64,000 nt of DNA from Bacteroidota bacterium (GTDB lineage: Bacteria; Bacteroidota; Bacteroidia; Bacteroidales; FEN-979). The notes beneath the pieces were generated by a model. It was not told where the DNA came from and did no database searches. It saw only the letters and a list, made by a program, of their open reading frames with translations. A program made the position numbers and the translations under genes. Of the stretch, positions 1-64,000 are shown piece after piece. Position 1 is the first letter of the stretch, and each line of letters starts with the position of its first letter. The DNA lies in the NCBI GenBank assembly GCA_026391845.1, contig JAPLDG010000300.1:19595-83594 (forward strand), read 5' to 3'.

Positions 1-243
1 GGTTCATTCCCGCCCAACGTTTATGTTTTCGACTTTTTTCAAAAGCTCACCGGCCCCGACGGCATGATGCTGTCGTCATACGCTGTCACTCCGGGCGACA
101 GTCACCCCAACGCCCCGGCCACAGCCCTGGTCGCCCCGCAGTTCGTGCAGGAGATCTTCGATGCGGCAATTTCCTATGAGGCCACATTTCCTCCACTGAC
201 AGGAAAAAAGGATCATGATGATTTGCCCGGTACAAAAAAATAA
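1..243 (+). CDS. 3' end of a gene truncated by the window edge; possible SGNH/GDSL-type hydrolase C-terminus
   Basis: Frame 1 is open from nt 1 to TAA 241-243 (GSFPPNVYVFDFFQKLTGPDGMMLSSYAVTPGDSHPNAPATALVAPQFVQEIF...). GDSHPN resembles the Asp-x-x-His block V of SGNH hydrolases. It is absent from the ORF track because no start codon lies in the window. Confidence 0.4.
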   Translation, partial: GSFPPNVYVFDFFQKLTGPDGMMLSSYAVTPGDSHPNAPATALVAPQFVQEIFDAAISYEATFPPLTGKKDHDDLPGTKK

Positions 244-289
244 AATGAAAAACTCATAATTATGTAACATTTTCCGGAGTCAGGTGTAT

Positions 290-297
290 TACTTTTG
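290..297 (+). promoter_or_regulatory. Candidate Bacteroidetes -7 promoter box (TActTTTG)
   Basis: Exact match to the TAnnTTTG consensus, about 60 nt upstream of the ATG at 358. Confidence 0.3.
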
Positions 298-357
298 CAA
301 CAAAACAGGCGATCTACTCATCGCATCGCCGATACATAACCATTAAATACTGATAAA

Positions 358-909
358 ATGAAAACAGGATTCAGAACATTATTTTTATTTACAGCCATTT
401 CGGCCTTTGTATTATCAGGATGTAACAAGGAGGGACCTGTGGGACCTGTGGGACCCGCCGGACAAAATGCCACAGTCTATTATTCTGAATGGTTCTCTCC
501 GACAGCCTGGTCGGGCAGTTCAGGTAACTGGTATTTTGCTGCCACTGCCCCCGATCTGACAGAAGGAATTGTTGAAAGCGGCGTTGTGCTCGCCTATGCA
601 TGGCTGGCTGATGATGTTTACGAAGGCACTTCAGTACGCCCTTTGCCGGCTTACGCTGTTGGCGCAAACTGGAGTTTTCTGATCCACCAGTACGGAAGTA
701 TTGAATTCACCTCCGATATGTTTGCGCCGCCGCTCACCAATGGCAATAAGTTCCGGTTTATCGCTATTCCCGGCCCTATCACTGCACTAAAATCAGGAAC
801 ACCCCGCTCCAGGTGCCCGGAAGTAAGGCTGAATCGGGAGGCAGACTACCGATTGACCAGGATATTCCTGATCACTCTGTTGCTGCCGTTTTCAAGAATA
901 ACTGAATAG
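358..909 (+). CDS. Putative lipoprotein with a short collagen-like G-P-V/A triplet stretch
   Basis: Signal peptide with lipobox (FVLSGC), then GPVGPVGPAG. The 3' 64 nt overlap the convergent gene 846..1916 and the tail (SRCPEVRLNREADYRLTRIFLITLLLPF) looks unnatural, so the true 3' end is uncertain. Confidence 0.55.
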   Translation: MKTGFRTLFLFTAISAFVLSGCNKEGPVGPVGPAGQNATVYYSEWFSPTAWSGSSGNWYFAATAPDLTEGIVESGVVLAYAWLADDVYEGTSVRPLPAYAVGANWSFLIHQYGSIEFTSDMFAPPLTNGNKFRFIAIPGPITALKSGTPRSRCPEVRLNREADYRLTRIFLITLLLPFSRITE

Positions 910-1916
910 AGGCCTGCAGGCAATGGCCTCAGATCAAGCGTTCGATCGGCTTGTCCGTTCACCTCAACATTCATGACGCCGGAGATTATCCTGCCAAGAT
1001 TATCGTAAACCCTGATCGTGAAGGTTTCGCTGAGCGAATTACGGATTGAAATGTTGAATAGCCCATCGTTAAAAACTGGAGAAACAACCACCTTCGCTGA
1101 AGAAGTTCCTGCCTGAAAACCCGGTACTGAACTGACAATGGTTTCATCCCCGTTTATGACGAAAGGCATGCCCTGTGGATAGGCATTATAATAGATATCA
1201 CCGTAATTACTGCCTCCGTCAGTCGTCAGAATTGCGTTTCCCGTGGCATTCTCAGCCGTTACCACAGGTGGCGCCCACGGCCCTGAACTCAGCGAACCTG
1301 TACATCCCCACTCAACCCAGTAGTTTCCCGGATACAGAGAAAGACCGGGAGTTTCGGCCACTACGGTCATAATCGGACGTGCGACGCCTCCATTGACAGT
1401 CAGCACACGATAAGTATTTGAAAACACTGTACTTCCCATCCGGTTTGTTGTCATATCACCCCAGATGATGGTTGAACCGGCAATACCTGGTTTTCCGTTC
1501 CAGATGCGAAGATAGATTCCCGTGATCGTGGAAGTGGTTCCTGAATTGGCCTGGTATGAGAAGAAATCCATCGAAGTTACCAGCCAGTTCCGGCCGGGGG
1601 GCACCGTGAAATCATCGGCAATATAAAAGCCGGAAACATACTGGCAGCCAGATCCGTAAGAGCCTGTTCCGCCCTGGTAATAAATACTTTCGTTTGCTCC
1701 GGCTGCACCGGTACCCGCGCTGTTGAAAACAGGGCCGTTGTCGAATAAAGATGCCATCGGGGCATGGGTAATTGCAGAAAGATTGCCGGAGAGTCCGGTA
1801 ATTGCGCCCGAAAGATCAATATCTGTGGCATTGCCTTGTGACCGGGCCTGAGGCGCTATTCCGAGTGTCTGGATCATAACCAAAGACACCAGGATCATTT
1901 TGGTGAAATTTTTCAT
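846..1916 (-). CDS. Secreted protein with T9SS (Por) C-terminal sorting domain
   Basis: N-terminal signal peptide (MKNFTKMILVSLVMIQTLGIAPQARSQ). The C-terminal ~80 aa has the typical CTD pattern (FNISIRNS...FTIRVYDNLGRII...LDLRPLPAGLYSVILENGSNRVIRNILV). Confidence 0.8.
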   Translation of the reverse strand: MKNFTKMILVSLVMIQTLGIAPQARSQGNATDIDLSGAITGLSGNLSAITHAPMASLFDNGPVFNSAGTGAAGANESIYYQGGTGSYGSGCQYVSGFYIADDFTVPPGRNWLVTSMDFFSYQANSGTTSTITGIYLRIWNGKPGIAGSTIIWGDMTTNRMGSTVFSNTYRVLTVNGGVARPIMTVVAETPGLSLYPGNYWVEWGCTGSLSSGPWAPPVVTAENATGNAILTTDGGSNYGDIYYNAYPQGMPFVINGDETIVSSVPGFQAGTSSAKVVVSPVFNDGLFNISIRNSLSETFTIRVYDNLGRIISGVMNVEVNGQADRTLDLRPLPAGLYSVILENGSNRVIRNILVNR

Positions 1917-2006
1917 GTTTCACAGGTTTATAATATCAATACGCAGGAACTGTTTTTATATCTTCTACCTTGAGATACGAAACTGGATACAAACGTAACA
2001 AAAATA

Positions 2007-2028
2007 TGACTTTTAAGAATAAAAGTCA
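2007..2028 (-). terminator. Candidate intrinsic terminator after the C-S lyase gene
   Basis: Perfect 9-bp inverted repeat TGACTTTTA-agaa-TAAAAGTCA. On the minus-strand transcript it is followed by UAUUUUUG. The stem is AU-rich, so strength is uncertain. Confidence 0.4.
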
Positions 2029-2110
2029 AGGGTCCGGAAAAAATCCCTGAAAAACCATTACCCCCGGCTCTTACTGGAGCCTGTTCAGGGAATCAATAAA
2101 AAACTTCGAC

Positions 2111-3277
2111 TCATCCGGAAAGCATCCTTTCGAGTTGCCCGAGAGCAATCGTCAGGGTTGACCGCGGGCAGGCAACGTTCATGCGCATGAAGCCCTCTCC
2201 GCCTGGTCCAAAGTCGGTGCCCGGGTTAAAACCTAACCCGGCTTCATGGATGAGTTTGCGATTGAGTGTTTTATCATCGAGGCCGAAATTCGTGAAATCA
2301 AGCCAGATCATATAGGTCCCTTCCGGCCTGAACATATGCAGGGCAGGGATGTTTTTCCGGATGAACTTTTCGGTAAATTCAACGTTATTATTCAGGTAAT
2401 CGATGAGTTGCAGCCTCCACGGTTCTCCATGCAGGTACGCGGCAGTCGATGCGACACTCCCGAACAGATTCCCCATACCCAGGTGCATTTTTTCGATCAG
2501 TTGTGAATAGGATGCCCGTAATTCCGGGTTTGATATGATCACGGAGGAGGTAGCAAGACCGGCCAGGTTAAATGTTTTACTCGGTGCATGGGCAGTGATC
2601 GTGATTTCCGCTGCTTCAGGTGATAAATTGGCGAAAACCTGGTGCCTGAAACCCGGCATGACCAGGTCGGCATGAATTTCATCAGAAAAAACCAGGACGT
2701 GGTGTTCCAGGCATATCTTCAGAATCTTTTCCAGTTCCTGCCGGTTCCAGCAGCGCCCGACGGGATTATGCGGATTGCACAGGATCAGCATTTCCGCCTC
2801 TTTTGCCTGTTGTTCAAGCAACACGAAATCAATCAGGTAAGTGTTCTCATCCCGGATTAACTGGTTGATGGATAATTTTCGGTTGTGATCAGGAACTGCA
2901 TGAATGATCGGGGGATAAACCGGGGGCTGAACAATAATATGATCGCCTGGTTTTGTGAAGGCCATCACGGCGAAATTGAGTGCGGGAACCACCCCCGGAG
3001 TGAAAATAAAATCTTCTTTGTCGATTGCCCAGTCATGATGTGATTGCATCCACTCCATAACAGCCTGATAATAATCTTCATCCCTGAATGTGTATCCATA
3101 AACGGGATGACCGGCACGCTGAATGACTGCATTGCGGATGAAGTCAGGAGTCTCGAAATCCATATCAGCGACCCACATCGGAATTACATCACTCTTTTCA
3201 AAAACGGTTTGCCGCAAATCATATTTTACACAGGAAGTATGCGTACGATCAATTAATTTGTCAAAATTATATTTCAT
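2111..3277 (-). CDS. PLP-dependent C-S lyase / cystathionine beta-lyase of the MalY/PatB family (class I/II aminotransferase fold)
   Basis: N-terminus YNFDKLIDRTHTSCVKYD...IPMWVADMDF is the MalY/PatB hallmark. PLP-lysine motif APSKTFNLAGL. 388 aa. Confidence 0.9.
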   Translation of the reverse strand: MKYNFDKLIDRTHTSCVKYDLRQTVFEKSDVIPMWVADMDFETPDFIRNAVIQRAGHPVYGYTFRDEDYYQAVMEWMQSHHDWAIDKEDFIFTPGVVPALNFAVMAFTKPGDHIIVQPPVYPPIIHAVPDHNRKLSINQLIRDENTYLIDFVLLEQQAKEAEMLILCNPHNPVGRCWNRQELEKILKICLEHHVLVFSDEIHADLVMPGFRHQVFANLSPEAAEITITAHAPSKTFNLAGLATSSVIISNPELRASYSQLIEKMHLGMGNLFGSVASTAAYLHGEPWRLQLIDYLNNNVEFTEKFIRKNIPALHMFRPEGTYMIWLDFTNFGLDDKTLNRKLIHEAGLGFNPGTDFGPGGEGFMRMNVACPRSTLTIALGQLERMLSG

Positions 3278-3498
3278 GTGGATTTTGAAATTTTATCGAA
3301 ATTTTCAGGGCTCATTTCCAAGTCCATTTTAAAAAGCCGGGATTATATTTTCAAAAGTATAACATTAATTTTAAAAAGGCGGGATAAGTTGCCTTTGGCT
3401 CAAGTGAATGGTCACTCTTTGAATGAAAAAAATCATCTTCCCGCAATTATTTGATTACTGGTGAGTTTAAAATATAAGACCAGTAAAAACCGATCACC

Positions 3499-4734
3499 AT
3501 GAAAGAGAAAATCATTCAAAACATCCACGACCCTGAAGCGCTTGAAATGTTGTTCAGGAAAGATAAAAGAGGCTTTACCCTTGATTTTCCCGATGCTTCG
3601 GCAGGAATTGAAAACGACCTTGTCAGGTTCTGGCGGATCAGACTGAAAAAAGAGAGCGCGGGTCAGAAACCGCAATTGAACAAACCCGATTTATGGATCG
3701 TCACGACCCTTTCAATTGCAATTGCTTTGGCGGTCAAGGCACATCTGGTTTTTGGCAACATGTCGATGGAAAGCTTCTGGTCGCGCAACCTCACTATAAT
3801 CGCCTTTGCCGGTCTGACGAGTTGGTTTATCCTGAAAAACAGGATAACCAGTCTTAAAAAAATCCTTCTGCTTGCACTTCCGGTTGCTCTCCTGACGATA
3901 TTCATGAATCTGCTTCCTGAAAAGCTGTGCGACACCACCATCCTGGCATTTATCCATGCCCCGTTCTTCATGTGGTTCATTCTGGGACTGGCATGGGTTT
4001 CTTTCAGATATACCGACACGATGCAAGTTTCGGCTTTTATCCGCTTTAACGGTGAACTGGTCACCATGTATGGATTGTTGTGCATTGCGGGGGCTATTCT
4101 TTCCGGCATGACCATCAGCCTTTTTACCGTCATCGGAATGGACATCGGGAAGTTTTACATGGAAAACATCGGGATCGTCGGTCTGGTAATTTTCCCGGTT
4201 CTGGCAGCCTGGCTGATTGATCTGTATCCCGATATCACCAGCAGGATCGCACCCATCATAGCCCGGATTTTCACCCCCCTGGTATTGATCACCGTAACTG
4301 CTTACCTGATTGCGATCATCGTTTCAGGCACCAACCTTTCGAAGAACCGTGAGTTACTGGTCATTTTCAACCTGCTGTTGCTCGGAGTGATGGCCATCAT
4401 CGTATTTTCCCTTTCGGAACTTGACAATTCCGACATCCGTAAACTGAATGTCATCCTTTTGTTCCTGCTGGCTGTCGTTACCCTGATCATCGATCTGTTT
4501 GCCCTTTCAGCCATTATTTCCCGGCTATCGGATGGATTTACTCCGAACAGGACTGTTGTGCTGATTTCCAACATCCTGATTTTACTCAATCTGGCGCTGA
4601 TTTTACCAGTTCTGTTTCTCTCCGGTTTCAAAGGAAAACCGATCGATCGGGTGGAGAGGCTCATTTACCGTTATCTGCCGGTATATTTGCTTTATTGCAT
4701 TGTTGTGATCTTCGTTTTCCCGTTTATTTACTGA
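3499..4734 (+). CDS. Polytopic inner-membrane protein of unknown function
   Basis: 411-aa ORF. A ~65-aa soluble N-terminus is followed by about 10 hydrophobic segments. No catalytic motif recognised. Confidence 0.7.
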   Translation: MKEKIIQNIHDPEALEMLFRKDKRGFTLDFPDASAGIENDLVRFWRIRLKKESAGQKPQLNKPDLWIVTTLSIAIALAVKAHLVFGNMSMESFWSRNLTIIAFAGLTSWFILKNRITSLKKILLLALPVALLTIFMNLLPEKLCDTTILAFIHAPFFMWFILGLAWVSFRYTDTMQVSAFIRFNGELVTMYGLLCIAGAILSGMTISLFTVIGMDIGKFYMENIGIVGLVIFPVLAAWLIDLYPDITSRIAPIIARIFTPLVLITVTAYLIAIIVSGTNLSKNRELLVIFNLLLLGVMAIIVFSLSELDNSDIRKLNVILLFLLAVVTLIIDLFALSAIISRLSDGFTPNRTVVLISNILILLNLALILPVLFLSGFKGKPIDRVERLIYRYLPVYLLYCIVVIFVFPFIY

Positions 4735-4760
4735 TTGCACTCTCCCTGCCGGGGATGACC

Positions 4761-6533
4761 TTACCTGCCGGATGGTATCAGCACAAGTTTCGATTCACCG
4801 GAAGTGATCACGGTTGAGATTCCTCTCCTGCGGGTGATGACAACGCTCAGCAGGTAAACTCCTGCAGGGCGGCCGGTCAGATCGAGCATCGTGTCTGTAC
4901 TCCCGGGAAAGTATTTGTCAACCACTTTTCCGCCAGTCAGTGTGAATATGGAAACATGCAAGCCGGTTACTTCTTCAGGTGAATGCAGCGTAAGGGTGAA
5001 CTTTCCGCCGGAGGGGTTTGGGAAGACGCTGAATGTCGGGTATGCCATGCTACCTTTTTCAGCCCCTGATGTCAGGTTTTCCGGTTTGAAAACCGAATCC
5101 TGACCATTCCTCAGCGCCGGGCAATAGTTGCCACTGGTATTGATCCGTGCCAGCAGGTGACCGTTCGGGTGTACCGAGGTTCCATCTTTCAGTACGACCT
5201 TTTCACCTGCCTCCATGATTGCATTACCGGCCGGATAAACGATAAACGACTGTCCGTTCCCGCCGGCAACAATGGTTTGCAGCGAGCCAAAGCAGGTATC
5301 CGTACCCGACATGACGGAGGAGGCCAGGTTTTTAAACCCGGGCAGAGTTGCCGAGATATCGGTCGAAAAGGGAAAAAGGCGCGTATCGACCCATTCATCG
5401 GTGGCGTCGGATTCCATTGCCAGGACCAGCGCTTCCAGCCAGTAGCAATCGGCGATTCCGATCGGTGCACTTTGCATGAACGCATTCAGGGCAGCTGATT
5501 TTTTTTGGATCACCCACCGTTCAACGGGCATGATCATGCCGAACATCTCGCTGGGGATCCCGATTCCTTCATCTCCGGTCCATCGGGTAAAGTATGGAGA
5601 CTGTCGGAGCCACCAGAGAGGGAATCTCGATAAACCTTCGTTGTGACGCTGCACAACAGCGGTATAAACCATGTCCCTGAGGTACCTGCCCAACTCGGGG
5701 CTGAGATTCAGAAAGATGTACCCACGGTATCCAAGGTAATCACTGCGGGGGTCATACTCATTTGCGTAGGGTGCATTCCACCCCTGTTTGCCGTAAAAGG
5801 CCATGGAATCGGCATAATGGATATCCAGGCCGTTGTTCAGAAAAGCAGTCAGCCGGAGGGTGGCTGCATCCACCTGTCCGGGATCGTTGAATATCCTTGC
5901 GAGGCGTGCCATCCCGATATGAGCACTCATGGAGCCGTATAGGTTGCCGGGGTCGATGCCTTCACCGGTCCGGGTATTGTAAAACGTTTTTATGCTGTTG
6001 TACCAGGGCTCAACGGCAGTGGTATCTCCGGTGCGGTAAAGATAGAGCCAAACGCTGTAAACGTTCTGAATGCAAGGGCGGTAATTCCCGAAACCGGAAT
6101 TCAGCCCCCATATCTTATCGGCTGCATAAAATTCCCTGCGTATCCCGGTATCACGGTTCACAGGGTTGTGAGCCCAGGGTGCGTGGATGGTGCTGGCAAA
6201 CAGCAGGGGAACCATCTCGTGAAGGAGAGATTGCTGGCCCCCGGTGAGGTAGGGCCAGGCCATGGCCACGGTTTGAAGGATCCTCCCCGGCTCCTGGTAT
6301 AGGAAGTAACTCTCATACACCTGGTCACTGTAACGGCAGGTGACCGGCCGGAAAAAGAGGGAGCCGGAGTCAATTACAGCCTGCATCTCCCGGCGCAGTT
6401 TGTCGCGAAGCTCCGTGTTAACAGACAGGTTATGCTGCAGGGGGTATTCCCACAGGTATTTGCTGACATTTACCTGCGATTTGACGGTCAGCCCTGCAAA
6501 CAATGATATGAGGATAAAGAGGGTGAGTTTCAT
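4761..6533 (-). CDS. Secreted protein of unknown function with T9SS C-terminal sorting domain
   Basis: Signal peptide MKLTLFILISLFAGLTVKSQ. C-terminus FSVFPNPSGGKFTLTL...VSIFTLTGGKVV...LDLTGRPAGVYLLSVV is a typical CTD. Confidence 0.8.
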   Translation of the reverse strand: MKLTLFILISLFAGLTVKSQVNVSKYLWEYPLQHNLSVNTELRDKLRREMQAVIDSGSLFFRPVTCRYSDQVYESYFLYQEPGRILQTVAMAWPYLTGGQQSLLHEMVPLLFASTIHAPWAHNPVNRDTGIRREFYAADKIWGLNSGFGNYRPCIQNVYSVWLYLYRTGDTTAVEPWYNSIKTFYNTRTGEGIDPGNLYGSMSAHIGMARLARIFNDPGQVDAATLRLTAFLNNGLDIHYADSMAFYGKQGWNAPYANEYDPRSDYLGYRGYIFLNLSPELGRYLRDMVYTAVVQRHNEGLSRFPLWWLRQSPYFTRWTGDEGIGIPSEMFGMIMPVERWVIQKKSAALNAFMQSAPIGIADCYWLEALVLAMESDATDEWVDTRLFPFSTDISATLPGFKNLASSVMSGTDTCFGSLQTIVAGGNGQSFIVYPAGNAIMEAGEKVVLKDGTSVHPNGHLLARINTSGNYCPALRNGQDSVFKPENLTSGAEKGSMAYPTFSVFPNPSGGKFTLTLHSPEEVTGLHVSIFTLTGGKVVDKYFPGSTDTMLDLTGRPAGVYLLSVVITRRRGISTVITSGESKLVLIPSGR

Positions 6534-6576
6534 AGGATTGCCGGTTGGATCATTATTGCGTTTGGGTCAGGGTCGG

Positions 6577-9500
6577 TTAATGGTGTTCAATGGCTACAAT
6601 GCCGAATGTTTCGGCTATAAATACATAATTGCCGGTGATTGCGGGGGCTGTCCGTCCCATGGTGGCGGTCTGGCCGGTCAGATATGGCACATCGGCATAA
6701 CCGATGTTCTGGTTCACGTTGCGGTAGCAAATATTGGCGTTGGCAAAATTACCGCCATCCGAATAACGGGTCGTCACCTGCACCAGGGTATGCTGGCTTT
6801 CTGCCAGGTCGATCACCTGGGTGCCCCTGAAGTTCTGCCGCATCCAGAGATAATGTCCGCCTGTGCTGAGGGCATACAGATTGTCTGTTTCGATGGGGAA
6901 CATCCCTGCCACATGGCCGTTGTCGATCGGAACCCGGAAACCTGTATTCTGGTTGATCCCGGCAACATCGAGGGAGTAGTTTGTACCGAAAGCAGGGCCC
7001 GTTGCTGTGAGTTTCGGGTAGCGTGTTTTCCACCAGCAAAGGATCCTTCCCTCGTGGTCCACTGCCGGTGAAGGAGCAGGGAATCCGCACCCGTCAACAG
7101 GACCGGCCGGAATGAGGAAGGGTTCCTGCAATGTGAGGGTGTCGAGGGCGAAGATGTGCTGCCAGTCCGATGAAGCATGGTTCCATGTTCCTCCGTTGTC
7201 GTCGCCCTGGAGCCAGCGTTTGATGTTCTGTTCCTCCTCCGCGAGACTGGCTGAGGAGGTCATCACCTCCTCCATGATATATTCGCTGCCCGACAAGGCT
7301 GCGTTGGCCGAGGTAACCCACACCCGGCCATGGTGAACGACGGGGTGACACATCCGGAAACTCTGTCCCCTTACCTGATGTGATCCGCGGATGGCCCCGG
7401 AAGCAAGGATGATGGCATAAACCTTCATGTTTTCAGCAGGTACATAAACCGAGTTGCCATCTGCCGCAATGCCCCCGGTAACGGGTGATGGCAGGTTCTG
7501 TTCCCACAGGATATTCCCGTCGCTGCCGAACCGGAATACCTGTCCGCCGTGGTTTGCAACGATCACACTGTTTGAAAGAATACAGGGCGGGGTGGTGATG
7601 GCGCCCCGGGTATCGTAATACCATTTCGTTGCTCCGGTTGCCGTGTCGAAGGCATACACCGACCCTGTCAGAGATGCAAACACCACCTTGCCGCCAACCA
7701 CTGCGGCACTCACCAGCGACCCTCCCGGGACGGCAGAGCTCCAAAGGGTTTCTCCGTTGTCAATGTTCAGCGCATAAGCATTGCCTTCCATGGTACAGAA
7801 ATAGAGTCTGGTTCCTTTGATCACCGGCTGAACGCTTTCGGCGATGGTGAAGTTCACGGTGTCGGGTATCGGGAAGGAGTAACCATCACGCGAGGTAAGG
7901 TCATCGGGCCAGCCGGGTTCGCTCTCCTGGTTCCGGAGGGTATTTCCCGGCCCGGCCCATATCCATCGCACGCGGAAGGGAGGAGCCACGGAAGCGCTGG
8001 GATGGCCGGTGCGTGAGGCATCTTTCTGAAACTGCGGCCAGTCGTATGTCACGGATGTTCCGCTACCAGGGCTGCCGTTGTAAAGTTTCACGGCGAAATC
8101 TGTTACGAGGTCTGCCACCCCGATCTGCAGGTTTCCCGATCCATCCACCGTTACTACCTCCGGTGTGCCGGGAATGGTGTCTTCATCCCAGGAATTCCAG
8201 CGTTCCATTGTGATCGTTCCGGGTGTCAACCCCGAAATGGTCACGATGCCGCTTTGAGGAGCGGGGTTCCCGGAGGTCACGACATTTTTCCAGGTGTGAT
8301 TCCGGTTCCGGATCCAGAAATGGGCGGCCGTTCCGTTTCCATTTACCTGCCCCCAGGTACTAATTGCAGGGTTGGAGGTGGCGGCGTCGATGGCATGATA
8401 CTGCCCTGTAGTCAGCGGGATATTTTTCATAAAGGAGGTGAACCCTTTGTATCGCCGGTAAAGATTGTTGTTCCGTATATTTTCGGTATTCCAGATCAGT
8501 CCGGTCATACCCCCCTGGTTGATATGTCCCCAGACGAAATTGTGCAGCCACACTCCGGCGGTGTCAAGCGCAAGAAGCGGGTCGGGCGACTGGTTGCCGG
8601 GCATATCGAGGTCGGTTTCGCCCAGTACGACCGGCTTATTCCGTTGAGGATCATTCCCGGTGGTAACAGAATATGCGTAAATGGCTGCTGCGGCATCATT
8701 TTTCAGCATCTCCCGGTTGAAAAGGGTACCGTTGATGGTGATGGTATCGATCCATCCGGTGGTCATCACATAGGCATGCACATCGGCGTAATCGGCATGA
8801 GAATCCTTCCAGTAGTCTGGAACCCAACTGCTCCAGAAGGAAGTTGAGACCATGCGGGGATAGGGGCTTCGGGTATCGCAGTAATCGGCGAGGTCGTTGG
8901 TCAGATCGAAATAAGAACCTGGCGCTCCTTCATTTACCAGTTCCCAGGAATGTACCGAGGTTGCGTAGCCCCAGCGTGCAATGAGGTTGCGCCAGTAATA
9001 TTCATAAAGCCTGTGCAGTCGGGTTTGCTGAGGTTGTTCGAACGAACCCTTGTTTGGGGAGACCAGCCCGGCCCGGTCGATGTGGTTGCAGATGTAATCG
9101 TTTTTCTCGAAAATAACGATCTTGTAATGTATATCAGAACGGTTGGCTGTATCGATCAGGTAATCGGCATTCCTGCACCTGATCGGGTCGAGGTACTCAT
9201 GGCTGTTGGCGTTCCATTTGCTGAGGATATTCTCTTTCAGGCTGCCGTCAGGGTTGACCTCCTGGATGGTCAGCTGGTCAAGGAAGGCCTCTCCTGCGCA
9301 ATCTTCGAGGACGAGATAAAGATAGTCAAGTGAATGCTGGGTACTTCCTGTAGTTATATTGCCGATGAGGTATCCCCAGGGATTGTCGCCTTTTAAGTAC
9401 CCCGAAAGGAGTGTGCCGATACCCGGGTTCACGACTCCGGTGCCAAGCCATCCGCCGGTCTTTATCACAAGCCCGCCGTTCCCGGTTATATTGATTGTTT

Positions 9501-11379
9501 TGACCCGTGCGGTGATCTGGTACTGTGTCAGGGGTTTTACACAGACAGATCCGTCCCAGAATCCTCGGAAGATGGCCGGGGTATTGACATTTTCGATGGC
9601 CGGAGCTGCCAGCCGGTAGGAAAAATCACCGCTACCGTAATGCTGCCCGTAGGTAAGCAAGGGAGGAGGCATGTAGCCGTTGGGGGTCATCGGGTGGTGG
9701 GTTGCCCAGGATGACCATGAATCGCTGAAGGGTGAGCTGCCTGACAGCCAGAACCTGCCGAATGTCAGGTTATTCGCCTTCCATTCGTTTGTCTCCGCAT
9801 CACTCTGGTCGGGACCCGAAACTGCCGTGCCGTGACCGGCTGCAATAAAGGGCTGACCGTCGTCGTATTCGAAATAGCGGTTATCAGTTGCCGAAACCCG
9901 GATGTATCCTTTGTTGAGTGAATCCGGTACAACGGTAAAAAGTGGCCCGTTGGTCAAGGTTGTACCTCCGGCATCGGTGGCGATGATCTGCGAGGTCCAG
10001 GTGCCGGTCTCCCGGAAAGCCATCCTGACGGTCCAAGTCCATTCTCCCGATGGCAGCAGCTGGCTTCCGTCACGAAGGTATGCCATGTTCAGGAACGCAG
10101 GCTGCCTTTTTACGACGGTCCCCCGGGTGAAAACCATATCGACGGTGACTCCCGTTCCGGTGCCTGTGTGGCCCGGCATGAGCGTATCGTAGGGGAAGAA
10201 GAGGTTTTCTGCAATGGTCTTCAGCGAAAAGGTGACATCGGTGCGTTCATATTTTCCCAGGTCTGTAAGGGTTGCCGACACCGCAGTCACAACGGGGCCT
10301 GAATACCCGGGGGGCTGTGAAAAAACGGTGACATCCGCGGCTGCAATGGTGCCGTCGCTGCTGAAAGACTGGATGCTTATCTTGTTTTTTCCCGTGGAGA
10401 GTTTCATCGCGGTGATCCGGAAAGTATCGGCCACCACCGGCTCATATCCGCTTTGCATGGTTCGTTCGTTGATCCAGAAGATATCCCCGGAGCCACCCGA
10501 ACGGGTGCCGGTAACAGTCACCTGTTCCCCGGTGGTAGTAAACAGGCTTCCTGAACCTGAAGAAGGTGACAGGACCGAAACCGAATGGCTGATGGTGCCG
10601 GTCGCTGTCACAGCGATGGAGAGGGTATCAATAGCGCCGACGTCGTCGGTCACTGTAAGGCTGAGTGTATAATGTCCGGGGATCCTGTATATGTGGCTGA
10701 AGGAGGCGCTCCCGGCATTCACAGCGCCGTCGCCAAAGTCGATGTGATAGTTGTCGATCACCCCGTCTGGGTCATGGGCAAACACGGTCCCGGTAACGGC
10801 TAGCGGCACACTGCCTGATTGCGGTACAAGGCGCAGGGAGTCGATGACCGGGCCTGCGTTGATCACCGGTTCCTCTGTCAGAATCACCTCATCGAAACTG
10901 AATTCAGGGGACCATGAGGATCCGCCGAAGAACCCGATCTGCACACGCACCTGGGTGGTGGAGGGGGTGAAGGTGACGATTTCCTGGAACCACACGCCCT
11001 GGGGCCTGTTTTGAAGGGTATAGAAATCGGATGAATAATAGGCCGACCAGTTGTACTCGATGGCCGAAAACCGGATCCCTCCCCAATCGCTGCCTGTCAT
11101 GTTATTGATCCTGATCCAGGCGCTCAATTTGTAGGTCTTTCCCGGAACGACCAATATGGGCGATTGCTCAAGGGTGCCGTTGCCATTGAACTTCACGCAG
11201 TGCGATCCTGTGTGGAAATCGGTATTGATCACTTCAATGGGCGGGTACCAGCCCGACCATCCTGATTCGCCGTTTTCAAAACCACCATTGTTGAGGATAT
11301 TGACGGTCTGGCCGCGGGTAATGAGCGCTGCGGCGACAAAGGCAAAAAAGAAAACCGTTGATAAAAATAGTCGCATCAT
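6577..11379 (-). CDS. 1600-aa secreted multidomain protein: CBM4/9-like module, PKD domain, Ig-like spacers, clan GH-A-like TIM barrel, C-terminal PQQ/BamB-like beta-propeller
   Basis: Signal peptide. NGGFENGESGWSGW (CBM-like). DPDGVIDNYHIDFGDG...YTLSLTVTDDVG (PKD). WELVNEG, then DVHAY, then VVLGETD about 104 aa later (acid/base NE and nucleophile E spacing typical of GH-A). Repeats of the type YALNIDNGETLWS / VYAFDTATGATKWYY / VFRFGSDGNILWEQ (PQQ-like). No T9SS CTD at the C-terminus. Confidence 0.85.
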   Translation of the reverse strand: MMRLFLSTVFFFAFVAAALITRGQTVNILNNGGFENGESGWSGWYPPIEVINTDFHTGSHCVKFNGNGTLEQSPILVVPGKTYKLSAWIRINNMTGSDWGGIRFSAIEYNWSAYYSSDFYTLQNRPQGVWFQEIVTFTPSTTQVRVQIGFFGGSSWSPEFSFDEVILTEEPVINAGPVIDSLRLVPQSGSVPLAVTGTVFAHDPDGVIDNYHIDFGDGAVNAGSASFSHIYRIPGHYTLSLTVTDDVGAIDTLSIAVTATGTISHSVSVLSPSSGSGSLFTTTGEQVTVTGTRSGGSGDIFWINERTMQSGYEPVVADTFRITAMKLSTGKNKISIQSFSSDGTIAAADVTVFSQPPGYSGPVVTAVSATLTDLGKYERTDVTFSLKTIAENLFFPYDTLMPGHTGTGTGVTVDMVFTRGTVVKRQPAFLNMAYLRDGSQLLPSGEWTWTVRMAFRETGTWTSQIIATDAGGTTLTNGPLFTVVPDSLNKGYIRVSATDNRYFEYDDGQPFIAAGHGTAVSGPDQSDAETNEWKANNLTFGRFWLSGSSPFSDSWSSWATHHPMTPNGYMPPPLLTYGQHYGSGDFSYRLAAPAIENVNTPAIFRGFWDGSVCVKPLTQYQITARVKTINITGNGGLVIKTGGWLGTGVVNPGIGTLLSGYLKGDNPWGYLIGNITTGSTQHSLDYLYLVLEDCAGEAFLDQLTIQEVNPDGSLKENILSKWNANSHEYLDPIRCRNADYLIDTANRSDIHYKIVIFEKNDYICNHIDRAGLVSPNKGSFEQPQQTRLHRLYEYYWRNLIARWGYATSVHSWELVNEGAPGSYFDLTNDLADYCDTRSPYPRMVSTSFWSSWVPDYWKDSHADYADVHAYVMTTGWIDTITINGTLFNREMLKNDAAAAIYAYSVTTGNDPQRNKPVVLGETDLDMPGNQSPDPLLALDTAGVWLHNFVWGHINQGGMTGLIWNTENIRNNNLYRRYKGFTSFMKNIPLTTGQYHAIDAATSNPAISTWGQVNGNGTAAHFWIRNRNHTWKNVVTSGNPAPQSGIVTISGLTPGTITMERWNSWDEDTIPGTPEVVTVDGSGNLQIGVADLVTDFAVKLYNGSPGSGTSVTYDWPQFQKDASRTGHPSASVAPPFRVRWIWAGPGNTLRNQESEPGWPDDLTSRDGYSFPIPDTVNFTIAESVQPVIKGTRLYFCTMEGNAYALNIDNGETLWSSAVPGGSLVSAAVVGGKVVFASLTGSVYAFDTATGATKWYYDTRGAITTPPCILSNSVIVANHGGQVFRFGSDGNILWEQNLPSPVTGGIAADGNSVYVPAENMKVYAIILASGAIRGSHQVRGQSFRMCHPVVHHGRVWVTSANAALSGSEYIMEEVMTSSASLAEEEQNIKRWLQGDDNGGTWNHASSDWQHIFALDTLTLQEPFLIPAGPVDGCGFPAPSPAVDHEGRILCWWKTRYPKLTATGPAFGTNYSLDVAGINQNTGFRVPIDNGHVAGMFPIETDNLYALSTGGHYLWMRQNFRGTQVIDLAESQHTLVQVTTRYSDGGNFANANICYRNVNQNIGYADVPYLTGQTATMGRTAPAITGNYVFIAETFGIVAIEHH

Positions 11380-11580
11380 CTGTAAATTAATGGGTAGGTC
11401 AAAGTTAAAAATTAAATACTTTCTTCGGGTTACGCTTTATGAAATCCGCCAATCATGTTTTTTAAGTTATTATTTCCTGAAATTTGGTTTGCATCAAAAG
11501 TAGAAGTACTTTTATCGTAATTCCAAGACAGGATCAACTTGTGTTTTAACCGATAAAACCGGCGATCTGTGGTAGTTAAA

Positions 11581-12576
11581 ATGTTTGTCAGCCTTATTCC
11601 CGTATTCCTCTTCCTGGTGATGCTGTTATACCTCGACAGCTACAAACTGGTGAGCAAACTATTGCTGGTCATCTGTTTTGTATGGGGAGTGCTGAGTGCG
11701 GCGGGGAGTTTCTATACAAATACCCTGCTGATGAAGCACCTGGATGTCAGCTTTGAGACCTACTCCGGTTTTATTGCACCCCTGGTCGAAGAGACCCTCA
11801 AATGTACCCTTCTGTGGATTTTGATTAAAAAGAATAAAGCCGGGTTCATGATCGATGGCGCCATCTATGGTTTTGCGATCGGGGCAACCTTTTCTTTTGC
11901 GGAAAACCTGTTCTACCTGTCGCAATATGCCGACAGCCAAAACAACCTCATGGTATGGATCACGCGCGGATTTGGGACGGCCGTCATGCACAGCGGCACA
12001 ACGGCCATATTTGGTATTTTGTGCATGAGTGCCCTGAACAGGCAATTGAAACTGGGATGGGCAAGTGCGACAGGGCTTCTGGCTGCGTTCATCATTCACG
12101 GGATATTCAACCAGTTTCTGGTTTCACCGGTGGTGTCAACTGTGATTATCCTGCTGCTGGTCCCTTTGTCCATCACCTTGATTTTTTCTGCCAGCGAGAC
12201 ATCAATCCGCAACTGGCTCGAACTTGAATTTGATTCCGAAGCCGGAATTCTACGGATGATCAGAAAAGGGAAGTTTGCCTCAACAAAAACCGGTACTTTT
12301 CTTGTTTCCCTGAAGGATCATTACCCCGGAGAGGTGGTGCTCGACATGTATTGTTTTATCAGCCTGTACCTGGAACTCTCCATGAAGGCAAAGACCATGA
12401 TGATGCTGAAGGAAAATGATTTTGAGATCCCCGCAGATCCGGAGCTGTCGCTGAAGATCAGGGAGCTGAATGCCCTGAAAAAAAGCATTGGCCGCGGCGG
12501 ATATCTTGCTATTGCCCCGGTTTTGCGCATGAACCGCAAGGATCTCTGGAAAATATCCATGCTTGAAAAAATGTAA
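11581..12576 (+). CDS. PrsW-family intramembrane protease homolog with extended cytoplasmic C-terminal domain
   Basis: Multi-TM protein with PrsW motifs: EETLK (E-E-x-x-K), FSFAENLFY, AVMHSGTTA, FIIHGIFN. The track ORF starts at GTG 11569; ATG 11581 (MFVSLIPVFLF) is the more likely start. Confidence 0.75.
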   Translation: MFVSLIPVFLFLVMLLYLDSYKLVSKLLLVICFVWGVLSAAGSFYTNTLLMKHLDVSFETYSGFIAPLVEETLKCTLLWILIKKNKAGFMIDGAIYGFAIGATFSFAENLFYLSQYADSQNNLMVWITRGFGTAVMHSGTTAIFGILCMSALNRQLKLGWASATGLLAAFIIHGIFNQFLVSPVVSTVIILLLVPLSITLIFSASETSIRNWLELEFDSEAGILRMIRKGKFASTKTGTFLVSLKDHYPGEVVLDMYCFISLYLELSMKAKTMMMLKENDFEIPADPELSLKIRELNALKKSIGRGGYLAIAPVLRMNRKDLWKISMLEKM

Positions 12577-12639
12577 TGCCGGCAAACATATGGAAAATAA
12601 TGAATACCCTTCACCAACCTTTTCCTGTTCCTCCGTATT

Positions 12640-13185
12640 ATGATAATCAAGGACGATAATGAGCTGGTTTATGAAGTGATTCAAGGCAGTATTTCTTCCT
12701 TTGAAGTTTTGATCGACAGATACCAGAAAACTATCTTTAACCTGATGTTGCGGATGGTGAATGATACGGAAACAGCCAAAGATCTCACACAGGATTTGTT
12801 CGTAAAGGCTTACGAAAAAATTGGCGGATTCAATTTCAAATTCCGATTTTTCAGTTGGATTTACCGCATGGCGTTCAATATGGCAATCGACTGGAACAGG
12901 AAACGGCAACCTGCCTGCCCGATCGAAATGGTGGAATCCCGGTTATCTGATACTCCGGAGCCGAACGATTCAGAAATCAGGAGCAATCTGCTGCATGTTG
13001 CTCTGCGGAAGCTTGATCCGGATTACCGGGTTTTGGTGCTGTTGAAATATTACTGCGGGCTTTCCTACCAGGAAATTCAGGAAACAACCGGAATCCCGCT
13101 GAAAAAAGTTCGTTCACGTCTTTTCATTGCCAGGGAGCAGTTGAGAAAAGGGTTGATTGTCAATGATTTTTTTGAACATGACTGA
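12640..13185 (+). CDS. ECF-type RNA polymerase sigma-70 family factor
   Basis: Region 2 DLTQDLFVKAYEKIGGF. Region 4 HTH LSYQEIQETTGIPLKKVRSRLFIAREQLRK. 181 aa. Confidence 0.9.
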   Translation: MIIKDDNELVYEVIQGSISSFEVLIDRYQKTIFNLMLRMVNDTETAKDLTQDLFVKAYEKIGGFNFKFRFFSWIYRMAFNMAIDWNRKRQPACPIEMVESRLSDTPEPNDSEIRSNLLHVALRKLDPDYRVLVLLKYYCGLSYQEIQETTGIPLKKVRSRLFIAREQLRKGLIVNDFFEHD

Positions 13186-13960
13186 TAAGCTGATCATCGA
13201 AAAAATATGCCGGGATCTGGACCATGAGCTAAACGCCCGGGAAAAGGCTGACCTGGCTGTTTATCTTGCATCGAACCCGGAAGCAGCCCAGATATACCAG
13301 CAACAAGCCTTGATTAAAAAGCAGCTGGATGATGGACAGGCATCGATGATTGAAATTGATCTTAAAAAAGACATTTTAAATAAAATAGCTATGGAAGGAT
13401 ATAAACAACCCCCGAAGAAAGACGGTGTCCGCATCGTTCCAGGATTTTTGTCAAGACCGGTCGTGAAATTTGGCTTTACATTCGTAACCGGCTTCTTTTT
13501 GGGTTTCCTGATTTTCAGCTTCCTGAAAGCTGATCTTTCCGGAAACTCCGGGCAAACAGACCAGATGAAAGGAACCTTTTACGATTCAAAATCGACAGGC
13601 GGTATAAAAAATGCCGGTGTTCTCCAGTATGACAATCCCGTGGCTAAAGCCCTTGTCAATGTTCGTTATTCGACTACGATGGTTGAGATTACCGCTGAGC
13701 TGAACTCCAGCGAACCCGTGAAATGCAATTTCCAGTTCGATTACAACAATTTTAATGTACTGAACATTCAGAATGTCAGTGTGAACAGCCAGACGACTGC
13801 CCTGGCTTCCGGAAACTTCATCCAGATCAACAACATGGGGGAAAACAAATTCCTGATCTATCTGGCCAACAAAAACGCCCTGGAGAATAACATCGACTTT
13901 AAGATAATGCTGAACGATTCGCCCATTTTTCAGAATTCCGTTCAGGTGAACAAGGATTAA
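13178..13960 (+). CDS. Putative single-pass anti-sigma factor
   Basis: The start ATG overlaps the sigma stop (ATGACTGA). A short cytoplasmic helical N-terminus is followed by one TM (VVKFGFTFVTGFFLGFLIFSFL) and a ~130-aa outer domain. The call is by position and architecture; no zinc-finger anti-sigma motif is seen. Confidence 0.6.
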   Translation: MTDKLIIEKICRDLDHELNAREKADLAVYLASNPEAAQIYQQQALIKKQLDDGQASMIEIDLKKDILNKIAMEGYKQPPKKDGVRIVPGFLSRPVVKFGFTFVTGFFLGFLIFSFLKADLSGNSGQTDQMKGTFYDSKSTGGIKNAGVLQYDNPVAKALVNVRYSTTMVEITAELNSSEPVKCNFQFDYNNFNVLNIQNVSVNSQTTALASGNFIQINNMGENKFLIYLANKNALENNIDFKIMLNDSPIFQNSVQVNKD

Positions 13961-13980
13961 CCATATTAAACTCCTGTAAA

Positions 13981-15246
13981 ATGAAAAAGCAAACGAAAAT
14001 TATTATCAGTCTGGTGATGGTCATTGCCATCCTGATCATCGGAATTTCCCTCTTCTATCCTGAAGTTTTTAAAGGCATTACATCCGGCACTTTCGGTAAA
14101 GCAGACAAATATCATAAAGCCCAGATGACGGATACAGATATTCAGCTCAGGAGTGAATATACAGCCGACACGGGCGAGTTGAGAGCTATGATCCAGGGAC
14201 TGATCTATTTCTCCTATTTCACGAACAACCTCAGCAGAACCATGGATTCCTGTGTCGAGGTCCTATCCAAAAACGGGATGACCGATCAGAAGACGGGATA
14301 TTCCAATGTGGCCGCTTTATCAGATTATTCTGCATTCATCCGGAACAACAATAAAACGCTGGGGACCACCATCAGCATGCTCACCGGATTCTATCTGAAT
14401 GCCAATTCCGATCCATCGGCCGATGTTGAAAAAAACCTGCGCGATTTCGGAAATTATGTGAAAAACCTGAATGAAAAGGATTCAATCCTGGAGCTGGCGC
14501 TGAAGAGCATCGACGGACATATGCTTGACAGCAAAACGCTGCAGGCCAGAAAAACCGAACTGGCTTCGGTGAAATCCATCCGCGATCAACTGCTGATAGG
14601 CAGTATTCAGTTGTCGGCCCTGCTGCAGGATAAGCCACTTTGTGCAACGTTATGTTCCTATGCAATTTCATCGCAGTCAAGCCTCGGAATGTTATTTGGG
14701 CAAGAAAAGCTGGGAGCCATCAATAACCAGGATAAACTGGCTTACATGAGCCAGGATAAACTTGCCGATTTTGTCGTCAACAACCAGGTGTCGTTCGGAT
14801 CTCAGGATCAGTTTGGAAACATGATCCAGTCACAGACGGTCAACAGCGCCATAAAATCGAAAGGAGATGACCTGGGTAAACTGATCGGCAGCGTTATTAT
14901 TTATGACAAGGCAAACCTGGCGTGGGTGGTTGGAAGTGCCGCTGATCTTAAGGTTGGATTTATTGCCAGTAACCTGCAAAACTCACTTGGTGCGACTGAA
15001 AAGTTTGGCAACATGGTGGGTGTCATCATCTTATCCCGGGAGGGGTTGAATGTATTCGGGTCAAACTTCGACCTGAAAAGTGCAGTCCAGTCGCAGGAAC
15101 TTTCATCTTTTCTCAGCGCAAGCCAGATGGGAGTCGTAATCATCCTGGCCAGGGATGGAATCGGTTCGGTTGCTTATGGGTCCAGTTTTATCGGATTGAT
15201 CGGACAACTGAACAGCCAAAGCATGATTGGAATCATGGATAAGTGA
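13981..15246 (+). CDS. N-terminally membrane-anchored protein of unknown function with quasi-repetitive Q/G/S-rich C-terminal half
   Basis: TM IIISLVMVIAILIIGISLF. Internal repeats such as QDKLAYMSQDKLADF and GVIILSREGLNVFGS / GVVIILARDGIGSVAYGS. Lies 20 nt after the anti-sigma gene. Confidence 0.65.
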   Translation: MKKQTKIIISLVMVIAILIIGISLFYPEVFKGITSGTFGKADKYHKAQMTDTDIQLRSEYTADTGELRAMIQGLIYFSYFTNNLSRTMDSCVEVLSKNGMTDQKTGYSNVAALSDYSAFIRNNNKTLGTTISMLTGFYLNANSDPSADVEKNLRDFGNYVKNLNEKDSILELALKSIDGHMLDSKTLQARKTELASVKSIRDQLLIGSIQLSALLQDKPLCATLCSYAISSQSSLGMLFGQEKLGAINNQDKLAYMSQDKLADFVVNNQVSFGSQDQFGNMIQSQTVNSAIKSKGDDLGKLIGSVIIYDKANLAWVVGSAADLKVGFIASNLQNSLGATEKFGNMVGVIILSREGLNVFGSNFDLKSAVQSQELSSFLSASQMGVVIILARDGIGSVAYGSSFIGLIGQLNSQSMIGIMDK

Positions 15247-15283
15247 CTTTGATGACCGGTGCTGATCACTAAATGATGTGTTT

Positions 15284-18041
15284 ATGTTTAAAACAATTAC
15301 CCGGAAAAGCCTATACGTCCTGTTACTTCTCCAACTGTTAAACGGGTATTTGCATGCACAGCATAAACTCAGACTTCAGCAATTCCAGACACCGCACGTC
15401 AAGCTCGTGTTTCTGGATAGAAACACCTCCTACCTGGTGCCGCACACCGTCAGGTCTTTTGAAAACGCCCTTGCCTTTCATAAAAAATTTTGGAGTTATG
15501 CTCCGTCGGGAGCTACGAATATCCTGTTCAACGATTTTTCAGATATTGGAAACGGTGGAACGATGGTCATCCCATGGAACTTTCTGAACATTGGTGTCTC
15601 TCCGTTCGATTACACCTTTTCGGTGGTGCCTTCCAATGAACGGATGCAATGGCTGATGAGCCATGAACTCACTCACCAGACGATGTGCGACCAGGCATCA
15701 GCAACCGACCGGACGATTCAGAAGATATTCGGGGGCAGGGTGATGCCCGACAACCGTGACCCGGTTTCTTTGATCTACAGCTATTTTACCACCCCACGAT
15801 GGTATTCGCCACGGTGGTATCATGAAGGTATTGCTGTTTTCATGGAGACATGGATGTCGGGGGGCATCGGCCGTGTCATGGGCGGGTATGATGAAATGGT
15901 TTTCCGCACGATGGTCCGCGACAGCGCATTTTTTTACAATGTTATCGGCCTGGAAACCGAAGGCACTCCTGTGGGAACACGATTTCCAGCAGGGAAACCT
16001 GGCACGGATCAGGCAGGTCCCCGTCACCAGGATGCGCAGGATCACCTGTGCACCTGTGGGCTCCGCATCGCGACCCTGGTTCGACCGGCAGAACGGTCAG
16101 ATTTACATGGCGGTGAATTACCCTGGAAAACTGGCTCATCTGGTGAGCATCGACCTACAAAGCGGAGCCATGAAGAAAATCGCCCCGGTACCCAGCCCCG
16201 GGTTATATTACGTGACCAGTCTTGCCTACGACGATTCAACAAAGACGCTTTTTGCCTCCACCCACAACACCGACTGGCGCGGGCTGCAATCGATCGACAT
16301 TCATACCGGAAGAACGAAGGAGCTGATGAAATTTGACCGTGCCGGGAACCTGGTATTTAATCATAAAGACCGCGCGATTTACGGAGTACAAACCATGAGC
16401 GGCAGGTCTACCCTCGGCAGGATCCCGGCGCCATATTCAAAATGGCAGGATCTTTACACGCTTCCCTTTGGCAGGGATTTTTCGGACCTTGATATCTCTC
16501 CCGACGGGTTATGGCTTTCAGGAACGTTGAGTGATATCCAGGGAAGGCAAAAACTGGTTTTATTCCGGATTGCCGATCTGGAGGCAGGTAAAATGGAATT
16601 CAAAGAGATTTATGAGTTTGAAGACAATCCGGCTGCCAATTTTGTGTTCTCCCCCGACGGGAAGTACCTGGTTGGAACCTCTTATTATACAGGAGTATCC
16701 AATGTTTTCAGGATTTCGCTGGAAACCCTCCGGGCTGAAATCCTGACCAATGCAACAAGTGGTTTTTTCCGGCCGTTGCCTCTTTCCGGCGATTCCATGC
16801 TGGTGCTTGAATATACGCATGAGGGAATGATGCCAGGAATGGTAAAAATTGATACGCTGGCCGATGTCAATGCCATCGAATTTCTCGGCCAGAAAATTTA
16901 CAAACGTTATCCGCAGGTTGAATCATGGATGCTTCCACCGCCATCAAAGGTCAACCTTGATTCTCTGCAGGTGACAGAAACACGATACAAACCGCTGAAA
17001 GAGCTGAAACTGGCCAGCGCATATCCCATCATCCAGGGTTATCAATGCTATGCCGCCGTGGGGTACCGGCTGAATTTCATGGATCCCGCCGGGCTGAATT
17101 TGCTGACGGTGAAATGGTCATTCAGTCCGCAGCCCTCCTTGCCCCTGAAACAAACCGTGCATCTTGCGGTGGATTACTCCCTCTGGAACTGGAACTTCTC
17201 CGCCAATTACAACTATGCCGATTTTTATGACCTGTTTGGCCCGACTAAATTCAGCATGGCAGGCTATTCTTTCTCGGTGAAATACAACAAGCTTTTTAAC
17301 CGGCTGTCGCCCGGAAAATCGGAGTTCTATGTTAAACTTACCGCCTATGGCGATCTTGAAACCCTGCCATTCTATCAGAATATTGCCTCAGATTATCGGA
17401 ATTTGTATGTAGGGACCCTCAGTTACCATAAAAGTTATCTCCGGAAGTCGTTGGGTGCAATCGAACCCGAGCAGGGGTACGACTGGAATGTATATGCCAT
17501 TACGAGTTTTGCCAGGGAAACATTTTATCCCCAGCTCATCAACAATTTTGACCTGGGGTTCCTGCTGCCGGTCCGCAATTCAGCATTCTGGTTCCGGACT
17601 TCGGTGGGTCAGTCCTTCGGTGAGTCGGACAAGACCAACTCCTACTTTTATTTCGGCGGGTTCCGGAATAACTACCTTGAGTACCGGTCGGCGCAGCAAT
17701 ACAGGGACATGTCGGGTTTTCCGGGTTTGCAGATTGACCAGATATCCGCCCTGAATTACGGCAAACTCACCACCGAATTAGATTTCAGGCCGATCCGGTT
17801 CCGGAAACTCGGGTTGCTGGGCTTTTATTCGACCTATGCCCGTTTTTCCATTTTTGGGATGGGCATGTTCACCAATATCGCCAATGATCAGCCACAGCGC
17901 AACTACTTTTCGTCGGGCATTCAGCTCGACCTCGAACTGGTGATGTTTTCGCTGCTTAAATCAACCCTTTCATTTGGCTTTGCCAGGGCATACGGACCCA
18001 TGGCCCCTCTCGACCAGTTTATGATCTCTCTTAAACTGTAA
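15284..18041 (+). pseudogene. Frameshift-disrupted gene: HExxH metallopeptidase-like domain + TolB-like beta-propeller + C-terminal outer-membrane beta-barrel (about 920 aa if intact)
   Basis: Track ORFs 15278..16336 and 15822..18041 each look protein-like on only one side of about nt 15960-15975. Frame A is good up to ...FFYNVIGLETEG and frame B is good from ...WEHDFQQGNLARIRQ onward; frame B is +1 relative to A. Signal peptide present. MSHELTHQ (HExxH) plus YHEGIAVFMETW. The barrel-like C-terminus has alternating aromatic strands. Confidence 0.7.
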
Positions 18042-18077
18042 TTCTGATACAATTCAAACTCAGTATAATAGGTCAAA

Positions 18078-20468
18078 TCATTCACCATTCCGCAAACAGC
18101 GAAGAGGAAATCCACCTGCCTTAAAGTTGTAATACGTCGTTTGACTATAGGAACTTGAGATCGCAAAATCCCCGGCATTCCAATCACTTCCACCGGTACT
18201 GCTCCAGTAGTTTCCAGAAATGCCCCGGCCTGAAACCGGCGGATTTACGGTTCTGGAGGGCACATGTCCTGCGGCATGGATTTTAAGCGTGGAATTCCAG
18301 GGACCAATCCAGTCGTTCCACCCTCCGGCATTGTCAATATTGCTATACTCTGTAAAAGTGGGTATGCGCCAGCCTGCGCCTAGTTCGATGGAGCAGGGGT
18401 CATTTGTGATGATCCAATCCGAATTTTCATAGAACAAGGTTATCCAGGCAGAAAGCGGTGAAACGGTCCCACCGTCGGGCTTAAATCCTTGCTTATGGTT
18501 GAACTCCCAATACCAGCCTGCTGATTCTTCAGTAGCGTCATCCATGGCGGTCGCCTGGTGGTCGGCGCCAAGATTGCTGGTGATCCAGCATTTGGAAGGT
18601 TCGCCGGGGAGATTCGTAACCGTTCCGTAGGTAACCGTCTTTGAAACCGGGGCAACAGCGCCGGCGGTATGGTTTACCGTGATTGAATCGCCGCAGGTCC
18701 AGCAATTGACTGTTGAAATCGTCAGCGTTGCAGGCGGGGAGACCTCGCAGGCGTTGTAGGCCCAAACATAGCGTGTAAAGTCTGTGTTGCAGGGGAGTCC
18801 CGTCTCGGTATGGGTGGTGTCCGTCCCCAGGTCGGTGGCGCTGCCATAATCGTTTGTGCTGTTGAATTTATAGCCTGTTGCCGTGGCAGCCGGGTACCAC
18901 TTCCAGACTACCTGGTGCTCCCCGGGCACCTGAACACCCGGCGCAGGGGCCGCGAAGGTGGGATTCTCCAGGGTCCAGCTTGCCGTTACCTGGCAAAGAC
19001 GGGCATCGGTGACCGTTACGGTATAGGTTCCGGCACAAAGACCCGATGCATTCTGTTCTGTTGTTGAATTGCTCCAGGCATAGGTATAGGGAGGGGTACC
19101 CCCGGAATCGCTGATGTCCACTCCGCCATCGCAGGCCCCATAGCAAGAGACAGCCGTGATGGTACCGGTAACTGAAAGAGAGTTTACCGGTTCGGAAATT
19201 ATAAAGGTATTTGTCAATGAGTCATGGTTCAGGCAGAACAAGGCGTCGGTAACGGTAACGGAATAGATTCCCGGCCCAATTCCTGTGCGGTTCTGCGTGG
19301 CAGCTGCATCGTTCCAAAGGAATGAATAGGGCGCACTGCCCCCGGATACAGTGAGGGTGATGGCTCCGTTGCCCTGGCCAAAACAGGAGACTGGCGTGGT
19401 GTCGCCGCCAACGATGATGGGCGAGAGTATCTCGGTGAAGAATATGGCTTTCGAAACAGCGCCGGCTGGTGGACTGTAGTTCATGGTCAGGTAAAAGAGA
19501 TCGGTTGCATAGCCGGGTTCCCCGAATGGAATGACCGGATCCTGATCGGATGAGATCCACGAGCCACTTGAGTTCTCCCAATGGTAACTTGAACCCGCAG
19601 AGCCGCACCCCCCGGAAGGGAATGGGCATGAGAGCCGGATGGGTTCCCCGTAACAAACGGGCTGGCATCCCTTGAAGACCTGGAAGCCGGTTGCTGTGAA
19701 TCCCGCGATGCACGATTCAAAAGAGGTCACGTTGCATTCGATCCGGTCGTTGAGAACGGGCTGACAGGCGTACGTTGAATTGGTCTCTCCCGGCACATCC
19801 GTTCCGTTCACGTTCCATTGATAAAGTGGGTTAACAACGATTCCGCTGATGCCGGCTGTGAATGTGTGACTTGCTTCGGAACATGCCGGGTTGACATTGG
19901 AGGAGATAGATACTTCGAGCGCCGAGCCGGGTACCAGCTTGATATTCAGGCAGCTCAAGGTGCTTTTCGCGCATGAGCTGACCGTCGAAACACATATGTT
20001 CCCGTTCGTCGAGCCGAAATTCACGGTGATGGAGTCCGTTCCCTGTCCATGGGTGATGGTGGCCCCGGGCGGAACCATCCAGGTGTACCCCGTGGCACCC
20101 GGCACAGCAGCAACCGAATAAACCTCGCAGGAGGCATATATGCAGGGGCTGCTTTTACCGGTGATGGCTCCGGGAGGATCGACTACGCCGCTGTTGCCCA
20201 AAGGTACCCAGGCGGAGCCGTTGAAAAACTGCACATCATTGCAGTCAAGGTTGTAGATGATCAGACCGGTGGCCGGGGAGGAAATCGCGTCGCGCTGCAG
20301 GGTTGTCATCCGGGGAGGTAGCATGCCCTTGTTAATGAATTTGACATCCAGCCCGGCTGAAGGGTCAGGCTGGCTTCCATCGGTGTTGATACCGACCTGT
20401 GCCGAAAGTGGCAATCTGAAAAGGATCATCATTGCCAATAAACCAGGTAATATCGATAGTGCTTTCAT
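18078..20468 (-). CDS. Large secreted adhesin-like protein: PKD-like domain, two SprB repeats, FN3-like domain, C-terminal FISUMP (Fibrobacter succinogenes major paralogous) domain
   Basis: Signal peptide. SprB repeats CFGQGNGAITLTVSGGSAPYSFLWN...YSVTVTDALFC and CYGACDGGVDISDSGGTPPYTYAWSN...YTVTVTDARLC. FISUMP motifs CWITSNLGA...GWRIPT...YWSST...GFPLRCL. Confidence 0.85.
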   Translation of the reverse strand: MKALSILPGLLAMMILFRLPLSAQVGINTDGSQPDPSAGLDVKFINKGMLPPRMTTLQRDAISSPATGLIIYNLDCNDVQFFNGSAWVPLGNSGVVDPPGAITGKSSPCIYASCEVYSVAAVPGATGYTWMVPPGATITHGQGTDSITVNFGSTNGNICVSTVSSCAKSTLSCLNIKLVPGSALEVSISSNVNPACSEASHTFTAGISGIVVNPLYQWNVNGTDVPGETNSTYACQPVLNDRIECNVTSFESCIAGFTATGFQVFKGCQPVCYGEPIRLSCPFPSGGCGSAGSSYHWENSSGSWISSDQDPVIPFGEPGYATDLFYLTMNYSPPAGAVSKAIFFTEILSPIIVGGDTTPVSCFGQGNGAITLTVSGGSAPYSFLWNDAAATQNRTGIGPGIYSVTVTDALFCLNHDSLTNTFIISEPVNSLSVTGTITAVSCYGACDGGVDISDSGGTPPYTYAWSNSTTEQNASGLCAGTYTVTVTDARLCQVTASWTLENPTFAAPAPGVQVPGEHQVVWKWYPAATATGYKFNSTNDYGSATDLGTDTTHTETGLPCNTDFTRYVWAYNACEVSPPATLTISTVNCWTCGDSITVNHTAGAVAPVSKTVTYGTVTNLPGEPSKCWITSNLGADHQATAMDDATEESAGWYWEFNHKQGFKPDGGTVSPLSAWITLFYENSDWIITNDPCSIELGAGWRIPTFTEYSNIDNAGGWNDWIGPWNSTLKIHAAGHVPSRTVNPPVSGRGISGNYWSSTGGSDWNAGDFAISSSYSQTTYYNFKAGGFPLRCLRNGE

Positions 20469-20474
20469 AATTAC

Positions 20475-20499
20475 CGTATATTTTGTCTATAAATATACG
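20475..20499. repeat. Perfect 9-bp inverted repeat CGTATATTT-n7-AAATATACG, 7 nt upstream of the adhesin start codon
   Basis: Read directly from the sequence. It could be the terminator of the upstream small gene or a 5' regulatory hairpin or operator. Confidence 0.35.
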
Positions 20500-20566
20500 A
20501 TATAAAAACATGAAAATCAAGAGGTGAACTGAATGGAAAAGTCCGTGGGGAAAATGTTTATGTGGA

Positions 20567-20932
20567 TTATTCAAAGTCGGCTTCTGCAGGTGTAACAGGT
20601 GCAAGGGAGGTGGCATTTATGATCTCATCAATGGCCTCCTCAAAATCAGCCACAGAGGGGGTAGTTGGGGCAAAATCAACAATCAGGTCCGGTTCACACG
20701 GCATATCCTCAAAAGTTGCTTCAGCGGGACTCACCGGTGCAAGGAAGCTAACTTCATTCATTTCGGGAATTTCTTCAAAGGTCGCCTCCAATGGAGTGAC
20801 CGGGGCAAGGGCTGCCAGGGTGAGGGTGACGCTTTCATTTGTCACGGGGGCTGATGATATTTCATTTCCTGCGAAGAGATTTCCTGCCTGGAGGGAGAGA
20901 ATTGCTGCGATGATGATGGTTGTTGCTTTCAT
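20567..20932 (-). CDS. Small acidic secreted protein built from 23-aa repeats ending in (L/F)AP(V/T)(T/S)PxxA(T/D)FE(E/D)
   Basis: Signal peptide MKATTIIIAAILSLQAGNLFAG. Repeats LAPVTPLEATFEE, LAPVSPAEATFED, FAPTTPSVADFEE and LAPVTPAEADFE (the C-terminus), starting at aa 42, 64, 87 and 110. Confidence 0.7.
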   Translation of the reverse strand: MKATTIIIAAILSLQAGNLFAGNEISSAPVTNESVTLTLAALAPVTPLEATFEEIPEMNEVSFLAPVSPAEATFEDMPCEPDLIVDFAPTTPSVADFEEAIDEIINATSLAPVTPAEADFE

Positions 20933-21015
20933 TTTGTATTTTTGTTTGAGTTTGATGAAGCAAAGATACCACCCCCTGATGGGCCTTCACAAGCGCTGAA
21001 GTGCCTGATTTTCGA

Positions 21016-21029
21016 GCGTATTTTTACGC
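21016..21029. promoter_or_regulatory. Palindrome GCGTA-tttt-TACGC upstream of the repeat-protein gene
   Basis: Same half-sites and 4-nt spacer as TGCGTA-aaat-TACGCA at 58130-58145. Lies 84-97 nt upstream of the start at 20932 and about 20 nt downstream of the DUF1801 gene stop. Confidence 0.3.
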
Positions 21030-21048
21030 AACATGGCAAGTAATTGCC

Positions 21049-21465
21049 TCATTTTGCAAAGTATTCCCAGGTTAATGATGCATCTATTATCTCCTTCAGG
21101 ACCTGTATATCGATATCCGCCAACTTGTTTATGTATAGACAGCCTACACCTGTCTTATGCTTGCCCAACTTTTCAAGCGCAGCATCATGTTGCCTGATAT
21201 TTCCGCTGAGGTACAACGACAGATTCGCTTTACGGGGAGAGAAACCGATCCGGATCCAATCAACTTCCCTGCCGGTGGCAGGGCTTTTCAGTCGTACATT
21301 ACCAAATCCGATGAGTGAACTGCCCCACATTTTCGGCTCTTCCCCAACAGCCTTTTTCATCATTTCCAACAGCACGAAGCTGTCTTTGCGCTTTTGTTCA
21401 TCCCTGACACCATTAATAAAATCCTCAACGCTTGCAGAGGTTGGTTTTGTTTTTATTTCAGCCAT
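21049..21465 (-). CDS. DUF1801 (YdhG-like) domain protein
   Basis: 138 aa. KPTSASVEDFINGV...MWGSSLIGFG...GFSPRKANLSLYL is the typical DUF1801 pattern. Confidence 0.8.
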   Translation of the reverse strand: MAEIKTKPTSASVEDFINGVRDEQKRKDSFVLLEMMKKAVGEEPKMWGSSLIGFGNVRLKSPATGREVDWIRIGFSPRKANLSLYLSGNIRQHDAALEKLGKHKTGVGCLYINKLADIDIQVLKEIIDASLTWEYFAK

Positions 21466-21620
21466 ATATCACTTTTTTCAATGTGGTAAAGTTATCAAAA
21501 TTAATCTGCTTTGTTTCAGATTTGTTTCAGATTTGATGCTGTGTCGTTTCAGATAAGATTCAGATCGGGTTCTCAAACTTCCTATCTTTACACCCTTCCT
21601 TTCCAATTAAATACCGGCAC

Positions 21621-23249
21621 ATGATATACGATTATATTGTTATTGGATCTGGCTTCGGTGGCAGCGTTGCCAGCCTGCGCCTCGCAGAGAAAGGCTACTC
21701 CGTTCTGACCCTCGAGCAAGGAAAACGATATCATCCCAAAGATTTTCCGAAGACCAACTGGAATCTTGCAAAATACCTCTGGGTGCCTGCATTGCGGTTC
21801 TTTGGATTTCAAAAACTCTCATTTTTTTCCTCTGCAAGCATCATGAGCGGAACGGGTGTGGGCGGAGGCAGCCTTGTTTACGCCAACACCTTGTACATTC
21901 CCCCCGACGAATTTTTCAACAATTTGTCGTGGAACCGCTTCGGCAACTGGAAAACAATTCTTGAACCTTTTTACAACCGGGCCTCCTTCATGCTGGGGAG
22001 GAAGAAATACTCGAAACTGAACATCGAAGATCGTATCCTTGAAGAAGTTTCGAGGGACATGAAGGCCCATGATTCATTTGAAACTGTTTATGTGGGTGTC
22101 AATATCGATGGCACTGACCAGGAGACTGATCCTTATTTCAACGGCCTGGGACCCCTCCGCAAAGGTTGCATTGAATGTGCCGGATGCATGGTCGGATGCA
22201 GGGAAAATGCGAAAAACACCCTCGACATGAACTATTTGTGGTTCGCAGAAAAGCTTGGTGTGGTGATCCTTCCGGAAACAAAGGCAGAAAAGATAACCTA
22301 TCATGACGACCTTTATCATGTTGAAACAAGAAATGTAACTTCCTTATTTCCAAAGGTAAAGAAAGTCTTCCGTGCCAAAGGAATTATCGTTGCGGCAGGC
22401 GCACTGGGAACGCTGAGTCTGCTGCTGAAACAGAAATATAAATATGCCACTCTGCCGTTGCTGTCACCCAAACTCGGCTATGAACTGAGAACGAATGCCG
22501 AAACACTCTGCGCTGTTTCCGGCATAAAAGAAAAAATGAACAACGGACTGGCCATAACCTCTGTCTTCAGCCCCGATTCCTCCACCCATGTTGAAGTGGT
22601 TAAATACTCCGATGGTTCAAACGCCATGAAGTGGTTTTTCGGATTATCCGTTCCCGGGGCCGACACTCAGGCAAAAAGGAGCTGGATGTTGTTGCTGAAA
22701 ACAATCATGCATCCCTGGCTCTTTCTGAAAACGGTTTTTAATTTTTCCTGGTCAACCGGTTCGGTCATTTTCCTGGTGATGCAATCGGCCGACAATGCCA
22801 TGAAGATGGTTTGGAAAAAAAATCTGTTCGGAGGATCGATGAAGATTGATAACCGGGGAAATAAAAAAGTACCCGCCTTTATTCCGGTCGGACAGGAGGT
22901 CATGGAGCGTTATGCACGGAAGGTTGCAGGGGTGCCGCAAAACATCCTTCTTGAGGTGTTTTTCAACAGACCAACCACCGCACATATACTGGGAGGCTGC
23001 CCCATGTCGGAATCGGCTGAAACAGGTGTTGTGGATAAAAACCTTCAGGTGCACGGCTATCCCGGATTTTACATCACAGACGGCTCTGTGATCCAGGGCA
23101 ATATTGGCGTTAATCCCAGCCTGACCATTACTGCCATGGCTGAATATTGCATGAATGGCATTCCGGTTAAGGCGGGAGCCGGGGAAACAGATATTTCAAA
23201 ACAATTATTGATTCTGGAAGAGGAATGGAAAAAGAAGAAATCAGCTTAA
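21621..23249 (+). CDS. GMC-family FAD-dependent oxidoreductase (cholesterol/long-chain alcohol oxidase-like)
   Basis: N-terminal Rossmann motif YDYIVIGSGFGGSVASLRLAEKGYSVLTLEQG. C-terminal GMC signature region HILGGCPMS...YITDGSVIQGNIGVNPSLTI. Confidence 0.9.
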   Translation: MIYDYIVIGSGFGGSVASLRLAEKGYSVLTLEQGKRYHPKDFPKTNWNLAKYLWVPALRFFGFQKLSFFSSASIMSGTGVGGGSLVYANTLYIPPDEFFNNLSWNRFGNWKTILEPFYNRASFMLGRKKYSKLNIEDRILEEVSRDMKAHDSFETVYVGVNIDGTDQETDPYFNGLGPLRKGCIECAGCMVGCRENAKNTLDMNYLWFAEKLGVVILPETKAEKITYHDDLYHVETRNVTSLFPKVKKVFRAKGIIVAAGALGTLSLLLKQKYKYATLPLLSPKLGYELRTNAETLCAVSGIKEKMNNGLAITSVFSPDSSTHVEVVKYSDGSNAMKWFFGLSVPGADTQAKRSWMLLLKTIMHPWLFLKTVFNFSWSTGSVIFLVMQSADNAMKMVWKKNLFGGSMKIDNRGNKKVPAFIPVGQEVMERYARKVAGVPQNILLEVFFNRPTTAHILGGCPMSESAETGVVDKNLQVHGYPGFYITDGSVIQGNIGVNPSLTITAMAEYCMNGIPVKAGAGETDISKQLLILEEEWKKKKSA

Positions 23250-24601
23250 TCATTGAAGCGCAGCGCAGGTTTTTTGCCACAGGTAAAACTTTCGCCATTG
23301 ACTTCCGGCTTGAAACCCTGAAAAAATTACGATCGCTGATCATCCTGCACGAGCATGAGATCGCGGATGCATTATTTAAAGATTTCCACAAGCCGGAATT
23401 TGAGGTTATCGCTACTGAAACCCGTTTTGTCATCAAAGAACTGAACCATGCCATCGGTAAACTCAGGAGCTGGACCAGGAAGAGGCGCGTGGTTACGCCG
23501 ATTGTCCATTTTTTGTCGCAAAGCTATGTCGTTGCCCAGCCTTACGGACAGGTTCTGGTTCTGTCGCCCTGGAATTTCCCGTTCCAGCTTGCTTTCATGC
23601 CCATTGTGGGTGCGCTTTCAGCCGGCAATTGTGTGGTTCTGAAGGCTTCGGGACAAGTGCCGAATGTTGCAGCCGTGATGGGAAAAATACTCAGCAACTT
23701 CCCGCCTGAACTGATTGCCATGATCGGGGGAGGTCATGACACCAGCGACTACCTTCTTGATCAGAAGTTTGATTACATTTTTTTCACGGGAAGTCCGAAG
23801 GTAGGTAAATATATCATGCAGAAAGCATCCGTAAACCTGACCCCCTTCTCTCTTGAACTTGGTGGCAAAAACCCTTGTGTGATAGCTGCTGACGCACGGC
23901 TCGATTATGCGGCCAGGAGAATCGCATGGGGCAAATTCATCAATTGCGGTCAAACCTGTGTGAGTCCCGATTATATTTTGATCGATCATACCGTAAGGGA
24001 TCGGTTTCTTGAGCTTATTTCGAAGGAGGTTCATGCGTTCTATGGTGAAAATCCTGAAAAGAGCGATGATTTTGCACGGGTCATCAGCAGGGAAAGCGCT
24101 CTGCGGCTGGCATCCCTGATGAAGTGCGGACAGATCGTTGCCGGGGGCAGTTACGATGAGAATACCCATTATGTTGCACCAACCATCATCAGGGATGTGC
24201 AACCGGGGGACCCGATCATGCAGGAGGAGATTTTCGGGCCGGTCCTCCCGGTCATTGAATTCAACAACTTCAACGACGTGTATGCCATCATTGAACAACA
24301 TCCAAAACCGCTTGCCACCTATATTTTTTCCACGGATAAAAAGCGTATCCGGGACTTTCTACAGAAAACTCAATCGGGAAATGTCAGCGTAAACGAAACA
24401 GTGATGCAGATCGCCTCTCCATATCTGCCTTATGGCGGGATCGGGCCAAGCGGGATCGGCAGGTATCATGGCAAAAAGTCATTTGAAACTTTTTCCAACA
24501 TGCGCTCGGTACTCGTAAAATCAAACCTCTTCGATATCTGGCTAAGGTATCCTCCCTATTCGAAATTTAAGACGAAGATCGTAAGTTTTTTAATGAAATA
24601 A
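23225..24601 (+). CDS. Class-3-type aldehyde dehydrogenase (fatty/aromatic aldehyde dehydrogenase family)
   Basis: ELGGKNP glutamate motif and catalytic Cys motif NCGQTCVSPDY. 458 aa. The start overlaps the GMC gene by 25 nt. Confidence 0.9.
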   Translation: MEKEEISLIIEAQRRFFATGKTFAIDFRLETLKKLRSLIILHEHEIADALFKDFHKPEFEVIATETRFVIKELNHAIGKLRSWTRKRRVVTPIVHFLSQSYVVAQPYGQVLVLSPWNFPFQLAFMPIVGALSAGNCVVLKASGQVPNVAAVMGKILSNFPPELIAMIGGGHDTSDYLLDQKFDYIFFTGSPKVGKYIMQKASVNLTPFSLELGGKNPCVIAADARLDYAARRIAWGKFINCGQTCVSPDYILIDHTVRDRFLELISKEVHAFYGENPEKSDDFARVISRESALRLASLMKCGQIVAGGSYDENTHYVAPTIIRDVQPGDPIMQEEIFGPVLPVIEFNNFNDVYAIIEQHPKPLATYIFSTDKKRIRDFLQKTQSGNVSVNETVMQIASPYLPYGGIGPSGIGRYHGKKSFETFSNMRSVLVKSNLFDIWLRYPPYSKFKTKIVSFLMK

Positions 24602-24748
24602 GACAAACGAAAGTACGAAGGACAAAGAACAAAGGACAAACGAAAGCGGGAAGGACAAAGTTCGAAGGACGAACAACGGTCGGCTAATCCCAGCCTTTGT
24701 ACTTCGTCATTCGTCATTCGTACTTCTTACTTCGTCATTCATTCGTAC
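24602..24748. repeat. Long imperfect hairpin built from purine-rich (GAAGGAC/GACAAAG) and complementary TTCGTCA 7-nt units
   Basis: Right arm TTCGTCA|TTCGTCA|TTCGTAC|TTCTTAC|TTCGTCA|TTCATTC has TTC phased every 7 nt from 24703 to 24738. The left arm (24602-24680) is the approximate reverse complement (for example cgaaggacaaag vs ctttgtacttcg). It sits between the convergent ALDH and sodB genes. Confidence 0.55.
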
Positions 24749-24865
24749 ACTAAATGTCTGAAGTCAGGAAGTGTATCCGGGCCTTTCTACACTTAACATT
24801 TTTTACTTTATCCCGATTTCCTTTTTCCCGATGCTGTAAGAAATTTTATATTTATTCATTTGAGA

Positions 24866-24900
24866 TCTCAAATCTGAATTCTCAAATCTGAGATTTCAGA
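24866..24900. repeat. Five phased heptamers TCTCAAA|TCTGAAT|TCTCAAA|TCTGAGA|TTTCAGA abutting the sodB stop codon
   Basis: Read directly. The last unit contains the sodB stop (tca, 24896-24898). Confidence 0.5.
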
Positions 24901-25471
24901 GTCGGCCGGCTACGGCATTCCAATCAACCAATTTCCAGAAATCGGCGATGTAATCAGGACGAACATTCTGTTTATCAAGATAGTAGGCATGCTCCCACAC
25001 ATCACATGTAAGCAATGGCGATGCGCCATGTTTCATCGGGTTGCCGGCATTGCTTTCCTGAACGATCTCCAGTCTTCCATCCTCCTTTTTGATCAGCCAG
25101 GCCCAGCCTGAGCCAAACAGGGTGGCGGCCGCTGCCGAAAATTTCTCCTTGAACTCCGCAAATGAACCGAAGTTCTTTAAAATGGCTTCGGCCAGCGCTC
25201 CGGTTGGTTCGCCTCCGCCCTGCGGCTTCATGCAATTCCAGTAAAAGGTATGGTTCCATACCTGGGCGCCATTGTTAAAAATACCTGCGCCTGCTTTCAT
25301 GACGATGTGATCGAGGGTGGCATTTTCAAATTCGGTGCCAACGATCAGTTTATTCAGGTTATTCACATATGCCTGATGATGTTTTCCATAATGAAATTCA
25401 ATGGTCCGCTTCGAAATATAAGGTTCCAGTGCATCCAATGCATAAGGAAGCTTTGGGAGTTCATGTGTCAT
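24896..25471 (-). CDS. sodB: Fe-type superoxide dismutase
   Basis: [42 protein letters not shown] (Fe-type signature), DVWEHAYYL. 191 aa. Confidence 0.95.
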
Positions 25472-25515
25472 AAAATTAAGATTTAAGGTTAATAATCTGT
25501 TAATAAATTCAATAT

Positions 25516-25550
25516 GAAAAATGCAAAATCAAAATTCAAAGTTCAAACCC
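25516..25550 (-). promoter_or_regulatory. Phased TTTG heptad array in the sodB upstream region
   Basis: Plus strand GAAAAAT|GCAAAAT|CAAAATT|CAAAGTT|CAAACCC. The minus strand reads ...TTTGAAC TTTGAAT TTTGATT TTGC..., 45-80 nt upstream of the sodB ATG. TTTG is the Bacteroidetes -33 core and part of the -7 box. Confidence 0.4.
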
Positions 25551-25561
25551 TGGCGCCCTTT

Positions 25562-25601
25562 CTCCCCTCCTTTTTTCGGGGGGGGGGGCGGAGGCGGGGT
25601 C
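25562..25601 (-). repeat. C-rich element copy C (contains an 11-nt G/C homopolymer at 25578-25588); probable terminator hairpin of the S41 peptidase gene
   Basis: The minus strand reads taGACCCCGCCTCCGCCCCCCCCCCCGAAAAAAGGAGGGGAG, starting at the last base of the peptidase stop codon. It is similar to 34771-34805 and 31524-31550. The C-run can pair with GGAGGGG, with a GAAAAAA loop. Confidence 0.5.
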
Positions 25602-27190
25602 TATTTTTTCAGTATTTCTATCGCTTTATTAAACCCCGGATCAATGGTATTCAATACCGGGAAAAAGCCTGCATTATCCAGCAGGTTCCGGCCAATATAA
25701 GCTTTAAGCATGGTTTTCACATACCGGTCGGATTTCGCAAGATCCCTCCCCGTACGTTTCACCCCTTTTCCGTCGGCATATTTAACAAAATCACCAAAGA
25801 TGGCATCGGTTACCGTAAAACCGCCAATGAACCGGTCAACTGTTTTAAAACGCATCAGCGCTGCCCTGTTGCGGTCGGTATAGTCAAAGGCAAACTGATA
25901 AACCAATCCTTTGTTGATGCATTGGTTATAATAAGCCATGGCCGAATCCTTTTCTATCGGAATAAAAATGTCGGGCATGATTCCGCCGCCGCCATATACT
26001 GTTCGGCCTTTGGGTGTTTTATATTTCAGGGAATCCGGGAATTTAACGGAATCGGCATGTTCCATCTCTCCGTTCATAAAACGGTGGTAATAATCGCTGT
26101 TGTACGTGTCCAAACCGTCTTTGTAAGGTTTCTGGATGCATCGCCCTGTCGGGGTATAATACCTGGCAACCGTGAGCCTCAGCGCACTTCCGTCCTTAAA
26201 ATCAAGTTGCTCCTGAACCAGTCCTTTTCCAAAGGAACGGCGTCCGACAATCAACCCCCTGTCGTGGTCCTGGATCGCTCCTGATACAATTTCGGCAGCT
26301 GAAGCGGTTCCTTCGTCAACCAGGACAAGAAGATCTCCTTTTTCAAATAAACCGTCGGCGGTTGCGTCGGAAACGTCGCGCTTATGGTTCATCCCTTCGG
26401 TATATACAATCAGTTCACCCCTGTCCAGAAATTCATCGGCAACATCAATGGCTGCCTTCAGGTAACCTCCGCCATTGCCGCGCAAATCAAGTATCAGCTT
26501 TTTCATGCCATCCTGCTGCAGGGTTTCAATTGCATTGTGTACCTCTTCATGTGTAGTGGCTGCAAAATTATTCAGGCGGATATAGCCGATCCCGGGTTCC
26601 GGCATGTATGCAATATCCATGCTGTAAGTCGGGATCACATCCCGCGTAATGGTAAAATCAAGCAATCCGCCGGCTCCTCTTCTGAAAATGGCCACCTTGA
26701 CCTGTGTTCCCTTGGCGCCTTTCAGTTTGCGCATGACATCGTTGGTAGAGATTTTGATGCCGGCAATATTCTTCCCGTTAACCTTCACGATCCGGTCTCC
26801 GGAACGTATTCCAAGTTTTTCAGAAGGCCCCCCGGATACAGGGTTGATCACCGTAACCGTATCGCTTTCAATGCGAAACTGTACGCCGATCCCTTCAAAA
26901 CTTCCCAGCAAGGGATCATTGGCCTCATGAAACTCCTCCGCTGAGATATAGACCGAATGGGGATCCAGTTTTTCAAGCAGTCCGCTAATCGCTTTCTCTT
27001 CCAGCGCTTTTCGGCCAAGCGTGTCAACATAATTATCTTCGATATAGCTGATTACCTCCTTCAGCTTGTCCTTCTCAGAAGGCCGCAGATTGAAACTTCC
27101 GGTTCGTGTCCCCAAAAAAATTCCCAAAAGAATTCCTCCCGTCAGGACCATGGCAAACCAGATTGGCAAATAGGGATTATTCTTATTCAT
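25601..27190 (-). CDS. S41-family carboxyl-terminal processing (tail-specific) peptidase
   Basis: N-terminal TM, a PDZ-like segment (FEGIGVQF), and the catalytic Ser region LVDEGTASAAEIVSGAIQD with a downstream GKG. I start at MNKNNPYLPIW (ATG 27190). The track's 81-aa extension to 27433 overlaps the divergent hydrolase gene and looks non-coding. Confidence 0.9.
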   Translation of the reverse strand: MNKNNPYLPIWFAMVLTGGILLGIFLGTRTGSFNLRPSEKDKLKEVISYIEDNYVDTLGRKALEEKAISGLLEKLDPHSVYISAEEFHEANDPLLGSFEGIGVQFRIESDTVTVINPVSGGPSEKLGIRSGDRIVKVNGKNIAGIKISTNDVMRKLKGAKGTQVKVAIFRRGAGGLLDFTITRDVIPTYSMDIAYMPEPGIGYIRLNNFAATTHEEVHNAIETLQQDGMKKLILDLRGNGGGYLKAAIDVADEFLDRGELIVYTEGMNHKRDVSDATADGLFEKGDLLVLVDEGTASAAEIVSGAIQDHDRGLIVGRRSFGKGLVQEQLDFKDGSALRLTVARYYTPTGRCIQKPYKDGLDTYNSDYYHRFMNGEMEHADSVKFPDSLKYKTPKGRTVYGGGGIMPDIFIPIEKDSAMAYYNQCINKGLVYQFAFDYTDRNRAALMRFKTVDRFIGGFTVTDAIFGDFVKYADGKGVKRTGRDLAKSDRYVKTMLKAYIGRNLLDNAGFFPVLNTIDPGFNKAIEILKK

Positions 27191-27331
27191 GCTGCAAAGA
27201 TAGTTCAAATAGGAAATCGACTGCCTCCGTTTGATAAAAACGGTTATGTTTTTCTTTAGATGCAGTATAAATAAACCAGAATGCCCTCCCGGTCCGGCAA
27301 AATATGCGAAATTTGTATCAAATTCCTTCAG

Positions 27332-28279
27332 ATGCGTTACGCTGGTATCCTGATCTTTCTGGCAACTTCCCTCCTGGCGGCAGCAGGTTCCCATCATATG
27401 AACATCCCCGAAAAACCCTATCCAAATTCCCACTTCCTGATCATCGATTCACTGAAGTTTCATTATCGTATCTGGAATGATGATCTTGATCATCCAAGGG
27501 GCAACGTATTGCTGATCCATGGTTTTTGCGGATCGACCTTTTGCTGGCGTAACAATTATGACACGCTGGCTCAGTCTCATTACAGGGTGATTGCCATCGA
27601 TCTCCCCGGTTTCGGCTACAGCGGGCGCGATTCAAAACTGAACCAGTCGCAAAGCAACCGTAGCCGGTTGATCTGGGAACTTCTGAAAAAAATTGACGGG
27701 GATGATACAACCATGTGGAATATTGTCGGCCATTCCATGGGAGGCGGAACCGCCGAAGCAATGGCGCTGATGCAACCCGGACGTACCCAAAGCCTCACCA
27801 TTCTGGATGGCATGATTTTCATTAAAAACTCCAACGTAAACAGGCGTATAGTCGGCCTCGTCAATCAACCGACCTACAAAAAGATTCTTCTTTCCTATAC
27901 TGAGAACAACTACCTTTCATTCAAGAAATTCAGACGTGAATTAAAGGGCACCTATGGATTTCTTCCCGACACCCTGACTGTTAACGGCTACTGGGAACCA
28001 TTGCAAATCGACGGCACTGCCGAAACCGTCATAAACCTGCTGGCCAACTCAAGTGAAATTCAAGAACTTGACGCCAAAGGGCTGGACCAGTTCCCTGTGT
28101 TGGTGATCTGGGGAAAAAAAGACCATACCCTCCGGTTGAAAAACGGGAAAAAACTGAAACGAGTGGTTCCGTCCATTGAACTTAAAGTAATCCCCGACGC
28201 ATATCACATGGCCATGGAGACACATCCGGAGATATTTAACGGGATGTTGCTGGAGTTTCTGGACAGGAATAATAAGTAG
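27332..28279 (+). CDS. Alpha/beta-fold hydrolase (secreted or periplasmic)
   Basis: Nucleophile elbow VGHSMGG, oxyanion HGFCGS, C-terminal His in DAYHMAME. Signal-peptide-like MRYAGILIFLATSLLAAAG at the internal ATG 27332 (the track ORF starts at 27281). Confidence 0.85.
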   Translation: MRYAGILIFLATSLLAAAGSHHMNIPEKPYPNSHFLIIDSLKFHYRIWNDDLDHPRGNVLLIHGFCGSTFCWRNNYDTLAQSHYRVIAIDLPGFGYSGRDSKLNQSQSNRSRLIWELLKKIDGDDTTMWNIVGHSMGGGTAEAMALMQPGRTQSLTILDGMIFIKNSNVNRRIVGLVNQPTYKKILLSYTENNYLSFKKFRRELKGTYGFLPDTLTVNGYWEPLQIDGTAETVINLLANSSEIQELDAKGLDQFPVLVIWGKKDHTLRLKNGKKLKRVVPSIELKVIPDAYHMAMETHPEIFNGMLLEFLDRNNK

Positions 28280-28299
28280 CGAAGTAGCGAAAATCACAA

Positions 28300-29592
28300 C
28301 TATTTTTTTTTGCCAGTGATCTCATTGATCCTGTTTTTTGCATAATCTGCATAAGAGACCTGCTGCGGGAGGTTGGTGATGGTTTGTTCGCCGGTAGCTG
28401 CGTTTTTCAGAAACGCCCGGTAGTAAGGTAATCCTTCATAGGGCATTCTGAGATGAAAATCATACTGATAGGCTATCTTGAATCGGAGGGTATTATTCTC
28501 AGGATTGGCTTCCAGCGCTTTCTGCAGCAGTACCACGGCCGTATCAGTATTGCCTTTTGAGGTATTGGCATCGGCAAGTTCGGAATAGAGTGTTGAAAGG
28601 AACTTGCCGGATGGCATCAGCAGCCGCAATGTGCGGGAAAGGTAAACCAGGCCTGTATCAACTGCCAGCGACCGATAGGCTGAAACACCATAATAAAAAC
28701 AGATTTCCGCATCGGCGGTATCGCTCAAAAATGCCGATCTGAAAAAGGTAGTTGCCGTGTCGTACTTCTCCTGTTTGTAGAATGACAGTCCAAGGTATTT
28801 CATGGTGAACTTCGAAGAATCCCCGAGCCTGGCGCATTCCAGGAACTGCTTTGCCGATGATTTGAAATCGATCAGCAGGTAGTTGCAGTAACCGTTTTGT
28901 TTCAGGATGGGGATGTTTGTCGAATCCTGCGCCAGATAAACTTGAGTCCAGTAAAGCGCCATGGCAATATTGTTTTCCCGGATGAATACATTGGCCAGCT
29001 TTCCTGTAACGAAAGGATCATACGGTGTAATCCTCAGTGCGCGCCTGTAAAACCTTATCGCTGAATCTGATTGTTTAAGTTCATTGTAGCAATTCCCCAA
29101 TTGTCTGGCCACATAAAAGGAAGAAGAATCTGCCAGATAGAGTGGCAGGAGGATGAGAACCGCACTCCCGAAATCTTCCTCCGAAAAATAAAGGTTTGCC
29201 AGCTGAAGACTAAAATACCGGTTATCCGGAGCAAGGATACAAATTTTCCGGCCGGCCACGATGGCTTTTTCTCCATCACCGGTTTGCCTGTAAACATTGA
29301 CCAGTTCGTTGAGCACATGGATGTTTGCACTGTCGAGGTTATGAGCCTTACCCAGCGCCGCGATAGCTTCCTTGTACTGAAAGCCGGCTGCAAGAGCCCG
29401 ACCTTTCAATAAAAGCAGGTCGATTCGTGCACTGTCTTTTAAAAGATAAAGTTCAGCCAGGTTTACGGCCTGGCTGAACTGACAGGATTCAATTAAGCTC
29501 TTGACCTGATCCGCCGGTTCCGGGTGTTGCGCTTCGGAAATTCCCGGTAGTAATTGAAGCAATATGGCAATCGTCAGGAACGGTTTCCACAT
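28300..29592 (-). CDS. Tetratricopeptide-repeat (TPR) protein with signal peptide
   Basis: 430 aa. Signal peptide MWKPFLTIAILLQLLPGISEA. Repeated A-x-x-x-Y/F...A...P TPR-type helices throughout. Confidence 0.75.
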   Translation of the reverse strand: MWKPFLTIAILLQLLPGISEAQHPEPADQVKSLIESCQFSQAVNLAELYLLKDSARIDLLLLKGRALAAGFQYKEAIAALGKAHNLDSANIHVLNELVNVYRQTGDGEKAIVAGRKICILAPDNRYFSLQLANLYFSEEDFGSAVLILLPLYLADSSSFYVARQLGNCYNELKQSDSAIRFYRRALRITPYDPFVTGKLANVFIRENNIAMALYWTQVYLAQDSTNIPILKQNGYCNYLLIDFKSSAKQFLECARLGDSSKFTMKYLGLSFYKQEKYDTATTFFRSAFLSDTADAEICFYYGVSAYRSLAVDTGLVYLSRTLRLLMPSGKFLSTLYSELADANTSKGNTDTAVVLLQKALEANPENNTLRFKIAYQYDFHLRMPYEGLPYYRAFLKNAATGEQTITNLPQQVSYADYAKNRINEITGKKK

Positions 29593-29598
29593 GAAAAG

Positions 29599-30939
29599 TT
29601 ACTTTTTAGGTTCCTCCTTTTTGTGCTTGTCCAGGTTAAATTTGATCGGGAGGTTGTACTGAACAGCCACCGGTTTGCCTTTTTGTTCACCGGGGTTCCA
29701 GTTCGGCATCATTTTTACTACACGTAATGCCTCCTCGTCGCAGCCGGAACCAATGCCCCTCAGGACTTTCACCTCCCTGACGGAACCATCCTTCTCTACC
29801 ACAAAGGTGATGTAAACGGTACCTGTCACGGCATTTTTAATCGCCGTTTCCGGATATTTTATGTTTTCAATTAAAAATTTACGGTACCCCTCCTCACCAC
29901 CCGGGAAAGAAGGGAGCTTTTCAACTACCGTATATACCTCGTTCCCCGTAACGGGTGAGACATATTTGACCTGTTTCTCTTTTTTCTGTTTGTCCTGGAT
30001 TACCGGCCCGGGAATGGATAAAAGATGGATTGGTGTGAATTCCGGGGTGCCGGTATTCATTGTCTCAGAATTGCTGAACGAACTGGCTGTCAGAAAAAAG
30101 AACAGCAGCAGAACTACGGGAAGGGCAATCAGCGCCTTGCTTTTCGCCCAGGTTTTGGATTTAGATTTTGTCATCATGGCAATGCGTTTTTTAAGTAATG
30201 AAACATTAAAATTATTGGTCAGGTAATTCACCTGGAGGCCCATGGTTTCATCCAGGATCATTTGCTGGTATTTATGGCGGCTGATTCCGTTCTGCAGAAC
30301 GCCTTCATCAGCCAGATATTCATGGATTGTTTTCACTTCGCGGCCAACCATCCAGGCAACAGGGTTAAACCATTGCATCAGGGTTGCCAGTTCGATCAGG
30401 ATCATATCAACAGTATGGTGTTGGCGGATATGGACTTGCTCGTGTTTAAGAATGGTCGGCAGGCTGTCGGGAGGCACGGCTGCCTCATTGATATAAACCA
30501 GGTTGAAAAATGAGAAGGGGGAATAGCCCCGATCAACAAAAACCACCCGTCGGCCATGAAGTTTCCTGATGCCAAAACGCCTCGTGATTTTTTGAATTTG
30601 AATTAATTGCAGCACAAAACGGAGAAGAAAAATGATGACCCCTGTAAAATAAATGGCTGCGGCTATTTCAATCCAGTGCAGGTTTGCCTGCAGCTCCTGT
30701 TCCACTTTAGCCGGTGTGATCATCACAGGCTCAAGTAAAACCGCTACCGAAGACGAAGGGTCGGAGGGTGTCCACCGGAATGGCAGCAGAGGAAATATCA
30801 CGGAGAAAAGCGCCATCGCGAGCAGGTAAAAGCGGTTCAGTTGAAAAAAAGTCTCCCTTCTCAGGAAAAACCAGTAGATGGCAAAGAGCACCGACAAACA
30901 GAGGGTGGACTCAAACAGATATAATAATAGCGTGTTCAT
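29599..30939 (-). CDS. BlaR1/MecR1-like M56 peptidase-domain signal transducer fused to a TonB C-terminal domain
   Basis: Four N-terminal TMs, HExxH (KHEQVHIRQHH), and the TonB_C motif PSFPGGEEGYRKFLIENIKYPETAIKNAVTGTVYITFVVEKDGSVREVKVLRGIGSGCDEEALRVV. Confidence 0.9.
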   Translation of the reverse strand: MNTLLLYLFESTLCLSVLFAIYWFFLRRETFFQLNRFYLLAMALFSVIFPLLPFRWTPSDPSSSVAVLLEPVMITPAKVEQELQANLHWIEIAAAIYFTGVIIFLLRFVLQLIQIQKITRRFGIRKLHGRRVVFVDRGYSPFSFFNLVYINEAAVPPDSLPTILKHEQVHIRQHHTVDMILIELATLMQWFNPVAWMVGREVKTIHEYLADEGVLQNGISRHKYQQMILDETMGLQVNYLTNNFNVSLLKKRIAMMTKSKSKTWAKSKALIALPVVLLLFFFLTASSFSNSETMNTGTPEFTPIHLLSIPGPVIQDKQKKEKQVKYVSPVTGNEVYTVVEKLPSFPGGEEGYRKFLIENIKYPETAIKNAVTGTVYITFVVEKDGSVREVKVLRGIGSGCDEEALRVVKMMPNWNPGEQKGKPVAVQYNLPIKFNLDKHKKEEPKK

Positions 30940-31349
30940 TGTTTTCCCTCCTGTTGTTTTCTGATCTCTTCATCAATGGTCCGTTGTATCTCTTCAAGTT
31001 CTTTCATGCTCAGCCTGCCTTCGTTGGCGAAAAACGATGCCAGCGACTTGTAGGAGTTTCCGAAATAGTTTGTCATAAACCCTTTGAACGAGGATTTTGT
31101 GTAGGTCGTTTTGCTCACAACCGGGAAGTACTCATGGGTGCGGCCATACGCCTTATGCCCTACGAACCCTTTCTGCTCCAGGATGCGAACGATGGTTGAT
31201 ACCGTGTTGTAAGCCGGCTTTGGATCCGGGAACTTCTCGAGCATGTCGTGCACCATTCCCTTTTCAATATCCCAGAGGATCTGCATCACCTCCTCTTCGG
31301 CACGGGTAAGCTGCAAAGGGAGGTTGTCGGTGTTTTTTGTGAGTGACAT
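30936..31349 (-). CDS. BlaI/MecI/CopY-family transcriptional repressor
   Basis: Winged-helix N-terminus LTRAEEEVMQILWDIEKGMVHDMLEKFPDPKPAYNTVSTIVRILEQKGFV. 4-nt overlap with the downstream BlaR1-like gene. Confidence 0.9.
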   Translation of the reverse strand: MSLTKNTDNLPLQLTRAEEEVMQILWDIEKGMVHDMLEKFPDPKPAYNTVSTIVRILEQKGFVGHKAYGRTHEYFPVVSKTTYTKSSFKGFMTNYFGNSYKSLASFFANEGRLSMKELEEIQRTIDEEIRKQQEGKQ

Positions 31350-31365
31350 TGGACGGATATTAAAG

Positions 31366-31407
31366 TCAAAATGTAAAATTCAAAATCAAAATGTAAATGA
31401 TAAAATA
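31366..31407 (-). promoter_or_regulatory. A-rich 6-7-nt phased array (TCAAAAT|GTAAAAT|TCAAAAT|CAAAATG|TAAATGA|TAAAATA) 17-58 nt upstream of the blaI-like start
   Basis: Read directly. The minus strand carries repeated TTTTG/TTTTAC units in the expected promoter window. Confidence 0.35.
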
Positions 31408-31523
31408 ATCAGCTACAAATATACAACTATGTTTTTAGTTTGTCAACTAAATTCTTAATTTTATACAGAAGATTTTGGGTGTTTCACCGAATAATATGCC
31501 AGATTCATCCAAATAGTGTAAAT

Positions 31524-31578
31524 GACCCCTCCACACCCTCCCCTTGGATGGCTACTCTTTACACACATCGTATGTGTG
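31524..31578 (+). repeat. C-rich element copy A (GACCCCTCCACACCCTCCCCTTGGATGGCTACTCTTTACACACATC) with a terminal 7-bp hairpin
   Basis: Aligns by eye with 34771-34823 (GACCCCATCCCCCCGCCCCTCTTCCCCAAAAAGAGCTACTCTCTATACACATC). The hairpin is CACACAT-cgt-ATGTGTG at 31562-31578. Confidence 0.5.
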
Positions 31579-31657
31579 GGTTTCTTGTAATAATGAGTTC
31601 TCTCCGAATAGCCGTAAATTTTGGACTAAAGTCCAGTAACTATCTATTTGTCAATTA

Positions 31658-31677
31658 CCACGGCCTTAAGGCCGTGG
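31658..31677. repeat. Perfect 20-nt palindrome CCACGGCC-TTAA-GGCCGTGG within a 500-bp region lacking a credible ORF
   Basis: Read directly. Neighbouring small hairpins are TGGAC-taaa-GTCCA (31622-31635) and GGCT-tt-AGCC (31701-31710). Confidence 0.5.
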
Positions 31678-31858
31678 CAACACAATGTGCTAACACCCAT
31701 GGCTTTAGCCAAATATTCTTGTTTAATAACCACTTTTTGAATTGGACTCAAAAAATGGTAGTTGGATTATTGGAAAATTGTCTTCTGATCAAACGGATTG
31801 AATTATTAATGCGAATCAAGAGTAGCCTAGGGACAGAGAGGATGATCCCTCTAAATGA

Positions 31859-32950
31859 TCATTCATTCACATGCGGGCAGTCGAAGGGGATGCCTATTTT
31901 CTCGCCCTCTTTGATGAGGTCGTCAACGATGGGTTTGATGAGAGGAACGCCATGTATTTCATTGAATTCTGCGTATTGGAACTCTTTTTCCCCCGCGACC
32001 ATTATCTCATCGCGGCCCACTGCCAGTGGCGATTTTTTGAGCAGGGTGATCATATCATCCATATGCTGTTTGAAATCGATAATCGGGCGGAAGGCTTCGA
32101 TGTTAATTGCCATGAAAAAATGGGAAACACCTGTGGGTTCCGGTTTTCCCGGTCCGCCGACATTGGTGAGGAAATTTCCGCCTGACAAGGCAGAGCAGAG
32201 TATTTCAACAAGCACAGCAAGTCCATAGCCCTTGTAACCGGCAGTAATGTCCATCCCTCCAAGAGGAAGCAGGGCACCATGTCCGCCAGGTTTGATCAGC
32301 GAGGGGTCGTTGGTTGCAAGGCCCTGTTCATCAATCCCCCATCCGATCGGGATATGCTCATGTTTTTTTTCATAGACCTGGATTTTACCAAATGCCACTG
32401 CGCTGGTTGCCATATCAAGGAGGTAGGGAAATGCTTTATCAGATGGGGCGGCCATGGCAATGGGATTGGTGCCAAGCACGGCGGTCCTGCCAAAAGTCGG
32501 CGCTACCAGCGGCTGGGAATTGGTCAGTGAAATACCGATCATATCCTGCTTTAACGCCATCATAGCATAATATCCTGCAATTCCGTAATGATTGCTGTTG
32601 CGAACCGTAATGGCTGCAATGCCACCGGCTTTGGCTTTATCGATGGTGAGCTGCATGGCTTTGTGCGAAACAACCTGTCCACAACCATTGCCACCATCGA
32701 TCAGGGCAGTCGTGGGTGTTTCACTGATGATTTTAAACGGCGTGAGCGGATCGATCCAGCCTTTGCTGATGCGGTTGCCGTAATAGGAACCCAGCCGGTG
32801 CAATCCGTGGGATTCCACACCCCGGATATCGGCACAGATCAGCACATCTCCGACAATTTTTGCATCCTCGGCCGGTACGCCCAGCCTGCTCATATAGCGA
32901 ACCACAAAGTCCATCAGATCTTCGTGTCTGAACCTGAGTGTTGTTTCCAT
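31859..32950 (-). CDS. Ldh_2-family (malate/L-lactate/ureidoglycolate-type) NAD(P)H oxidoreductase
   Basis: ADIRGVESHGLHRLGSYY, NSNHYGIAGYY and PLGG...GYKGYGL are typical Ldh_2 motifs. 363 aa. Confidence 0.88.
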   Translation of the reverse strand: METTLRFRHEDLMDFVVRYMSRLGVPAEDAKIVGDVLICADIRGVESHGLHRLGSYYGNRISKGWIDPLTPFKIISETPTTALIDGGNGCGQVVSHKAMQLTIDKAKAGGIAAITVRNSNHYGIAGYYAMMALKQDMIGISLTNSQPLVAPTFGRTAVLGTNPIAMAAPSDKAFPYLLDMATSAVAFGKIQVYEKKHEHIPIGWGIDEQGLATNDPSLIKPGGHGALLPLGGMDITAGYKGYGLAVLVEILCSALSGGNFLTNVGGPGKPEPTGVSHFFMAINIEAFRPIIDFKQHMDDMITLLKKSPLAVGRDEIMVAGEKEFQYAEFNEIHGVPLIKPIVDDLIKEGEKIGIPFDCPHVNE

Positions 32951-32992
32951 ATTTTATAGTTAAAGTGTGAATTAATTGCTGCGATTATATTC

Positions 32993-33056
32993 GTGACGCG
33001 TGACGCGTGACGCGTGACCACGTGTGGCCAGTCACGTGTCACCTGTCACGTGTCAC
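32993..33056. repeat. Inverted pair of 4x heptamer arrays: (GTGACGC)x3-GTGACCA / spacer / GTCACGT-GTCACCT-GTCACGT-GTCACGC
   Basis: GTGAC occurs at 32993, 33000, 33007 and 33014. GTCAC occurs at 33031, 33038, 33045 and 33052. The arms are complementary at 22 of 26 positions by my count. The last unit contains the lhgO stop codon (33053-33055). Confidence 0.65.
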
Positions 33057-34270
33057 GCTTTTCCTGCCTCCTTTTCAACATAATTATCCACCACCCATTT
33101 TGCAAAGGGAAAACTGCAGGTAAATGCCGGTGAAACTGCATTGAGTACATGGATCGTTGTATTGTCGCCTTCCACCACGAAATCCATCACGAGTTCCAGG
33201 GTTTTTGTATTGAGCAACTGGGCCCGTATGCCGGGCTTGCTCCACTCGGTAAATCCGGATGTATCAATTTTATGAACCATACTGGTGGCGAGGTTTACGA
33301 AGTAGGATTTGTTGTATTTCTTCATCTCGTCATAGGCCAACCCTCTGAATCCGAAGGCATTTGAAAGAAACAACCTTGCTTCCCAGCTCAGCACATTGCC
33401 CAGCTCCCCTGCCTTGAAATTGTCCATTCCCTTATAATTCTCACGCCAGAAGGCCGGAATAGATGTAGGGCCGATTTTGATGGTACCGTCAACCGTGATC
33501 GTATAATGGACCCCGAGAAATGGGTTTTTCAGGTTGGGAACCGGGTAAATATTGGTTTTAATGGGTTTATCCTTTTTGGTATATTTCAGATAAATTCCCT
33601 TGAACGGGATGATGGTGTAATGCTGTGAGAATCCGTAATCACGGGCGATTTTGTCGGCATAGAGCCCGGCGGTGTTGATCAGCTTACCGGCAGAAAACAT
33701 CTTACCGGTGGTTGTTTCGATGGTATTCCCTTCAATGCTGCGTTTATAGCCTTCCCCGAAAAATATCTTCACCCCGTTGGCAAGCAACTCATCGCGAACC
33801 GCTTTATTCAGTTCCGTAGGATCAACGGTGGCCGTGCTGGGCGAATAGAGGGCATATTTGAATGTTTTGGCATTGGGGTCGATCTCTTTCATTTCGGCTT
33901 CCGTGATGATTCTGACGTCAACGCCATTGCGTTTCCCACGGCGGTCAAGTTCATGGAGCGGTTCAAGCTCCGTTTCATCCTTGGCGACCACAACCTTCTG
34001 GCATTCATTCAGTTTCAGTCCCTTCTGGCGGCAAAATTCCTTCATCGCAAAGTTGCCGTCGCGGGTAAATTTTGCCTTCAGCGAATCGGCTGAATAGTAG
34101 AATCCGGCATGCAGTACACCGCTGTTCCGGCCGCTTGAACGATATGCCACATCGGGTTCTTTTTCAATGATCGTGATGGAGGCCGCCGGTTTGCGGGATT
34201 TTAACTCGCGGGCAATAGCCAGGCCAATGATGCCGGCGCCTATAATGAGATAATCGGATTGTTCTGTCAT
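33053..34270 (-). CDS. lhgO: L-2-hydroxyglutarate oxidase (FAD-dependent)
   Basis: DYLIIGAGIIGLAIARELKSR...IIEKE...SGRNSGVLHAGFYY. The length (405 aa) and motifs match the LhgO family. Confidence 0.85.
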   Translation of the reverse strand: MTEQSDYLIIGAGIIGLAIARELKSRKPAASITIIEKEPDVAYRSSGRNSGVLHAGFYYSADSLKAKFTRDGNFAMKEFCRQKGLKLNECQKVVVAKDETELEPLHELDRRGKRNGVDVRIITEAEMKEIDPNAKTFKYALYSPSTATVDPTELNKAVRDELLANGVKIFFGEGYKRSIEGNTIETTTGKMFSAGKLINTAGLYADKIARDYGFSQHYTIIPFKGIYLKYTKKDKPIKTNIYPVPNLKNPFLGVHYTITVDGTIKIGPTSIPAFWRENYKGMDNFKAGELGNVLSWEARLFLSNAFGFRGLAYDEMKKYNKSYFVNLATSMVHKIDTSGFTEWSKPGIRAQLLNTKTLELVMDFVVEGDNTTIHVLNAVSPAFTCSFPFAKWVVDNYVEKEAGKA

Positions 34271-34326
34271 GTTGAATGGTTAATTTGGAAAAGGCTGATG
34301 CTGAAGAAAAAGATCGGGAAAAAAGA

Positions 34327-34695
34327 TTATTTCGGTGGCATCGTTAAACTGTCAACCAGGTAAACGGTTTCGCCGCGCCAGGGAAGCACCCCATTTTTCG
34401 CTTTGTAATGAAGCACGACCATGGTCCCCTCCAGTTTCAATAGTTTTTCGGCCAGTTCCTTCCCCGGAACTGAAAAGAAAAATTTCTCCGATGCAAGCGA
34501 AACATCCTGATTGCTCTTGACGCTGCTCAGGATCAGTTCCCCTTCATAGGTTTTAAAGATGGTTCCCTTGTATGAGAACTTTTGCAGCAACCCCGACCGG
34601 TTGCCTTCGCTATAGGTAAAACTGTATTTCCAATAAATAAAAAGGCACAGCACAACGACCAGAATTGCCACGCTCCAGTATAAAAATTTTTTCAT
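34327..34695 (-). CDS. Small N-terminally anchored membrane protein of unknown function
   Basis: 122 aa. TM YWSVAILVVVLCLFIYW, followed by a beta-rich soluble domain. Confidence 0.6.
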   Translation of the reverse strand: MKKFLYWSVAILVVVLCLFIYWKYSFTYSEGNRSGLLQKFSYKGTIFKTYEGELILSSVKSNQDVSLASEKFFFSVPGKELAEKLLKLEGTMVVLHYKAKNGVLPWRGETVYLVDSLTMPPK

Positions 34696-34739
34696 GGGAT
34701 GGATTTTAGAATGATTCTACAAACTTAAGCTAAGTTTTG

Positions 34740-34823
34740 CAAAAATCAAAGTTTAAAGTTCCTGCCATCAGACCCCATCCCCCCGCCCCTCTTCCCCAAA
34801 AAGAGCTACTCTCTATACACATC
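34740..34823 (+). repeat. TTTG/CAAA heptads (CAAAAAT|CAAAGTT|TAAAGTT) followed by C-rich element copy B
   Basis: 34740-34760 is homologous to 25523-25545. 34771-34823 is homologous to 31524-31569 and, inverted, to 25562-25601. A downstream 7-bp hairpin GTAGTGC-tttcaag-GCACTAC follows. The array lies 45-65 nt upstream of the 122-aa gene start. Confidence 0.5.
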
Positions 34824-35049
34824 TTTTCCTGTTTTTTCCCTTGTAGTGCTTTCAAGGCACTACTTTGTCGAGATGCAACTTGTGCAGGATTTTCTGGTTT
34901 TATTCGTTGTGGTTTCAAGTATTGTCAATATTAATACTGGTTAACAAATAGTTACACTGAGAGCCACAGAGAAGGCACACACTCGGAGAAGCACAGAGCG
35001 GCTAACACCAGATCAATTAATCATCAGGAATGAGTCTATTCAAAAAGTG

Positions 35050-35832
35050 TCACCTGCCGAGCGCTTCAAAGAAATCTGTGGAATTATTTTTTGATAGCGG
35101 AACCGTACAACCGCAGGTCAGATAAATAGTACCTCCATCTTCTGCTGAATACCGCTGCACATGGTTTTTGTTAATGATGTGGGACCGGGATACCCTGATA
35201 AATTCCACGCGGGCATGATGAACCTCGAAATACTTGAGATTGCGCGATGTTTTGATGTTTGTGCAATTGTTTAAAAAAACAAGGGTATCATTCAAATCCG
35301 AACGGAACATCACGATATCTGCAACAGAAATATATTGAACACCGTTTCTTACAGGAATAGGAATTTTATTTTTGGTTTCAGCCGGACCAATGGCATTGAG
35401 CAATGCTATAATGCGGGTAAGGTCAGTCTCATGGAGTTTCATTTTAATTTCTTCCTGTACGAGATTGACCGATTCAACAACATCGTCAATGTCAAGCGGT
35501 TTGAGCAGGTACTTTTTTGCGCCGTAGTCATGGAACGCCATTAAAATATTCTCAGGTTGTTTGGAACTTGTTGTAAATACCACTTTGAAATCAATTGGAT
35601 GACAAGCCCTCAGAACATCAAAGGCCCCATCAATATGAGAACCCAGTGTAATATCGAGGAAAACAAGGTGTGGTTTATGCTTTTCAATGGAAGAGATGGC
35701 CTGTTCAACACTTCCTGCAACTTCTAAAAGTTCAATGCTGTCGGCACAAAAACGATTCAGGATCTCCTTGAGCGCCTTTTGGCTCAATGGTTCATCTTCA
35801 ACGATAATTGTTTTCAGTTTCATATGGCTCAT
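35050..35832 (-). CDS. LytR/AlgR-family response regulator (REC + LytTR DNA-binding domain)
   Basis: REC: IIVEDEPLSQKAL...HLVFLDITL. The C-terminal LytTR-like region is IPIPVRNGVQYISVADIVMFRSD...FIRVSRSHIINKNHV. Confidence 0.9.
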   Translation of the reverse strand: MSHMKLKTIIVEDEPLSQKALKEILNRFCADSIELLEVAGSVEQAISSIEKHKPHLVFLDITLGSHIDGAFDVLRACHPIDFKVVFTTSSKQPENILMAFHDYGAKKYLLKPLDIDDVVESVNLVQEEIKMKLHETDLTRIIALLNAIGPAETKNKIPIPVRNGVQYISVADIVMFRSDLNDTLVFLNNCTNIKTSRNLKYFEVHHARVEFIRVSRSHIINKNHVQRYSAEDGGTIYLTCGCTVPLSKNNSTDFFEALGR

Positions 35833-38800
35833 ACGGTTTTGTTTTGATTGAAATCAGGCAGCTTCAGTGTAATATGTGTCCCGGGATTGTCGGTATTTTC
35901 ATAGAATGCCTGCGAAATATTCAGTTCGATTTTTACGCGATAGATTTTCTCGAGCACATCAATTCTTTTTGTAATATTGATCAGGGCTGTTGATTTCCGG
36001 TAGGTTTTCACTTTTATTTCCTGTGATTGATGGATGCCGATACCGTTATCGGTCACTTCACAGATCAGCTGGCTCCCGATTTTCCTGAAACCAATGCGGA
36101 TGAGTCCTTTTATTTTACTTCCATGGAAAGCATACTCCACCGAATTTTCCACAAAAGGCTGTAACAGCATGGGTGGTATTTTCATTTCTGCGACATCATT
36201 TTCTTCTTCGATCAAAAAATCAAAAATCCCGGGAAAACGCAGTTGCTGCAACTGGATGTACTTCTGGAGGACAGCATGTTCTTCTGAAACCGTAATAAAC
36301 TCATTTTGTGAGTTTTCAAGAATCTCACGCATGAGTTTGGCAAACATTGTGAGATACTTATTGGCAGCACGGGCATCATTTTGCAGCACGAAACTATTGA
36401 TGGCATTGAGGGTGTTAAAATAGAAATGGGGATTCATCTGACTCTTCAGGAAATTCATGTTTGATTGATTGGCCTCTTTTTCAAGCCGGGTTATTTCAAC
36501 CTCCTTGCGAATACTAAAATTGCGCATGCCAAGCAAAACAACCGTAATCAGGGCCAGAAGAGCCACCCCCGCAAGAAGGATAAAAAAACGCTGTTGCTGA
36601 TAGAATGGTGGACTTTCAATGATAATCTTAACGCTGGTTTCATCCAATATCCAGGGCCAGTCCTTATAGGTTGACTGCACTTCAAAAACATACGCTCCCG
36701 GTTTAAGTCCGGCGAATTCTGCATTCCTGTCATTGTTCTGACATTGTATCCATTCATCCTTCACACCTAAAAGCCGGTAACGATAAATGCGATCTTCAGG
36801 ATGCCTGAAATCAAAGCTGGAAAACGAGATGACGAATGAATTCTGGTCGTATGGCAAGGTTACCAGTTTCCCGTTCCTCAATGGATAATCCAACTCTTTC
36901 AACCCGCCATTGATGTTGACGGACCCGATACCCAGTGGCGCCCTGGTATCGAAATTCACGAGCGAATCGGGATGAAAAGCAATAACGCCGCCTTCGCCGC
37001 CAAAATAGATGGTTCCGTCCTCATCCATACAACTGGCGTTGGTATTAAATTCAGTGAAGGGCAGACCATTAACGGTTCCATAATTATCAAACCTGCCAGT
37101 TTTTGGATTGAACCGTGCAATGCCTTTCCAGGTGCTCATCCAGAGATAGCCGCGATGATCCTCATAGATCACATTCACTGAATTATCGATCAACCCCTCT
37201 TTTGTGGTATAGTGCTTCGTGAACTTTTCGGTTGCAGGGTCAAATGCGTAGATGCCGTTCCGGATAGTTCCGAGCCAAAGGGTTCCGGTTTTTGTTTCGT
37301 GGATGCAAAACACTTCAGGTTCCTTTTCACTGCCCGGGGGCACAAATATCCGGCTGGCATCGGGGTCTTCTACATTCAACCTGACCAAACCAATGGAGCA
37401 TGCAAGCCAGATCTGCCCGCTATGATCCTCACAAAGATCTCTCGGATTGATGGTATTTAATAACGAGTCTTTGAATTGAATACGTTTGAACAGCGCATAA
37501 TTGTCATCTGCCTTGCCAACCATCATGTTTTTCAAACTGCTGATCCAGATGTTTGCTTTGCTGTCACTGACAATATTATAGGCATGATAGTTCATTGTTT
37601 TAAACAGGGAAAATTTGTTTTTGCCGACATTGTACCGAAAAACGACCGTATCAATATTGATCAGCAGTTCATCATCATTCAAGGCCGTAATATCAAATAC
37701 TTTATTTGTCTCGGCCAGTTTTTTCAATTCAGCGGGGAGCTTGATATTCACCACGGAATTGTCCCACAAATCAATCCGGTCGAGGCCGCCATCCCTTGAA
37801 CCCACCCAAAGGTGATGTTGCTTATCCTTGTAAACAGAAGTTATGATGCGACCTTTCAGCGAACCGGCTTTACCCTCTTCATTCAGCCAAGCCCGGTATC
37901 TGAGCTGGGGTTTCGTGTATTTGTGCAGGCCACCCATGCCCCCAATCCAGATATTTTCCTGTTGATCACAGTAGATTTGGCTTCGTATTTTTCCGCCAAT
38001 CAGGTTTCGGACCGAATGGTCAAATTCAAAAGTCCTGTTTTGCAAATTAAACAAGACGGCCTGTTTATTATCAAAGGCTATGAATATTTTACCCGGACTT
38101 ATTTCATAGATCCCCCCGAGGAGTTGAACCAACGGTAATCCATCTTTCGAAACGGGGATCGGAATATGAATCAGAGCATGGGTCTCCTCGTCATTTATAA
38201 ATAATTCCTCAAGACCTGTTTCATGATTCTGAACATCCAGCAAAAATTCTCCGTTCGTGGTATGAATGAAGGTAATTTTCAGGTTTCTGTTTCTTTCATC
38301 CCTGAAACGGTAGCTGTCGTCTGCATCTTCTGCGGTGAGTTTGGGCTTATTTCCCAGAGTTTGCCAGGAAAAATGCAAAAGGCCTTTCCAGGATGCAATC
38401 CAGAGGCCGTTGGCATCCTGAATTAATTTGCCGCTTTCATGATAAAAACCGGAAATATCAATATACCGGATCGCGGTCAATCTGGTATTGAAAGAGACCA
38501 ATGCTTTATCCCTTACCAGCCACCCCTTTCCTGTGTTATCGAAACAAATATAGCTGAGACCATACTCCAAAGAAAGGTTATCTTTTTGAAAATGAACCCT
38601 TTGAAAGGTGTTGGTTTTATACTGATATTTCGTAATCCCTGATCTTGTAACAATCCAGATTCCGCCTGTTTTGTCTTCAACTATCTTTTGTATCGTATTA
38701 TCGGGAATGGTTGTCGTATCACGGGGATCGTTTCTATAAACGCTGAAAGTATGTCCGTCATACCGGCTGAGCCCATCCCGGGTTCCAATCCACACATAGC

Positions 38801-38960
38801 CATCCGGATCATGATAGATGCAGTTGATATGATCATGGGCCATGGTTTCAGATGCAGAATATGAAACAAGGTCCTGTGCCAGCAGGACACCCTGAAAAAT
38901 GCAAATCAGGATGATCATGATCTGTAGTTTGACCAGAAATACCATTTGCTGTCGTTTCAT
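35829..38960 (-). CDS. Sensor histidine kinase with periplasmic two-component-regulator beta-propeller/Y_Y_Y domains and LytS-type His_kinase + HATPase core
   Basis: 1043 aa. Repeats of the type GxxWIGTxxGLxxY, Y_Y_Y region YRYRLLG...W, one TM, then NPHFYFNTLNAINSFV (PF06580-type H box) and the ATPase domain. ATGA overlap with the response-regulator start. Confidence 0.9.
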   Translation of the reverse strand: MKRQQMVFLVKLQIMIILICIFQGVLLAQDLVSYSASETMAHDHINCIYHDPDGYVWIGTRDGLSRYDGHTFSVYRNDPRDTTTIPDNTIQKIVEDKTGGIWIVTRSGITKYQYKTNTFQRVHFQKDNLSLEYGLSYICFDNTGKGWLVRDKALVSFNTRLTAIRYIDISGFYHESGKLIQDANGLWIASWKGLLHFSWQTLGNKPKLTAEDADDSYRFRDERNRNLKITFIHTTNGEFLLDVQNHETGLEELFINDEETHALIHIPIPVSKDGLPLVQLLGGIYEISPGKIFIAFDNKQAVLFNLQNRTFEFDHSVRNLIGGKIRSQIYCDQQENIWIGGMGGLHKYTKPQLRYRAWLNEEGKAGSLKGRIITSVYKDKQHHLWVGSRDGGLDRIDLWDNSVVNIKLPAELKKLAETNKVFDITALNDDELLINIDTVVFRYNVGKNKFSLFKTMNYHAYNIVSDSKANIWISSLKNMMVGKADDNYALFKRIQFKDSLLNTINPRDLCEDHSGQIWLACSIGLVRLNVEDPDASRIFVPPGSEKEPEVFCIHETKTGTLWLGTIRNGIYAFDPATEKFTKHYTTKEGLIDNSVNVIYEDHRGYLWMSTWKGIARFNPKTGRFDNYGTVNGLPFTEFNTNASCMDEDGTIYFGGEGGVIAFHPDSLVNFDTRAPLGIGSVNINGGLKELDYPLRNGKLVTLPYDQNSFVISFSSFDFRHPEDRIYRYRLLGVKDEWIQCQNNDRNAEFAGLKPGAYVFEVQSTYKDWPWILDETSVKIIIESPPFYQQQRFFILLAGVALLALITVVLLGMRNFSIRKEVEITRLEKEANQSNMNFLKSQMNPHFYFNTLNAINSFVLQNDARAANKYLTMFAKLMREILENSQNEFITVSEEHAVLQKYIQLQQLRFPGIFDFLIEEENDVAEMKIPPMLLQPFVENSVEYAFHGSKIKGLIRIGFRKIGSQLICEVTDNGIGIHQSQEIKVKTYRKSTALINITKRIDVLEKIYRVKIELNISQAFYENTDNPGTHITLKLPDFNQNKTV

Positions 38961-39110
38961 GAGACAAATCTAAATACTAATAATTTAACAAGCCTTAAAA
39001 AAAGCAAAGTTATTCGGGGGAAAAGGACGTTACCCTATGACAAAACAGGGTTTCATCAGCGAAATAAGCGGGTTCGTCATGGTTGCCGCTGCAATTTCAC
39101 ATTCAATCAT

Positions 39111-39118
39111 TACCTTTG
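39111..39118 (+). promoter_or_regulatory. Candidate -7 promoter box TAccTTTG
   Basis: Exact TAnnTTTG match, 31 nt upstream of the small ORF ATG at 39149 and 171 nt upstream of the DUF4907-like gene. Confidence 0.35.
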
Positions 39119-39148
39119 TTTCAGAAGGCTTAGATAAATTGAAAATAT

Positions 39149-39271
39149 ATGAAAACGTTTTTGGCCATTATAGGGTTAATATGCTTCGGACTCTTTCTAC
39201 TAACAATTATTGCCATTTTTGTCGTAGGAACAGGGGCGGACAAAAGCTATGATTATTCAGATGAGCAATGA
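39149..39271 (+). CDS. Candidate 40-aa single-TM small protein (below the ORF-track length cutoff)
   Basis: ATG..TGA ORF read by hand: MKTFLAIIGLICFGLFLLTIIAIFVVGTGADKSYDYSDEQ. It has a hydrophobic helix plus an acidic tail, a promoter-like box upstream, and ends 17 nt before the next gene. Confidence 0.3.
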   Translation: MKTFLAIIGLICFGLFLLTIIAIFVVGTGADKSYDYSDEQ

Positions 39272-39288
39272 GTTGGAAAAATAATTAA

Positions 39289-39696
39289 ATGGATAAATTC
39301 ACATCATATCAAAAAGGACTGATCATCTTGTTTGTGATTTTCACTGTTTATGGCTGTTCTGCAGAACGTAAAAACACTTCCGCTTCAAATTCCTCACTTC
39401 AGGAACAAACCAAACCCCCATCCAGGGTTGAGAAGTACATTTTCAGCATCATTCCTGCTGCTGAAAACACCTTTGGTTATGAAATATCGGAACAGGGGAA
39501 GGTCCTTGTCCGGCAGAAAACCATCCCCTCCCTGCCGGGAAACAGCGGCTTCAACACAAAAGGTGATGCTGAAAAATGTGCCAGGCTTGTCATTTCAAAA
39601 CTCAGCAAAAACATCATGCCTCCCACCGTCACCCCAAAGGAAATCGATTCTCTGGGCATACGGACGAAACCCGATAACCCTCAAAAAAATCATTAA
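39289..39696 (+). CDS. Lipoprotein resembling the DUF4907 family
   Basis: Lipobox VYGC. FGYEISEQGKVLVRQKTIPSLPGNSGFNTKGDAEKCARLVISKL resembles the DUF4907 core as I remember it (recognition only). Confidence 0.65.
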   Translation: MDKFTSYQKGLIILFVIFTVYGCSAERKNTSASNSSLQEQTKPPSRVEKYIFSIIPAAENTFGYEISEQGKVLVRQKTIPSLPGNSGFNTKGDAEKCARLVISKLSKNIMPPTVTPKEIDSLGIRTKPDNPQKNH

Positions 39697-42158
39697 TGCT
39701 TAAAAAAACGGTCATGAAAACACTTTTACGCGTATTAATCATTGCAGCAATATGGCTTCTGCCGTTCTGCCTGATCGCCCAGGATACCTGGACACAAAAA
39801 GCTGATTTCGGAGGCATCGGGAGAACCGAAGCCGTAAGTTTCGCCATTGGCTCAAAAGGGTATATCGTAACAGGAGAAAAGTATGACAATGGGTTTTACA
39901 TCTGTAACCGGGATCTGTGGGAGTATGACCCCGCCACCAACATCTGGTCACAAAAAGCTGATTTCGGAGGGGTTGGCAGATACTCCGCTACAGGGTTTTC
40001 AATTGGCACAAAAGGTTATGTCGGCTGGGGTTTGACCCGTCCTTTCAATTATCTGAGTGATTTCTGGGAATATGATGCAATTTCCAACACCTGGTCGAAA
40101 AAAGCCGATTTGGGAAGTGCAGGAATCAGAGAAGCTGCAGCAGGCTTCTCCATTGGCTCAAAAGGGTACGTGGGGACAGGGACCAATCACACTGCTGTAA
40201 ATGGAATCAGGCTAAAGGACTTTTGGGAATATGATCCGGCTAGCGATGTCTGGACCAGAAAAGCCGATTTTGCTGGCGTTGCAAGATGTGCTGCAGCAAG
40301 ATTTTCAATCAATTCGAAGGGATATATCGGAACAGGAATTTCAGAAACAACTTCGCTCAGCGACTTCTGGGAGTACAATCCTGTTGATGACACATGGAGA
40401 CAGAAAGCGGCTTTTGGCGGTGGTCCGAGGATGTCGGCAGTTGGTTTTTCAATTGGACTAAACGGTTATATCGGAACGGGAATTGATGAAGGATCGAACC
40501 TTAAAAGTGATTTCTGGGAGTATTCCGTTGAAAATGACAACTGGACGAAAAAAGCCGACTTTGGTGGCATTGCCAGGGGCAGCGCAACCGGGTTTTCAAT
40601 CGGAACAAAAGGGTACATTGGAACCGGATGGACCGCCGGTGATATCCATTTTAAAGATTTTTGGGAATACGATAATTGCGTTACCGGCGCTGCCGGGTTA
40701 ATTTCCGGCGCCTTGTCGGTTTGCCCCGGTCAGGAGGATGTCGTTTATACCGTTTCCCCGGTTACCAATGCAGCGGACTATATCTGGACCTATTCAGGAA
40801 CCGGCGCCACCATTTCGGGATCAGGCAATTCGATTTCCATCAGCTTTGGGGAGATGGCAACTTCAGGAATTCTTAGTGTATATGGAACCGGTTCATGCGG
40901 ACATGGGCTTCCTTCACCCGATTTCGCCATTGCCATCGGACAAAGTACCTGGATCCGGAAAGCAGATTTTCCAGGCATTGAACGGTGGGGCGGCGTTGGC
41001 TTTTCCATCGGCTCTAAGGGTTATCTGGTCACCGGTGCGAAGTACAACAATGGCGCCTATGTTTGCCATAAGGATCTTTGGGAGTACGACCCATCGACCG
41101 GTATCTGGTCGCAGAAGGCAGATTTCGGCGGCGCCGGGAGGTTTGGCGCAGTTGGTTTTTCTACAAGTTCTAAGGGATATGTCGGATGGGGTTTGATCAG
41201 TCCTTTCAACTATATTGACGATTTCTGGGAATATGATCCGGTTGCCAATGGCTGGACGAAAAAAGCCGACCTGGGCAGCACGGGAAGCAGGGAAGGCGGC
41301 ATTGGTTTTTCAGTTGGCAACAAAGGATATATGGGGACAGGATGCAATCATAAAATAAGTTATGGTTACCGGCTGAAAGATTTCTGGGAATATGACCCGG
41401 CGGGCGATACCTGGACAAGAAAAGCCGATGCCGGGGGTGATGCCAGGGTTGCTGCCACAGGTTTTTCAATCGGCTCAAAAGGGTATATCGGAACAGGAGA
41501 ATCCAGTTCAATTTTGCTGAAAGATTTCTGGGAGTACACCCCCGCCAACAACACCTGGTCTCAGAAAGCTGATTTCGGAGGGATTGCGAGACACTCTGCC
41601 ACAGGTTTTTCAATCGGCAATTATGGCTATATTGGCACCGGAGTTTTTGGTGGTGTGGATTATGATAAATGCAAAGACTTCTGGGAATACTCGGTTGAAA
41701 CCGATAGCTGGACCCAAAAATCCGATTTCGGGGGCGCTGCAAAATCTGAAGCAACCGGTTTTTCCATCGGCACGAAAGGATACATTGGCTGTGGAAATCT
41801 TTCCGGTCAGCAACAATCCAGCGATTTCTGGGAATTCGATCCGGGATGCAGAAAAGAGCCAAGCAACATTGATGAACATACAATTGACGCGGGCTGGATG
41901 CAATATTCGATCTATCCGAATCCAAACAGCGGAAAATTCATCATCAAGGTCAAAACAAGCACCCTGGAGGTGTTCACCATCGAAATTTACAATATCCCCG
42001 GGTCACGCATGGGTTATCTTGAAAACCTCACCGTTGATGGGTCGCTTTCAATCAGTGAAGACATGCAAAGCCCAGCCGCAGGAGTGTACACCATCGTTTT
42101 CCGGAACAGGGATAAATCGGTTAAAGAGGTTGTGAGCAAGTTCATTGTGACAAAGTAG
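39696..42158 (+). CDS. T9SS cargo with two collinear 7-blade Kelch/galactose-oxidase-like beta-propellers separated by a PKD-like domain
   Basis: 14 copies of W(T/S)xKADFGGxxRxxAxGFSIGxKGY(I/V)GTG....DFWEYDP. A central PKD-like module (ISGALSVCPGQEDVVYTVSPVTNAADYIWTYSGTGATISG). CTD YSIYPNPNSGKFIIKV...AGVYTIVFRN. An alternative start is at 39714. Confidence 0.85.
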   Translation: MLKKTVMKTLLRVLIIAAIWLLPFCLIAQDTWTQKADFGGIGRTEAVSFAIGSKGYIVTGEKYDNGFYICNRDLWEYDPATNIWSQKADFGGVGRYSATGFSIGTKGYVGWGLTRPFNYLSDFWEYDAISNTWSKKADLGSAGIREAAAGFSIGSKGYVGTGTNHTAVNGIRLKDFWEYDPASDVWTRKADFAGVARCAAARFSINSKGYIGTGISETTSLSDFWEYNPVDDTWRQKAAFGGGPRMSAVGFSIGLNGYIGTGIDEGSNLKSDFWEYSVENDNWTKKADFGGIARGSATGFSIGTKGYIGTGWTAGDIHFKDFWEYDNCVTGAAGLISGALSVCPGQEDVVYTVSPVTNAADYIWTYSGTGATISGSGNSISISFGEMATSGILSVYGTGSCGHGLPSPDFAIAIGQSTWIRKADFPGIERWGGVGFSIGSKGYLVTGAKYNNGAYVCHKDLWEYDPSTGIWSQKADFGGAGRFGAVGFSTSSKGYVGWGLISPFNYIDDFWEYDPVANGWTKKADLGSTGSREGGIGFSVGNKGYMGTGCNHKISYGYRLKDFWEYDPAGDTWTRKADAGGDARVAATGFSIGSKGYIGTGESSSILLKDFWEYTPANNTWSQKADFGGIARHSATGFSIGNYGYIGTGVFGGVDYDKCKDFWEYSVETDSWTQKSDFGGAAKSEATGFSIGTKGYIGCGNLSGQQQSSDFWEFDPGCRKEPSNIDEHTIDAGWMQYSIYPNPNSGKFIIKVKTSTLEVFTIEIYNIPGSRMGYLENLTVDGSLSISEDMQSPAAGVYTIVFRNRDKSVKEVVSKFIVTK

Positions 42159-42168
42159 TTCAAGATCC

Positions 42169-43398
42169 ATGATCATGAGATCAAACCTTCTCATCGGGTT
42201 CATTCTTGCTCTTTCTGTATCAGCCGGATTCGCCCAAATTCCGCAATCCCCGAATAAAATCAATTCGAATGGTCGAAGAGATGGGGTGTGGACAATTCTA
42301 TACAACGAGGATTGGAAAGTTCCACAGAAAGGTGATACTGCCATGTATTACCGAATAATTACTTTTCTTGACGGGAAACCTGACGGGGTGATTCGCGATT
42401 ATTATTTATCGGGTAAGATCCAATGGGAAGGGAAACTTAAATCTATCGACCCGGGCGTATATGACGATGGTCAATGTTCATGGTACTATGAGAATGGGAA
42501 TAAAAAAAGTACTTCCTTTTATTTGAATGAGAAGCGAAATGGAGCGTATCAAATGTTCTTTTCGAATGGGAAAGTTTCTGAAAGTGGGGTTTTTAAAAAC
42601 GGGGTCAGAGATAATCTGATTACTTACTATCACCCCAATGGGGAAGTTTTTTCAGAAAGAATATTTCATCAGGATAGTTTATGGGATTTTATTTCTACCA
42701 AAGATTCCATTGGACACCCGCTAAAAACTGGTGATCTGATAAGAGGGTGTGGGAGTGTAATAGAATATTTCCGATCCGGAAAAAAATCCGGCAAGGGGAA
42801 CTATAAAAATGGAGTCAGAGATGGATCATGGACCTTTTATTTTGAAAACGGGAAAATCTCCTCAAAAGGAAATTATAAAGATGCATTGAAAGATGGGTAT
42901 TGGAAGGAATATCAAACCTCAAAAGCGTGGTGTGAAGGAAATTATATCAAGGGGAAATCAGAGGGGAAATGGATCTGTTACGGAGTTCATGGAAACATTT
43001 TAGCGGTAGGAGAAGTTAAAAATGATGAACAGCAGGGGATATGGAAATATTACAATGAATATGGTGATTGGTGTGAAGGTGTTGTAATTGCCGGGAAACA
43101 GGAATTAAAGTGGGTTTGCTGGTATTCAACCTATGAGGAAAAAGGTGAATGTTTTTATACCAATGGGAAGATGGAAGGTAATTCTATCGAATGGTTTAGG
43201 AATAAGAAAGTATCAAGAGAAGGAGCATACAAAAATGATCTGGAACAAGGGTTTTGGAAGGAATTCAATGAAGATGGTGATTGGATTGAAGGGAATTATA
43301 TGGAGGGGAAGGCAGAAGGGGTATGGAAAGAATACAAATCAAATGGGAAATACAAGGAAAGTTTTTTTTATAAAAACGGGGTCAAACAAAAACACTGA
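42169..43398 (+). CDS. MORN-variant (YwqK-like) repeat protein with signal peptide
   Basis: About 14 repeats of the G(x)W(x)xYYxNGxxxxxGxYxxGxxxG type (for example DGSWTFYFENGKISSKGNYKDALKDGYWKEY). Noticeably AT-rich (about 38% GC in sampled 60-nt lines) compared with about 53% in the preceding gene. Confidence 0.8.
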   Translation: MIMRSNLLIGFILALSVSAGFAQIPQSPNKINSNGRRDGVWTILYNEDWKVPQKGDTAMYYRIITFLDGKPDGVIRDYYLSGKIQWEGKLKSIDPGVYDDGQCSWYYENGNKKSTSFYLNEKRNGAYQMFFSNGKVSESGVFKNGVRDNLITYYHPNGEVFSERIFHQDSLWDFISTKDSIGHPLKTGDLIRGCGSVIEYFRSGKKSGKGNYKNGVRDGSWTFYFENGKISSKGNYKDALKDGYWKEYQTSKAWCEGNYIKGKSEGKWICYGVHGNILAVGEVKNDEQQGIWKYYNEYGDWCEGVVIAGKQELKWVCWYSTYEEKGECFYTNGKMEGNSIEWFRNKKVSREGAYKNDLEQGFWKEFNEDGDWIEGNYMEGKAEGVWKEYKSNGKYKESFFYKNGVKQKH

Positions 43399-43501
43399 AA
43401 ACGTTGAAATTAACGGATCGCTTAGACTCAGTGAAGACAAACAAAACCCGGCCATCGGAATTAACACCATCGTTTTCCGGATCTCGGCAGAAAACAGATA
43501 A
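43397..43501 (+). pseudogene. Orphan fragment of a T9SS C-terminal sorting domain (relic 3' end of a propeller-gene paralog)
   Basis: The nucleotides align with 42021-42130 of the propeller gene (shared runs tcagtgaagaca and acaccatcgttttccgga). Translation ENVEINGSLRLSEDKQNPAIGINTIVFRISAENR* matches ENLTVDGSLSISEDMQSPAAGVYTIVFRNRDKS. There is no upstream coding body in that frame. Confidence 0.65.
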
Positions 43502-43526
43502 ACACCTGTTAAAAAACAACCAAACC

Positions 43527-44165
43527 ATGGAAATTTCACAAAAATTTATTGAAAATGCGATTTTTGGCGAATACATATATGATTGTTTTAGAAATGATGA
43601 TTTTGATCCGGAATTTTTTGCTGAAATCCATAAAATGATATTAGTTGAAAATGAGTATGAGGAACGTATTATACGGGTCATAGCAAGTATAAAAATCCGT
43701 AAGTATCAGGAAGCCAGAATTGCTATGCCCTGTCGGAATGAGTTAGCCAGCGAACTGGAACAGCGGAGGTGTGTTGTTTTAAGCCTGTTGAAGGGAATCA
43801 TGGCCACATCATCCATGGCCTCTCCTGATGAGATTGCAGATGCCCGGATTCGATGGATCCGATACCATGACCAACAGGACAGCTATGATCCCCAGGGATA
43901 TCATAACCAGGTGTACCGGGAGTTTATAAAAGTGAAAAGCCTGGAAGATCTTGGAAGATTCAACATTTTCTTTCACAACTATATCCTGGATCTGGTTTTC
44001 GGGTTAGCTGAAATTTATATCAAACGATTGCGCTATGCCATGGAACATCTCAGGGGCAAGGAATCATTAGAGGAGGCTTGTGCGAAAGGAGCCATGAACC
44101 TCGAAAAATTTGAACATTATTTGGGGGAGATCAAAACATTCAATCCAGCCACTTCAGACATTTAA
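43527..44165 (+). CDS. Hypothetical all-alpha cytoplasmic protein (first gene of the TPR-AAA+ cassette)
   Basis: 212 aa from ATG 43527 (MEISQKFIENAIFGEY...). The track's upstream extension (43404) runs through the CTD relic and is unlikely to be coding. No TM, no signal peptide, no motif recognised. Confidence 0.6.
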   Translation: MEISQKFIENAIFGEYIYDCFRNDDFDPEFFAEIHKMILVENEYEERIIRVIASIKIRKYQEARIAMPCRNELASELEQRRCVVLSLLKGIMATSSMASPDEIADARIRWIRYHDQQDSYDPQGYHNQVYREFIKVKSLEDLGRFNIFFHNYILDLVFGLAEIYIKRLRYAMEHLRGKESLEEACAKGAMNLEKFEHYLGEIKTFNPATSDI

Positions 44166-44168
44166 ATA

Positions 44169-45482
44169 ATGAACGAAAATGCAATAAATAATCTCAGGGA
44201 AGCCTTACAATATTCCCCCGACAATATTCCGCTGAGACATCACCTTGCCGAAACACTCCAACAAGCCAATCGCCTGGATGAGGCTGAAATTGAGTATGTG
44301 AAATTGTTGAAAATGACCCACGATAATAAGTATAAAACAGGGTTGGCCCGGGTTTTCTATCTGAAAGGCGAATATTCCAAGTGCAATGTATTGCTCGAGG
44401 ACATGATTGCCTCCGGGGCAGGGGAATTTGAAACGATCATCCTGCATGCAAGGGCATTGATGAAAGAGAATCTGATCGCCAGGGCAGTTGATCAATATCA
44501 AAAAGCTTTAAATATCAAACCGGACTTCCAGGATGAGGAACTTGACCGCGAACTCAGGCGTTCGAAAAATTCAGGAGAGATGCCTGATGGCACCGATTCC
44601 TCTGATGCTATTCTGCAAATGCCATTGATCAATTTCGATGATGTGGGCGGGATGACCAACATTAAAAAAGAGATCGATCTGAAGATCATCAAGCCCATGT
44701 TGTATCCGGATATTTATAAAGCTTATGGGAAAAAGACCGGGGGAGGGATTTTGCTTTACGGTCCCCCGGGCTGCGGGAAAACGCACATTGCAAAAGCAAC
44801 CGCAGGGCAGGTTAAGGCAAGTTTCATCAATGTACGGCTGGACAATATTTTAGATATGTGGATTGGCAAGAGCGAAAAAAACCTTCATTATCTCTTTGAA
44901 ATTGCCCGCCAAAACAAACCCTGCGTATTATTCATCGATGAAATTGACGCTTTAGGAGCCAGTCGCAGCGATATGAAACAATCAGCAGGAAGGCATCTGA
45001 TCAACCAGTTTTTACAGGAGCTCGACGGGTTGGGAAATAACAACGACGGCATCCTGGTGCTTGGTGCAACCAATGCGCCCTGGCATCTCGACCCTGCTTT
45101 CAGACGACCGGGCCGTTTTGACCGGATCATTTTTGTCCCGCCACCTGACGAAATCGCACGGGAGGCAATCATTGGCATCAAATTAAAAAACAAGCCTGTC
45201 AATAACATTGACTCCAAACACCTGGCTAAAAAACTCGATCATTACTCCGGCGCGGATATTGAAGCGATCATCGACATTGCGATTGAAGAAAAACTTGAAA
45301 ATTCATTTTTGGACGGGATGCCCAAACCAATTACCACCAGGGATTTGCTGAATGCTGCAAAAAATCACAGGGCAAGCACACAGGAGTGGTTTTCAACGGC
45401 CAGGAACTACGCCTTGTATTCCAATGAATCCGGCCTTTACAACGACATACTAACCTATCTGCAAATCAATGTTCAAAAATGA
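44169..45482 (+). CDS. N-terminal TPR + classic-clade AAA+ ATPase (Cdc48/FtsH/Vps4-like ATPase module, no protease or TM domain)
   Basis: Walker A GPPGCGKTH, Walker B CVLFIDEIDAL, second region of homology ATNAPWHLDPAFRRPGRFDRIIFVPPPD. About 140 aa of N-terminal TPR-like helices. Starts 3 nt after the previous stop. Confidence 0.9.
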   Translation: MNENAINNLREALQYSPDNIPLRHHLAETLQQANRLDEAEIEYVKLLKMTHDNKYKTGLARVFYLKGEYSKCNVLLEDMIASGAGEFETIILHARALMKENLIARAVDQYQKALNIKPDFQDEELDRELRRSKNSGEMPDGTDSSDAILQMPLINFDDVGGMTNIKKEIDLKIIKPMLYPDIYKAYGKKTGGGILLYGPPGCGKTHIAKATAGQVKASFINVRLDNILDMWIGKSEKNLHYLFEIARQNKPCVLFIDEIDALGASRSDMKQSAGRHLINQFLQELDGLGNNNDGILVLGATNAPWHLDPAFRRPGRFDRIIFVPPPDEIAREAIIGIKLKNKPVNNIDSKHLAKKLDHYSGADIEAIIDIAIEEKLENSFLDGMPKPITTRDLLNAAKNHRASTQEWFSTARNYALYSNESGLYNDILTYLQINVQK

Positions 45483-46726
45483 AAGAGGATATGATCCACC
45501 GGGCTGCCATCTTAATCGAGCAGGGAAGATTTGCTGATGCCGAAAGCTACCTGAGAAATGCGCTCTCTGAAGACCCGGATAATTCCGGTTTGATTGCCAT
45601 GCTGGCAGAGGCGACCCTCAACCAGGATAAAAATGATGACGCCCTCTGTCTGATCAACAATGCCATCGGGCTAAGCCCGGAAAATGGTGAACTTTTTTCC
45701 ATTAAATCCAGGGTTTTGATTCGGGTTGGCAAATTCTATGAAGCCGAGGAGTGCATCATGCAATCCATCGATTCAGACCCGGTCAACAGCCAGGCTTATG
45801 CAATTTTAGCGTTAATTCAACTGAACACCGGCAGATTTCAGGACGCATTGGCAATGTCGGATAAAGCGCTGAAATTCAATCCATCGAACCTTCTTGCATT
45901 AAACACCAGAAGCAGCGCATTATTAAAGCTAAGGAAAAAGGAAGAATCCTTCCGTACTATAAAAGATGCCTTGAAAGAAGATCCGAATAACGCCTTTACC
46001 CATGCCAACTATGGCTGGGGACTTTTGGAGACAGGCAATTATCAGAAAGCGCTCGAACACTTTAAAGAGGCGCTGAAGAAAGATCCGAATAATCAATATG
46101 CCCGGGCAGGCATGAAGGAGGCATTAAAGGCAAGATATATCCTCTACATGTTTTTTTTAAAGTATGCATTCTGGATTGGCAGATTATCAAAAACAAAGCA
46201 ATGGATGTTCATCATTGGGTTCTTTATTCTGACCTTATTTATCCGCAACCTTGCATCCGGCATCCAATCAACGAGTGTTTATGCTGTATTCTTTCTCGTC
46301 TATTTTGGAGTCCCGCTTTTCACCTGGGTTGTCACCCCGGTCACCAACCTGTTTTTGCTGTTAAACCCATACGGCAGATACCTGCTCAACGACAATGAAA
46401 CAATGAACGCCCATTTTGTGGCAGGCTCCTTTATCGTAAGTGTTATAGGGCTTTTACTATACATTACAACGGGCGACGGTTACTTCCTGACCATCACCTT
46501 TTTTGGGCTGCTGATGACCATCCCTTTCAGCACACTTTTTATAAATTCCAAACACCAGGTTGAAGTTGCAGCTTACGTAATTATCCTTGTAATACTAGGA
46601 TTTATTGCATGTGCAAGCTCATATTTATTCGGAGGATCATTTACAGGGTGGGCTTTTGTGTTCAACATCGGCATCATTTTATTTCAACTCCGGATCAACG
46701 ACCTGGCGATCAATTCTGCCACATAG
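45479..46726 (+). CDS. TPR-repeat protein with C-terminal polytopic (about 6 TM) membrane domain
   Basis: ATGA overlap with the AAA+ gene. About 210 aa of TPRs (...DPDNSGLIAMLAEA..., ...DPNNAFTHANYGWG..., ...DPNNQYARAGM...) followed by about six hydrophobic helices. Confidence 0.8.
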   Translation: MKEDMIHRAAILIEQGRFADAESYLRNALSEDPDNSGLIAMLAEATLNQDKNDDALCLINNAIGLSPENGELFSIKSRVLIRVGKFYEAEECIMQSIDSDPVNSQAYAILALIQLNTGRFQDALAMSDKALKFNPSNLLALNTRSSALLKLRKKEESFRTIKDALKEDPNNAFTHANYGWGLLETGNYQKALEHFKEALKKDPNNQYARAGMKEALKARYILYMFFLKYAFWIGRLSKTKQWMFIIGFFILTLFIRNLASGIQSTSVYAVFFLVYFGVPLFTWVVTPVTNLFLLLNPYGRYLLNDNETMNAHFVAGSFIVSVIGLLLYITTGDGYFLTITFFGLLMTIPFSTLFINSKHQVEVAAYVIILVILGFIACASSYLFGGSFTGWAFVFNIGIILFQLRINDLAINSAT

Positions 46727-46794
46727 GCAGATCAATGGGCAGCAGACATTCCAAAGATTGTTTACTTTTATGCCGTAATCCTAAAACTTGACCG

Positions 46795-49700
46795 ATGAGG
46801 CATAAGGTACCTGATTTTTTTCTTCTCTTCTTTCTCCTGACCGGGCTGACGGGAATATGCCAGAACCAGCACAAAATCGACTCTCTTCAAACCGAACTCA
46901 AAAAATTTGAAATCAGGAAAAAGGGTGCCGGAAGCAGGGCATCTTCCATTCAAGACAGTTTAAAAGTTTTACTTCTGGCTGAAATCAGCAATTGTTACTT
47001 TATCGGGAAAATACCGGATAAATCAATGGAATATGCACAACAATGTGAGGATTTATCAGAAAAGATCGGTTACAAAAAAGGGTTGTGGAAAGCGCGTCTG
47101 AGGATCGGGGCGATATATGGCATGAATCATGATTTCAAGCAGGCCATGGATGCATACCGGAAAGCATTACCGGCAGCCCTCGAAACCGGCGATAAAGAGG
47201 CCGCCGGGAAAATTTATACAAATATGGCAATCGCCTGTAACACCCAGGGAAATTTTACCGATGCAAAAAACAATGGGCTGATGGCCGTGAAAATGTTTCT
47301 CGCCGCCGGGAATAAACCCTTTGCCGCCGAGGCGTATATGAACCTTGGCAACGCGTATGCTTGTTTATCAATGGCCTCTGATGCATTAAAGTGTTTTTTA
47401 TATTCTCTGGACATCTTCAAAGAAATGGGGAATCAGGCCCGTGCTGCAATGGCGTATAATAATCTGGCCATTGTCTATACCGGTGAAAAGCAATATGCAG
47501 AAGCATTGAGGTATTATCTGCTTAGTAAGGAAATAAGTGCAGCAACCAACGATTCTGCCGGCCTGGCATGGAGTTACCGGAGCATCGGAGCCAATTACAA
47601 TGAAGAGCGCAACTATCCGGAAGCGCTGAAAAACCTGTTCAGCGCCCTGAAGATCCATGAAAAAACAGGCGACAAGGATGGGATCGCGCGGGAGAAATCC
47701 ATCATTGGCGACATCTATTCTAAAATCGGGAATTATTCAATGGCATTGCGCTACCTGAAGGAAGCATTGACACAATTTCAGGAAACGGGTTCTAAATCGA
47801 TGATGGCCTATGCAGAGCATTCCATCGGAGTTGTGCTAAAAAAACAGGGGGATTTCGATAATGCATTAAAGCACATAACCAGAGGGCTGGAATTGTCACG
47901 TGAGATAGACTACACCATGATTATGGACGAGGGGTATAAAAACCTTGCAGAGATCCATGCCCACCTGCAAAACTACAAAGCCGCCTACGAAAATGAGGTG
48001 CTCTTCAACAAATTTCATGATTCCATCTATAACAGTGAAACCACGAAGAAACTGACGGGCCTGCAGATGAAATTCGATTTTGACAAACAGCACCAGGCAG
48101 ACAGTTTGCAACATGCTCATGAAAACAAGATCAATCTGTTAAACCTGAAAAAGCAAAAAACATACACCGGGTTAGGCATTGCAGGGATTGTGCTGGTGAT
48201 GTTGCTGTTGTTTTTTGTTTTTCGCAATTTCAAAAACCAGCGCAAAGCCACGGAACAGATGGCGATTGCACGACAAAGGGCTGAACAATCGGAGAGATTC
48301 AAACATCAGTTCCTGGCTAACATGAGCCATGAGATCCGCACCCCCATGAATGCCGTGATGGGGATGACCAACCTGGTTCTGGATTCCCCATTGAATGCAA
48401 AACAGCGCTTCTACCTCGAAGGTGTCAGGAAGTCAGGAGAAACGCTGCTGCATATCATCAACGACATTCTCGACCTTTCGAAGATTGAAGCAGGGAAAAT
48501 GGATCTTGAAAAAATACATTTCAGCGTCTCAGATCTGCTGGATCAGGTGAAACAAACGCTGCAGCATAAAGCGGAGGAAAAGGGAGTGCAACTGATAACA
48601 GGGATCGACGCCGAAGTGTGTGATGTGCTGATGGGAGATCCGGTTCGTCTCAACCAGGTATTGATCAACCTTACGGGAAATGCGATAAAATTCACCGAAA
48701 AAGGCAGTGTCACGATCAAAGTGGAAAAAGGCGTGTTGGAATCTTCCATAAAATTTTCAATCATTGATACCGGTATCGGCATTCCACAGGATAAACTGCA
48801 AACGGTGTTCGATAGTTTCACCCAGGCCAACTCCTCCGATACCAGAAAGTTCGGCGGAACAGGATTGGGACTTTCCATCAGCAAACAACTGGTTGAACTC
48901 ATGGATGGAAAAATTGCGATCGAAAGCCGTGAAGGTTACGGATCTGTCTTTTCATTTGAAATCCATTGTCCTGAAGGCAAAGCAGAACTGTTGATGGAAC
49001 AAACATCAGCGGAAGAAATTGATGGAACCATCCTTGACGGGTTGAAAATCCTTTTGGCAGATGACAATGAATATAACCGCATCGTGACCAACGACACCCT
49101 GCGATCGAAGGCAAAGGTTGAAATTACAGAGGCGACAAACGGGCTGGAGGTTGTCGATTTGCTTAATAATCAAGATTTTGATGTTGTGCTCATGGATGTG
49201 CAGATGCCAATGATGGACGGCTACGAAGCCACACGGCAGATCCGTGGGAAATTTACATCCCCGAAAAATCAGATACAGATCATTGCCCTCACGGCCAGCG
49301 TGATCCGCAGCGACCTGGACAAATGCCGTGAAGCAGGGATGAATGATTATGTTCCCAAACCATTCAACACCGCTCACCTGATCGCTGTCATTGCAAAAGC
49401 GACAGGAAGAGAAATCAGGTTTTCAGGTGCGAAAATTCCGGCGGGAATAAGTGAAACAGGACAAAAAATCAGTAATACCGATCTATCCTATCTCAAACAA
49501 TTTTGTGACGGAGATAAAGTCCGGATGCAAAAATATATCGATATATTTTTAGCGTCGGTACCCGCTTTTATCAGCAAGATGCAACTTGCATCAGACGCCG
49601 GTGATTTTCGTGAAATTGCCAGTCAGATGCATGGTTATAGAACAAAACTTTTGATGATGGGGATGAATGACGCCAAAGATCTTGCAGAGGAAATAGAACT

Positions 49701-49809
49701 GCAATGTGCGCAGCAAGGGAACCCGGACCTGGTAATCTTGAAAGTGCAAAAAGTTATTCAGCAGGTTCAGACCGCTGATCAGGAACTGAGGGGGCATAGT
49801 TTTTTATAA
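46795..49809 (+). CDS. Hybrid sensor histidine kinase: N-terminal TPR array, TM, HisKA, HATPase_c, REC, HPt
   Basis: H box FLANMSHEIRTPMNAVMGM. G boxes IIDTGIGIP / GGTGLGLSI. REC ILLADDNEYNR...VLMDVQMPMMDG. C-terminal HPt-like QMHGYRTKLLMMG. Confidence 0.9.
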   Translation: MRHKVPDFFLLFFLLTGLTGICQNQHKIDSLQTELKKFEIRKKGAGSRASSIQDSLKVLLLAEISNCYFIGKIPDKSMEYAQQCEDLSEKIGYKKGLWKARLRIGAIYGMNHDFKQAMDAYRKALPAALETGDKEAAGKIYTNMAIACNTQGNFTDAKNNGLMAVKMFLAAGNKPFAAEAYMNLGNAYACLSMASDALKCFLYSLDIFKEMGNQARAAMAYNNLAIVYTGEKQYAEALRYYLLSKEISAATNDSAGLAWSYRSIGANYNEERNYPEALKNLFSALKIHEKTGDKDGIAREKSIIGDIYSKIGNYSMALRYLKEALTQFQETGSKSMMAYAEHSIGVVLKKQGDFDNALKHITRGLELSREIDYTMIMDEGYKNLAEIHAHLQNYKAAYENEVLFNKFHDSIYNSETTKKLTGLQMKFDFDKQHQADSLQHAHENKINLLNLKKQKTYTGLGIAGIVLVMLLLFFVFRNFKNQRKATEQMAIARQRAEQSERFKHQFLANMSHEIRTPMNAVMGMTNLVLDSPLNAKQRFYLEGVRKSGETLLHIINDILDLSKIEAGKMDLEKIHFSVSDLLDQVKQTLQHKAEEKGVQLITGIDAEVCDVLMGDPVRLNQVLINLTGNAIKFTEKGSVTIKVEKGVLESSIKFSIIDTGIGIPQDKLQTVFDSFTQANSSDTRKFGGTGLGLSISKQLVELMDGKIAIESREGYGSVFSFEIHCPEGKAELLMEQTSAEEIDGTILDGLKILLADDNEYNRIVTNDTLRSKAKVEITEATNGLEVVDLLNNQDFDVVLMDVQMPMMDGYEATRQIRGKFTSPKNQIQIIALTASVIRSDLDKCREAGMNDYVPKPFNTAHLIAVIAKATGREIRFSGAKIPAGISETGQKISNTDLSYLKQFCDGDKVRMQKYIDIFLASVPAFISKMQLASDAGDFREIASQMHGYRTKLLMMGMNDAKDLAEEIELQCAQQGNPDLVILKVQKVIQQVQTADQELRGHSFL

Positions 49810-49840
49810 ATTTGTACGCTTTTTTAACCCTGAAGAACAC

Positions 49841-51172
49841 ATGAAAAAACACTTTCTTTTCTCCCTAATGATGCTTATTATCCACTCCATGCAGGCTCAG
49901 TGGTCTGTTGAACACCTTTCAACGGCACGAAGCTGGATCGGGGCGGTGACAGCCCAAAACCAAGTTTATTTTGCCGGAGGATATATTGAGGATGTTGTCG
50001 GCACCATGACCAGACGAATTGATATTTATAACAATACGACCGGAATCTGGAGCATTGATTCTTTATCCGAGCCCCGGGGAGATATCGGCGTTGCGTATAT
50101 AAACAACAAAATATTTTTTGCCGGCGGTACAACCAATGGTTTTGGAAGTAGCAAAATAACAGATATTTATGACATAACAACCTCTTCATGGCATGTTGAT
50201 TCACTTCAAACATACCAGGGATCAGCAGTTCCGGCGGTGATAAACAATAAGATCATGTTTGCCGGAGGTACAACTCCGGGTGGCAATGGCGTTACAAAAA
50301 CAGTGAGTGTTTATGATGATGCCACGGGCCTTTGGTCCAAAGATTCATTATCTCTGGCCAGGTTCGGCCATGGCGGGGCTGCGATCGGCAATATTGCCGT
50401 TTTTGCAGGAGGGTACACCAATACTTCGACCTATCCGACTACCAACCGGGTTGATATTTATAATGCTTCTACCGGTTTATGGACGACTGCTACACTTTCT
50501 CAGGCAAGAGGAAACATAGCTGCAATTGCTCACGGAACAAAAATTTATTTTGCCGGTGGCCTTGTCAGTGTGAACACCGGGGTATTGTCCGACAAAGTCG
50601 ACATCTATGATGTAACCACTGCCACATGGAGTACTGCAACCCTGTCGCAAAAAAGGCGAAATATAGCCGTTGCTTCCCTGGGGGATGAAATTTTCTTTGC
50701 CGGCGGAGAACGAACTTTTAATACGATGACACCCTCTGACAGGGTTGACATCTATCATGTGACCACAAACACCTGGACCACTGATACATTACCTGTACCT
50801 CAGGATGCTGCGGTTGGCGCCAGTGTCGGAAACAAAATAATGATTGCCGGAAGTGAAGACTATCTGGCTCACAGCTTTTCGGATGTGGTAAATGTTTTCA
50901 CATCCACGACAATTGGAATGTCCGAAACATCTATCAATGGGATCCTGGCTGTCTGGCCGAATCCTTCAAAAGATAAAATAACAATCAGAATCCCATATGA
51001 AATTCCCGGCGGAAGAATAGCTGTTTATTCCATCAATGGACAATTCCAATTTGAGCAGCGACTCCTTCCCGGAAAGACAGAAATTGATATCAGCCAATTA
51101 CCGAAAGGAATATATTTTGTCAGGTTCATGAATGATTCAATTGTTGATGTGTCGAAAATCATTAAAAACTAA
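49841..51172 (+). CDS. Kelch-repeat beta-propeller protein with T9SS C-terminal sorting domain
   Basis: Signal peptide. About 7 repeats ending in (Y/F)FAGG...(V)DIY(D/N)xxT(x)xW. CTD LAVWPNPSKDKITIRI...KGIYFVRFMN. Confidence 0.85.
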   Translation: MKKHFLFSLMMLIIHSMQAQWSVEHLSTARSWIGAVTAQNQVYFAGGYIEDVVGTMTRRIDIYNNTTGIWSIDSLSEPRGDIGVAYINNKIFFAGGTTNGFGSSKITDIYDITTSSWHVDSLQTYQGSAVPAVINNKIMFAGGTTPGGNGVTKTVSVYDDATGLWSKDSLSLARFGHGGAAIGNIAVFAGGYTNTSTYPTTNRVDIYNASTGLWTTATLSQARGNIAAIAHGTKIYFAGGLVSVNTGVLSDKVDIYDVTTATWSTATLSQKRRNIAVASLGDEIFFAGGERTFNTMTPSDRVDIYHVTTNTWTTDTLPVPQDAAVGASVGNKIMIAGSEDYLAHSFSDVVNVFTSTTIGMSETSINGILAVWPNPSKDKITIRIPYEIPGGRIAVYSINGQFQFEQRLLPGKTEIDISQLPKGIYFVRFMNDSIVDVSKIIKN

Positions 51173-51267
51173 AAGCCTGTTAATGTTCCTGGTTTCTTGA
51201 TGATTTTTCCATAAAAATTATTCTTCGTAAGGAATTTTTCGGAACTTCGCATTTCATACTCCCAAGA

Positions 51268-52908
51268 ATGAATTCCAAAACCACGAACCTGATTGCTGTT
51301 TTTGAAGCAGCCATTCGGGATAATCTGGATCTTACCGCCCTTACTGATTATGGTGGTGATTCATACACTTACAAACAGACGGGTGAACGGATTTTAAAGG
51401 TTCATGCGCTTTTCAGGGCCGCCGGTATCAAAAAGGGTGATCACATCGCCCTGCTGGGCAAAAATTCAGCCCACTGGTGCATGATTTACCTGGCAACCGT
51501 TACCTATGGCGCCGTGATCGTTCCCATTCTTCCCGATTTCAAACCGGCCGACATCCATTACATCGTTACACACTCCGATTCACTCATCCTTTTCGCAGAA
51601 GAGGCCATCTACAAGGATCTGAATCCGGAAGCGATGCCGCTGCTCTGGCACATCCTGAAAATCCAGGATGATTCGGTCATGTACGAACGGGATACCCCCC
51701 TTGAAAATCACAAATTACGCATAAAGGATCCGCCAACAGGCTTCTCTCCGGAGCAACTGAATTTTCCCCCTTCGCTCCCCGACGACATTGCCGTGATCAG
51801 CTACACATCGGGAACTACAGGATTTTCCAAGGGAGTCGTTCTTCAGCATAAGAGTCTGCTGGGAAACATCCTTTACGCCCATCGGAACATGCCGCTCAAT
51901 CCAAGGGATAAAATTTTGTCATTTTTGCCCCTCGCCCATACCTACGGTTGTGCTTTTGAGTTCCTATTTCCCTTCACCCTGGGATGTGACATTACATTTC
52001 TCACCAAGACCCCGTCGCCAAAGATCATCATGCAGGCTTTCCAGGAGATCCGTCCGGCGCTGATTCTTTCCGTACCGCTGGTGATCGAAAAAATTTACAA
52101 ATCCCAGATTCTCCCTGCGCTCCGTAAACCTGCCGTGAGGATCATGACGCAGATACCATTATTAAACAACCTGGTATATCAAAAGATCAGGAAAAAGATG
52201 GTTGAAGTGTTCGGAGGAAATTTCAGGGAACTGGTGATCGGGGGCGCCCCGTTCAATGCTCAGGCCGAACATTTCTTTAAAAAGATGAACTTCCCTTTTA
52301 CCGTCGGTTATGGCATGACCGAATGCGGACCGCTCATCTCTTACGCATCCTGGAAGACCACCCACATCGGGGCTTCCGGGCGATCGGTTGACGAACTCGA
52401 GGTTCGCATCGATTCCCCCGATCCGCATCATCAGTCGGGCGAGATCCTGATGCGCGGAAACCATGTCATGATGGGTTACTACAAAAATGAAGAAGCCACC
52501 AAAGCGGTGCTTGATGACGCAGGCTGGCTGCACTCGGGCGACCTCGGCATCATCGACCGGAAAGGAAACATTTACATCAGGGGGCGCAGCAAAAGCATGA
52601 TCCTCGGTCCCTCCGGCAAAAACATCTATCCCGAAGAGATCGAATCGGTACTCAACAACAGGTTCATCGTAATGGAATCGCTGGTGATCGAGCGCGATGA
52701 CAAACTGGTTGCGCTCATTTACCCCGACTACGATGCCATGGAAAGAGCCAACCATAAGAAGGAGGATCTGGAGGGAATTTTCAAGGGATACATTCATGAC
52801 CTGAACCACCACCTGCCCAAATATATCCGTATCGCTGATTTTGAGATCGTACAGTCCGAATTCGAAAAAACCCCCAAGAAGAGCATCAAACGGTTTCTCT
52901 ACCAGTAA
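51268..52908 (+). CDS. AMP-forming long-chain acyl-CoA synthetase (ANL superfamily)
   Basis: AMP-binding motif ISYTSGTTGFSKGV, GYGMTE, and SGDLG...G..YIRGRSK. Confidence 0.9.
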   Translation: MNSKTTNLIAVFEAAIRDNLDLTALTDYGGDSYTYKQTGERILKVHALFRAAGIKKGDHIALLGKNSAHWCMIYLATVTYGAVIVPILPDFKPADIHYIVTHSDSLILFAEEAIYKDLNPEAMPLLWHILKIQDDSVMYERDTPLENHKLRIKDPPTGFSPEQLNFPPSLPDDIAVISYTSGTTGFSKGVVLQHKSLLGNILYAHRNMPLNPRDKILSFLPLAHTYGCAFEFLFPFTLGCDITFLTKTPSPKIIMQAFQEIRPALILSVPLVIEKIYKSQILPALRKPAVRIMTQIPLLNNLVYQKIRKKMVEVFGGNFRELVIGGAPFNAQAEHFFKKMNFPFTVGYGMTECGPLISYASWKTTHIGASGRSVDELEVRIDSPDPHHQSGEILMRGNHVMMGYYKNEEATKAVLDDAGWLHSGDLGIIDRKGNIYIRGRSKSMILGPSGKNIYPEEIESVLNNRFIVMESLVIERDDKLVALIYPDYDAMERANHKKEDLEGIFKGYIHDLNHHLPKYIRIADFEIVQSEFEKTPKKSIKRFLYQ

Positions 52909-52911
52909 TGA

Positions 52912-53484
52912 ATGCATCAATTTCACACAATTAAACCCTTCATAATGGAAACAAAACGATTTAAAAACTGGTGGTTCCTTGCCTTGAACGGAGGCATCTT
53001 CACTCTTTTCGGCGTTCTGATGCTTTTATTTACCCAGGAATTCATTAAAACGCTGCTGATTTATTTCGGCATCGTCATGCTGGCAGGCGGAGTCTTCATG
53101 CTGCTGGCTGGTATCAATAACATCCGGCGGGATAAGGCCGGTGCGATGATCCTCGTTGAATCCATCGTGGCCATGGCCATCGGAATAGCCCTGATTTTTT
53201 TTCCGGATGCTTCGGCGGCCGTATTTTTAATCATGATCGGTATCTGGGCCATCATCATCGGGATCATTCAATTGGTGATCCTTGTGAACATCAAGGGTGT
53301 AATTGCCAATAAAAACATGCTCCTGATCAATGGTTTGCTTACCATCGCCCTCGGGGTCATCCTGTTGTTTAATCCCTTTCAATGGGCGCTCATCCTGATA
53401 AAAATCATTGGCGCATTTGCCGCGATCTTCGGAATCCTGCTGATCTACTTTTCATTTGTGTTGAGGAGGGTGAAGACGGCGTGA
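52912..53484 (+). CDS. HdeD/DUF308-family membrane protein
   Basis: Six hydrophobic helices with the repeated G(I/V)xxIxxG(I/V) pattern of DUF308. An alternative start is METKRFKNWW at 52945. Confidence 0.75.
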   Translation: MHQFHTIKPFIMETKRFKNWWFLALNGGIFTLFGVLMLLFTQEFIKTLLIYFGIVMLAGGVFMLLAGINNIRRDKAGAMILVESIVAMAIGIALIFFPDASAAVFLIMIGIWAIIIGIIQLVILVNIKGVIANKNMLLINGLLTIALGVILLFNPFQWALILIKIIGAFAAIFGILLIYFSFVLRRVKTA

Positions 53485-53522
53485 CGCGTGACACGTGACG
53501 CGTGACACGTGACGGGTGATAA
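53481..53522. repeat. Six phased heptamers GTGACGC|GTGACAC|GTGACGC|GTGACAC|GTGACGG|GTGATAA filling the gap between two convergent stop codons
   Basis: GTGAC occurs at 53481, 53488, 53495, 53502 and 53509, with GTGAT at 53516. The HdeD stop (53482-53484) lies in unit 1 and the cyclase stop (53523-53525) follows unit 6. The unit is the same as at 32993-33018. Confidence 0.65.
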
Positions 53523-55772
53523 TCAGGTTGTTCCGGTTTCGACAAAGTACATGTCGATTTCTCCTTTGTGTTTGGCGGCGACTTTGCCACGGTAGGTACA
53601 TTTGAACCGGTCTTTTACCTTTTCCCAGGTTTCGCCGCTGATGTTGATTTTACCGGGTTCTCCGGCACTTTCCATCCGTGAGGCAGTGTTTACGGTATCA
53701 CCCCAGATATCGTAGGCGAATTTTTTATGACCCACGATCCCGGCAACCACCGGTCCGGTGTGAATGCCGATGCGGAGTTCAAAAAAAGATTTTTCCCGGC
53801 CGGTTCTTTCAGCCTTCAGGGTACTCATAAAATCCTGCAGTTCCATCGCGGCTTCAACAACATCGAATGCGTGTGTGTTATTTGCGACGGGCAATCCGCC
53901 CGCACACATGTAACTGTCGCCAATGATCTTTATTTTCTCAATATTATGCCGGGAAACGATGGTGTCGAATTCGCTGTAATAAAAATTGATCTCATCCACA
54001 AGTTCTTCCGCGCTCATGCGCTCGCTGGCCTGGGTAAAATTTTTAAAGTCGGTAAACATCACTGTGACCTCCTCAAACCGCTTTGCCACCGCCTTGCCTG
54101 TTGTTTTCAGTTCTTCGGCTGTTTCATGTGGCAGGATATTCAGCAGCAGAAGGTCCGATTGATTTTTCGCCTCATCCAGCAGTTTGTTTAACCTTTTCTG
54201 GTTCCTGTAATTGCGGAATACGAGCAGGGAAACAATGATGAAAAAAACGACCCCTCCCGCCATCATGTTGCGCACATTCATCCCCTGCCGGATCTTTTGC
54301 CGGTCCTGTTCTGCCGCCAATTCTTTCAGAGATCTTTCCCGCTTCACTGCCTCAGCCATGATCTGGTCATTTTTCGTGATCGCGCTGATGCTGTCGAATA
54401 TCTGCAGGTTCAAAGAGGCATAAAACCATGCATTTTTATAGTCACCGGCTTTCTCATATAATTTTTCCAGGTGCCTTGATGCTGTCAGCATGTATTCAAA
54501 TTTTCCAAAATAACCATCGGATTTCGAAAGGTCGTACGACTTTTTGAATTTTTCAATGGCGGTCATGTAACGCCCCTGCCGGACGAGAAACTGACCATAC
54601 CTGTTATAAAAATTTGATTTGTAAATATTATTCTTATCCGGGGTAATGTTCAGAAGATGTTCCGCTTCCAAAAAAAAGAAATTGGCAGAATCAGGTTCCT
54701 TTTCCAGCTCCTTGAAGTATGCTTTGATCCGGTAATACATCTCCGGATCGGTCAGAAATAATTTCTCAAATTCACCCGGATATATCCGCTTATAGAAATT
54801 ATAAAGCACGGGCAACTCTTCTGTTTCGAGGAGATATTTCCGGTATAGAGCAAACTCTCCTGCCTTCAATCGTTCGTTTCGGGTACGGATGGCAAAATCG
54901 ATGACATTCCTGACACTTTGCTCGTTTAAACCTCCGTTCTTCTGCCGGACATCGATCATTTGCAGATAAAACTGTGTCCACATCAAAGAAACCGTATCAA
55001 TCGGTTTAACTGAAAGGATTAATTCGCCCTCCTTTCTTTTACATTCAATGGCATCGTCAAACAGGTTATTGTCATTGTAAAATCCGGCGAACCGGGAATA
55101 ACATTTGATGAGCAACACCGGATCCCCGATCCTCTCCGCCATATCCCTTGCCACCAGATAGTTTCTGAAGGCATCGATCTTCTGATTCTTACATTCATTG
55201 CTGCTCCCGATGCACAAATAGCTTTCAGCGATCATGCTGCTGTTGTTGAGGGTATTCGCAATCACCAGACATTCATTGCTGTAGGAAATGGCATTGTTGA
55301 AATCATACCTTGAAAGATAAACCTGCACGAGGTTCCTGCAGGTACGCCAGCGTAAAGCCATGTTGTTGGTGATGCGGCTGTTTTGAAGCGCTTTGCCGGC
55401 ATAGCCCAGCGACTTTTTATAATAGGTGGAATTGTCAGTGGATTCAAGGTATCTGTTGTAAGCAAAGATCAGCAATTCAGGTTGAAGGCTCATTTCGGCA
55501 ACCTGGATGGCGGCTTCCGCCAGACTGTCGGACTTAGCAAAATCCTCGAGGTAGTCCTTGTAAAAAAAAGCCAGCCGCGACAGGTAAACAACCCTTGCAC
55601 TGTCATCACCGGCATTTTTATAACTGGTCCATAAGGAGGTGATGGTATCAGGCAGTAGGGTTCGGGCATGTAATTTTGTTGCAAAAGGCAGGGAATCGAA
55701 CAGCAACAGGAAAATCGGAACAGTGAGACTGCAGCGTAACATTTTCACGATATTTAACCTGCCATGCCTCAT
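53523..55772 (-). CDS. TPR-like sensor / TM / class III adenylate (or guanylate) cyclase
   Basis: About 500 aa of helical-repeat N-terminal region, a coiled coil, TM MMAGGVVFFIIVSLLVF, then the cyclase domain VTVMFTDFKNFT...KIIGDSYMCAGGLP...RIGIHTGPVVAGIVG...YDIWGDTVNTASRMES. Confidence 0.88.
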   Translation of the reverse strand: MRHGRLNIVKMLRCSLTVPIFLLLFDSLPFATKLHARTLLPDTITSLWTSYKNAGDDSARVVYLSRLAFFYKDYLEDFAKSDSLAEAAIQVAEMSLQPELLIFAYNRYLESTDNSTYYKKSLGYAGKALQNSRITNNMALRWRTCRNLVQVYLSRYDFNNAISYSNECLVIANTLNNSSMIAESYLCIGSSNECKNQKIDAFRNYLVARDMAERIGDPVLLIKCYSRFAGFYNDNNLFDDAIECKRKEGELILSVKPIDTVSLMWTQFYLQMIDVRQKNGGLNEQSVRNVIDFAIRTRNERLKAGEFALYRKYLLETEELPVLYNFYKRIYPGEFEKLFLTDPEMYYRIKAYFKELEKEPDSANFFFLEAEHLLNITPDKNNIYKSNFYNRYGQFLVRQGRYMTAIEKFKKSYDLSKSDGYFGKFEYMLTASRHLEKLYEKAGDYKNAWFYASLNLQIFDSISAITKNDQIMAEAVKRERSLKELAAEQDRQKIRQGMNVRNMMAGGVVFFIIVSLLVFRNYRNQKRLNKLLDEAKNQSDLLLLNILPHETAEELKTTGKAVAKRFEEVTVMFTDFKNFTQASERMSAEELVDEINFYYSEFDTIVSRHNIEKIKIIGDSYMCAGGLPVANNTHAFDVVEAAMELQDFMSTLKAERTGREKSFFELRIGIHTGPVVAGIVGHKKFAYDIWGDTVNTASRMESAGEPGKINISGETWEKVKDRFKCTYRGKVAAKHKGEIDMYFVETGTT

Positions 55773-55884
55773 TCACTAACAATTAACCCCCGTGTAAAAT
55801 ATTTATTAACCTGCAAATAAACATAAAATTAACTATATTTACACCAAATTACATTTATTTGTTTCACTTATTAAATCGACCACC

Positions 55885-56352
55885 ATGAAAAACAAAATGG
55901 CCATGTTGTTAACCTTTGCGGCAGGTGCAATCATCGGAGCCGCAATTGTATGGATATTATGCAACTGCTGTTGCAAGACGAGTTGCAGAGAGACGGGTTG
56001 CTGTGCAGATCAAAGCAAAGTGCAGTCCGACACAACGGGAATTTCTCACATTTCAGTCCAGACTGCCAATGCCTATTTCAAAGCATACCTCAACAGCCCT
56101 GTCGGTGTTGATACCGTAAAAGCCTTTACCATCAATGCAGAACAATTCAAGGCGATGAAACTCATCTCAGCCGGCGACACCTCCGTGCACGGTTTCAGAA
56201 TTTACATGGGACTCAACGGCCAATCGCCTGTGATGATGGTGGTAGGCACCGGAAGTCCAGACAAAGTCAACTCGATCATTTCCACCACCACCATCGGTTC
56301 AGGCCTCTGTCCGCATGTTTGCGACAAAACAAGCCCCATCATGGCTAAATAG
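55885..56352 (+). CDS. Membrane-anchored protein with a juxtamembrane cysteine cluster, unknown function
   Basis: TM MAMLLTFAAGAIIGAAIVWIL followed directly by CNCCCKTSCRETGCC, then a ~110-aa soluble domain with a C-terminal CPHVC. Confidence 0.55.
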   Translation: MKNKMAMLLTFAAGAIIGAAIVWILCNCCCKTSCRETGCCADQSKVQSDTTGISHISVQTANAYFKAYLNSPVGVDTVKAFTINAEQFKAMKLISAGDTSVHGFRIYMGLNGQSPVMMVVGTGSPDKVNSIISTTTIGSGLCPHVCDKTSPIMAK

Positions 56353-56378
56353 CAAGGGAGGTTTTCGGCTATTCCCCG

Positions 56379-57233
56379 TCAACCGGCAGGTTCCGCCCGG
56401 TCGATAAACATCACCGGAACCCTGCCGGGGTTGAACATCAACCGTTCATTCCAGTCCGAAAAATGGTGGCCGGTTAATTCACCTGCCGGCATGGTCATGG
56501 TCATGACCAGATCTGATCGGGTTGCAGCAGCATGATTGATCACCTGGTTCAAAAAATCGTTCGGCGACCCTGCAATGCTGATTGTGCATGAGACATTCTT
56601 TTCTTTCAAAGCGCCGGATATCTGCGAGGTGATCTTTTTTAACAGGATGTTCATGTCAGGATTTACCTCTGCCGCTTGAAACAGAGAGATCTCCGGGTCG
56701 GAAAACGTGCACATATACAACACCCAATCAATCAACCGGCGAGGATCAAGATCACTGTTTACGGGCAACACAAAACGCCTGAACCCCGCATAGGGGTTGT
56801 CCTGAACCACCAGTACAGGGCAGGCAGCGTCGAGTACCACTCTTAAGGCGTAGCTGCCAAACAGATGCTGCAAGCCTTGCTTTCCATGGGTTCCCATGAC
56901 CAGGATCGCCGGTTTTATTTCAGCGGATACCCGGTTGATCACCTTGAACAGATTTCCCTCCCGGATGAGCAGGTCAACACCGACGGCATATTTTTGAGTC
57001 AGCCTTTCTTTGCATTCCTGAAGTTTCTGACAGGCATTCTGGTATGCGGCATCTTCCTTATTATATATAGTATCGGGAGGCGTGACATATACATGGAGCA
57101 GACAAACCCGGAAGTCAAGGATTTGCGCAAGTTCAAAACCGTAAACCATGGCATTTTCAGCCATTGCCGAAAAATCAACAAGAATAAGGATAACCCTGTT
57201 TGGACTGATTGACTTTTTTACCTGGTTTGCCAT
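56379..57233 (-). CDS. Tandem-domain universal stress protein (UspA family)
   Basis: Two Usp-like halves (ILILVDFS...LVMGTHGKQG...PVLVV and RFVLPVNS...). 284 aa. Confidence 0.8.
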   Translation of the reverse strand: MANQVKKSISPNRVILILVDFSAMAENAMVYGFELAQILDFRVCLLHVYVTPPDTIYNKEDAAYQNACQKLQECKERLTQKYAVGVDLLIREGNLFKVINRVSAEIKPAILVMGTHGKQGLQHLFGSYALRVVLDAACPVLVVQDNPYAGFRRFVLPVNSDLDPRRLIDWVLYMCTFSDPEISLFQAAEVNPDMNILLKKITSQISGALKEKNVSCTISIAGSPNDFLNQVINHAAATRSDLVMTMTMPAGELTGHHFSDWNERLMFNPGRVPVMFIDRAEPAG

Positions 57234-57264
57234 ATGAATGTTTTACCAATACCTTTTACTGCCG

Positions 57265-58077
57265 CTAACAGGCCTCACCGCCACCGGCACACAGTACCGG
57301 ACAATGAAAGTCGTTGAGCAGCAGGGCTTCCTTGTATGCTTTTGGCAAGGTATCGTATTCCTGGGATGCAACAGCCATCATCAAAACGGCATCTGCGCCG
57401 ATCGAACGGGCATACTTCAGGGTTTGTCTGTCATATCCCTGAGAAAAGCCGGCCTGCTCCTCCTTTACCCGAATCATCCTGACACCGTTTTCTTCAAATT
57501 TGCGGGTTGTTTCTTCGATGTTGGCCAGCATCTGTCTGGACCATTCGAAACCGGGCTTGTGTATCGAATAGAAGTGTACTTCCAGGTCGTATATGCCTGC
57601 GAACAAAAGAACTGCATCAACTGCCTTCCAGTAGGTATTGTGACTGCCAACAGGAAGAACAATCTTTTGAAATGATTCAACGAGTGAAGAATCTTCCTGC
57701 ACTACCAGCACCGGGATCGGGATTTTAGCCACCAGCTTCAGGATGTCGGCTCCGAACATTTTTTCCCTGATGCCTTTCAGTCCGTGGGTTCCGATCACCA
57801 TGAGATCATAGTCCTTTTCACACACCGTGAGCGGAATGATTTCAAGAAGGTTTCCCTGTTTAACCAGGACATCACAGGCAATTTCATCGTTTTTTCTGAT
57901 ATTTTCGGCTTCGGCGTTCAATCTCCCCGATATTTCGTCAGCCGAAGCAGACTTACCATCTATCACATGAAATATTGTAACCGACGATCCGGCTTTTTTT
58001 GCGATGGCAATGGCTTGTCTGACAGCCTGGCTTGCGGCTTTGGTAAAATCGGTCGGGACTAAAATTTTATTTTTCAT
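57265..58077 (-). CDS. Tandem-domain universal stress protein (UspA family)
   Basis: KILVPTDFT...DLMVIGTHGLKG...IPVLVV, then a second half KIVLPVGS...AVLMMAV...CPVLC. 270 aa. Confidence 0.8.
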   Translation of the reverse strand: MKNKILVPTDFTKAASQAVRQAIAIAKKAGSSVTIFHVIDGKSASADEISGRLNAEAENIRKNDEIACDVLVKQGNLLEIIPLTVCEKDYDLMVIGTHGLKGIREKMFGADILKLVAKIPIPVLVVQEDSSLVESFQKIVLPVGSHNTYWKAVDAVLLFAGIYDLEVHFYSIHKPGFEWSRQMLANIEETTRKFEENGVRMIRVKEEQAGFSQGYDRQTLKYARSIGADAVLMMAVASQEYDTLPKAYKEALLLNDFHCPVLCAGGGEAC

Positions 58078-58129
58078 GATTGCCGGGTTAAGAGATTAGC
58101 GCACTTCAAAAATAGTGAAAATAAAATTA

Positions 58130-58145
58130 TGCGTAAAATTACGCA
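58130..58145. promoter_or_regulatory. 16-nt palindrome TGCGTA-aaat-TACGCA, 120-135 nt upstream of paralog A
   Basis: Read directly. The same half-sites occur upstream of paralog B (60055-60093) and at 21016-21029. Confidence 0.4.
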
Positions 58146-58170
58146 CGGTCCTCACGTTAAAAAACTTAAC

Positions 58171-58264
58171 AAAATCGGGCATTTTGTCGCTTGATTCACC
58201 CCTGCCGCCGGATGTAATTTTACATCATCAAACAAACACATCTAACCCTTAAAAAAACAAAGCC
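58171..58264 (+). promoter_or_regulatory. Conserved upstream module (promoter + 5' leader), copy 1
   Basis: Aligns with 60117-60208, including identical runs gatgtaattttacatcatcaaacaaaca and aaaaaaacaaagccatgaaaacaacaaaaatttt. Contains the -7-like TAatTTTA at 58215-58222. Confidence 0.5.
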
Positions 58265-58717
58265 ATGAAAACAACAAAAATTTTATCAGCTCTCGGTCTC
58301 GCACTGATCATTAGTGCAGTATTTTCAACTTCAGCCTCCGCCATCGACAAAAAAGGCATTCCGATGTCGGTGAATGCGTTGATCCATTACCGGGTCAATG
58401 TTATCGCGAATATCGACAAAAAATTATGCAATGTTTACCTGGTTAAACTGATGGACGAGCGCGGACGGCTCATTGCCCCCGCAAAAGTTTACAAGCCTGG
58501 CGTGACCCAATACGATTTCTACGAAAGTGGGAGGTCTGTTTCCGGAGTGAGAACTGCAACGCTGGTTCGCGAAACTTACCAGGACCATTTTATTTGTGAA
58601 ACAGAACTCTTTACCGAACCGGTTACCATATCCGGTCTCTTTTCAAGTGGTCAAACCTATCGCTTTGATCTCCATCCGAAAATGCTTGGCCCTCTGAATG
58701 AAGTCAATGACAGGTAA
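58265..58717 (+). CDS. Small secreted two-cysteine protein, paralog A (unknown family)
   Basis: Signal peptide MKTTKILSALGLALIISAVFSTSASA. Roughly 40% identical by eye to 60209..60646. Conserved (L/I)CN(V/E)YLVK, GRL(I/V)(A/T)PAK, PGVT(Q/K)Y(D/E)F, C-E, and GQTY(R/Q)(F/Y)DL. Confidence 0.7.
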   Translation: MKTTKILSALGLALIISAVFSTSASAIDKKGIPMSVNALIHYRVNVIANIDKKLCNVYLVKLMDERGRLIAPAKVYKPGVTQYDFYESGRSVSGVRTATLVRETYQDHFICETELFTEPVTISGLFSSGQTYRFDLHPKMLGPLNEVNDR

Positions 58718-58739
58718 ACGCTTTTCATCCATGCAAAAA

Positions 58740-58772
58740 GAGGGTGTCCCGCAAGGACGCCCTCTTTTTTTT
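58740..58772 (+). terminator. Rho-independent terminator
   Basis: 10-bp stem GAGGGTGTCC-cgcaa-GGACGCCCTC (one G-U pair) followed by T8. Confidence 0.8.
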
Positions 58773-58854
58773 ATCGACGATCCTTTGCCTGGCATTTACG
58801 GCGGGTTATCGGTGAATTTTTCCCTTTTCTGAAAATATTTCTCATTTTCTGTAT

Positions 58855-58862
58855 TACCTTTG
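58855..58862 (+). promoter_or_regulatory. Candidate -7 promoter box TAccTTTG
   Basis: Exact TAnnTTTG match, 45 nt upstream of ATG 58907. Confidence 0.4.
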
Positions 58863-58906
58863 TGCATCAAACCGGATTAAGCAGTAAAACTTAATCTATC
58901 CATAAA

Positions 58907-59260
58907 ATGAAAACAATTCAAAAAGTTCTCCTGTTTATTCTGCTGACATTATCATTGGCTGTCAAAGCGGAAACAAAGGAGATTTCTTTCACACTCGATG
59001 ACCGTGACCGCATCATCCGGACTGAACAGAAGGTTGAATCGATGGAAAAGCGTTTTGACCAACTTTTCAATTTTCTCTGGGCGATTATCGGAATTTTTAC
59101 TGCAATGATGGTTAGCATCTTCGGTTTTGCTTTCTGGGATCGGAAACTCTCCCTTGCACCGCTAAAGAAGGAGGATCAACGGATTGTTGCCGTTTTGGTG
59201 GATTTTGCCAAGACACAGCCAAAATTGAATGAGATTCTGAAAAATGCTGGCTTGTTGTGA
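58907..59260 (+). CDS. Small membrane protein (signal peptide, coiled segment, one TM), unknown function
   Basis: MKTIQKVLLFILLTLSLAVKA signal peptide. TM FNFLWAIIGIFTAMMVSIFGFAFW. 117 aa. Confidence 0.6.
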   Translation: MKTIQKVLLFILLTLSLAVKAETKEISFTLDDRDRIIRTEQKVESMEKRFDQLFNFLWAIIGIFTAMMVSIFGFAFWDRKLSLAPLKKEDQRIVAVLVDFAKTQPKLNEILKNAGLL

Positions 59261-59323
59261 GAACCATAGGGCATGTTTTTTAAAAGAGAGTCTTTCTCAA
59301 AAGCAAGAGCCAGGCTCCTTATT

Positions 59324-59965
59324 TCACATAATAACCAGTTTGTTCCGCAGGGCGTAAATTACGAGGTTGATCACATTTACTGCGCCGGTTTTCTGAAGCA
59401 GTTTGTTTCGGTACCCCTCCACTGTTCGTACACTGAGAAATAATTTATCGGCAATTTCATTGTTTGAAAAACCCTTGCACAACAGGCGCAGGACCTCCAT
59501 CTCTTTTTCGGTGAAGGTGATCTTTTCAACGGCATCAATCTGCCGCACTTTTTTCACCAGCAGCCCCATGATCTCTTCCGAATAATATTGCTGCCCTTCA
59601 CAAACCCGGTTGATGGCCTTTTCAAAATCCTGTATCGCGCTGGTTTTTAAGATAAATCCACACACACCCTTTTCCACCATGGAATAAACATACTCCTCTT
59701 CGCCAAACATGCTGATCACGAGGATCTTCAGTGACGGGTCGTATTTCAGGGCCTTTTCCGTGGCTTCAAGCCCATCCATAACCGGCATCTGGATATCCAT
59801 GAGAACGATATCCGGGGTTACCTTCTTTAACTTTTCGAGGAAGATCGCCCCGTTTTCAGCCTCCCCGACCAGCTCCACATCATCCATTTCACCAATGACC
59901 ATCTTCAGCCCTTTCCTGAAAACAGCATGGTCTTCAACGATAAAAATCTTCTTTTTTGTTTTCAT
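59324..59965 (-). CDS. NarL/LuxR-family response regulator
   Basis: REC KIFIVEDHAVFRKGL...VLMDIQMPVMDG. The C-terminal HTH is LTEKEMEVLRLLCKGFSNNEIADKLFLSVRTVEGYRNKLLQKTG. Confidence 0.9.
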   Translation of the reverse strand: MKTKKKIFIVEDHAVFRKGLKMVIGEMDDVELVGEAENGAIFLEKLKKVTPDIVLMDIQMPVMDGLEATEKALKYDPSLKILVISMFGEEEYVYSMVEKGVCGFILKTSAIQDFEKAINRVCEGQQYYSEEIMGLLVKKVRQIDAVEKITFTEKEMEVLRLLCKGFSNNEIADKLFLSVRTVEGYRNKLLQKTGAVNVINLVIYALRNKLVIM

Positions 59966-60054
59966 CGATTCATGCTTTTAACCTTACCAAATCCGCCGAA
60001 AGGTACATCAAAAAACGATGTTTTGCAATGTCATCCATGGTTTTGTTCGGGCAT

Positions 60055-60093
60055 TGCGTAAAAATACCATGGAAAACCGAGGGGTTTTACGCA
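60055..60093. promoter_or_regulatory. Inverted repeat TGCGTAAAA-n21-TTTTACGCA upstream of paralog B
   Basis: Perfect 9-nt arms read directly. It sits at an equivalent position (about -116 to -154) to the compact palindrome upstream of paralog A. Confidence 0.4.
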
Positions 60094-60116
60094 GTCTGAA
60101 ACGCAAAAAACGCAGC

Positions 60117-60208
60117 AAAATCAGGCAATTCAGCGCTTGAAATGACCCTGCCCGCCGATGTAATTTTACATCATCAAACAAACAACATAAACCTAAAAAA
60201 ACAAAGCC
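60117..60208 (+). promoter_or_regulatory. Conserved upstream module (promoter + 5' leader), copy 2
   Basis: See 58171-58264. The -7-like TAatTTTA is at 60161-60168. Confidence 0.5.
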
Positions 60209-60646
60209 ATGAAAACAACAAAAATTTTTTCCGTTCTCAGTCTTGCACTGATCTTAAGCGCCACAATTTCCGCTTCATCCGCCAACCTCAAAAAGCTGGA
60301 CAGTCCTATTGCTGTTAATCCTGTGATTCGGCACCTGGTCAGCATCAATGTATTGACAGATAAAAATATCTGCAACGAATACCTGGTCAAAATTTTAGAC
60401 AGAAATGGCAGATTGGTAACTCCGGCAAAACGTTTCATTCCCGGTGTTACCAAATATGAATTTTTCGAAAGAGGTTCTGCTATCGGAGTAAGGGTTGCAG
60501 TACTGGTACCTGCACCGCTGAATAATGGTCCTTTATGCGAAATGGTGCTGATCACTCAACCTGTCAGGATTTCTGGCCATTTTTATCCCGGTCAGACCTA
60601 TCAGTATGACCTCTTTCCAAAGGTGCAGTCAACCATCCAGGATTAG
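60209..60646 (+). CDS. Small secreted two-cysteine protein, paralog B (unknown family)
   Basis: Signal peptide MKTTKIFSVLSLALILSATISASSA. Paralog of 58265..58717. Located between the response-regulator and kinase genes on the opposite strand. Confidence 0.7.
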   Translation: MKTTKIFSVLSLALILSATISASSANLKKLDSPIAVNPVIRHLVSINVLTDKNICNEYLVKILDRNGRLVTPAKRFIPGVTKYEFFERGSAIGVRVAVLVPAPLNNGPLCEMVLITQPVRISGHFYPGQTYQYDLFPKVQSTIQD

Positions 60647-60674
60647 GGATACGCGGGTTTAAAAATTAACAGGA

Positions 60675-60710
60675 GGCTGTCTCAAGACCACGAGACAGCC
60701 TTTTTCTTTT
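60675..60710 (+). terminator. Rho-independent terminator
   Basis: 9-bp stem GGCTGTCTC-aagaccac-GAGACAGCC followed by TTTTTCTTTT. Confidence 0.8.
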
Positions 60711-60804
60711 GTATGCCGGGCGTATCGCCAGCAATGGTCAGATATCAACAAGTAATTGTAAACGCAATCACAATAATTTGTCTTTTGAACAAATTGATAT
60801 TCAT

Positions 60805-62166
60805 TTATCCGGATTGTCGTTCGACAGTCACCGCTGTTTTTCCTTTCCGTTGGGTAAACTGAATTTTTGCATCGAGGAGCTTCACCCGCTGAATGATGTT
60901 CCCGAGGCCCATCCCTCCGGGGTTTTTATTGATCTCTGAAATATCGTACCCTTTTCCGTTGTCGGTATAATCAAGTTTTAACAATCCCCTGAGATAATTG
61001 AGCCTGACAACCGCATTGGTAGCTCCCGCATGTTTGACGGTGTTGTTGATCAGTTCGCAGATGATTCGGTAAAAATGCAATTCCGTCTGCTTCTGGAAAC
61101 GACGGCCCTTGAGATTGGAGATGAAGCTGATTTCGAAGATCCCTTCATGCTGCATGGTGCCGATAAACGAATTAACAGCCGCCTCCAGTCCGAAATTTTC
61201 GATGAGCCGGGGCATCAGGTTATTGGCGACGATCCGCATCTTTGCAATGGTTTCAGCCAGTAGTTGGTTGCAGGTAGCCAGCGTTGCTGCTGATTTTTCA
61301 GGGCTTTTCGCGTGTTCAAGCATGCCAAGGTGCAATTTTATGCTGGAGAGGATGGGTCCAAGGTCGTCGTGAAGATCGGCCGCAAATTGTTTCCGGTCTT
61401 TTTCTTCCGTTTCGATGACCCGGCCCAGCACATATTTTTCCAGGTGTTTTCTTTCGGTCATATCAATCAGGATGGTCATGACGGCATCCTGTCCCTGGTA
61501 TTTCAATTTGCTGTTGCGCAGGAGGAAATTCTTGATCACCACCTTCCTGTTTTCCGTTCTGATCTCAAACTCTTCCTCTTCGATAAAAGCATCGCCGGAG
61601 AGATTTCTGAAAACCGTTGTGTTTTTGGCATCTGCGGGGTCTGTTAAAAGAGAAACCACATCTTTTCCGATGACCTCATCCTTGCTCAGTCCGGTTATTC
61701 CGAGGATCAGATCATTGGCAAAAACCACCTTACCATTGATGTGAATCAGGATCGGGTTCGGGAGCTGATTGACCACGGTTCTGTACAACGCTTCACTTTC
61801 AAGGAGCGATGCTTGCGTTCGCTTATAGTCGGTCAGATCTTTGAGCGTGACAACCGCAAGCGCCTGGTTTTCAAATTGAGCCGAAAGCACTGAAACAAGG
61901 TAGGGGTTGATGGTCCCGTTGCCCCTTTGAATATGGACCTCGGTGTTGTTGGCACTTTCAGGTTTACCTGTGAATAATCCGCTGACTTCCTGCGGGAAAA
62001 TGCGATCAATTTTCAACCCCGTAACCTCTTGAACCGGCATGGCCACCAGGTCGCAAAAAGCCTGGTTTGCCAGGAAGCAACATCTCTTTTTATCCAGGGC
62101 AAAAATAGGATTTGGAATGGAATTGAAAACTTCGCGAAGAAATCCGGTTTCCGTGATTGGTTTCAT
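60805..62166 (-). CDS. Cytoplasmic PAS-PAS sensor histidine kinase with HisKA_3 dimerisation domain (NarL-class partner)
   Basis: Two PAS-like segments, then the H box DRKQFAADLHDDLGPILSSIK (HisKA_3 type) and the HATPase region NNTVKHAGA...DNGKG...GGMGLGNI. Confidence 0.88.
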   Translation of the reverse strand: MKPITETGFLREVFNSIPNPIFALDKKRCCFLANQAFCDLVAMPVQEVTGLKIDRIFPQEVSGLFTGKPESANNTEVHIQRGNGTINPYLVSVLSAQFENQALAVVTLKDLTDYKRTQASLLESEALYRTVVNQLPNPILIHINGKVVFANDLILGITGLSKDEVIGKDVVSLLTDPADAKNTTVFRNLSGDAFIEEEEFEIRTENRKVVIKNFLLRNSKLKYQGQDAVMTILIDMTERKHLEKYVLGRVIETEEKDRKQFAADLHDDLGPILSSIKLHLGMLEHAKSPEKSAATLATCNQLLAETIAKMRIVANNLMPRLIENFGLEAAVNSFIGTMQHEGIFEISFISNLKGRRFQKQTELHFYRIICELINNTVKHAGATNAVVRLNYLRGLLKLDYTDNGKGYDISEINKNPGGMGLGNIIQRVKLLDAKIQFTQRKGKTAVTVERQSG

Positions 62167-62199
62167 TCGAAAATTGTTAGTTTCACATTGTTTTCAGGC

Positions 62200-63645
62200 T
62201 TATGGCTCAATCCACAGCACCGAATTCCCGGTGCCATATTCATTGTCCTCCCAGAGGGTGTTGGACGGGTCGAGGATCCATTTGTTGTCGACGATAAACT
62301 TATAGGTATATTTCCCGGGTTTCAGGTAAACGGGAAACCACCAGGTTCCCTGGCGCAGATCCATCCGGTAATTTTGGGTGTTCCAGTTGTTGAAGCTACC
62401 GGTAACGATGGCTTTGTCGGCATCGGAATGTTGTTCCAGCCTGAACCAGTAATCGGGTTTCACACACAGGTAGGAGTTGATTTCATTGCCCTCGCTTACC
62501 TGGTATGGATTTGATGGATCAATAATCCATTCCCCGTCAACAATGAACTTGTAATCGTAACCGCCGGGTGCAAGAACGTAGGGCAGTTGCCAGCCTCCCC
62601 GGGTTTTGGACATGGAGAGCTCTTCCTGGTTCCATTCGTTGAAATTCCCGCTTACGATCACCTTCCTGGCATTTGGGTATCCTTTGAGCATAAAGAACAG
62701 GGTATCGCCGATTCCCAGGAAAGAGTTCAGGTTACCCCGGCCGTCGGGCCTGGTAACTTTATTCGCCGGATCGGTGGTCCACTCCCCGTCAACGATAAAC
62801 TTATAGGCATGGGTCCCCTCTCTCAGAAACAGGTTCAGCACCCAGCTTCCGCGAAATCTCACCATTCTCAGCTCCTCCTTGTTCCATTGGTTGAAACTGC
62901 CTGCCACCAGCACCTTGTGTGCATCCGGGTATCCATTCAATACAAATTTGTAATTGTAGCAGAAAAAAACGTTGTTGTAACCGTGATTGGCATCGTTTTC
63001 ACGAAGTTTGTTGAATGAATCGCTGGTCCATTTCCCATCGACAATATATTTATAGGTATATTTTCCAGGCTTCAGTTTCAGGGTGACCGTCCAGCCCGAA
63101 TCACAAGACTGCATCGGGGTTTGCAGGGTACTCCATGCATTGAATGAACCGGAAAGATATATCCTTTTCGCATTTTTTTGCCCCGGAAGGAAAAACCGCA
63201 ACCGCTCGCCGGACAACTGTACGATGGTGTTACGGGTCAGCTTGTTAACACCGTATGGCACCGACGCTCTGTCTCCGGTTTCGGCAGGAGTGATCAACTG
63301 GTCGTCGAGCAGGAAAATCTTATCCTTTGAATCCTCACTGCCGGCCGGTTTTCCCGGTTCCACGGAAAGTTCAAAGCGGTTTGCATCTATTTTACGGGTC
63401 TTCCACACGCGGCCGCTATCGTTGATCACCGGCTTTAATGCAAATGCCCTGGAAACCACGGCGCTGTCGAGGTTGAACATTTTCGCAATCTCCCTGCGCT
63501 GGGCTTTAGTCCACCGCTGATCAAGCAGAAAGACCGGGTTGCCGTTTTCGATCCGACAAACTTTCTTCGGATCATACTGTGCATGGGCAATGGTGGCCGC
63601 AACCAGCAAGAACAAAACGAACATCCAGGCACACCGGGTTCTCAT
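62200..63645 (-). CDS. Secreted protein with four tandem AMPK-beta/CBM48-like glycogen-binding modules
   Basis: Signal peptide. Four repeats of the form (V/I)xxSGSFNxWxxxxxxMxxxxxxWxxxxxLxPGxYxYKFIVDGxWxxDP. Confidence 0.78.
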   Translation of the reverse strand: MRTRCAWMFVLFLLVAATIAHAQYDPKKVCRIENGNPVFLLDQRWTKAQRREIAKMFNLDSAVVSRAFALKPVINDSGRVWKTRKIDANRFELSVEPGKPAGSEDSKDKIFLLDDQLITPAETGDRASVPYGVNKLTRNTIVQLSGERLRFFLPGQKNAKRIYLSGSFNAWSTLQTPMQSCDSGWTVTLKLKPGKYTYKYIVDGKWTSDSFNKLRENDANHGYNNVFFCYNYKFVLNGYPDAHKVLVAGSFNQWNKEELRMVRFRGSWVLNLFLREGTHAYKFIVDGEWTTDPANKVTRPDGRGNLNSFLGIGDTLFFMLKGYPNARKVIVSGNFNEWNQEELSMSKTRGGWQLPYVLAPGGYDYKFIVDGEWIIDPSNPYQVSEGNEINSYLCVKPDYWFRLEQHSDADKAIVTGSFNNWNTQNYRMDLRQGTWWFPVYLKPGKYTYKFIVDNKWILDPSNTLWEDNEYGTGNSVLWIEP

Positions 63646-64000
63646 TTTTTTCCCTCCGTGTTAAGGCAGATCCCCATCTGTTTTCTTACCAGATTTATAT
63701 AAATTTTTCCTTTTATAAAAAAATCATACCCCAGCATGCCATCGATGGAACATCCATATTTTTGCGACATGGCGGCCAGGCTGCAAACGATCGTTTCCAT
63801 GGGCTTTATCTGCCGGCCACCCATTGAAAAATCATTGAGCGTGCCATACAGAACTTCCCCCCTGTTTTCGCCCACGCCACTGAGGTCAGACCGCCGTGTG
63901 ATGGTAACGGTTGCCAGCACCGCTTTATGGGCATCAATGCTCAGCACGTTGGATTCGGCGCCGGTATCGAGGCAGAAATCCAGGACTTTCCCGCCAATGA
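63642..64000 (-). CDS. Retropepsin-like (clan AA) aspartyl protease, N-terminus outside the window
   Basis: The frame is open to the window edge. The upstream part reads ...IGGKVLDFCLDTGAESNVLSIDAH... with the D-T-G-A active-site motif. Its stop overlaps the CBM48 gene start (ATGA). Confidence 0.7.
   Translation of the reverse strand, partial: IGGKVLDFCLDTGAESNVLSIDAHKAVLATVTITRRSDLSGVGENRGEVLYGTLNDFSMGGRQIKPMETIVCSLAAMSQKYGCSIDGMLGYDFFIKGKIYINLVRKQMGICLNTEGKK

Follow-up and report, generated by a model that had tools for sequence, protein, structure and literature searches.

Introduction

The described systems closest to the locus considered here are the SigW–RsiW–PrsW (YpdC)–RasP system of Bacillus subtilis, the FecI–FecR–FecA system, PrsW proteins fused to signalling domains, and the 16-strand barrel proteins (Omp85/TamA/PlpD-like and BcsC/PgaA-like). 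In B. subtilis, prsW is unlinked to its sigma operon. The same appears to hold in C. difficile, where csfT is CD0677 and prsW CD0552. The activity of the B. subtilis protease is defined by four catalytic motifs, EExxK, FxxxE, H and HxxxN/D (PMC12943098). PrsW cores also occur fused to PilZ, cNMP-binding, FHA and Zn-ribbon cytoplasmic signalling domains (Zhang et al. 2012, PMC3482391), and LIC_20173 of Leptospira is a further fusion of PrsW with a cytoplasmic domain (PMC12943098). The locus described below may represent a conserved module for envelope signalling, found in Bacteroidota and Ignavibacteriota, which encodes the SigW/RsiW/PrsW logic in one place. We give this reading roughly even weight: the analysis establishes the families of the proteins and the conservation of their motifs, of the gene set and of an upstream motif, and from these we infer the cleavage, the binding of sigma, the function of the promoter and the outer-membrane location of g5.

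Layout of the locus

The window, the whole 64,000-nt stretch of DNA that was analysed, belongs to contig JAPLDG010000300.1 of a Bacteroidota bacterium and carries five genes, g1–g5, all on the + strand and with minus-strand genes on either side. The spacing originally given for these five same-strand genes was reproduced from the sequence: g1 and g2 lie 63 nt apart, g2 and g3 overlap by 8 nt, and gaps of 20 nt and 37 nt precede g4 and g5. The features are as follows.

11483..11514, +, candidate housekeeping promoter of g1, Bacteroidetes -33/-7 type, TTTG ... TACTTTTA; low confidence
11569..12576, +, g1, PrsW-family intramembrane protease, 335 aa when started at GTG 11569 (331 aa with ATG 11581)
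12181-12573, +, conserved all-helical C-terminal tail of g1, ~130 aa
12614..12639, +, ECF-promoter-like bipartite motif CCAAC-N16-CGTATT, between g1 and g2, abutting the sigma start codon
12640..13185, +, g2, ECF (group 4) sigma factor, 181 aa
13178..13960, +, g3, single-pass class-I-like putative anti-sigma factor, 260 aa: N-terminal anti-sigma domain, transmembrane (TM) segment at ~98-116, C-terminal domain of ~140 aa
13981..15246, +, g4, N-terminally anchored protein, 421 aa: conserved N-domain, low-complexity short-repeat C-terminus
15284..15966, +, in-frame N-terminal part of g5, with signal peptide and HExxH (HELTH) domain, as far as a deletion junction
15967..18041, +, g5, C-terminal part in another frame: end of the peptidase domain, TolB-like β-propeller, strand-rich region of ~16 strands

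The locus has in common with the B. subtilis system the overlapping sigma and anti-sigma operon genes; it differs in that the protease gene lies beside the sigma operon, the organism has a diderm envelope, and the set includes g4 and g5 as additional conserved members.

The PrsW-family protease

The product of g1 matches the Pfam family PF13367 (PrsW-protease) over residues 31–200 with 85.8 bits (cut-off 23.5). The motifs by which it had originally been recognized as a PrsW homologue, EETLK, FAENLFY, MHSG and IIHGIFN, are invariant across 26 homologues that share 60–89% identity over their full length (alignment A1), as are all of the residues E70E71xxK74, F104xxxE108, H137 and H173xxxN177, so that the family assignment holds. 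The gene itself was correctly placed; its start is more likely GTG 11569 than 11581, as the resulting 335 aa match the length of the relatives. The four motifs and the 7-TM core are shared with B. subtilis PrsW, whereas the score of 26.8 bits against the NCBIfam PrsW equivalog (NF033739) is far under the cut-off of 225; g1 was therefore assigned to the family only, and orthology with B. subtilis PrsW was rejected.

The AF2 model of g1 (pLDDT 80.5) contains seven long TM helices (residues 3–228) followed by four tail helices. Lys and Arg residues are clustered on loops 1, 3 and 5, and the predicted 7-TM core has its N-terminus outside. This positive charge on alternate loops suggests that the tail is cytoplasmic, and the predicted active-site residues would fall within the membrane's outer half, like those of a site-1 PrsW. 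The tail, earlier put at ~120 aa, is real, conserved and somewhat longer, ~130 aa, and constitutes a clear difference from the B. subtilis protease. It has no match in Pfam and no significant fold match in the PDB, and it is fused almost exclusively to PrsW-like cores of the g1 type (401 clusters, one architecture). Like the known PrsW–signalling-domain fusions, read as signal-gated peptidases, g1 has an N-terminal PrsW core and, at its C-terminus, an accessory domain that is probably cytoplasmic; it differs from them in that the g1 tail is a four-helix unit, without Pfam or significant PDB fold matches, and is confined to the g1 subfamily. The tail probably serves in regulation or docking.

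Fusions of PrsW with toxin domains at the C-terminus have also been described (PMC3482391), and g1 could accordingly be regarded as a toxin-processing or export peptidase of the PrsW type, as proposed for polymorphic toxins, or the adjacency of the genes as inherited synteny without functional coupling, given that related MAGs of Bacteroidales and Prolixibacteraceae account for most of the loci. Such an explanation is already disfavoured and very improbable, since the tail is conserved, not polymorphic, over the same range of identity and in all 401 clusters, no variable cassette or immunity-like gene was seen downstream of g1, and the linkage outlasts permutation, inversion, new flanking genes and phylum-level distance. 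The candidate role of g1 as a PrsW-dependent polymorphic toxin (Zhang et al. 2012) was rejected, the tail being of a single type and the genes 3′ of g1 across loci being sigma, g3-like or g4.

Upstream of g1, a block GGTTTGCAT.AAAG...GTAC.TTTAT is common to the window and the two closest relatives (L001 and L004). In most other relatives, g1 lies directly 3′ of a gene with a product ending in ...KIWGGNLMRVM, which, from its sequence, looks like a membrane dipeptidase.

The sigma factor, its upstream motif and the putative anti-sigma factor

The assignment of g2 as an ECF sigma factor is borne out by its domains, regions 2 and 4 only (Pfam Sigma70_r2 and r4_2), and by its score of 99.8 against the ECF superfamily model TIGR02937 (cut-off 42.9). 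Its best named NCBIfam match is SigW (NF007223, 108.1 bits against a cut-off of 209), and a second SigW model, TIGR02948, gives 97.8 (cut-off 243.1). Both equivalog scores are far under their cut-offs, a difference from true B. subtilis orthologues like that seen for g1, and g2 was rejected as a SigW orthologue.

A search for ECF-type promoters upstream of 11581 and of 15284 had been proposed. None is found at either position; the conserved motif sits at 12614-12639, before the sigma gene, and a search of the whole window gave no further sensibly placed copy. The consensus across loci is CCAAC-N16/17-(C/T)GTAwTT, GTAwTT being the -10-like half, and it resembles the AAC...CGTA-type motif of the B. 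subtilis SigW system, with its 16–17-nt spacer. The motif occurs at most 120 nt upstream of the sigma homologue in 44 of 52 loci, and it ends 0–1 nt before the sigma ATG in close relatives (at least 47% sigma identity). It is also kept upstream of g4 in L041, a locus with decayed sigma and g3 genes, and in L043, which lacks both. As the motif directly precedes the sigma gene, the present gene order leaves the protease out of the putative autoregulated unit. The geometry is anomalous, the -10-like half ending 0–1 nt ahead of a demonstrably coding ATG, so that a canonical ECF start site would fall in codons 2–3.

The g3 product, which overlaps g2 by 8 nt at the gene level, has one strong hydrophobic segment (residues 98–116) and no Pfam match, FecR included. 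Compared with all PDB sequences, the g3 family profile gives RsiW (5WUQ_C, E=0.0057, residues 4–76) and RseA (1OR7_C, E=0.0096) as its top two matches, a weak signal. With the single TM segment, this resemblance of the N-terminal domain to known anti-sigma domains upholds the description of g3 as a single-pass putative anti-sigma factor, as in the B. subtilis system. The N-terminal domain is shortened in several g3 relatives. The zinc-binding H-x3-C-x2-C (ZAS) motif is not found in g3, the aligned position of which (...LASNPEAAQIY...) contains neither Cys nor His; g3 differs from RsiW both in this respect and in its unrelated ectodomain. The SigW best match and the RsiW/RseA profile give the analogy with the B. 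subtilis cascade sequence support beyond gene order.

The anchored protein g4 and the interrupted g5

The g4 product contains one TM segment (residues 7–25), followed after 10 residues by an invariant SGTFGKADKYH motif. It belongs to no Pfam or NCBIfam family; among its 176 homologues, every one that has been given a name is a "hypothetical protein". Tandem g4 paralogues with variable low-complexity C-termini are found in relatives. The membrane anchor originally proposed for g4 is thus retained, and the term "repeat protein" fits only loosely, in the sense of short Q(D/E)KL-type repeats in the low-complexity C-terminus.

For g5, an HELTH domain, a propeller and a barrel had been proposed; the intact homologues bear out the HExxH domain and the TolB-like propeller and contain, besides a signal peptide, a C-terminal strand-rich region of ~16 strands. 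In the window itself, g5 is not one intact open reading frame (ORF). The span 15284-18041 measures 2758 nt, one more than a multiple of 3. In alignment with the closest relatives, L001 and L004, 191 nt are missing at 15966|15967 and the frame is shifted: frame A (15278/15284-16336) is out of register past 15966, and frame B ends at 18041. The public record annotates a C-terminal fragment of 623 aa and nothing more. Either the g5 output arm is probably non-functional in this genome or the assembly is wrong at the deletion.

All 45 g5 homologues in alignment A3 carry H127, E128, H131, E181 and E188, the pattern of HExxH with a downstream Glu ligand that marks MA-clan (gluzincin-like) metallopeptidases. 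Peptidase_MA_2 matches 20 of the 45 weakly (E<0.1, best 4.3e-4), the scores printed for two of them being 14.1 and 13.0 bits, under the cut-off of 32.4. PD40 is matched in 30 of the 45, and Omp85_2 gives a single weak match. No sequence relative of g5 with a solved structure was found. In the AF2 model of an intact homologue, P0121 (pLDDT 79.6), the propeller region lies mostly at 80–95, and the top 17 PDB matches in Foldseek are all TolB (E 1e-9 to 4e-8). The intact homologues thus resemble the 16-strand barrel proteins in their signal peptide, soluble N-terminal modules and ~16 C-terminal β-strands, and differ from them in carrying an MA-clan-like HExxH domain and a PD40/TolB-like propeller instead of POTRA or TPR modules. 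g5 is probably an outer-membrane HExxH-propeller-barrel protein.

A large outer-membrane-type barrel protein encoded with an ECF sigma factor and a membrane anti-sigma factor, as possible signal input and regulated output, is also the arrangement of FecI–FecR–FecA. The Pfam scans, however, gave no TonB-dependent-receptor family among the g5 homologues and no FecR match for g3; the HExxH domain and TolB-like propeller of g5 and the PrsW-type protease of the set are further differences. Cell-surface signalling of the FecIRA type was rejected, as neither a TonB-dependent transducer nor a FecR-type anti-sigma factor appears in the Pfam results.

The invariant HExxH and downstream Glu residues, and an attached propeller that could bind ligands, raise another role for g5: its periplasmic HExxH domain could sense the signal and make the site-1 cut in the g3 ectodomain, with the PrsW-like protein acting at a later, membrane-embedded step. 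RsiW in B. subtilis reportedly requires further extracytoplasmic trimming after the PrsW cut (Heinrich et al. 2009), and neither the cluster nor the rest of the window encodes a site-2 protease. This assignment seems unlikely: the active site of g1 is predicted in the membrane's outer half, as in a site-1 PrsW, g5 is interrupted here while the other genes are intact, and PrsW with a short g3 is found without g5 within the 8 kb flank searched.

Conservation of the gene set

Conservation was assessed in 42 species-level loci in which the PrsW-like gene has at least 6.5 kb of flank in each direction. The gene set, whose co-occurrence in related genomes the original prediction had proposed as a check, proved strongly conserved, with the order permuted: g5 accompanies the PrsW-like gene in 37/42 loci, sigma in 30/42, and at least one partner in 41/42. 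When the search was started from divergent g5 proteins, PrsW, sigma and a g4-like gene were found alongside in three out of four. Both order and orientation vary, PrsW being first or last, with inversions in L036 and L066 and changed flanking genes. The set reaches Ignavibacteriota (Ignavibacteriales and Melioribacteraceae MAGs).

The PrsW-like gene accompanies g4–g5 without sigma in five loci (L056, L057, L068, L079 and L080), two of which (L068 and L080) have a response-regulator–PP2C and a histidine kinase in the regulator's place. In sigma-less loci, short g3-like proteins, consisting of the TM segment and the C-domain without the anti-sigma domain, adjoin PrsW-like genes, an association of the protease with the membrane and outer portions of g3. 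Some single MAGs have two PrsW-like paralogues (L041/L042 and L044/L070), one next to g4–g5, the other next to either sigma/g3 or a short g3; they are possibly binning mixtures.

This distribution allows a different ordering of the parts, which we consider possible, with clearly less weight than the signalling module. The core would be the PrsW-like protease with g4 and g5, devoted to trans-envelope proteolysis or export: the protease would shed bitopic, N-in/C-out proteins (g4, its paralogues and g3-like proteins), g5 would process or export the repeat-rich ectodomains, and the sigma/anti-sigma pair would be an optional addition, derived from an anti-sigma domain fused onto one of the substrates. 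The greater persistence of g5 than of sigma beside the PrsW-like gene, the sigma-less g1–g4–g5 loci, some with other regulators inserted, the paralogues with different partners, and the tandem amplification of g4 with its variable C-termini are all in line with it. In addition, g3 and g4 share their predicted topology and a G-T-hydrophobic motif at a fixed position just outside the membrane (106/106 g4 and 31/37 g3 sequences), although this motif comprises three residues only and is present in 22% of g4 control windows. Against it, L041 is a decayed canonical locus, not a designed sigma-less one, the two-paralogue MAGs could be mixtures as noted, and export by g5 is speculative, its barrel being putative in closure and orientation. 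The proposal overlaps the signalling-module reading instead of excluding it.

A model for the proposed signalling module

In the signalling-module reading, g3, spanning the membrane, would keep the sigma factor g2 inactive, and g1 would have a promoter of its own or depend on one farther upstream. A first cut in g3 would be made by g1 on the outer side of the membrane, and a second by a site-2 protease encoded elsewhere. The released g2 would then transcribe its own operon from the CCAAC-N16/17-GTAwTT element, including g4, a periplasmic protein anchored in the inner membrane, and g5, probably an outer-membrane protein, which together may form the effector or sensor arm of the module. Points against this reading are the scores of g1 and g2 far under the equivalog cut-offs, the weak profile matches of g3, the position of the -10-like half beside a coding ATG, the lack of a site-2 protease gene in the window and the interruption of g5.

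The self-contained PrsW cascade of the original prediction survives in part. It is favoured by the SigW-like g2, the RsiW/RseA-like profile of g3 and the conservation of the gene set; the position of the protease outside the motif-headed unit, the retention of PrsW in sigma-less loci and the interruption of g5 speak against it. The persistence of PrsW-like genes in sigma-less loci implies that anti-sigma cleavage is not the only role of the protease, which is probably more than an anti-sigma protease. The cluster points to an undescribed, self-contained stress-signalling module that recurs in dozens of Bacteroidota genomes.

Layout and conservation of the gene set

The gene run comprises a PrsW-family protease (g1), an ECF sigma factor (g2), a putative anti-sigma factor (g3), an N-terminally anchored protein (g4) and a HExxH-propeller protein with a putative barrel (g5). 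The spacings given by the original prediction (63 nt, an 8-nt overlap, 20 nt and 37 nt, with starts at 11581, 12640, 13178, 13981 and 15284) were confirmed; since relatives begin four codons upstream of 11581, GTG 11569 is the likelier start of g1. The run and its surroundings are as follows:

11569-18041, forward strand: the module gene run (ORF analysis)
6577-11379, reverse strand: upstream neighbour, 1600 aa, with CBM4_9, PKD and PQQ-propeller domains
18078-20468, reverse strand: downstream neighbour, 796 aa, with PKD-like and SprB repeats
25601-27433, reverse strand: S41 tail-specific (CtpB-like) protease, ~7.5 kb downstream of the cluster
29599-30939, reverse strand: BlaR1-type M56 and TonB_C protein, within 7-12 kb downstream

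The S41 protease gene lies on the strand opposite to the module with unrelated genes between, and both it and the BlaR1-type gene are envelope-proteolysis and signalling genes outside the conserved g1-g5 set. No site-2 protease is encoded within the 64-kb window. Several window proteins (846-1916, 4761-6533, 39696-42158 and 49841-51172) carry type IX secretion C-terminal sorting domains, and a one-strand run at 42169-49809 (forward strand), unrelated to the module, encodes a MORN-repeat protein, a protein of no assigned type, a TPR-AAA ATPase, a TPR protein and a TPR-hybrid histidine kinase.

One genome per species was scanned, which yielded 401 g1 relatives; 80 loci were retrieved. By tblastn with the window proteins, the order g1-g2-g3-g4-g5 recurs in essentially all sufficiently long loci with 58-89% g1 identity. 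Of the 42 loci whose flanks reach 6.5 kb or more on each side, g5 is present in 37, the sigma gene in 30 and at least one partner in 41. When divergent g5 homologs (53-57% identity) were taken as the starting point, three of four loci had an adjacent PrsW-family gene, an ECF sigma gene and a g4-sized gene, the PrsW gene being last in all three and the sigma operon divergent in one. The linkage is kept despite permutation, inversion (loci L036 and L066) and altered flanking genes, and extends to Ignavibacteriales and Melioribacteraceae MAGs. Because it survives permutation, inversion, new flanks and distance, the comparison argues for selection on the linkage rather than inherited order. The original prediction was chiefly open to refutation on co-occurrence in related genomes, where the genes clearly do occur together. 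That they stand together through mere synteny, or that g1 is a toxin-processing PrsW as in PMC3482391, is very improbable; the toxin-processing reading was considered and rejected.

The protease, the sigma factor and the putative anti-sigma factor

The assignment of g1 to the PrsW family held: with 85.8 bits it clears the Pfam PrsW-protease cut-off of 23.5. It falls short of the NCBIfam equivalog cut-off for PrsW (26.8 against 225) and is classed as a member of the family, not as a PrsW ortholog. PrsW/YpdC of B. subtilis is defined by EExxK, FxxxE, H and HxxxN/D motifs, and its function is abolished by mutating the EE pair or the last His (PMC12943098). The corresponding residues of g1, E70E71xxK74, F104xxxE108, H137 and H173xxxN177, are all invariant among 26 homologs of 59-89% identity. 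Its AlphaFold model (pLDDT 80.5) has seven membrane helices, followed by four more. Because Lys and Arg are concentrated on loops 1, 3 and 5, the N-terminus is predicted to lie outside and the tail in the cytoplasm, which would place the motif residues in the membrane's outer half. No Pfam family matches the tail, and its fold has no significant match in the PDB, the best hits (E 0.047, to GPCRs) being noise. In an exhaustive search it turned up in 401 sequence clusters, where nearly all full-length cases are the C-terminus of a ~330-aa protein. The tail defines a distinct PrsW subfamily. Fusions of PrsW to PilZ, cNMP-binding, FHA or Zn-ribbon domains have been described (PMC3482391; PMC12943098), but this helical tail and this gene set are not known to have been.

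The g2 product contains Sigma70_r2 and r4_2 and scores 99.8 with TIGR02937 (cut-off 42.9); by these domains it is an ECF sigma factor. Of the named models SigW fits best, with a score of 108 bits that stays under the cut-off of 209. The g3 product has no Pfam match and no zinc motif. A profile built from 15 family members and searched against all PDB sequences gave RsiW (5WUQ, E=0.0057, residues 4-76) and RseA (1OR7, E=0.0096) as the top two. A single transmembrane segment is accompanied by an ectodomain of ~140 residues. In six loci (L014, L021, L023, L028, L032 and L034) the sigma gene is intact, and the g3 homolog that follows it measures ~229-233 aa, its N-terminal domain missing roughly 30-40 residues at the start.

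Promoter-like elements

The original prediction proposed a search for ECF-type promoters upstream of g1 (11581) and g5 (15284), and none was found at either place. Most relatives have g1 immediately behind another gene, and the gap between g4 and g5 is 37 nt long and lacks the motif. The product of the gene preceding g1 in most relatives ends in ...KIWGGNLMRVM and, by eye, resembles a membrane dipeptidase. Upstream of g1, the window and its two closest relatives (L001 and L004) have a TTTG...TACTTTTA block in common that looks like a promoter of the Bacteroidetes housekeeping type. The gap between g1 and g2 instead holds a conserved motif in two parts, CCAAC(T)TTT-N12/13-(C/T)GTA(A/T)TT:

12614-12639: ECF-like bipartite motif in the g1-g2 gap of the window

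The motif is similar to SigW-type promoters (AAC-N16/17-CGTA-like); in 44 of 52 loci it lies upstream of the sigma homolog at a distance of at most 120 nt. It is retained upstream of g4 in L041, where remnants of sigma and g3 persist, and in L043, where both are gone, and in L088, where sigma comes first, it precedes the entire set. This distribution fits sigma-dependent transcription of sigma, anti-sigma, g4 and g5, with g1 outside the unit in the window's gene order. In close relatives the motif stops 0-1 nt before the sigma ATG (33 of 33 aligned sequences), and the first ten codons of sigma are clearly coding, with conserved residues and synonymous changes (12640-12670 in the window and its equivalents, 33 loci). 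Because the motif abuts a coding ATG, a canonical ECF start site would land in codons 2-3. This leaves two readings: a leaderless mRNA of unusual geometry, or an element whose role is not, or not solely, that of a promoter. Several distant lineages have it at a normal distance, 21-27 nt upstream.

Between g1 and the sigma motif, L006 and L009 carry a G+C-rich inverted repeat followed by a T-run; this terminator-like element suggests that g1 is transcriptionally insulated in some relatives. A scan for generic sigma-70 promoters and for terminators across 11300-18400 gave counts at background and was uninformative, and a second ECF-like motif before g4 in the divergently arranged L086 was rejected as not convincing.

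The outer-membrane candidate g5

The fifth gene, predicted as a single protein, proved not to be intact. The interval 15284-18041 has 2758 nt, which is not divisible by three, and the ORF list gives two overlapping frames:

15278-16336, forward strand: first g5 reading frame
15822-18041, forward strand: second g5 reading frame

Alignment with L001 and L004 (~90% protein identity) places a loss of 191 nt at 15966|15967, which removes ~65 residues at the end of the HExxH domain and shifts the frame. The public record annotates only the last 623 residues, a C-terminal fragment, as a hypothetical protein. The sole independent contig with an identical g1 (Logan SRR20698638, L081) stops short of the junction; the deletion may reflect either a genuine pseudogene or an error of assembly.

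An intact homolog, P0121, was modelled (pLDDT 79.6, pTM 0.78), giving this predicted order:

N-terminus: signal peptide
30-306: alpha/beta HExxH domain
320-590: beta-propeller
639-981: ~16 long strands

The top Foldseek matches of the model are to TolB. Pfam matches among 45 homologs are weak but recurrent for Peptidase_MA_2 (20) and PD40 (30), Omp85_2 appearing once. The C-terminal region is a putative outer-membrane barrel in the model; no sequence relatives of g5, or of its barrel, were found among solved structures. The family exceeds 5000 members, whose supplied names are all uninformative, nearly all 'hypothetical protein'. The HExxH motif and two downstream Glu are invariant. It is improbable that g5 is itself the site-1 protease.

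The g4 family and loci without sigma

The g4 product has one transmembrane segment at its N-terminus, a conserved N-domain and a low-complexity C-terminus; its 176 homologs are all unannotated. Tandem copies number 2-5 per locus, with five in L020 and four in L058:

L020, 10372-15594: g4 tandem paralogs
L017, 4571-7045: g4 tandem paralogs
L058, 10474-15088: g4 tandem paralogs
L047, 10333-12502: g4 tandem paralogs

Their N-domains are conserved and their low-complexity C-termini vary (for example, AQDKLQ repeats or a Gly/Asn-rich stretch). Both g3 and g4 have a predicted N-in/C-out topology and a G-T-hydrophobic motif at a fixed position just outside the membrane, at +10 in g4 (SGTFGKADKYH; 106 of 106 sequences) and at about +15 in g3 (MKGTxYDS; 31 of 37). 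The motif is short and also occurs in 22% of g4 control windows, and is a lead only.

In L016, L022, L046, L055 and L070 the PrsW-like gene is accompanied by a ~185-aa short g3, homologous to the transmembrane segment and ectodomain of g3 with the anti-sigma domain missing; in L062 the short g3 lies upstream of g1. Sigma is absent from the fetched flanks (up to 8 kb) of all six. Five loci (L056, L057, L068, L079 and L080) have g1, g4 and g5 without sigma, two of them with a response-regulator-PP2C gene between g4 and g5, joined in L080 by a histidine kinase:

L068, 10476-11663: inserted genes, from reading of translations
L080, 10196-15083: inserted genes, from reading of translations

The L080 insert also holds a periplasmic-binding-like protein, on the same reading. 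Single MAGs may contain two PrsW-like paralogs that divide the partners between them (L041/L042 and L044/L070). In L041 (8985-9185) sigma is a 36-codon stub and g3 a 10-codon stub, while the upstream motif and g4-g5 are retained; in L042 g1, sigma and g3 are intact. Taken together, the short-g3, sigma-less, split-paralog, g4-amplified and shared-motif variants connect the protease with the transmembrane and outer portions of g3 and with the g4-g5 pair, and not with the sigma switch alone.

Models of the system

The best-supported model, held with moderate confidence, is a SigW/RsiW/PrsW-like cascade encoded in cis, with g4 and g5 in its regulon; its mechanism is inferred. It overlaps with its main rival, a possible reading, if on the unlikely side, in which PrsW, g4 and g5 form the core system, a sheddase with a protein for processing or export at the outer membrane, to which sigma/anti-sigma has been added as a regulator. 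A broader proposal, rather unlikely, is that the PrsW-like protein, g4 and g5 are an unrecognised trans-envelope system of Bacteroidota and Ignavibacteriota. Here a tail-gated PrsW-type protease would shed bitopic proteins at the shared juxtamembrane G-T-hydrophobic site, the substrates being g3-like proteins and the amplifiable, repeat-tailed g4 family. Released ectodomains would be processed or exported by an outer-membrane HExxH-propeller-barrel protein. The ECF sigma/anti-sigma pair would have evolved when one of these substrates gained an anti-sigma domain, which would let the transcription machinery register shedding.

Among the mechanisms of bacterial stress signalling, regulated proteolysis of anti-sigma factors holds a central place. 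In B. subtilis the PrsW protease gene is unlinked to the sigma operon, and in C. difficile prsW is CD0552, csfT being listed as CD0677; in contrast to these unlinked genes, the protease gene is linked here. Studies of PrsW-type site-1 cleavage are known only from Firmicutes, where the protease gene is unlinked and the trigger poorly understood. A limited literature search found no paper linking PrsW to this Bacteroidota module, and PrsW is not mentioned in the text of the ECF re-classification paper. What would be new is that regulated proteolysis of an ECF sigma/anti-sigma pair involves a PrsW-type protease that bears a tail and is linked to the pair, along with two envelope partners not yet characterised.

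Bacteroidota carry very many uncharacterised ECF sigma factors, and a protease, sigma, anti-sigma and two envelope proteins encoded together are a compact, directly testable system in a diderm phylum. Through the gene set, three unannotated families acquire their first functional context: g4, g5 with its thousands of homologs, and the PrsW tail. The sigma-less variants are a natural experiment on other substrates of PrsW-type proteases and, with the synteny, yield concrete, testable predictions.
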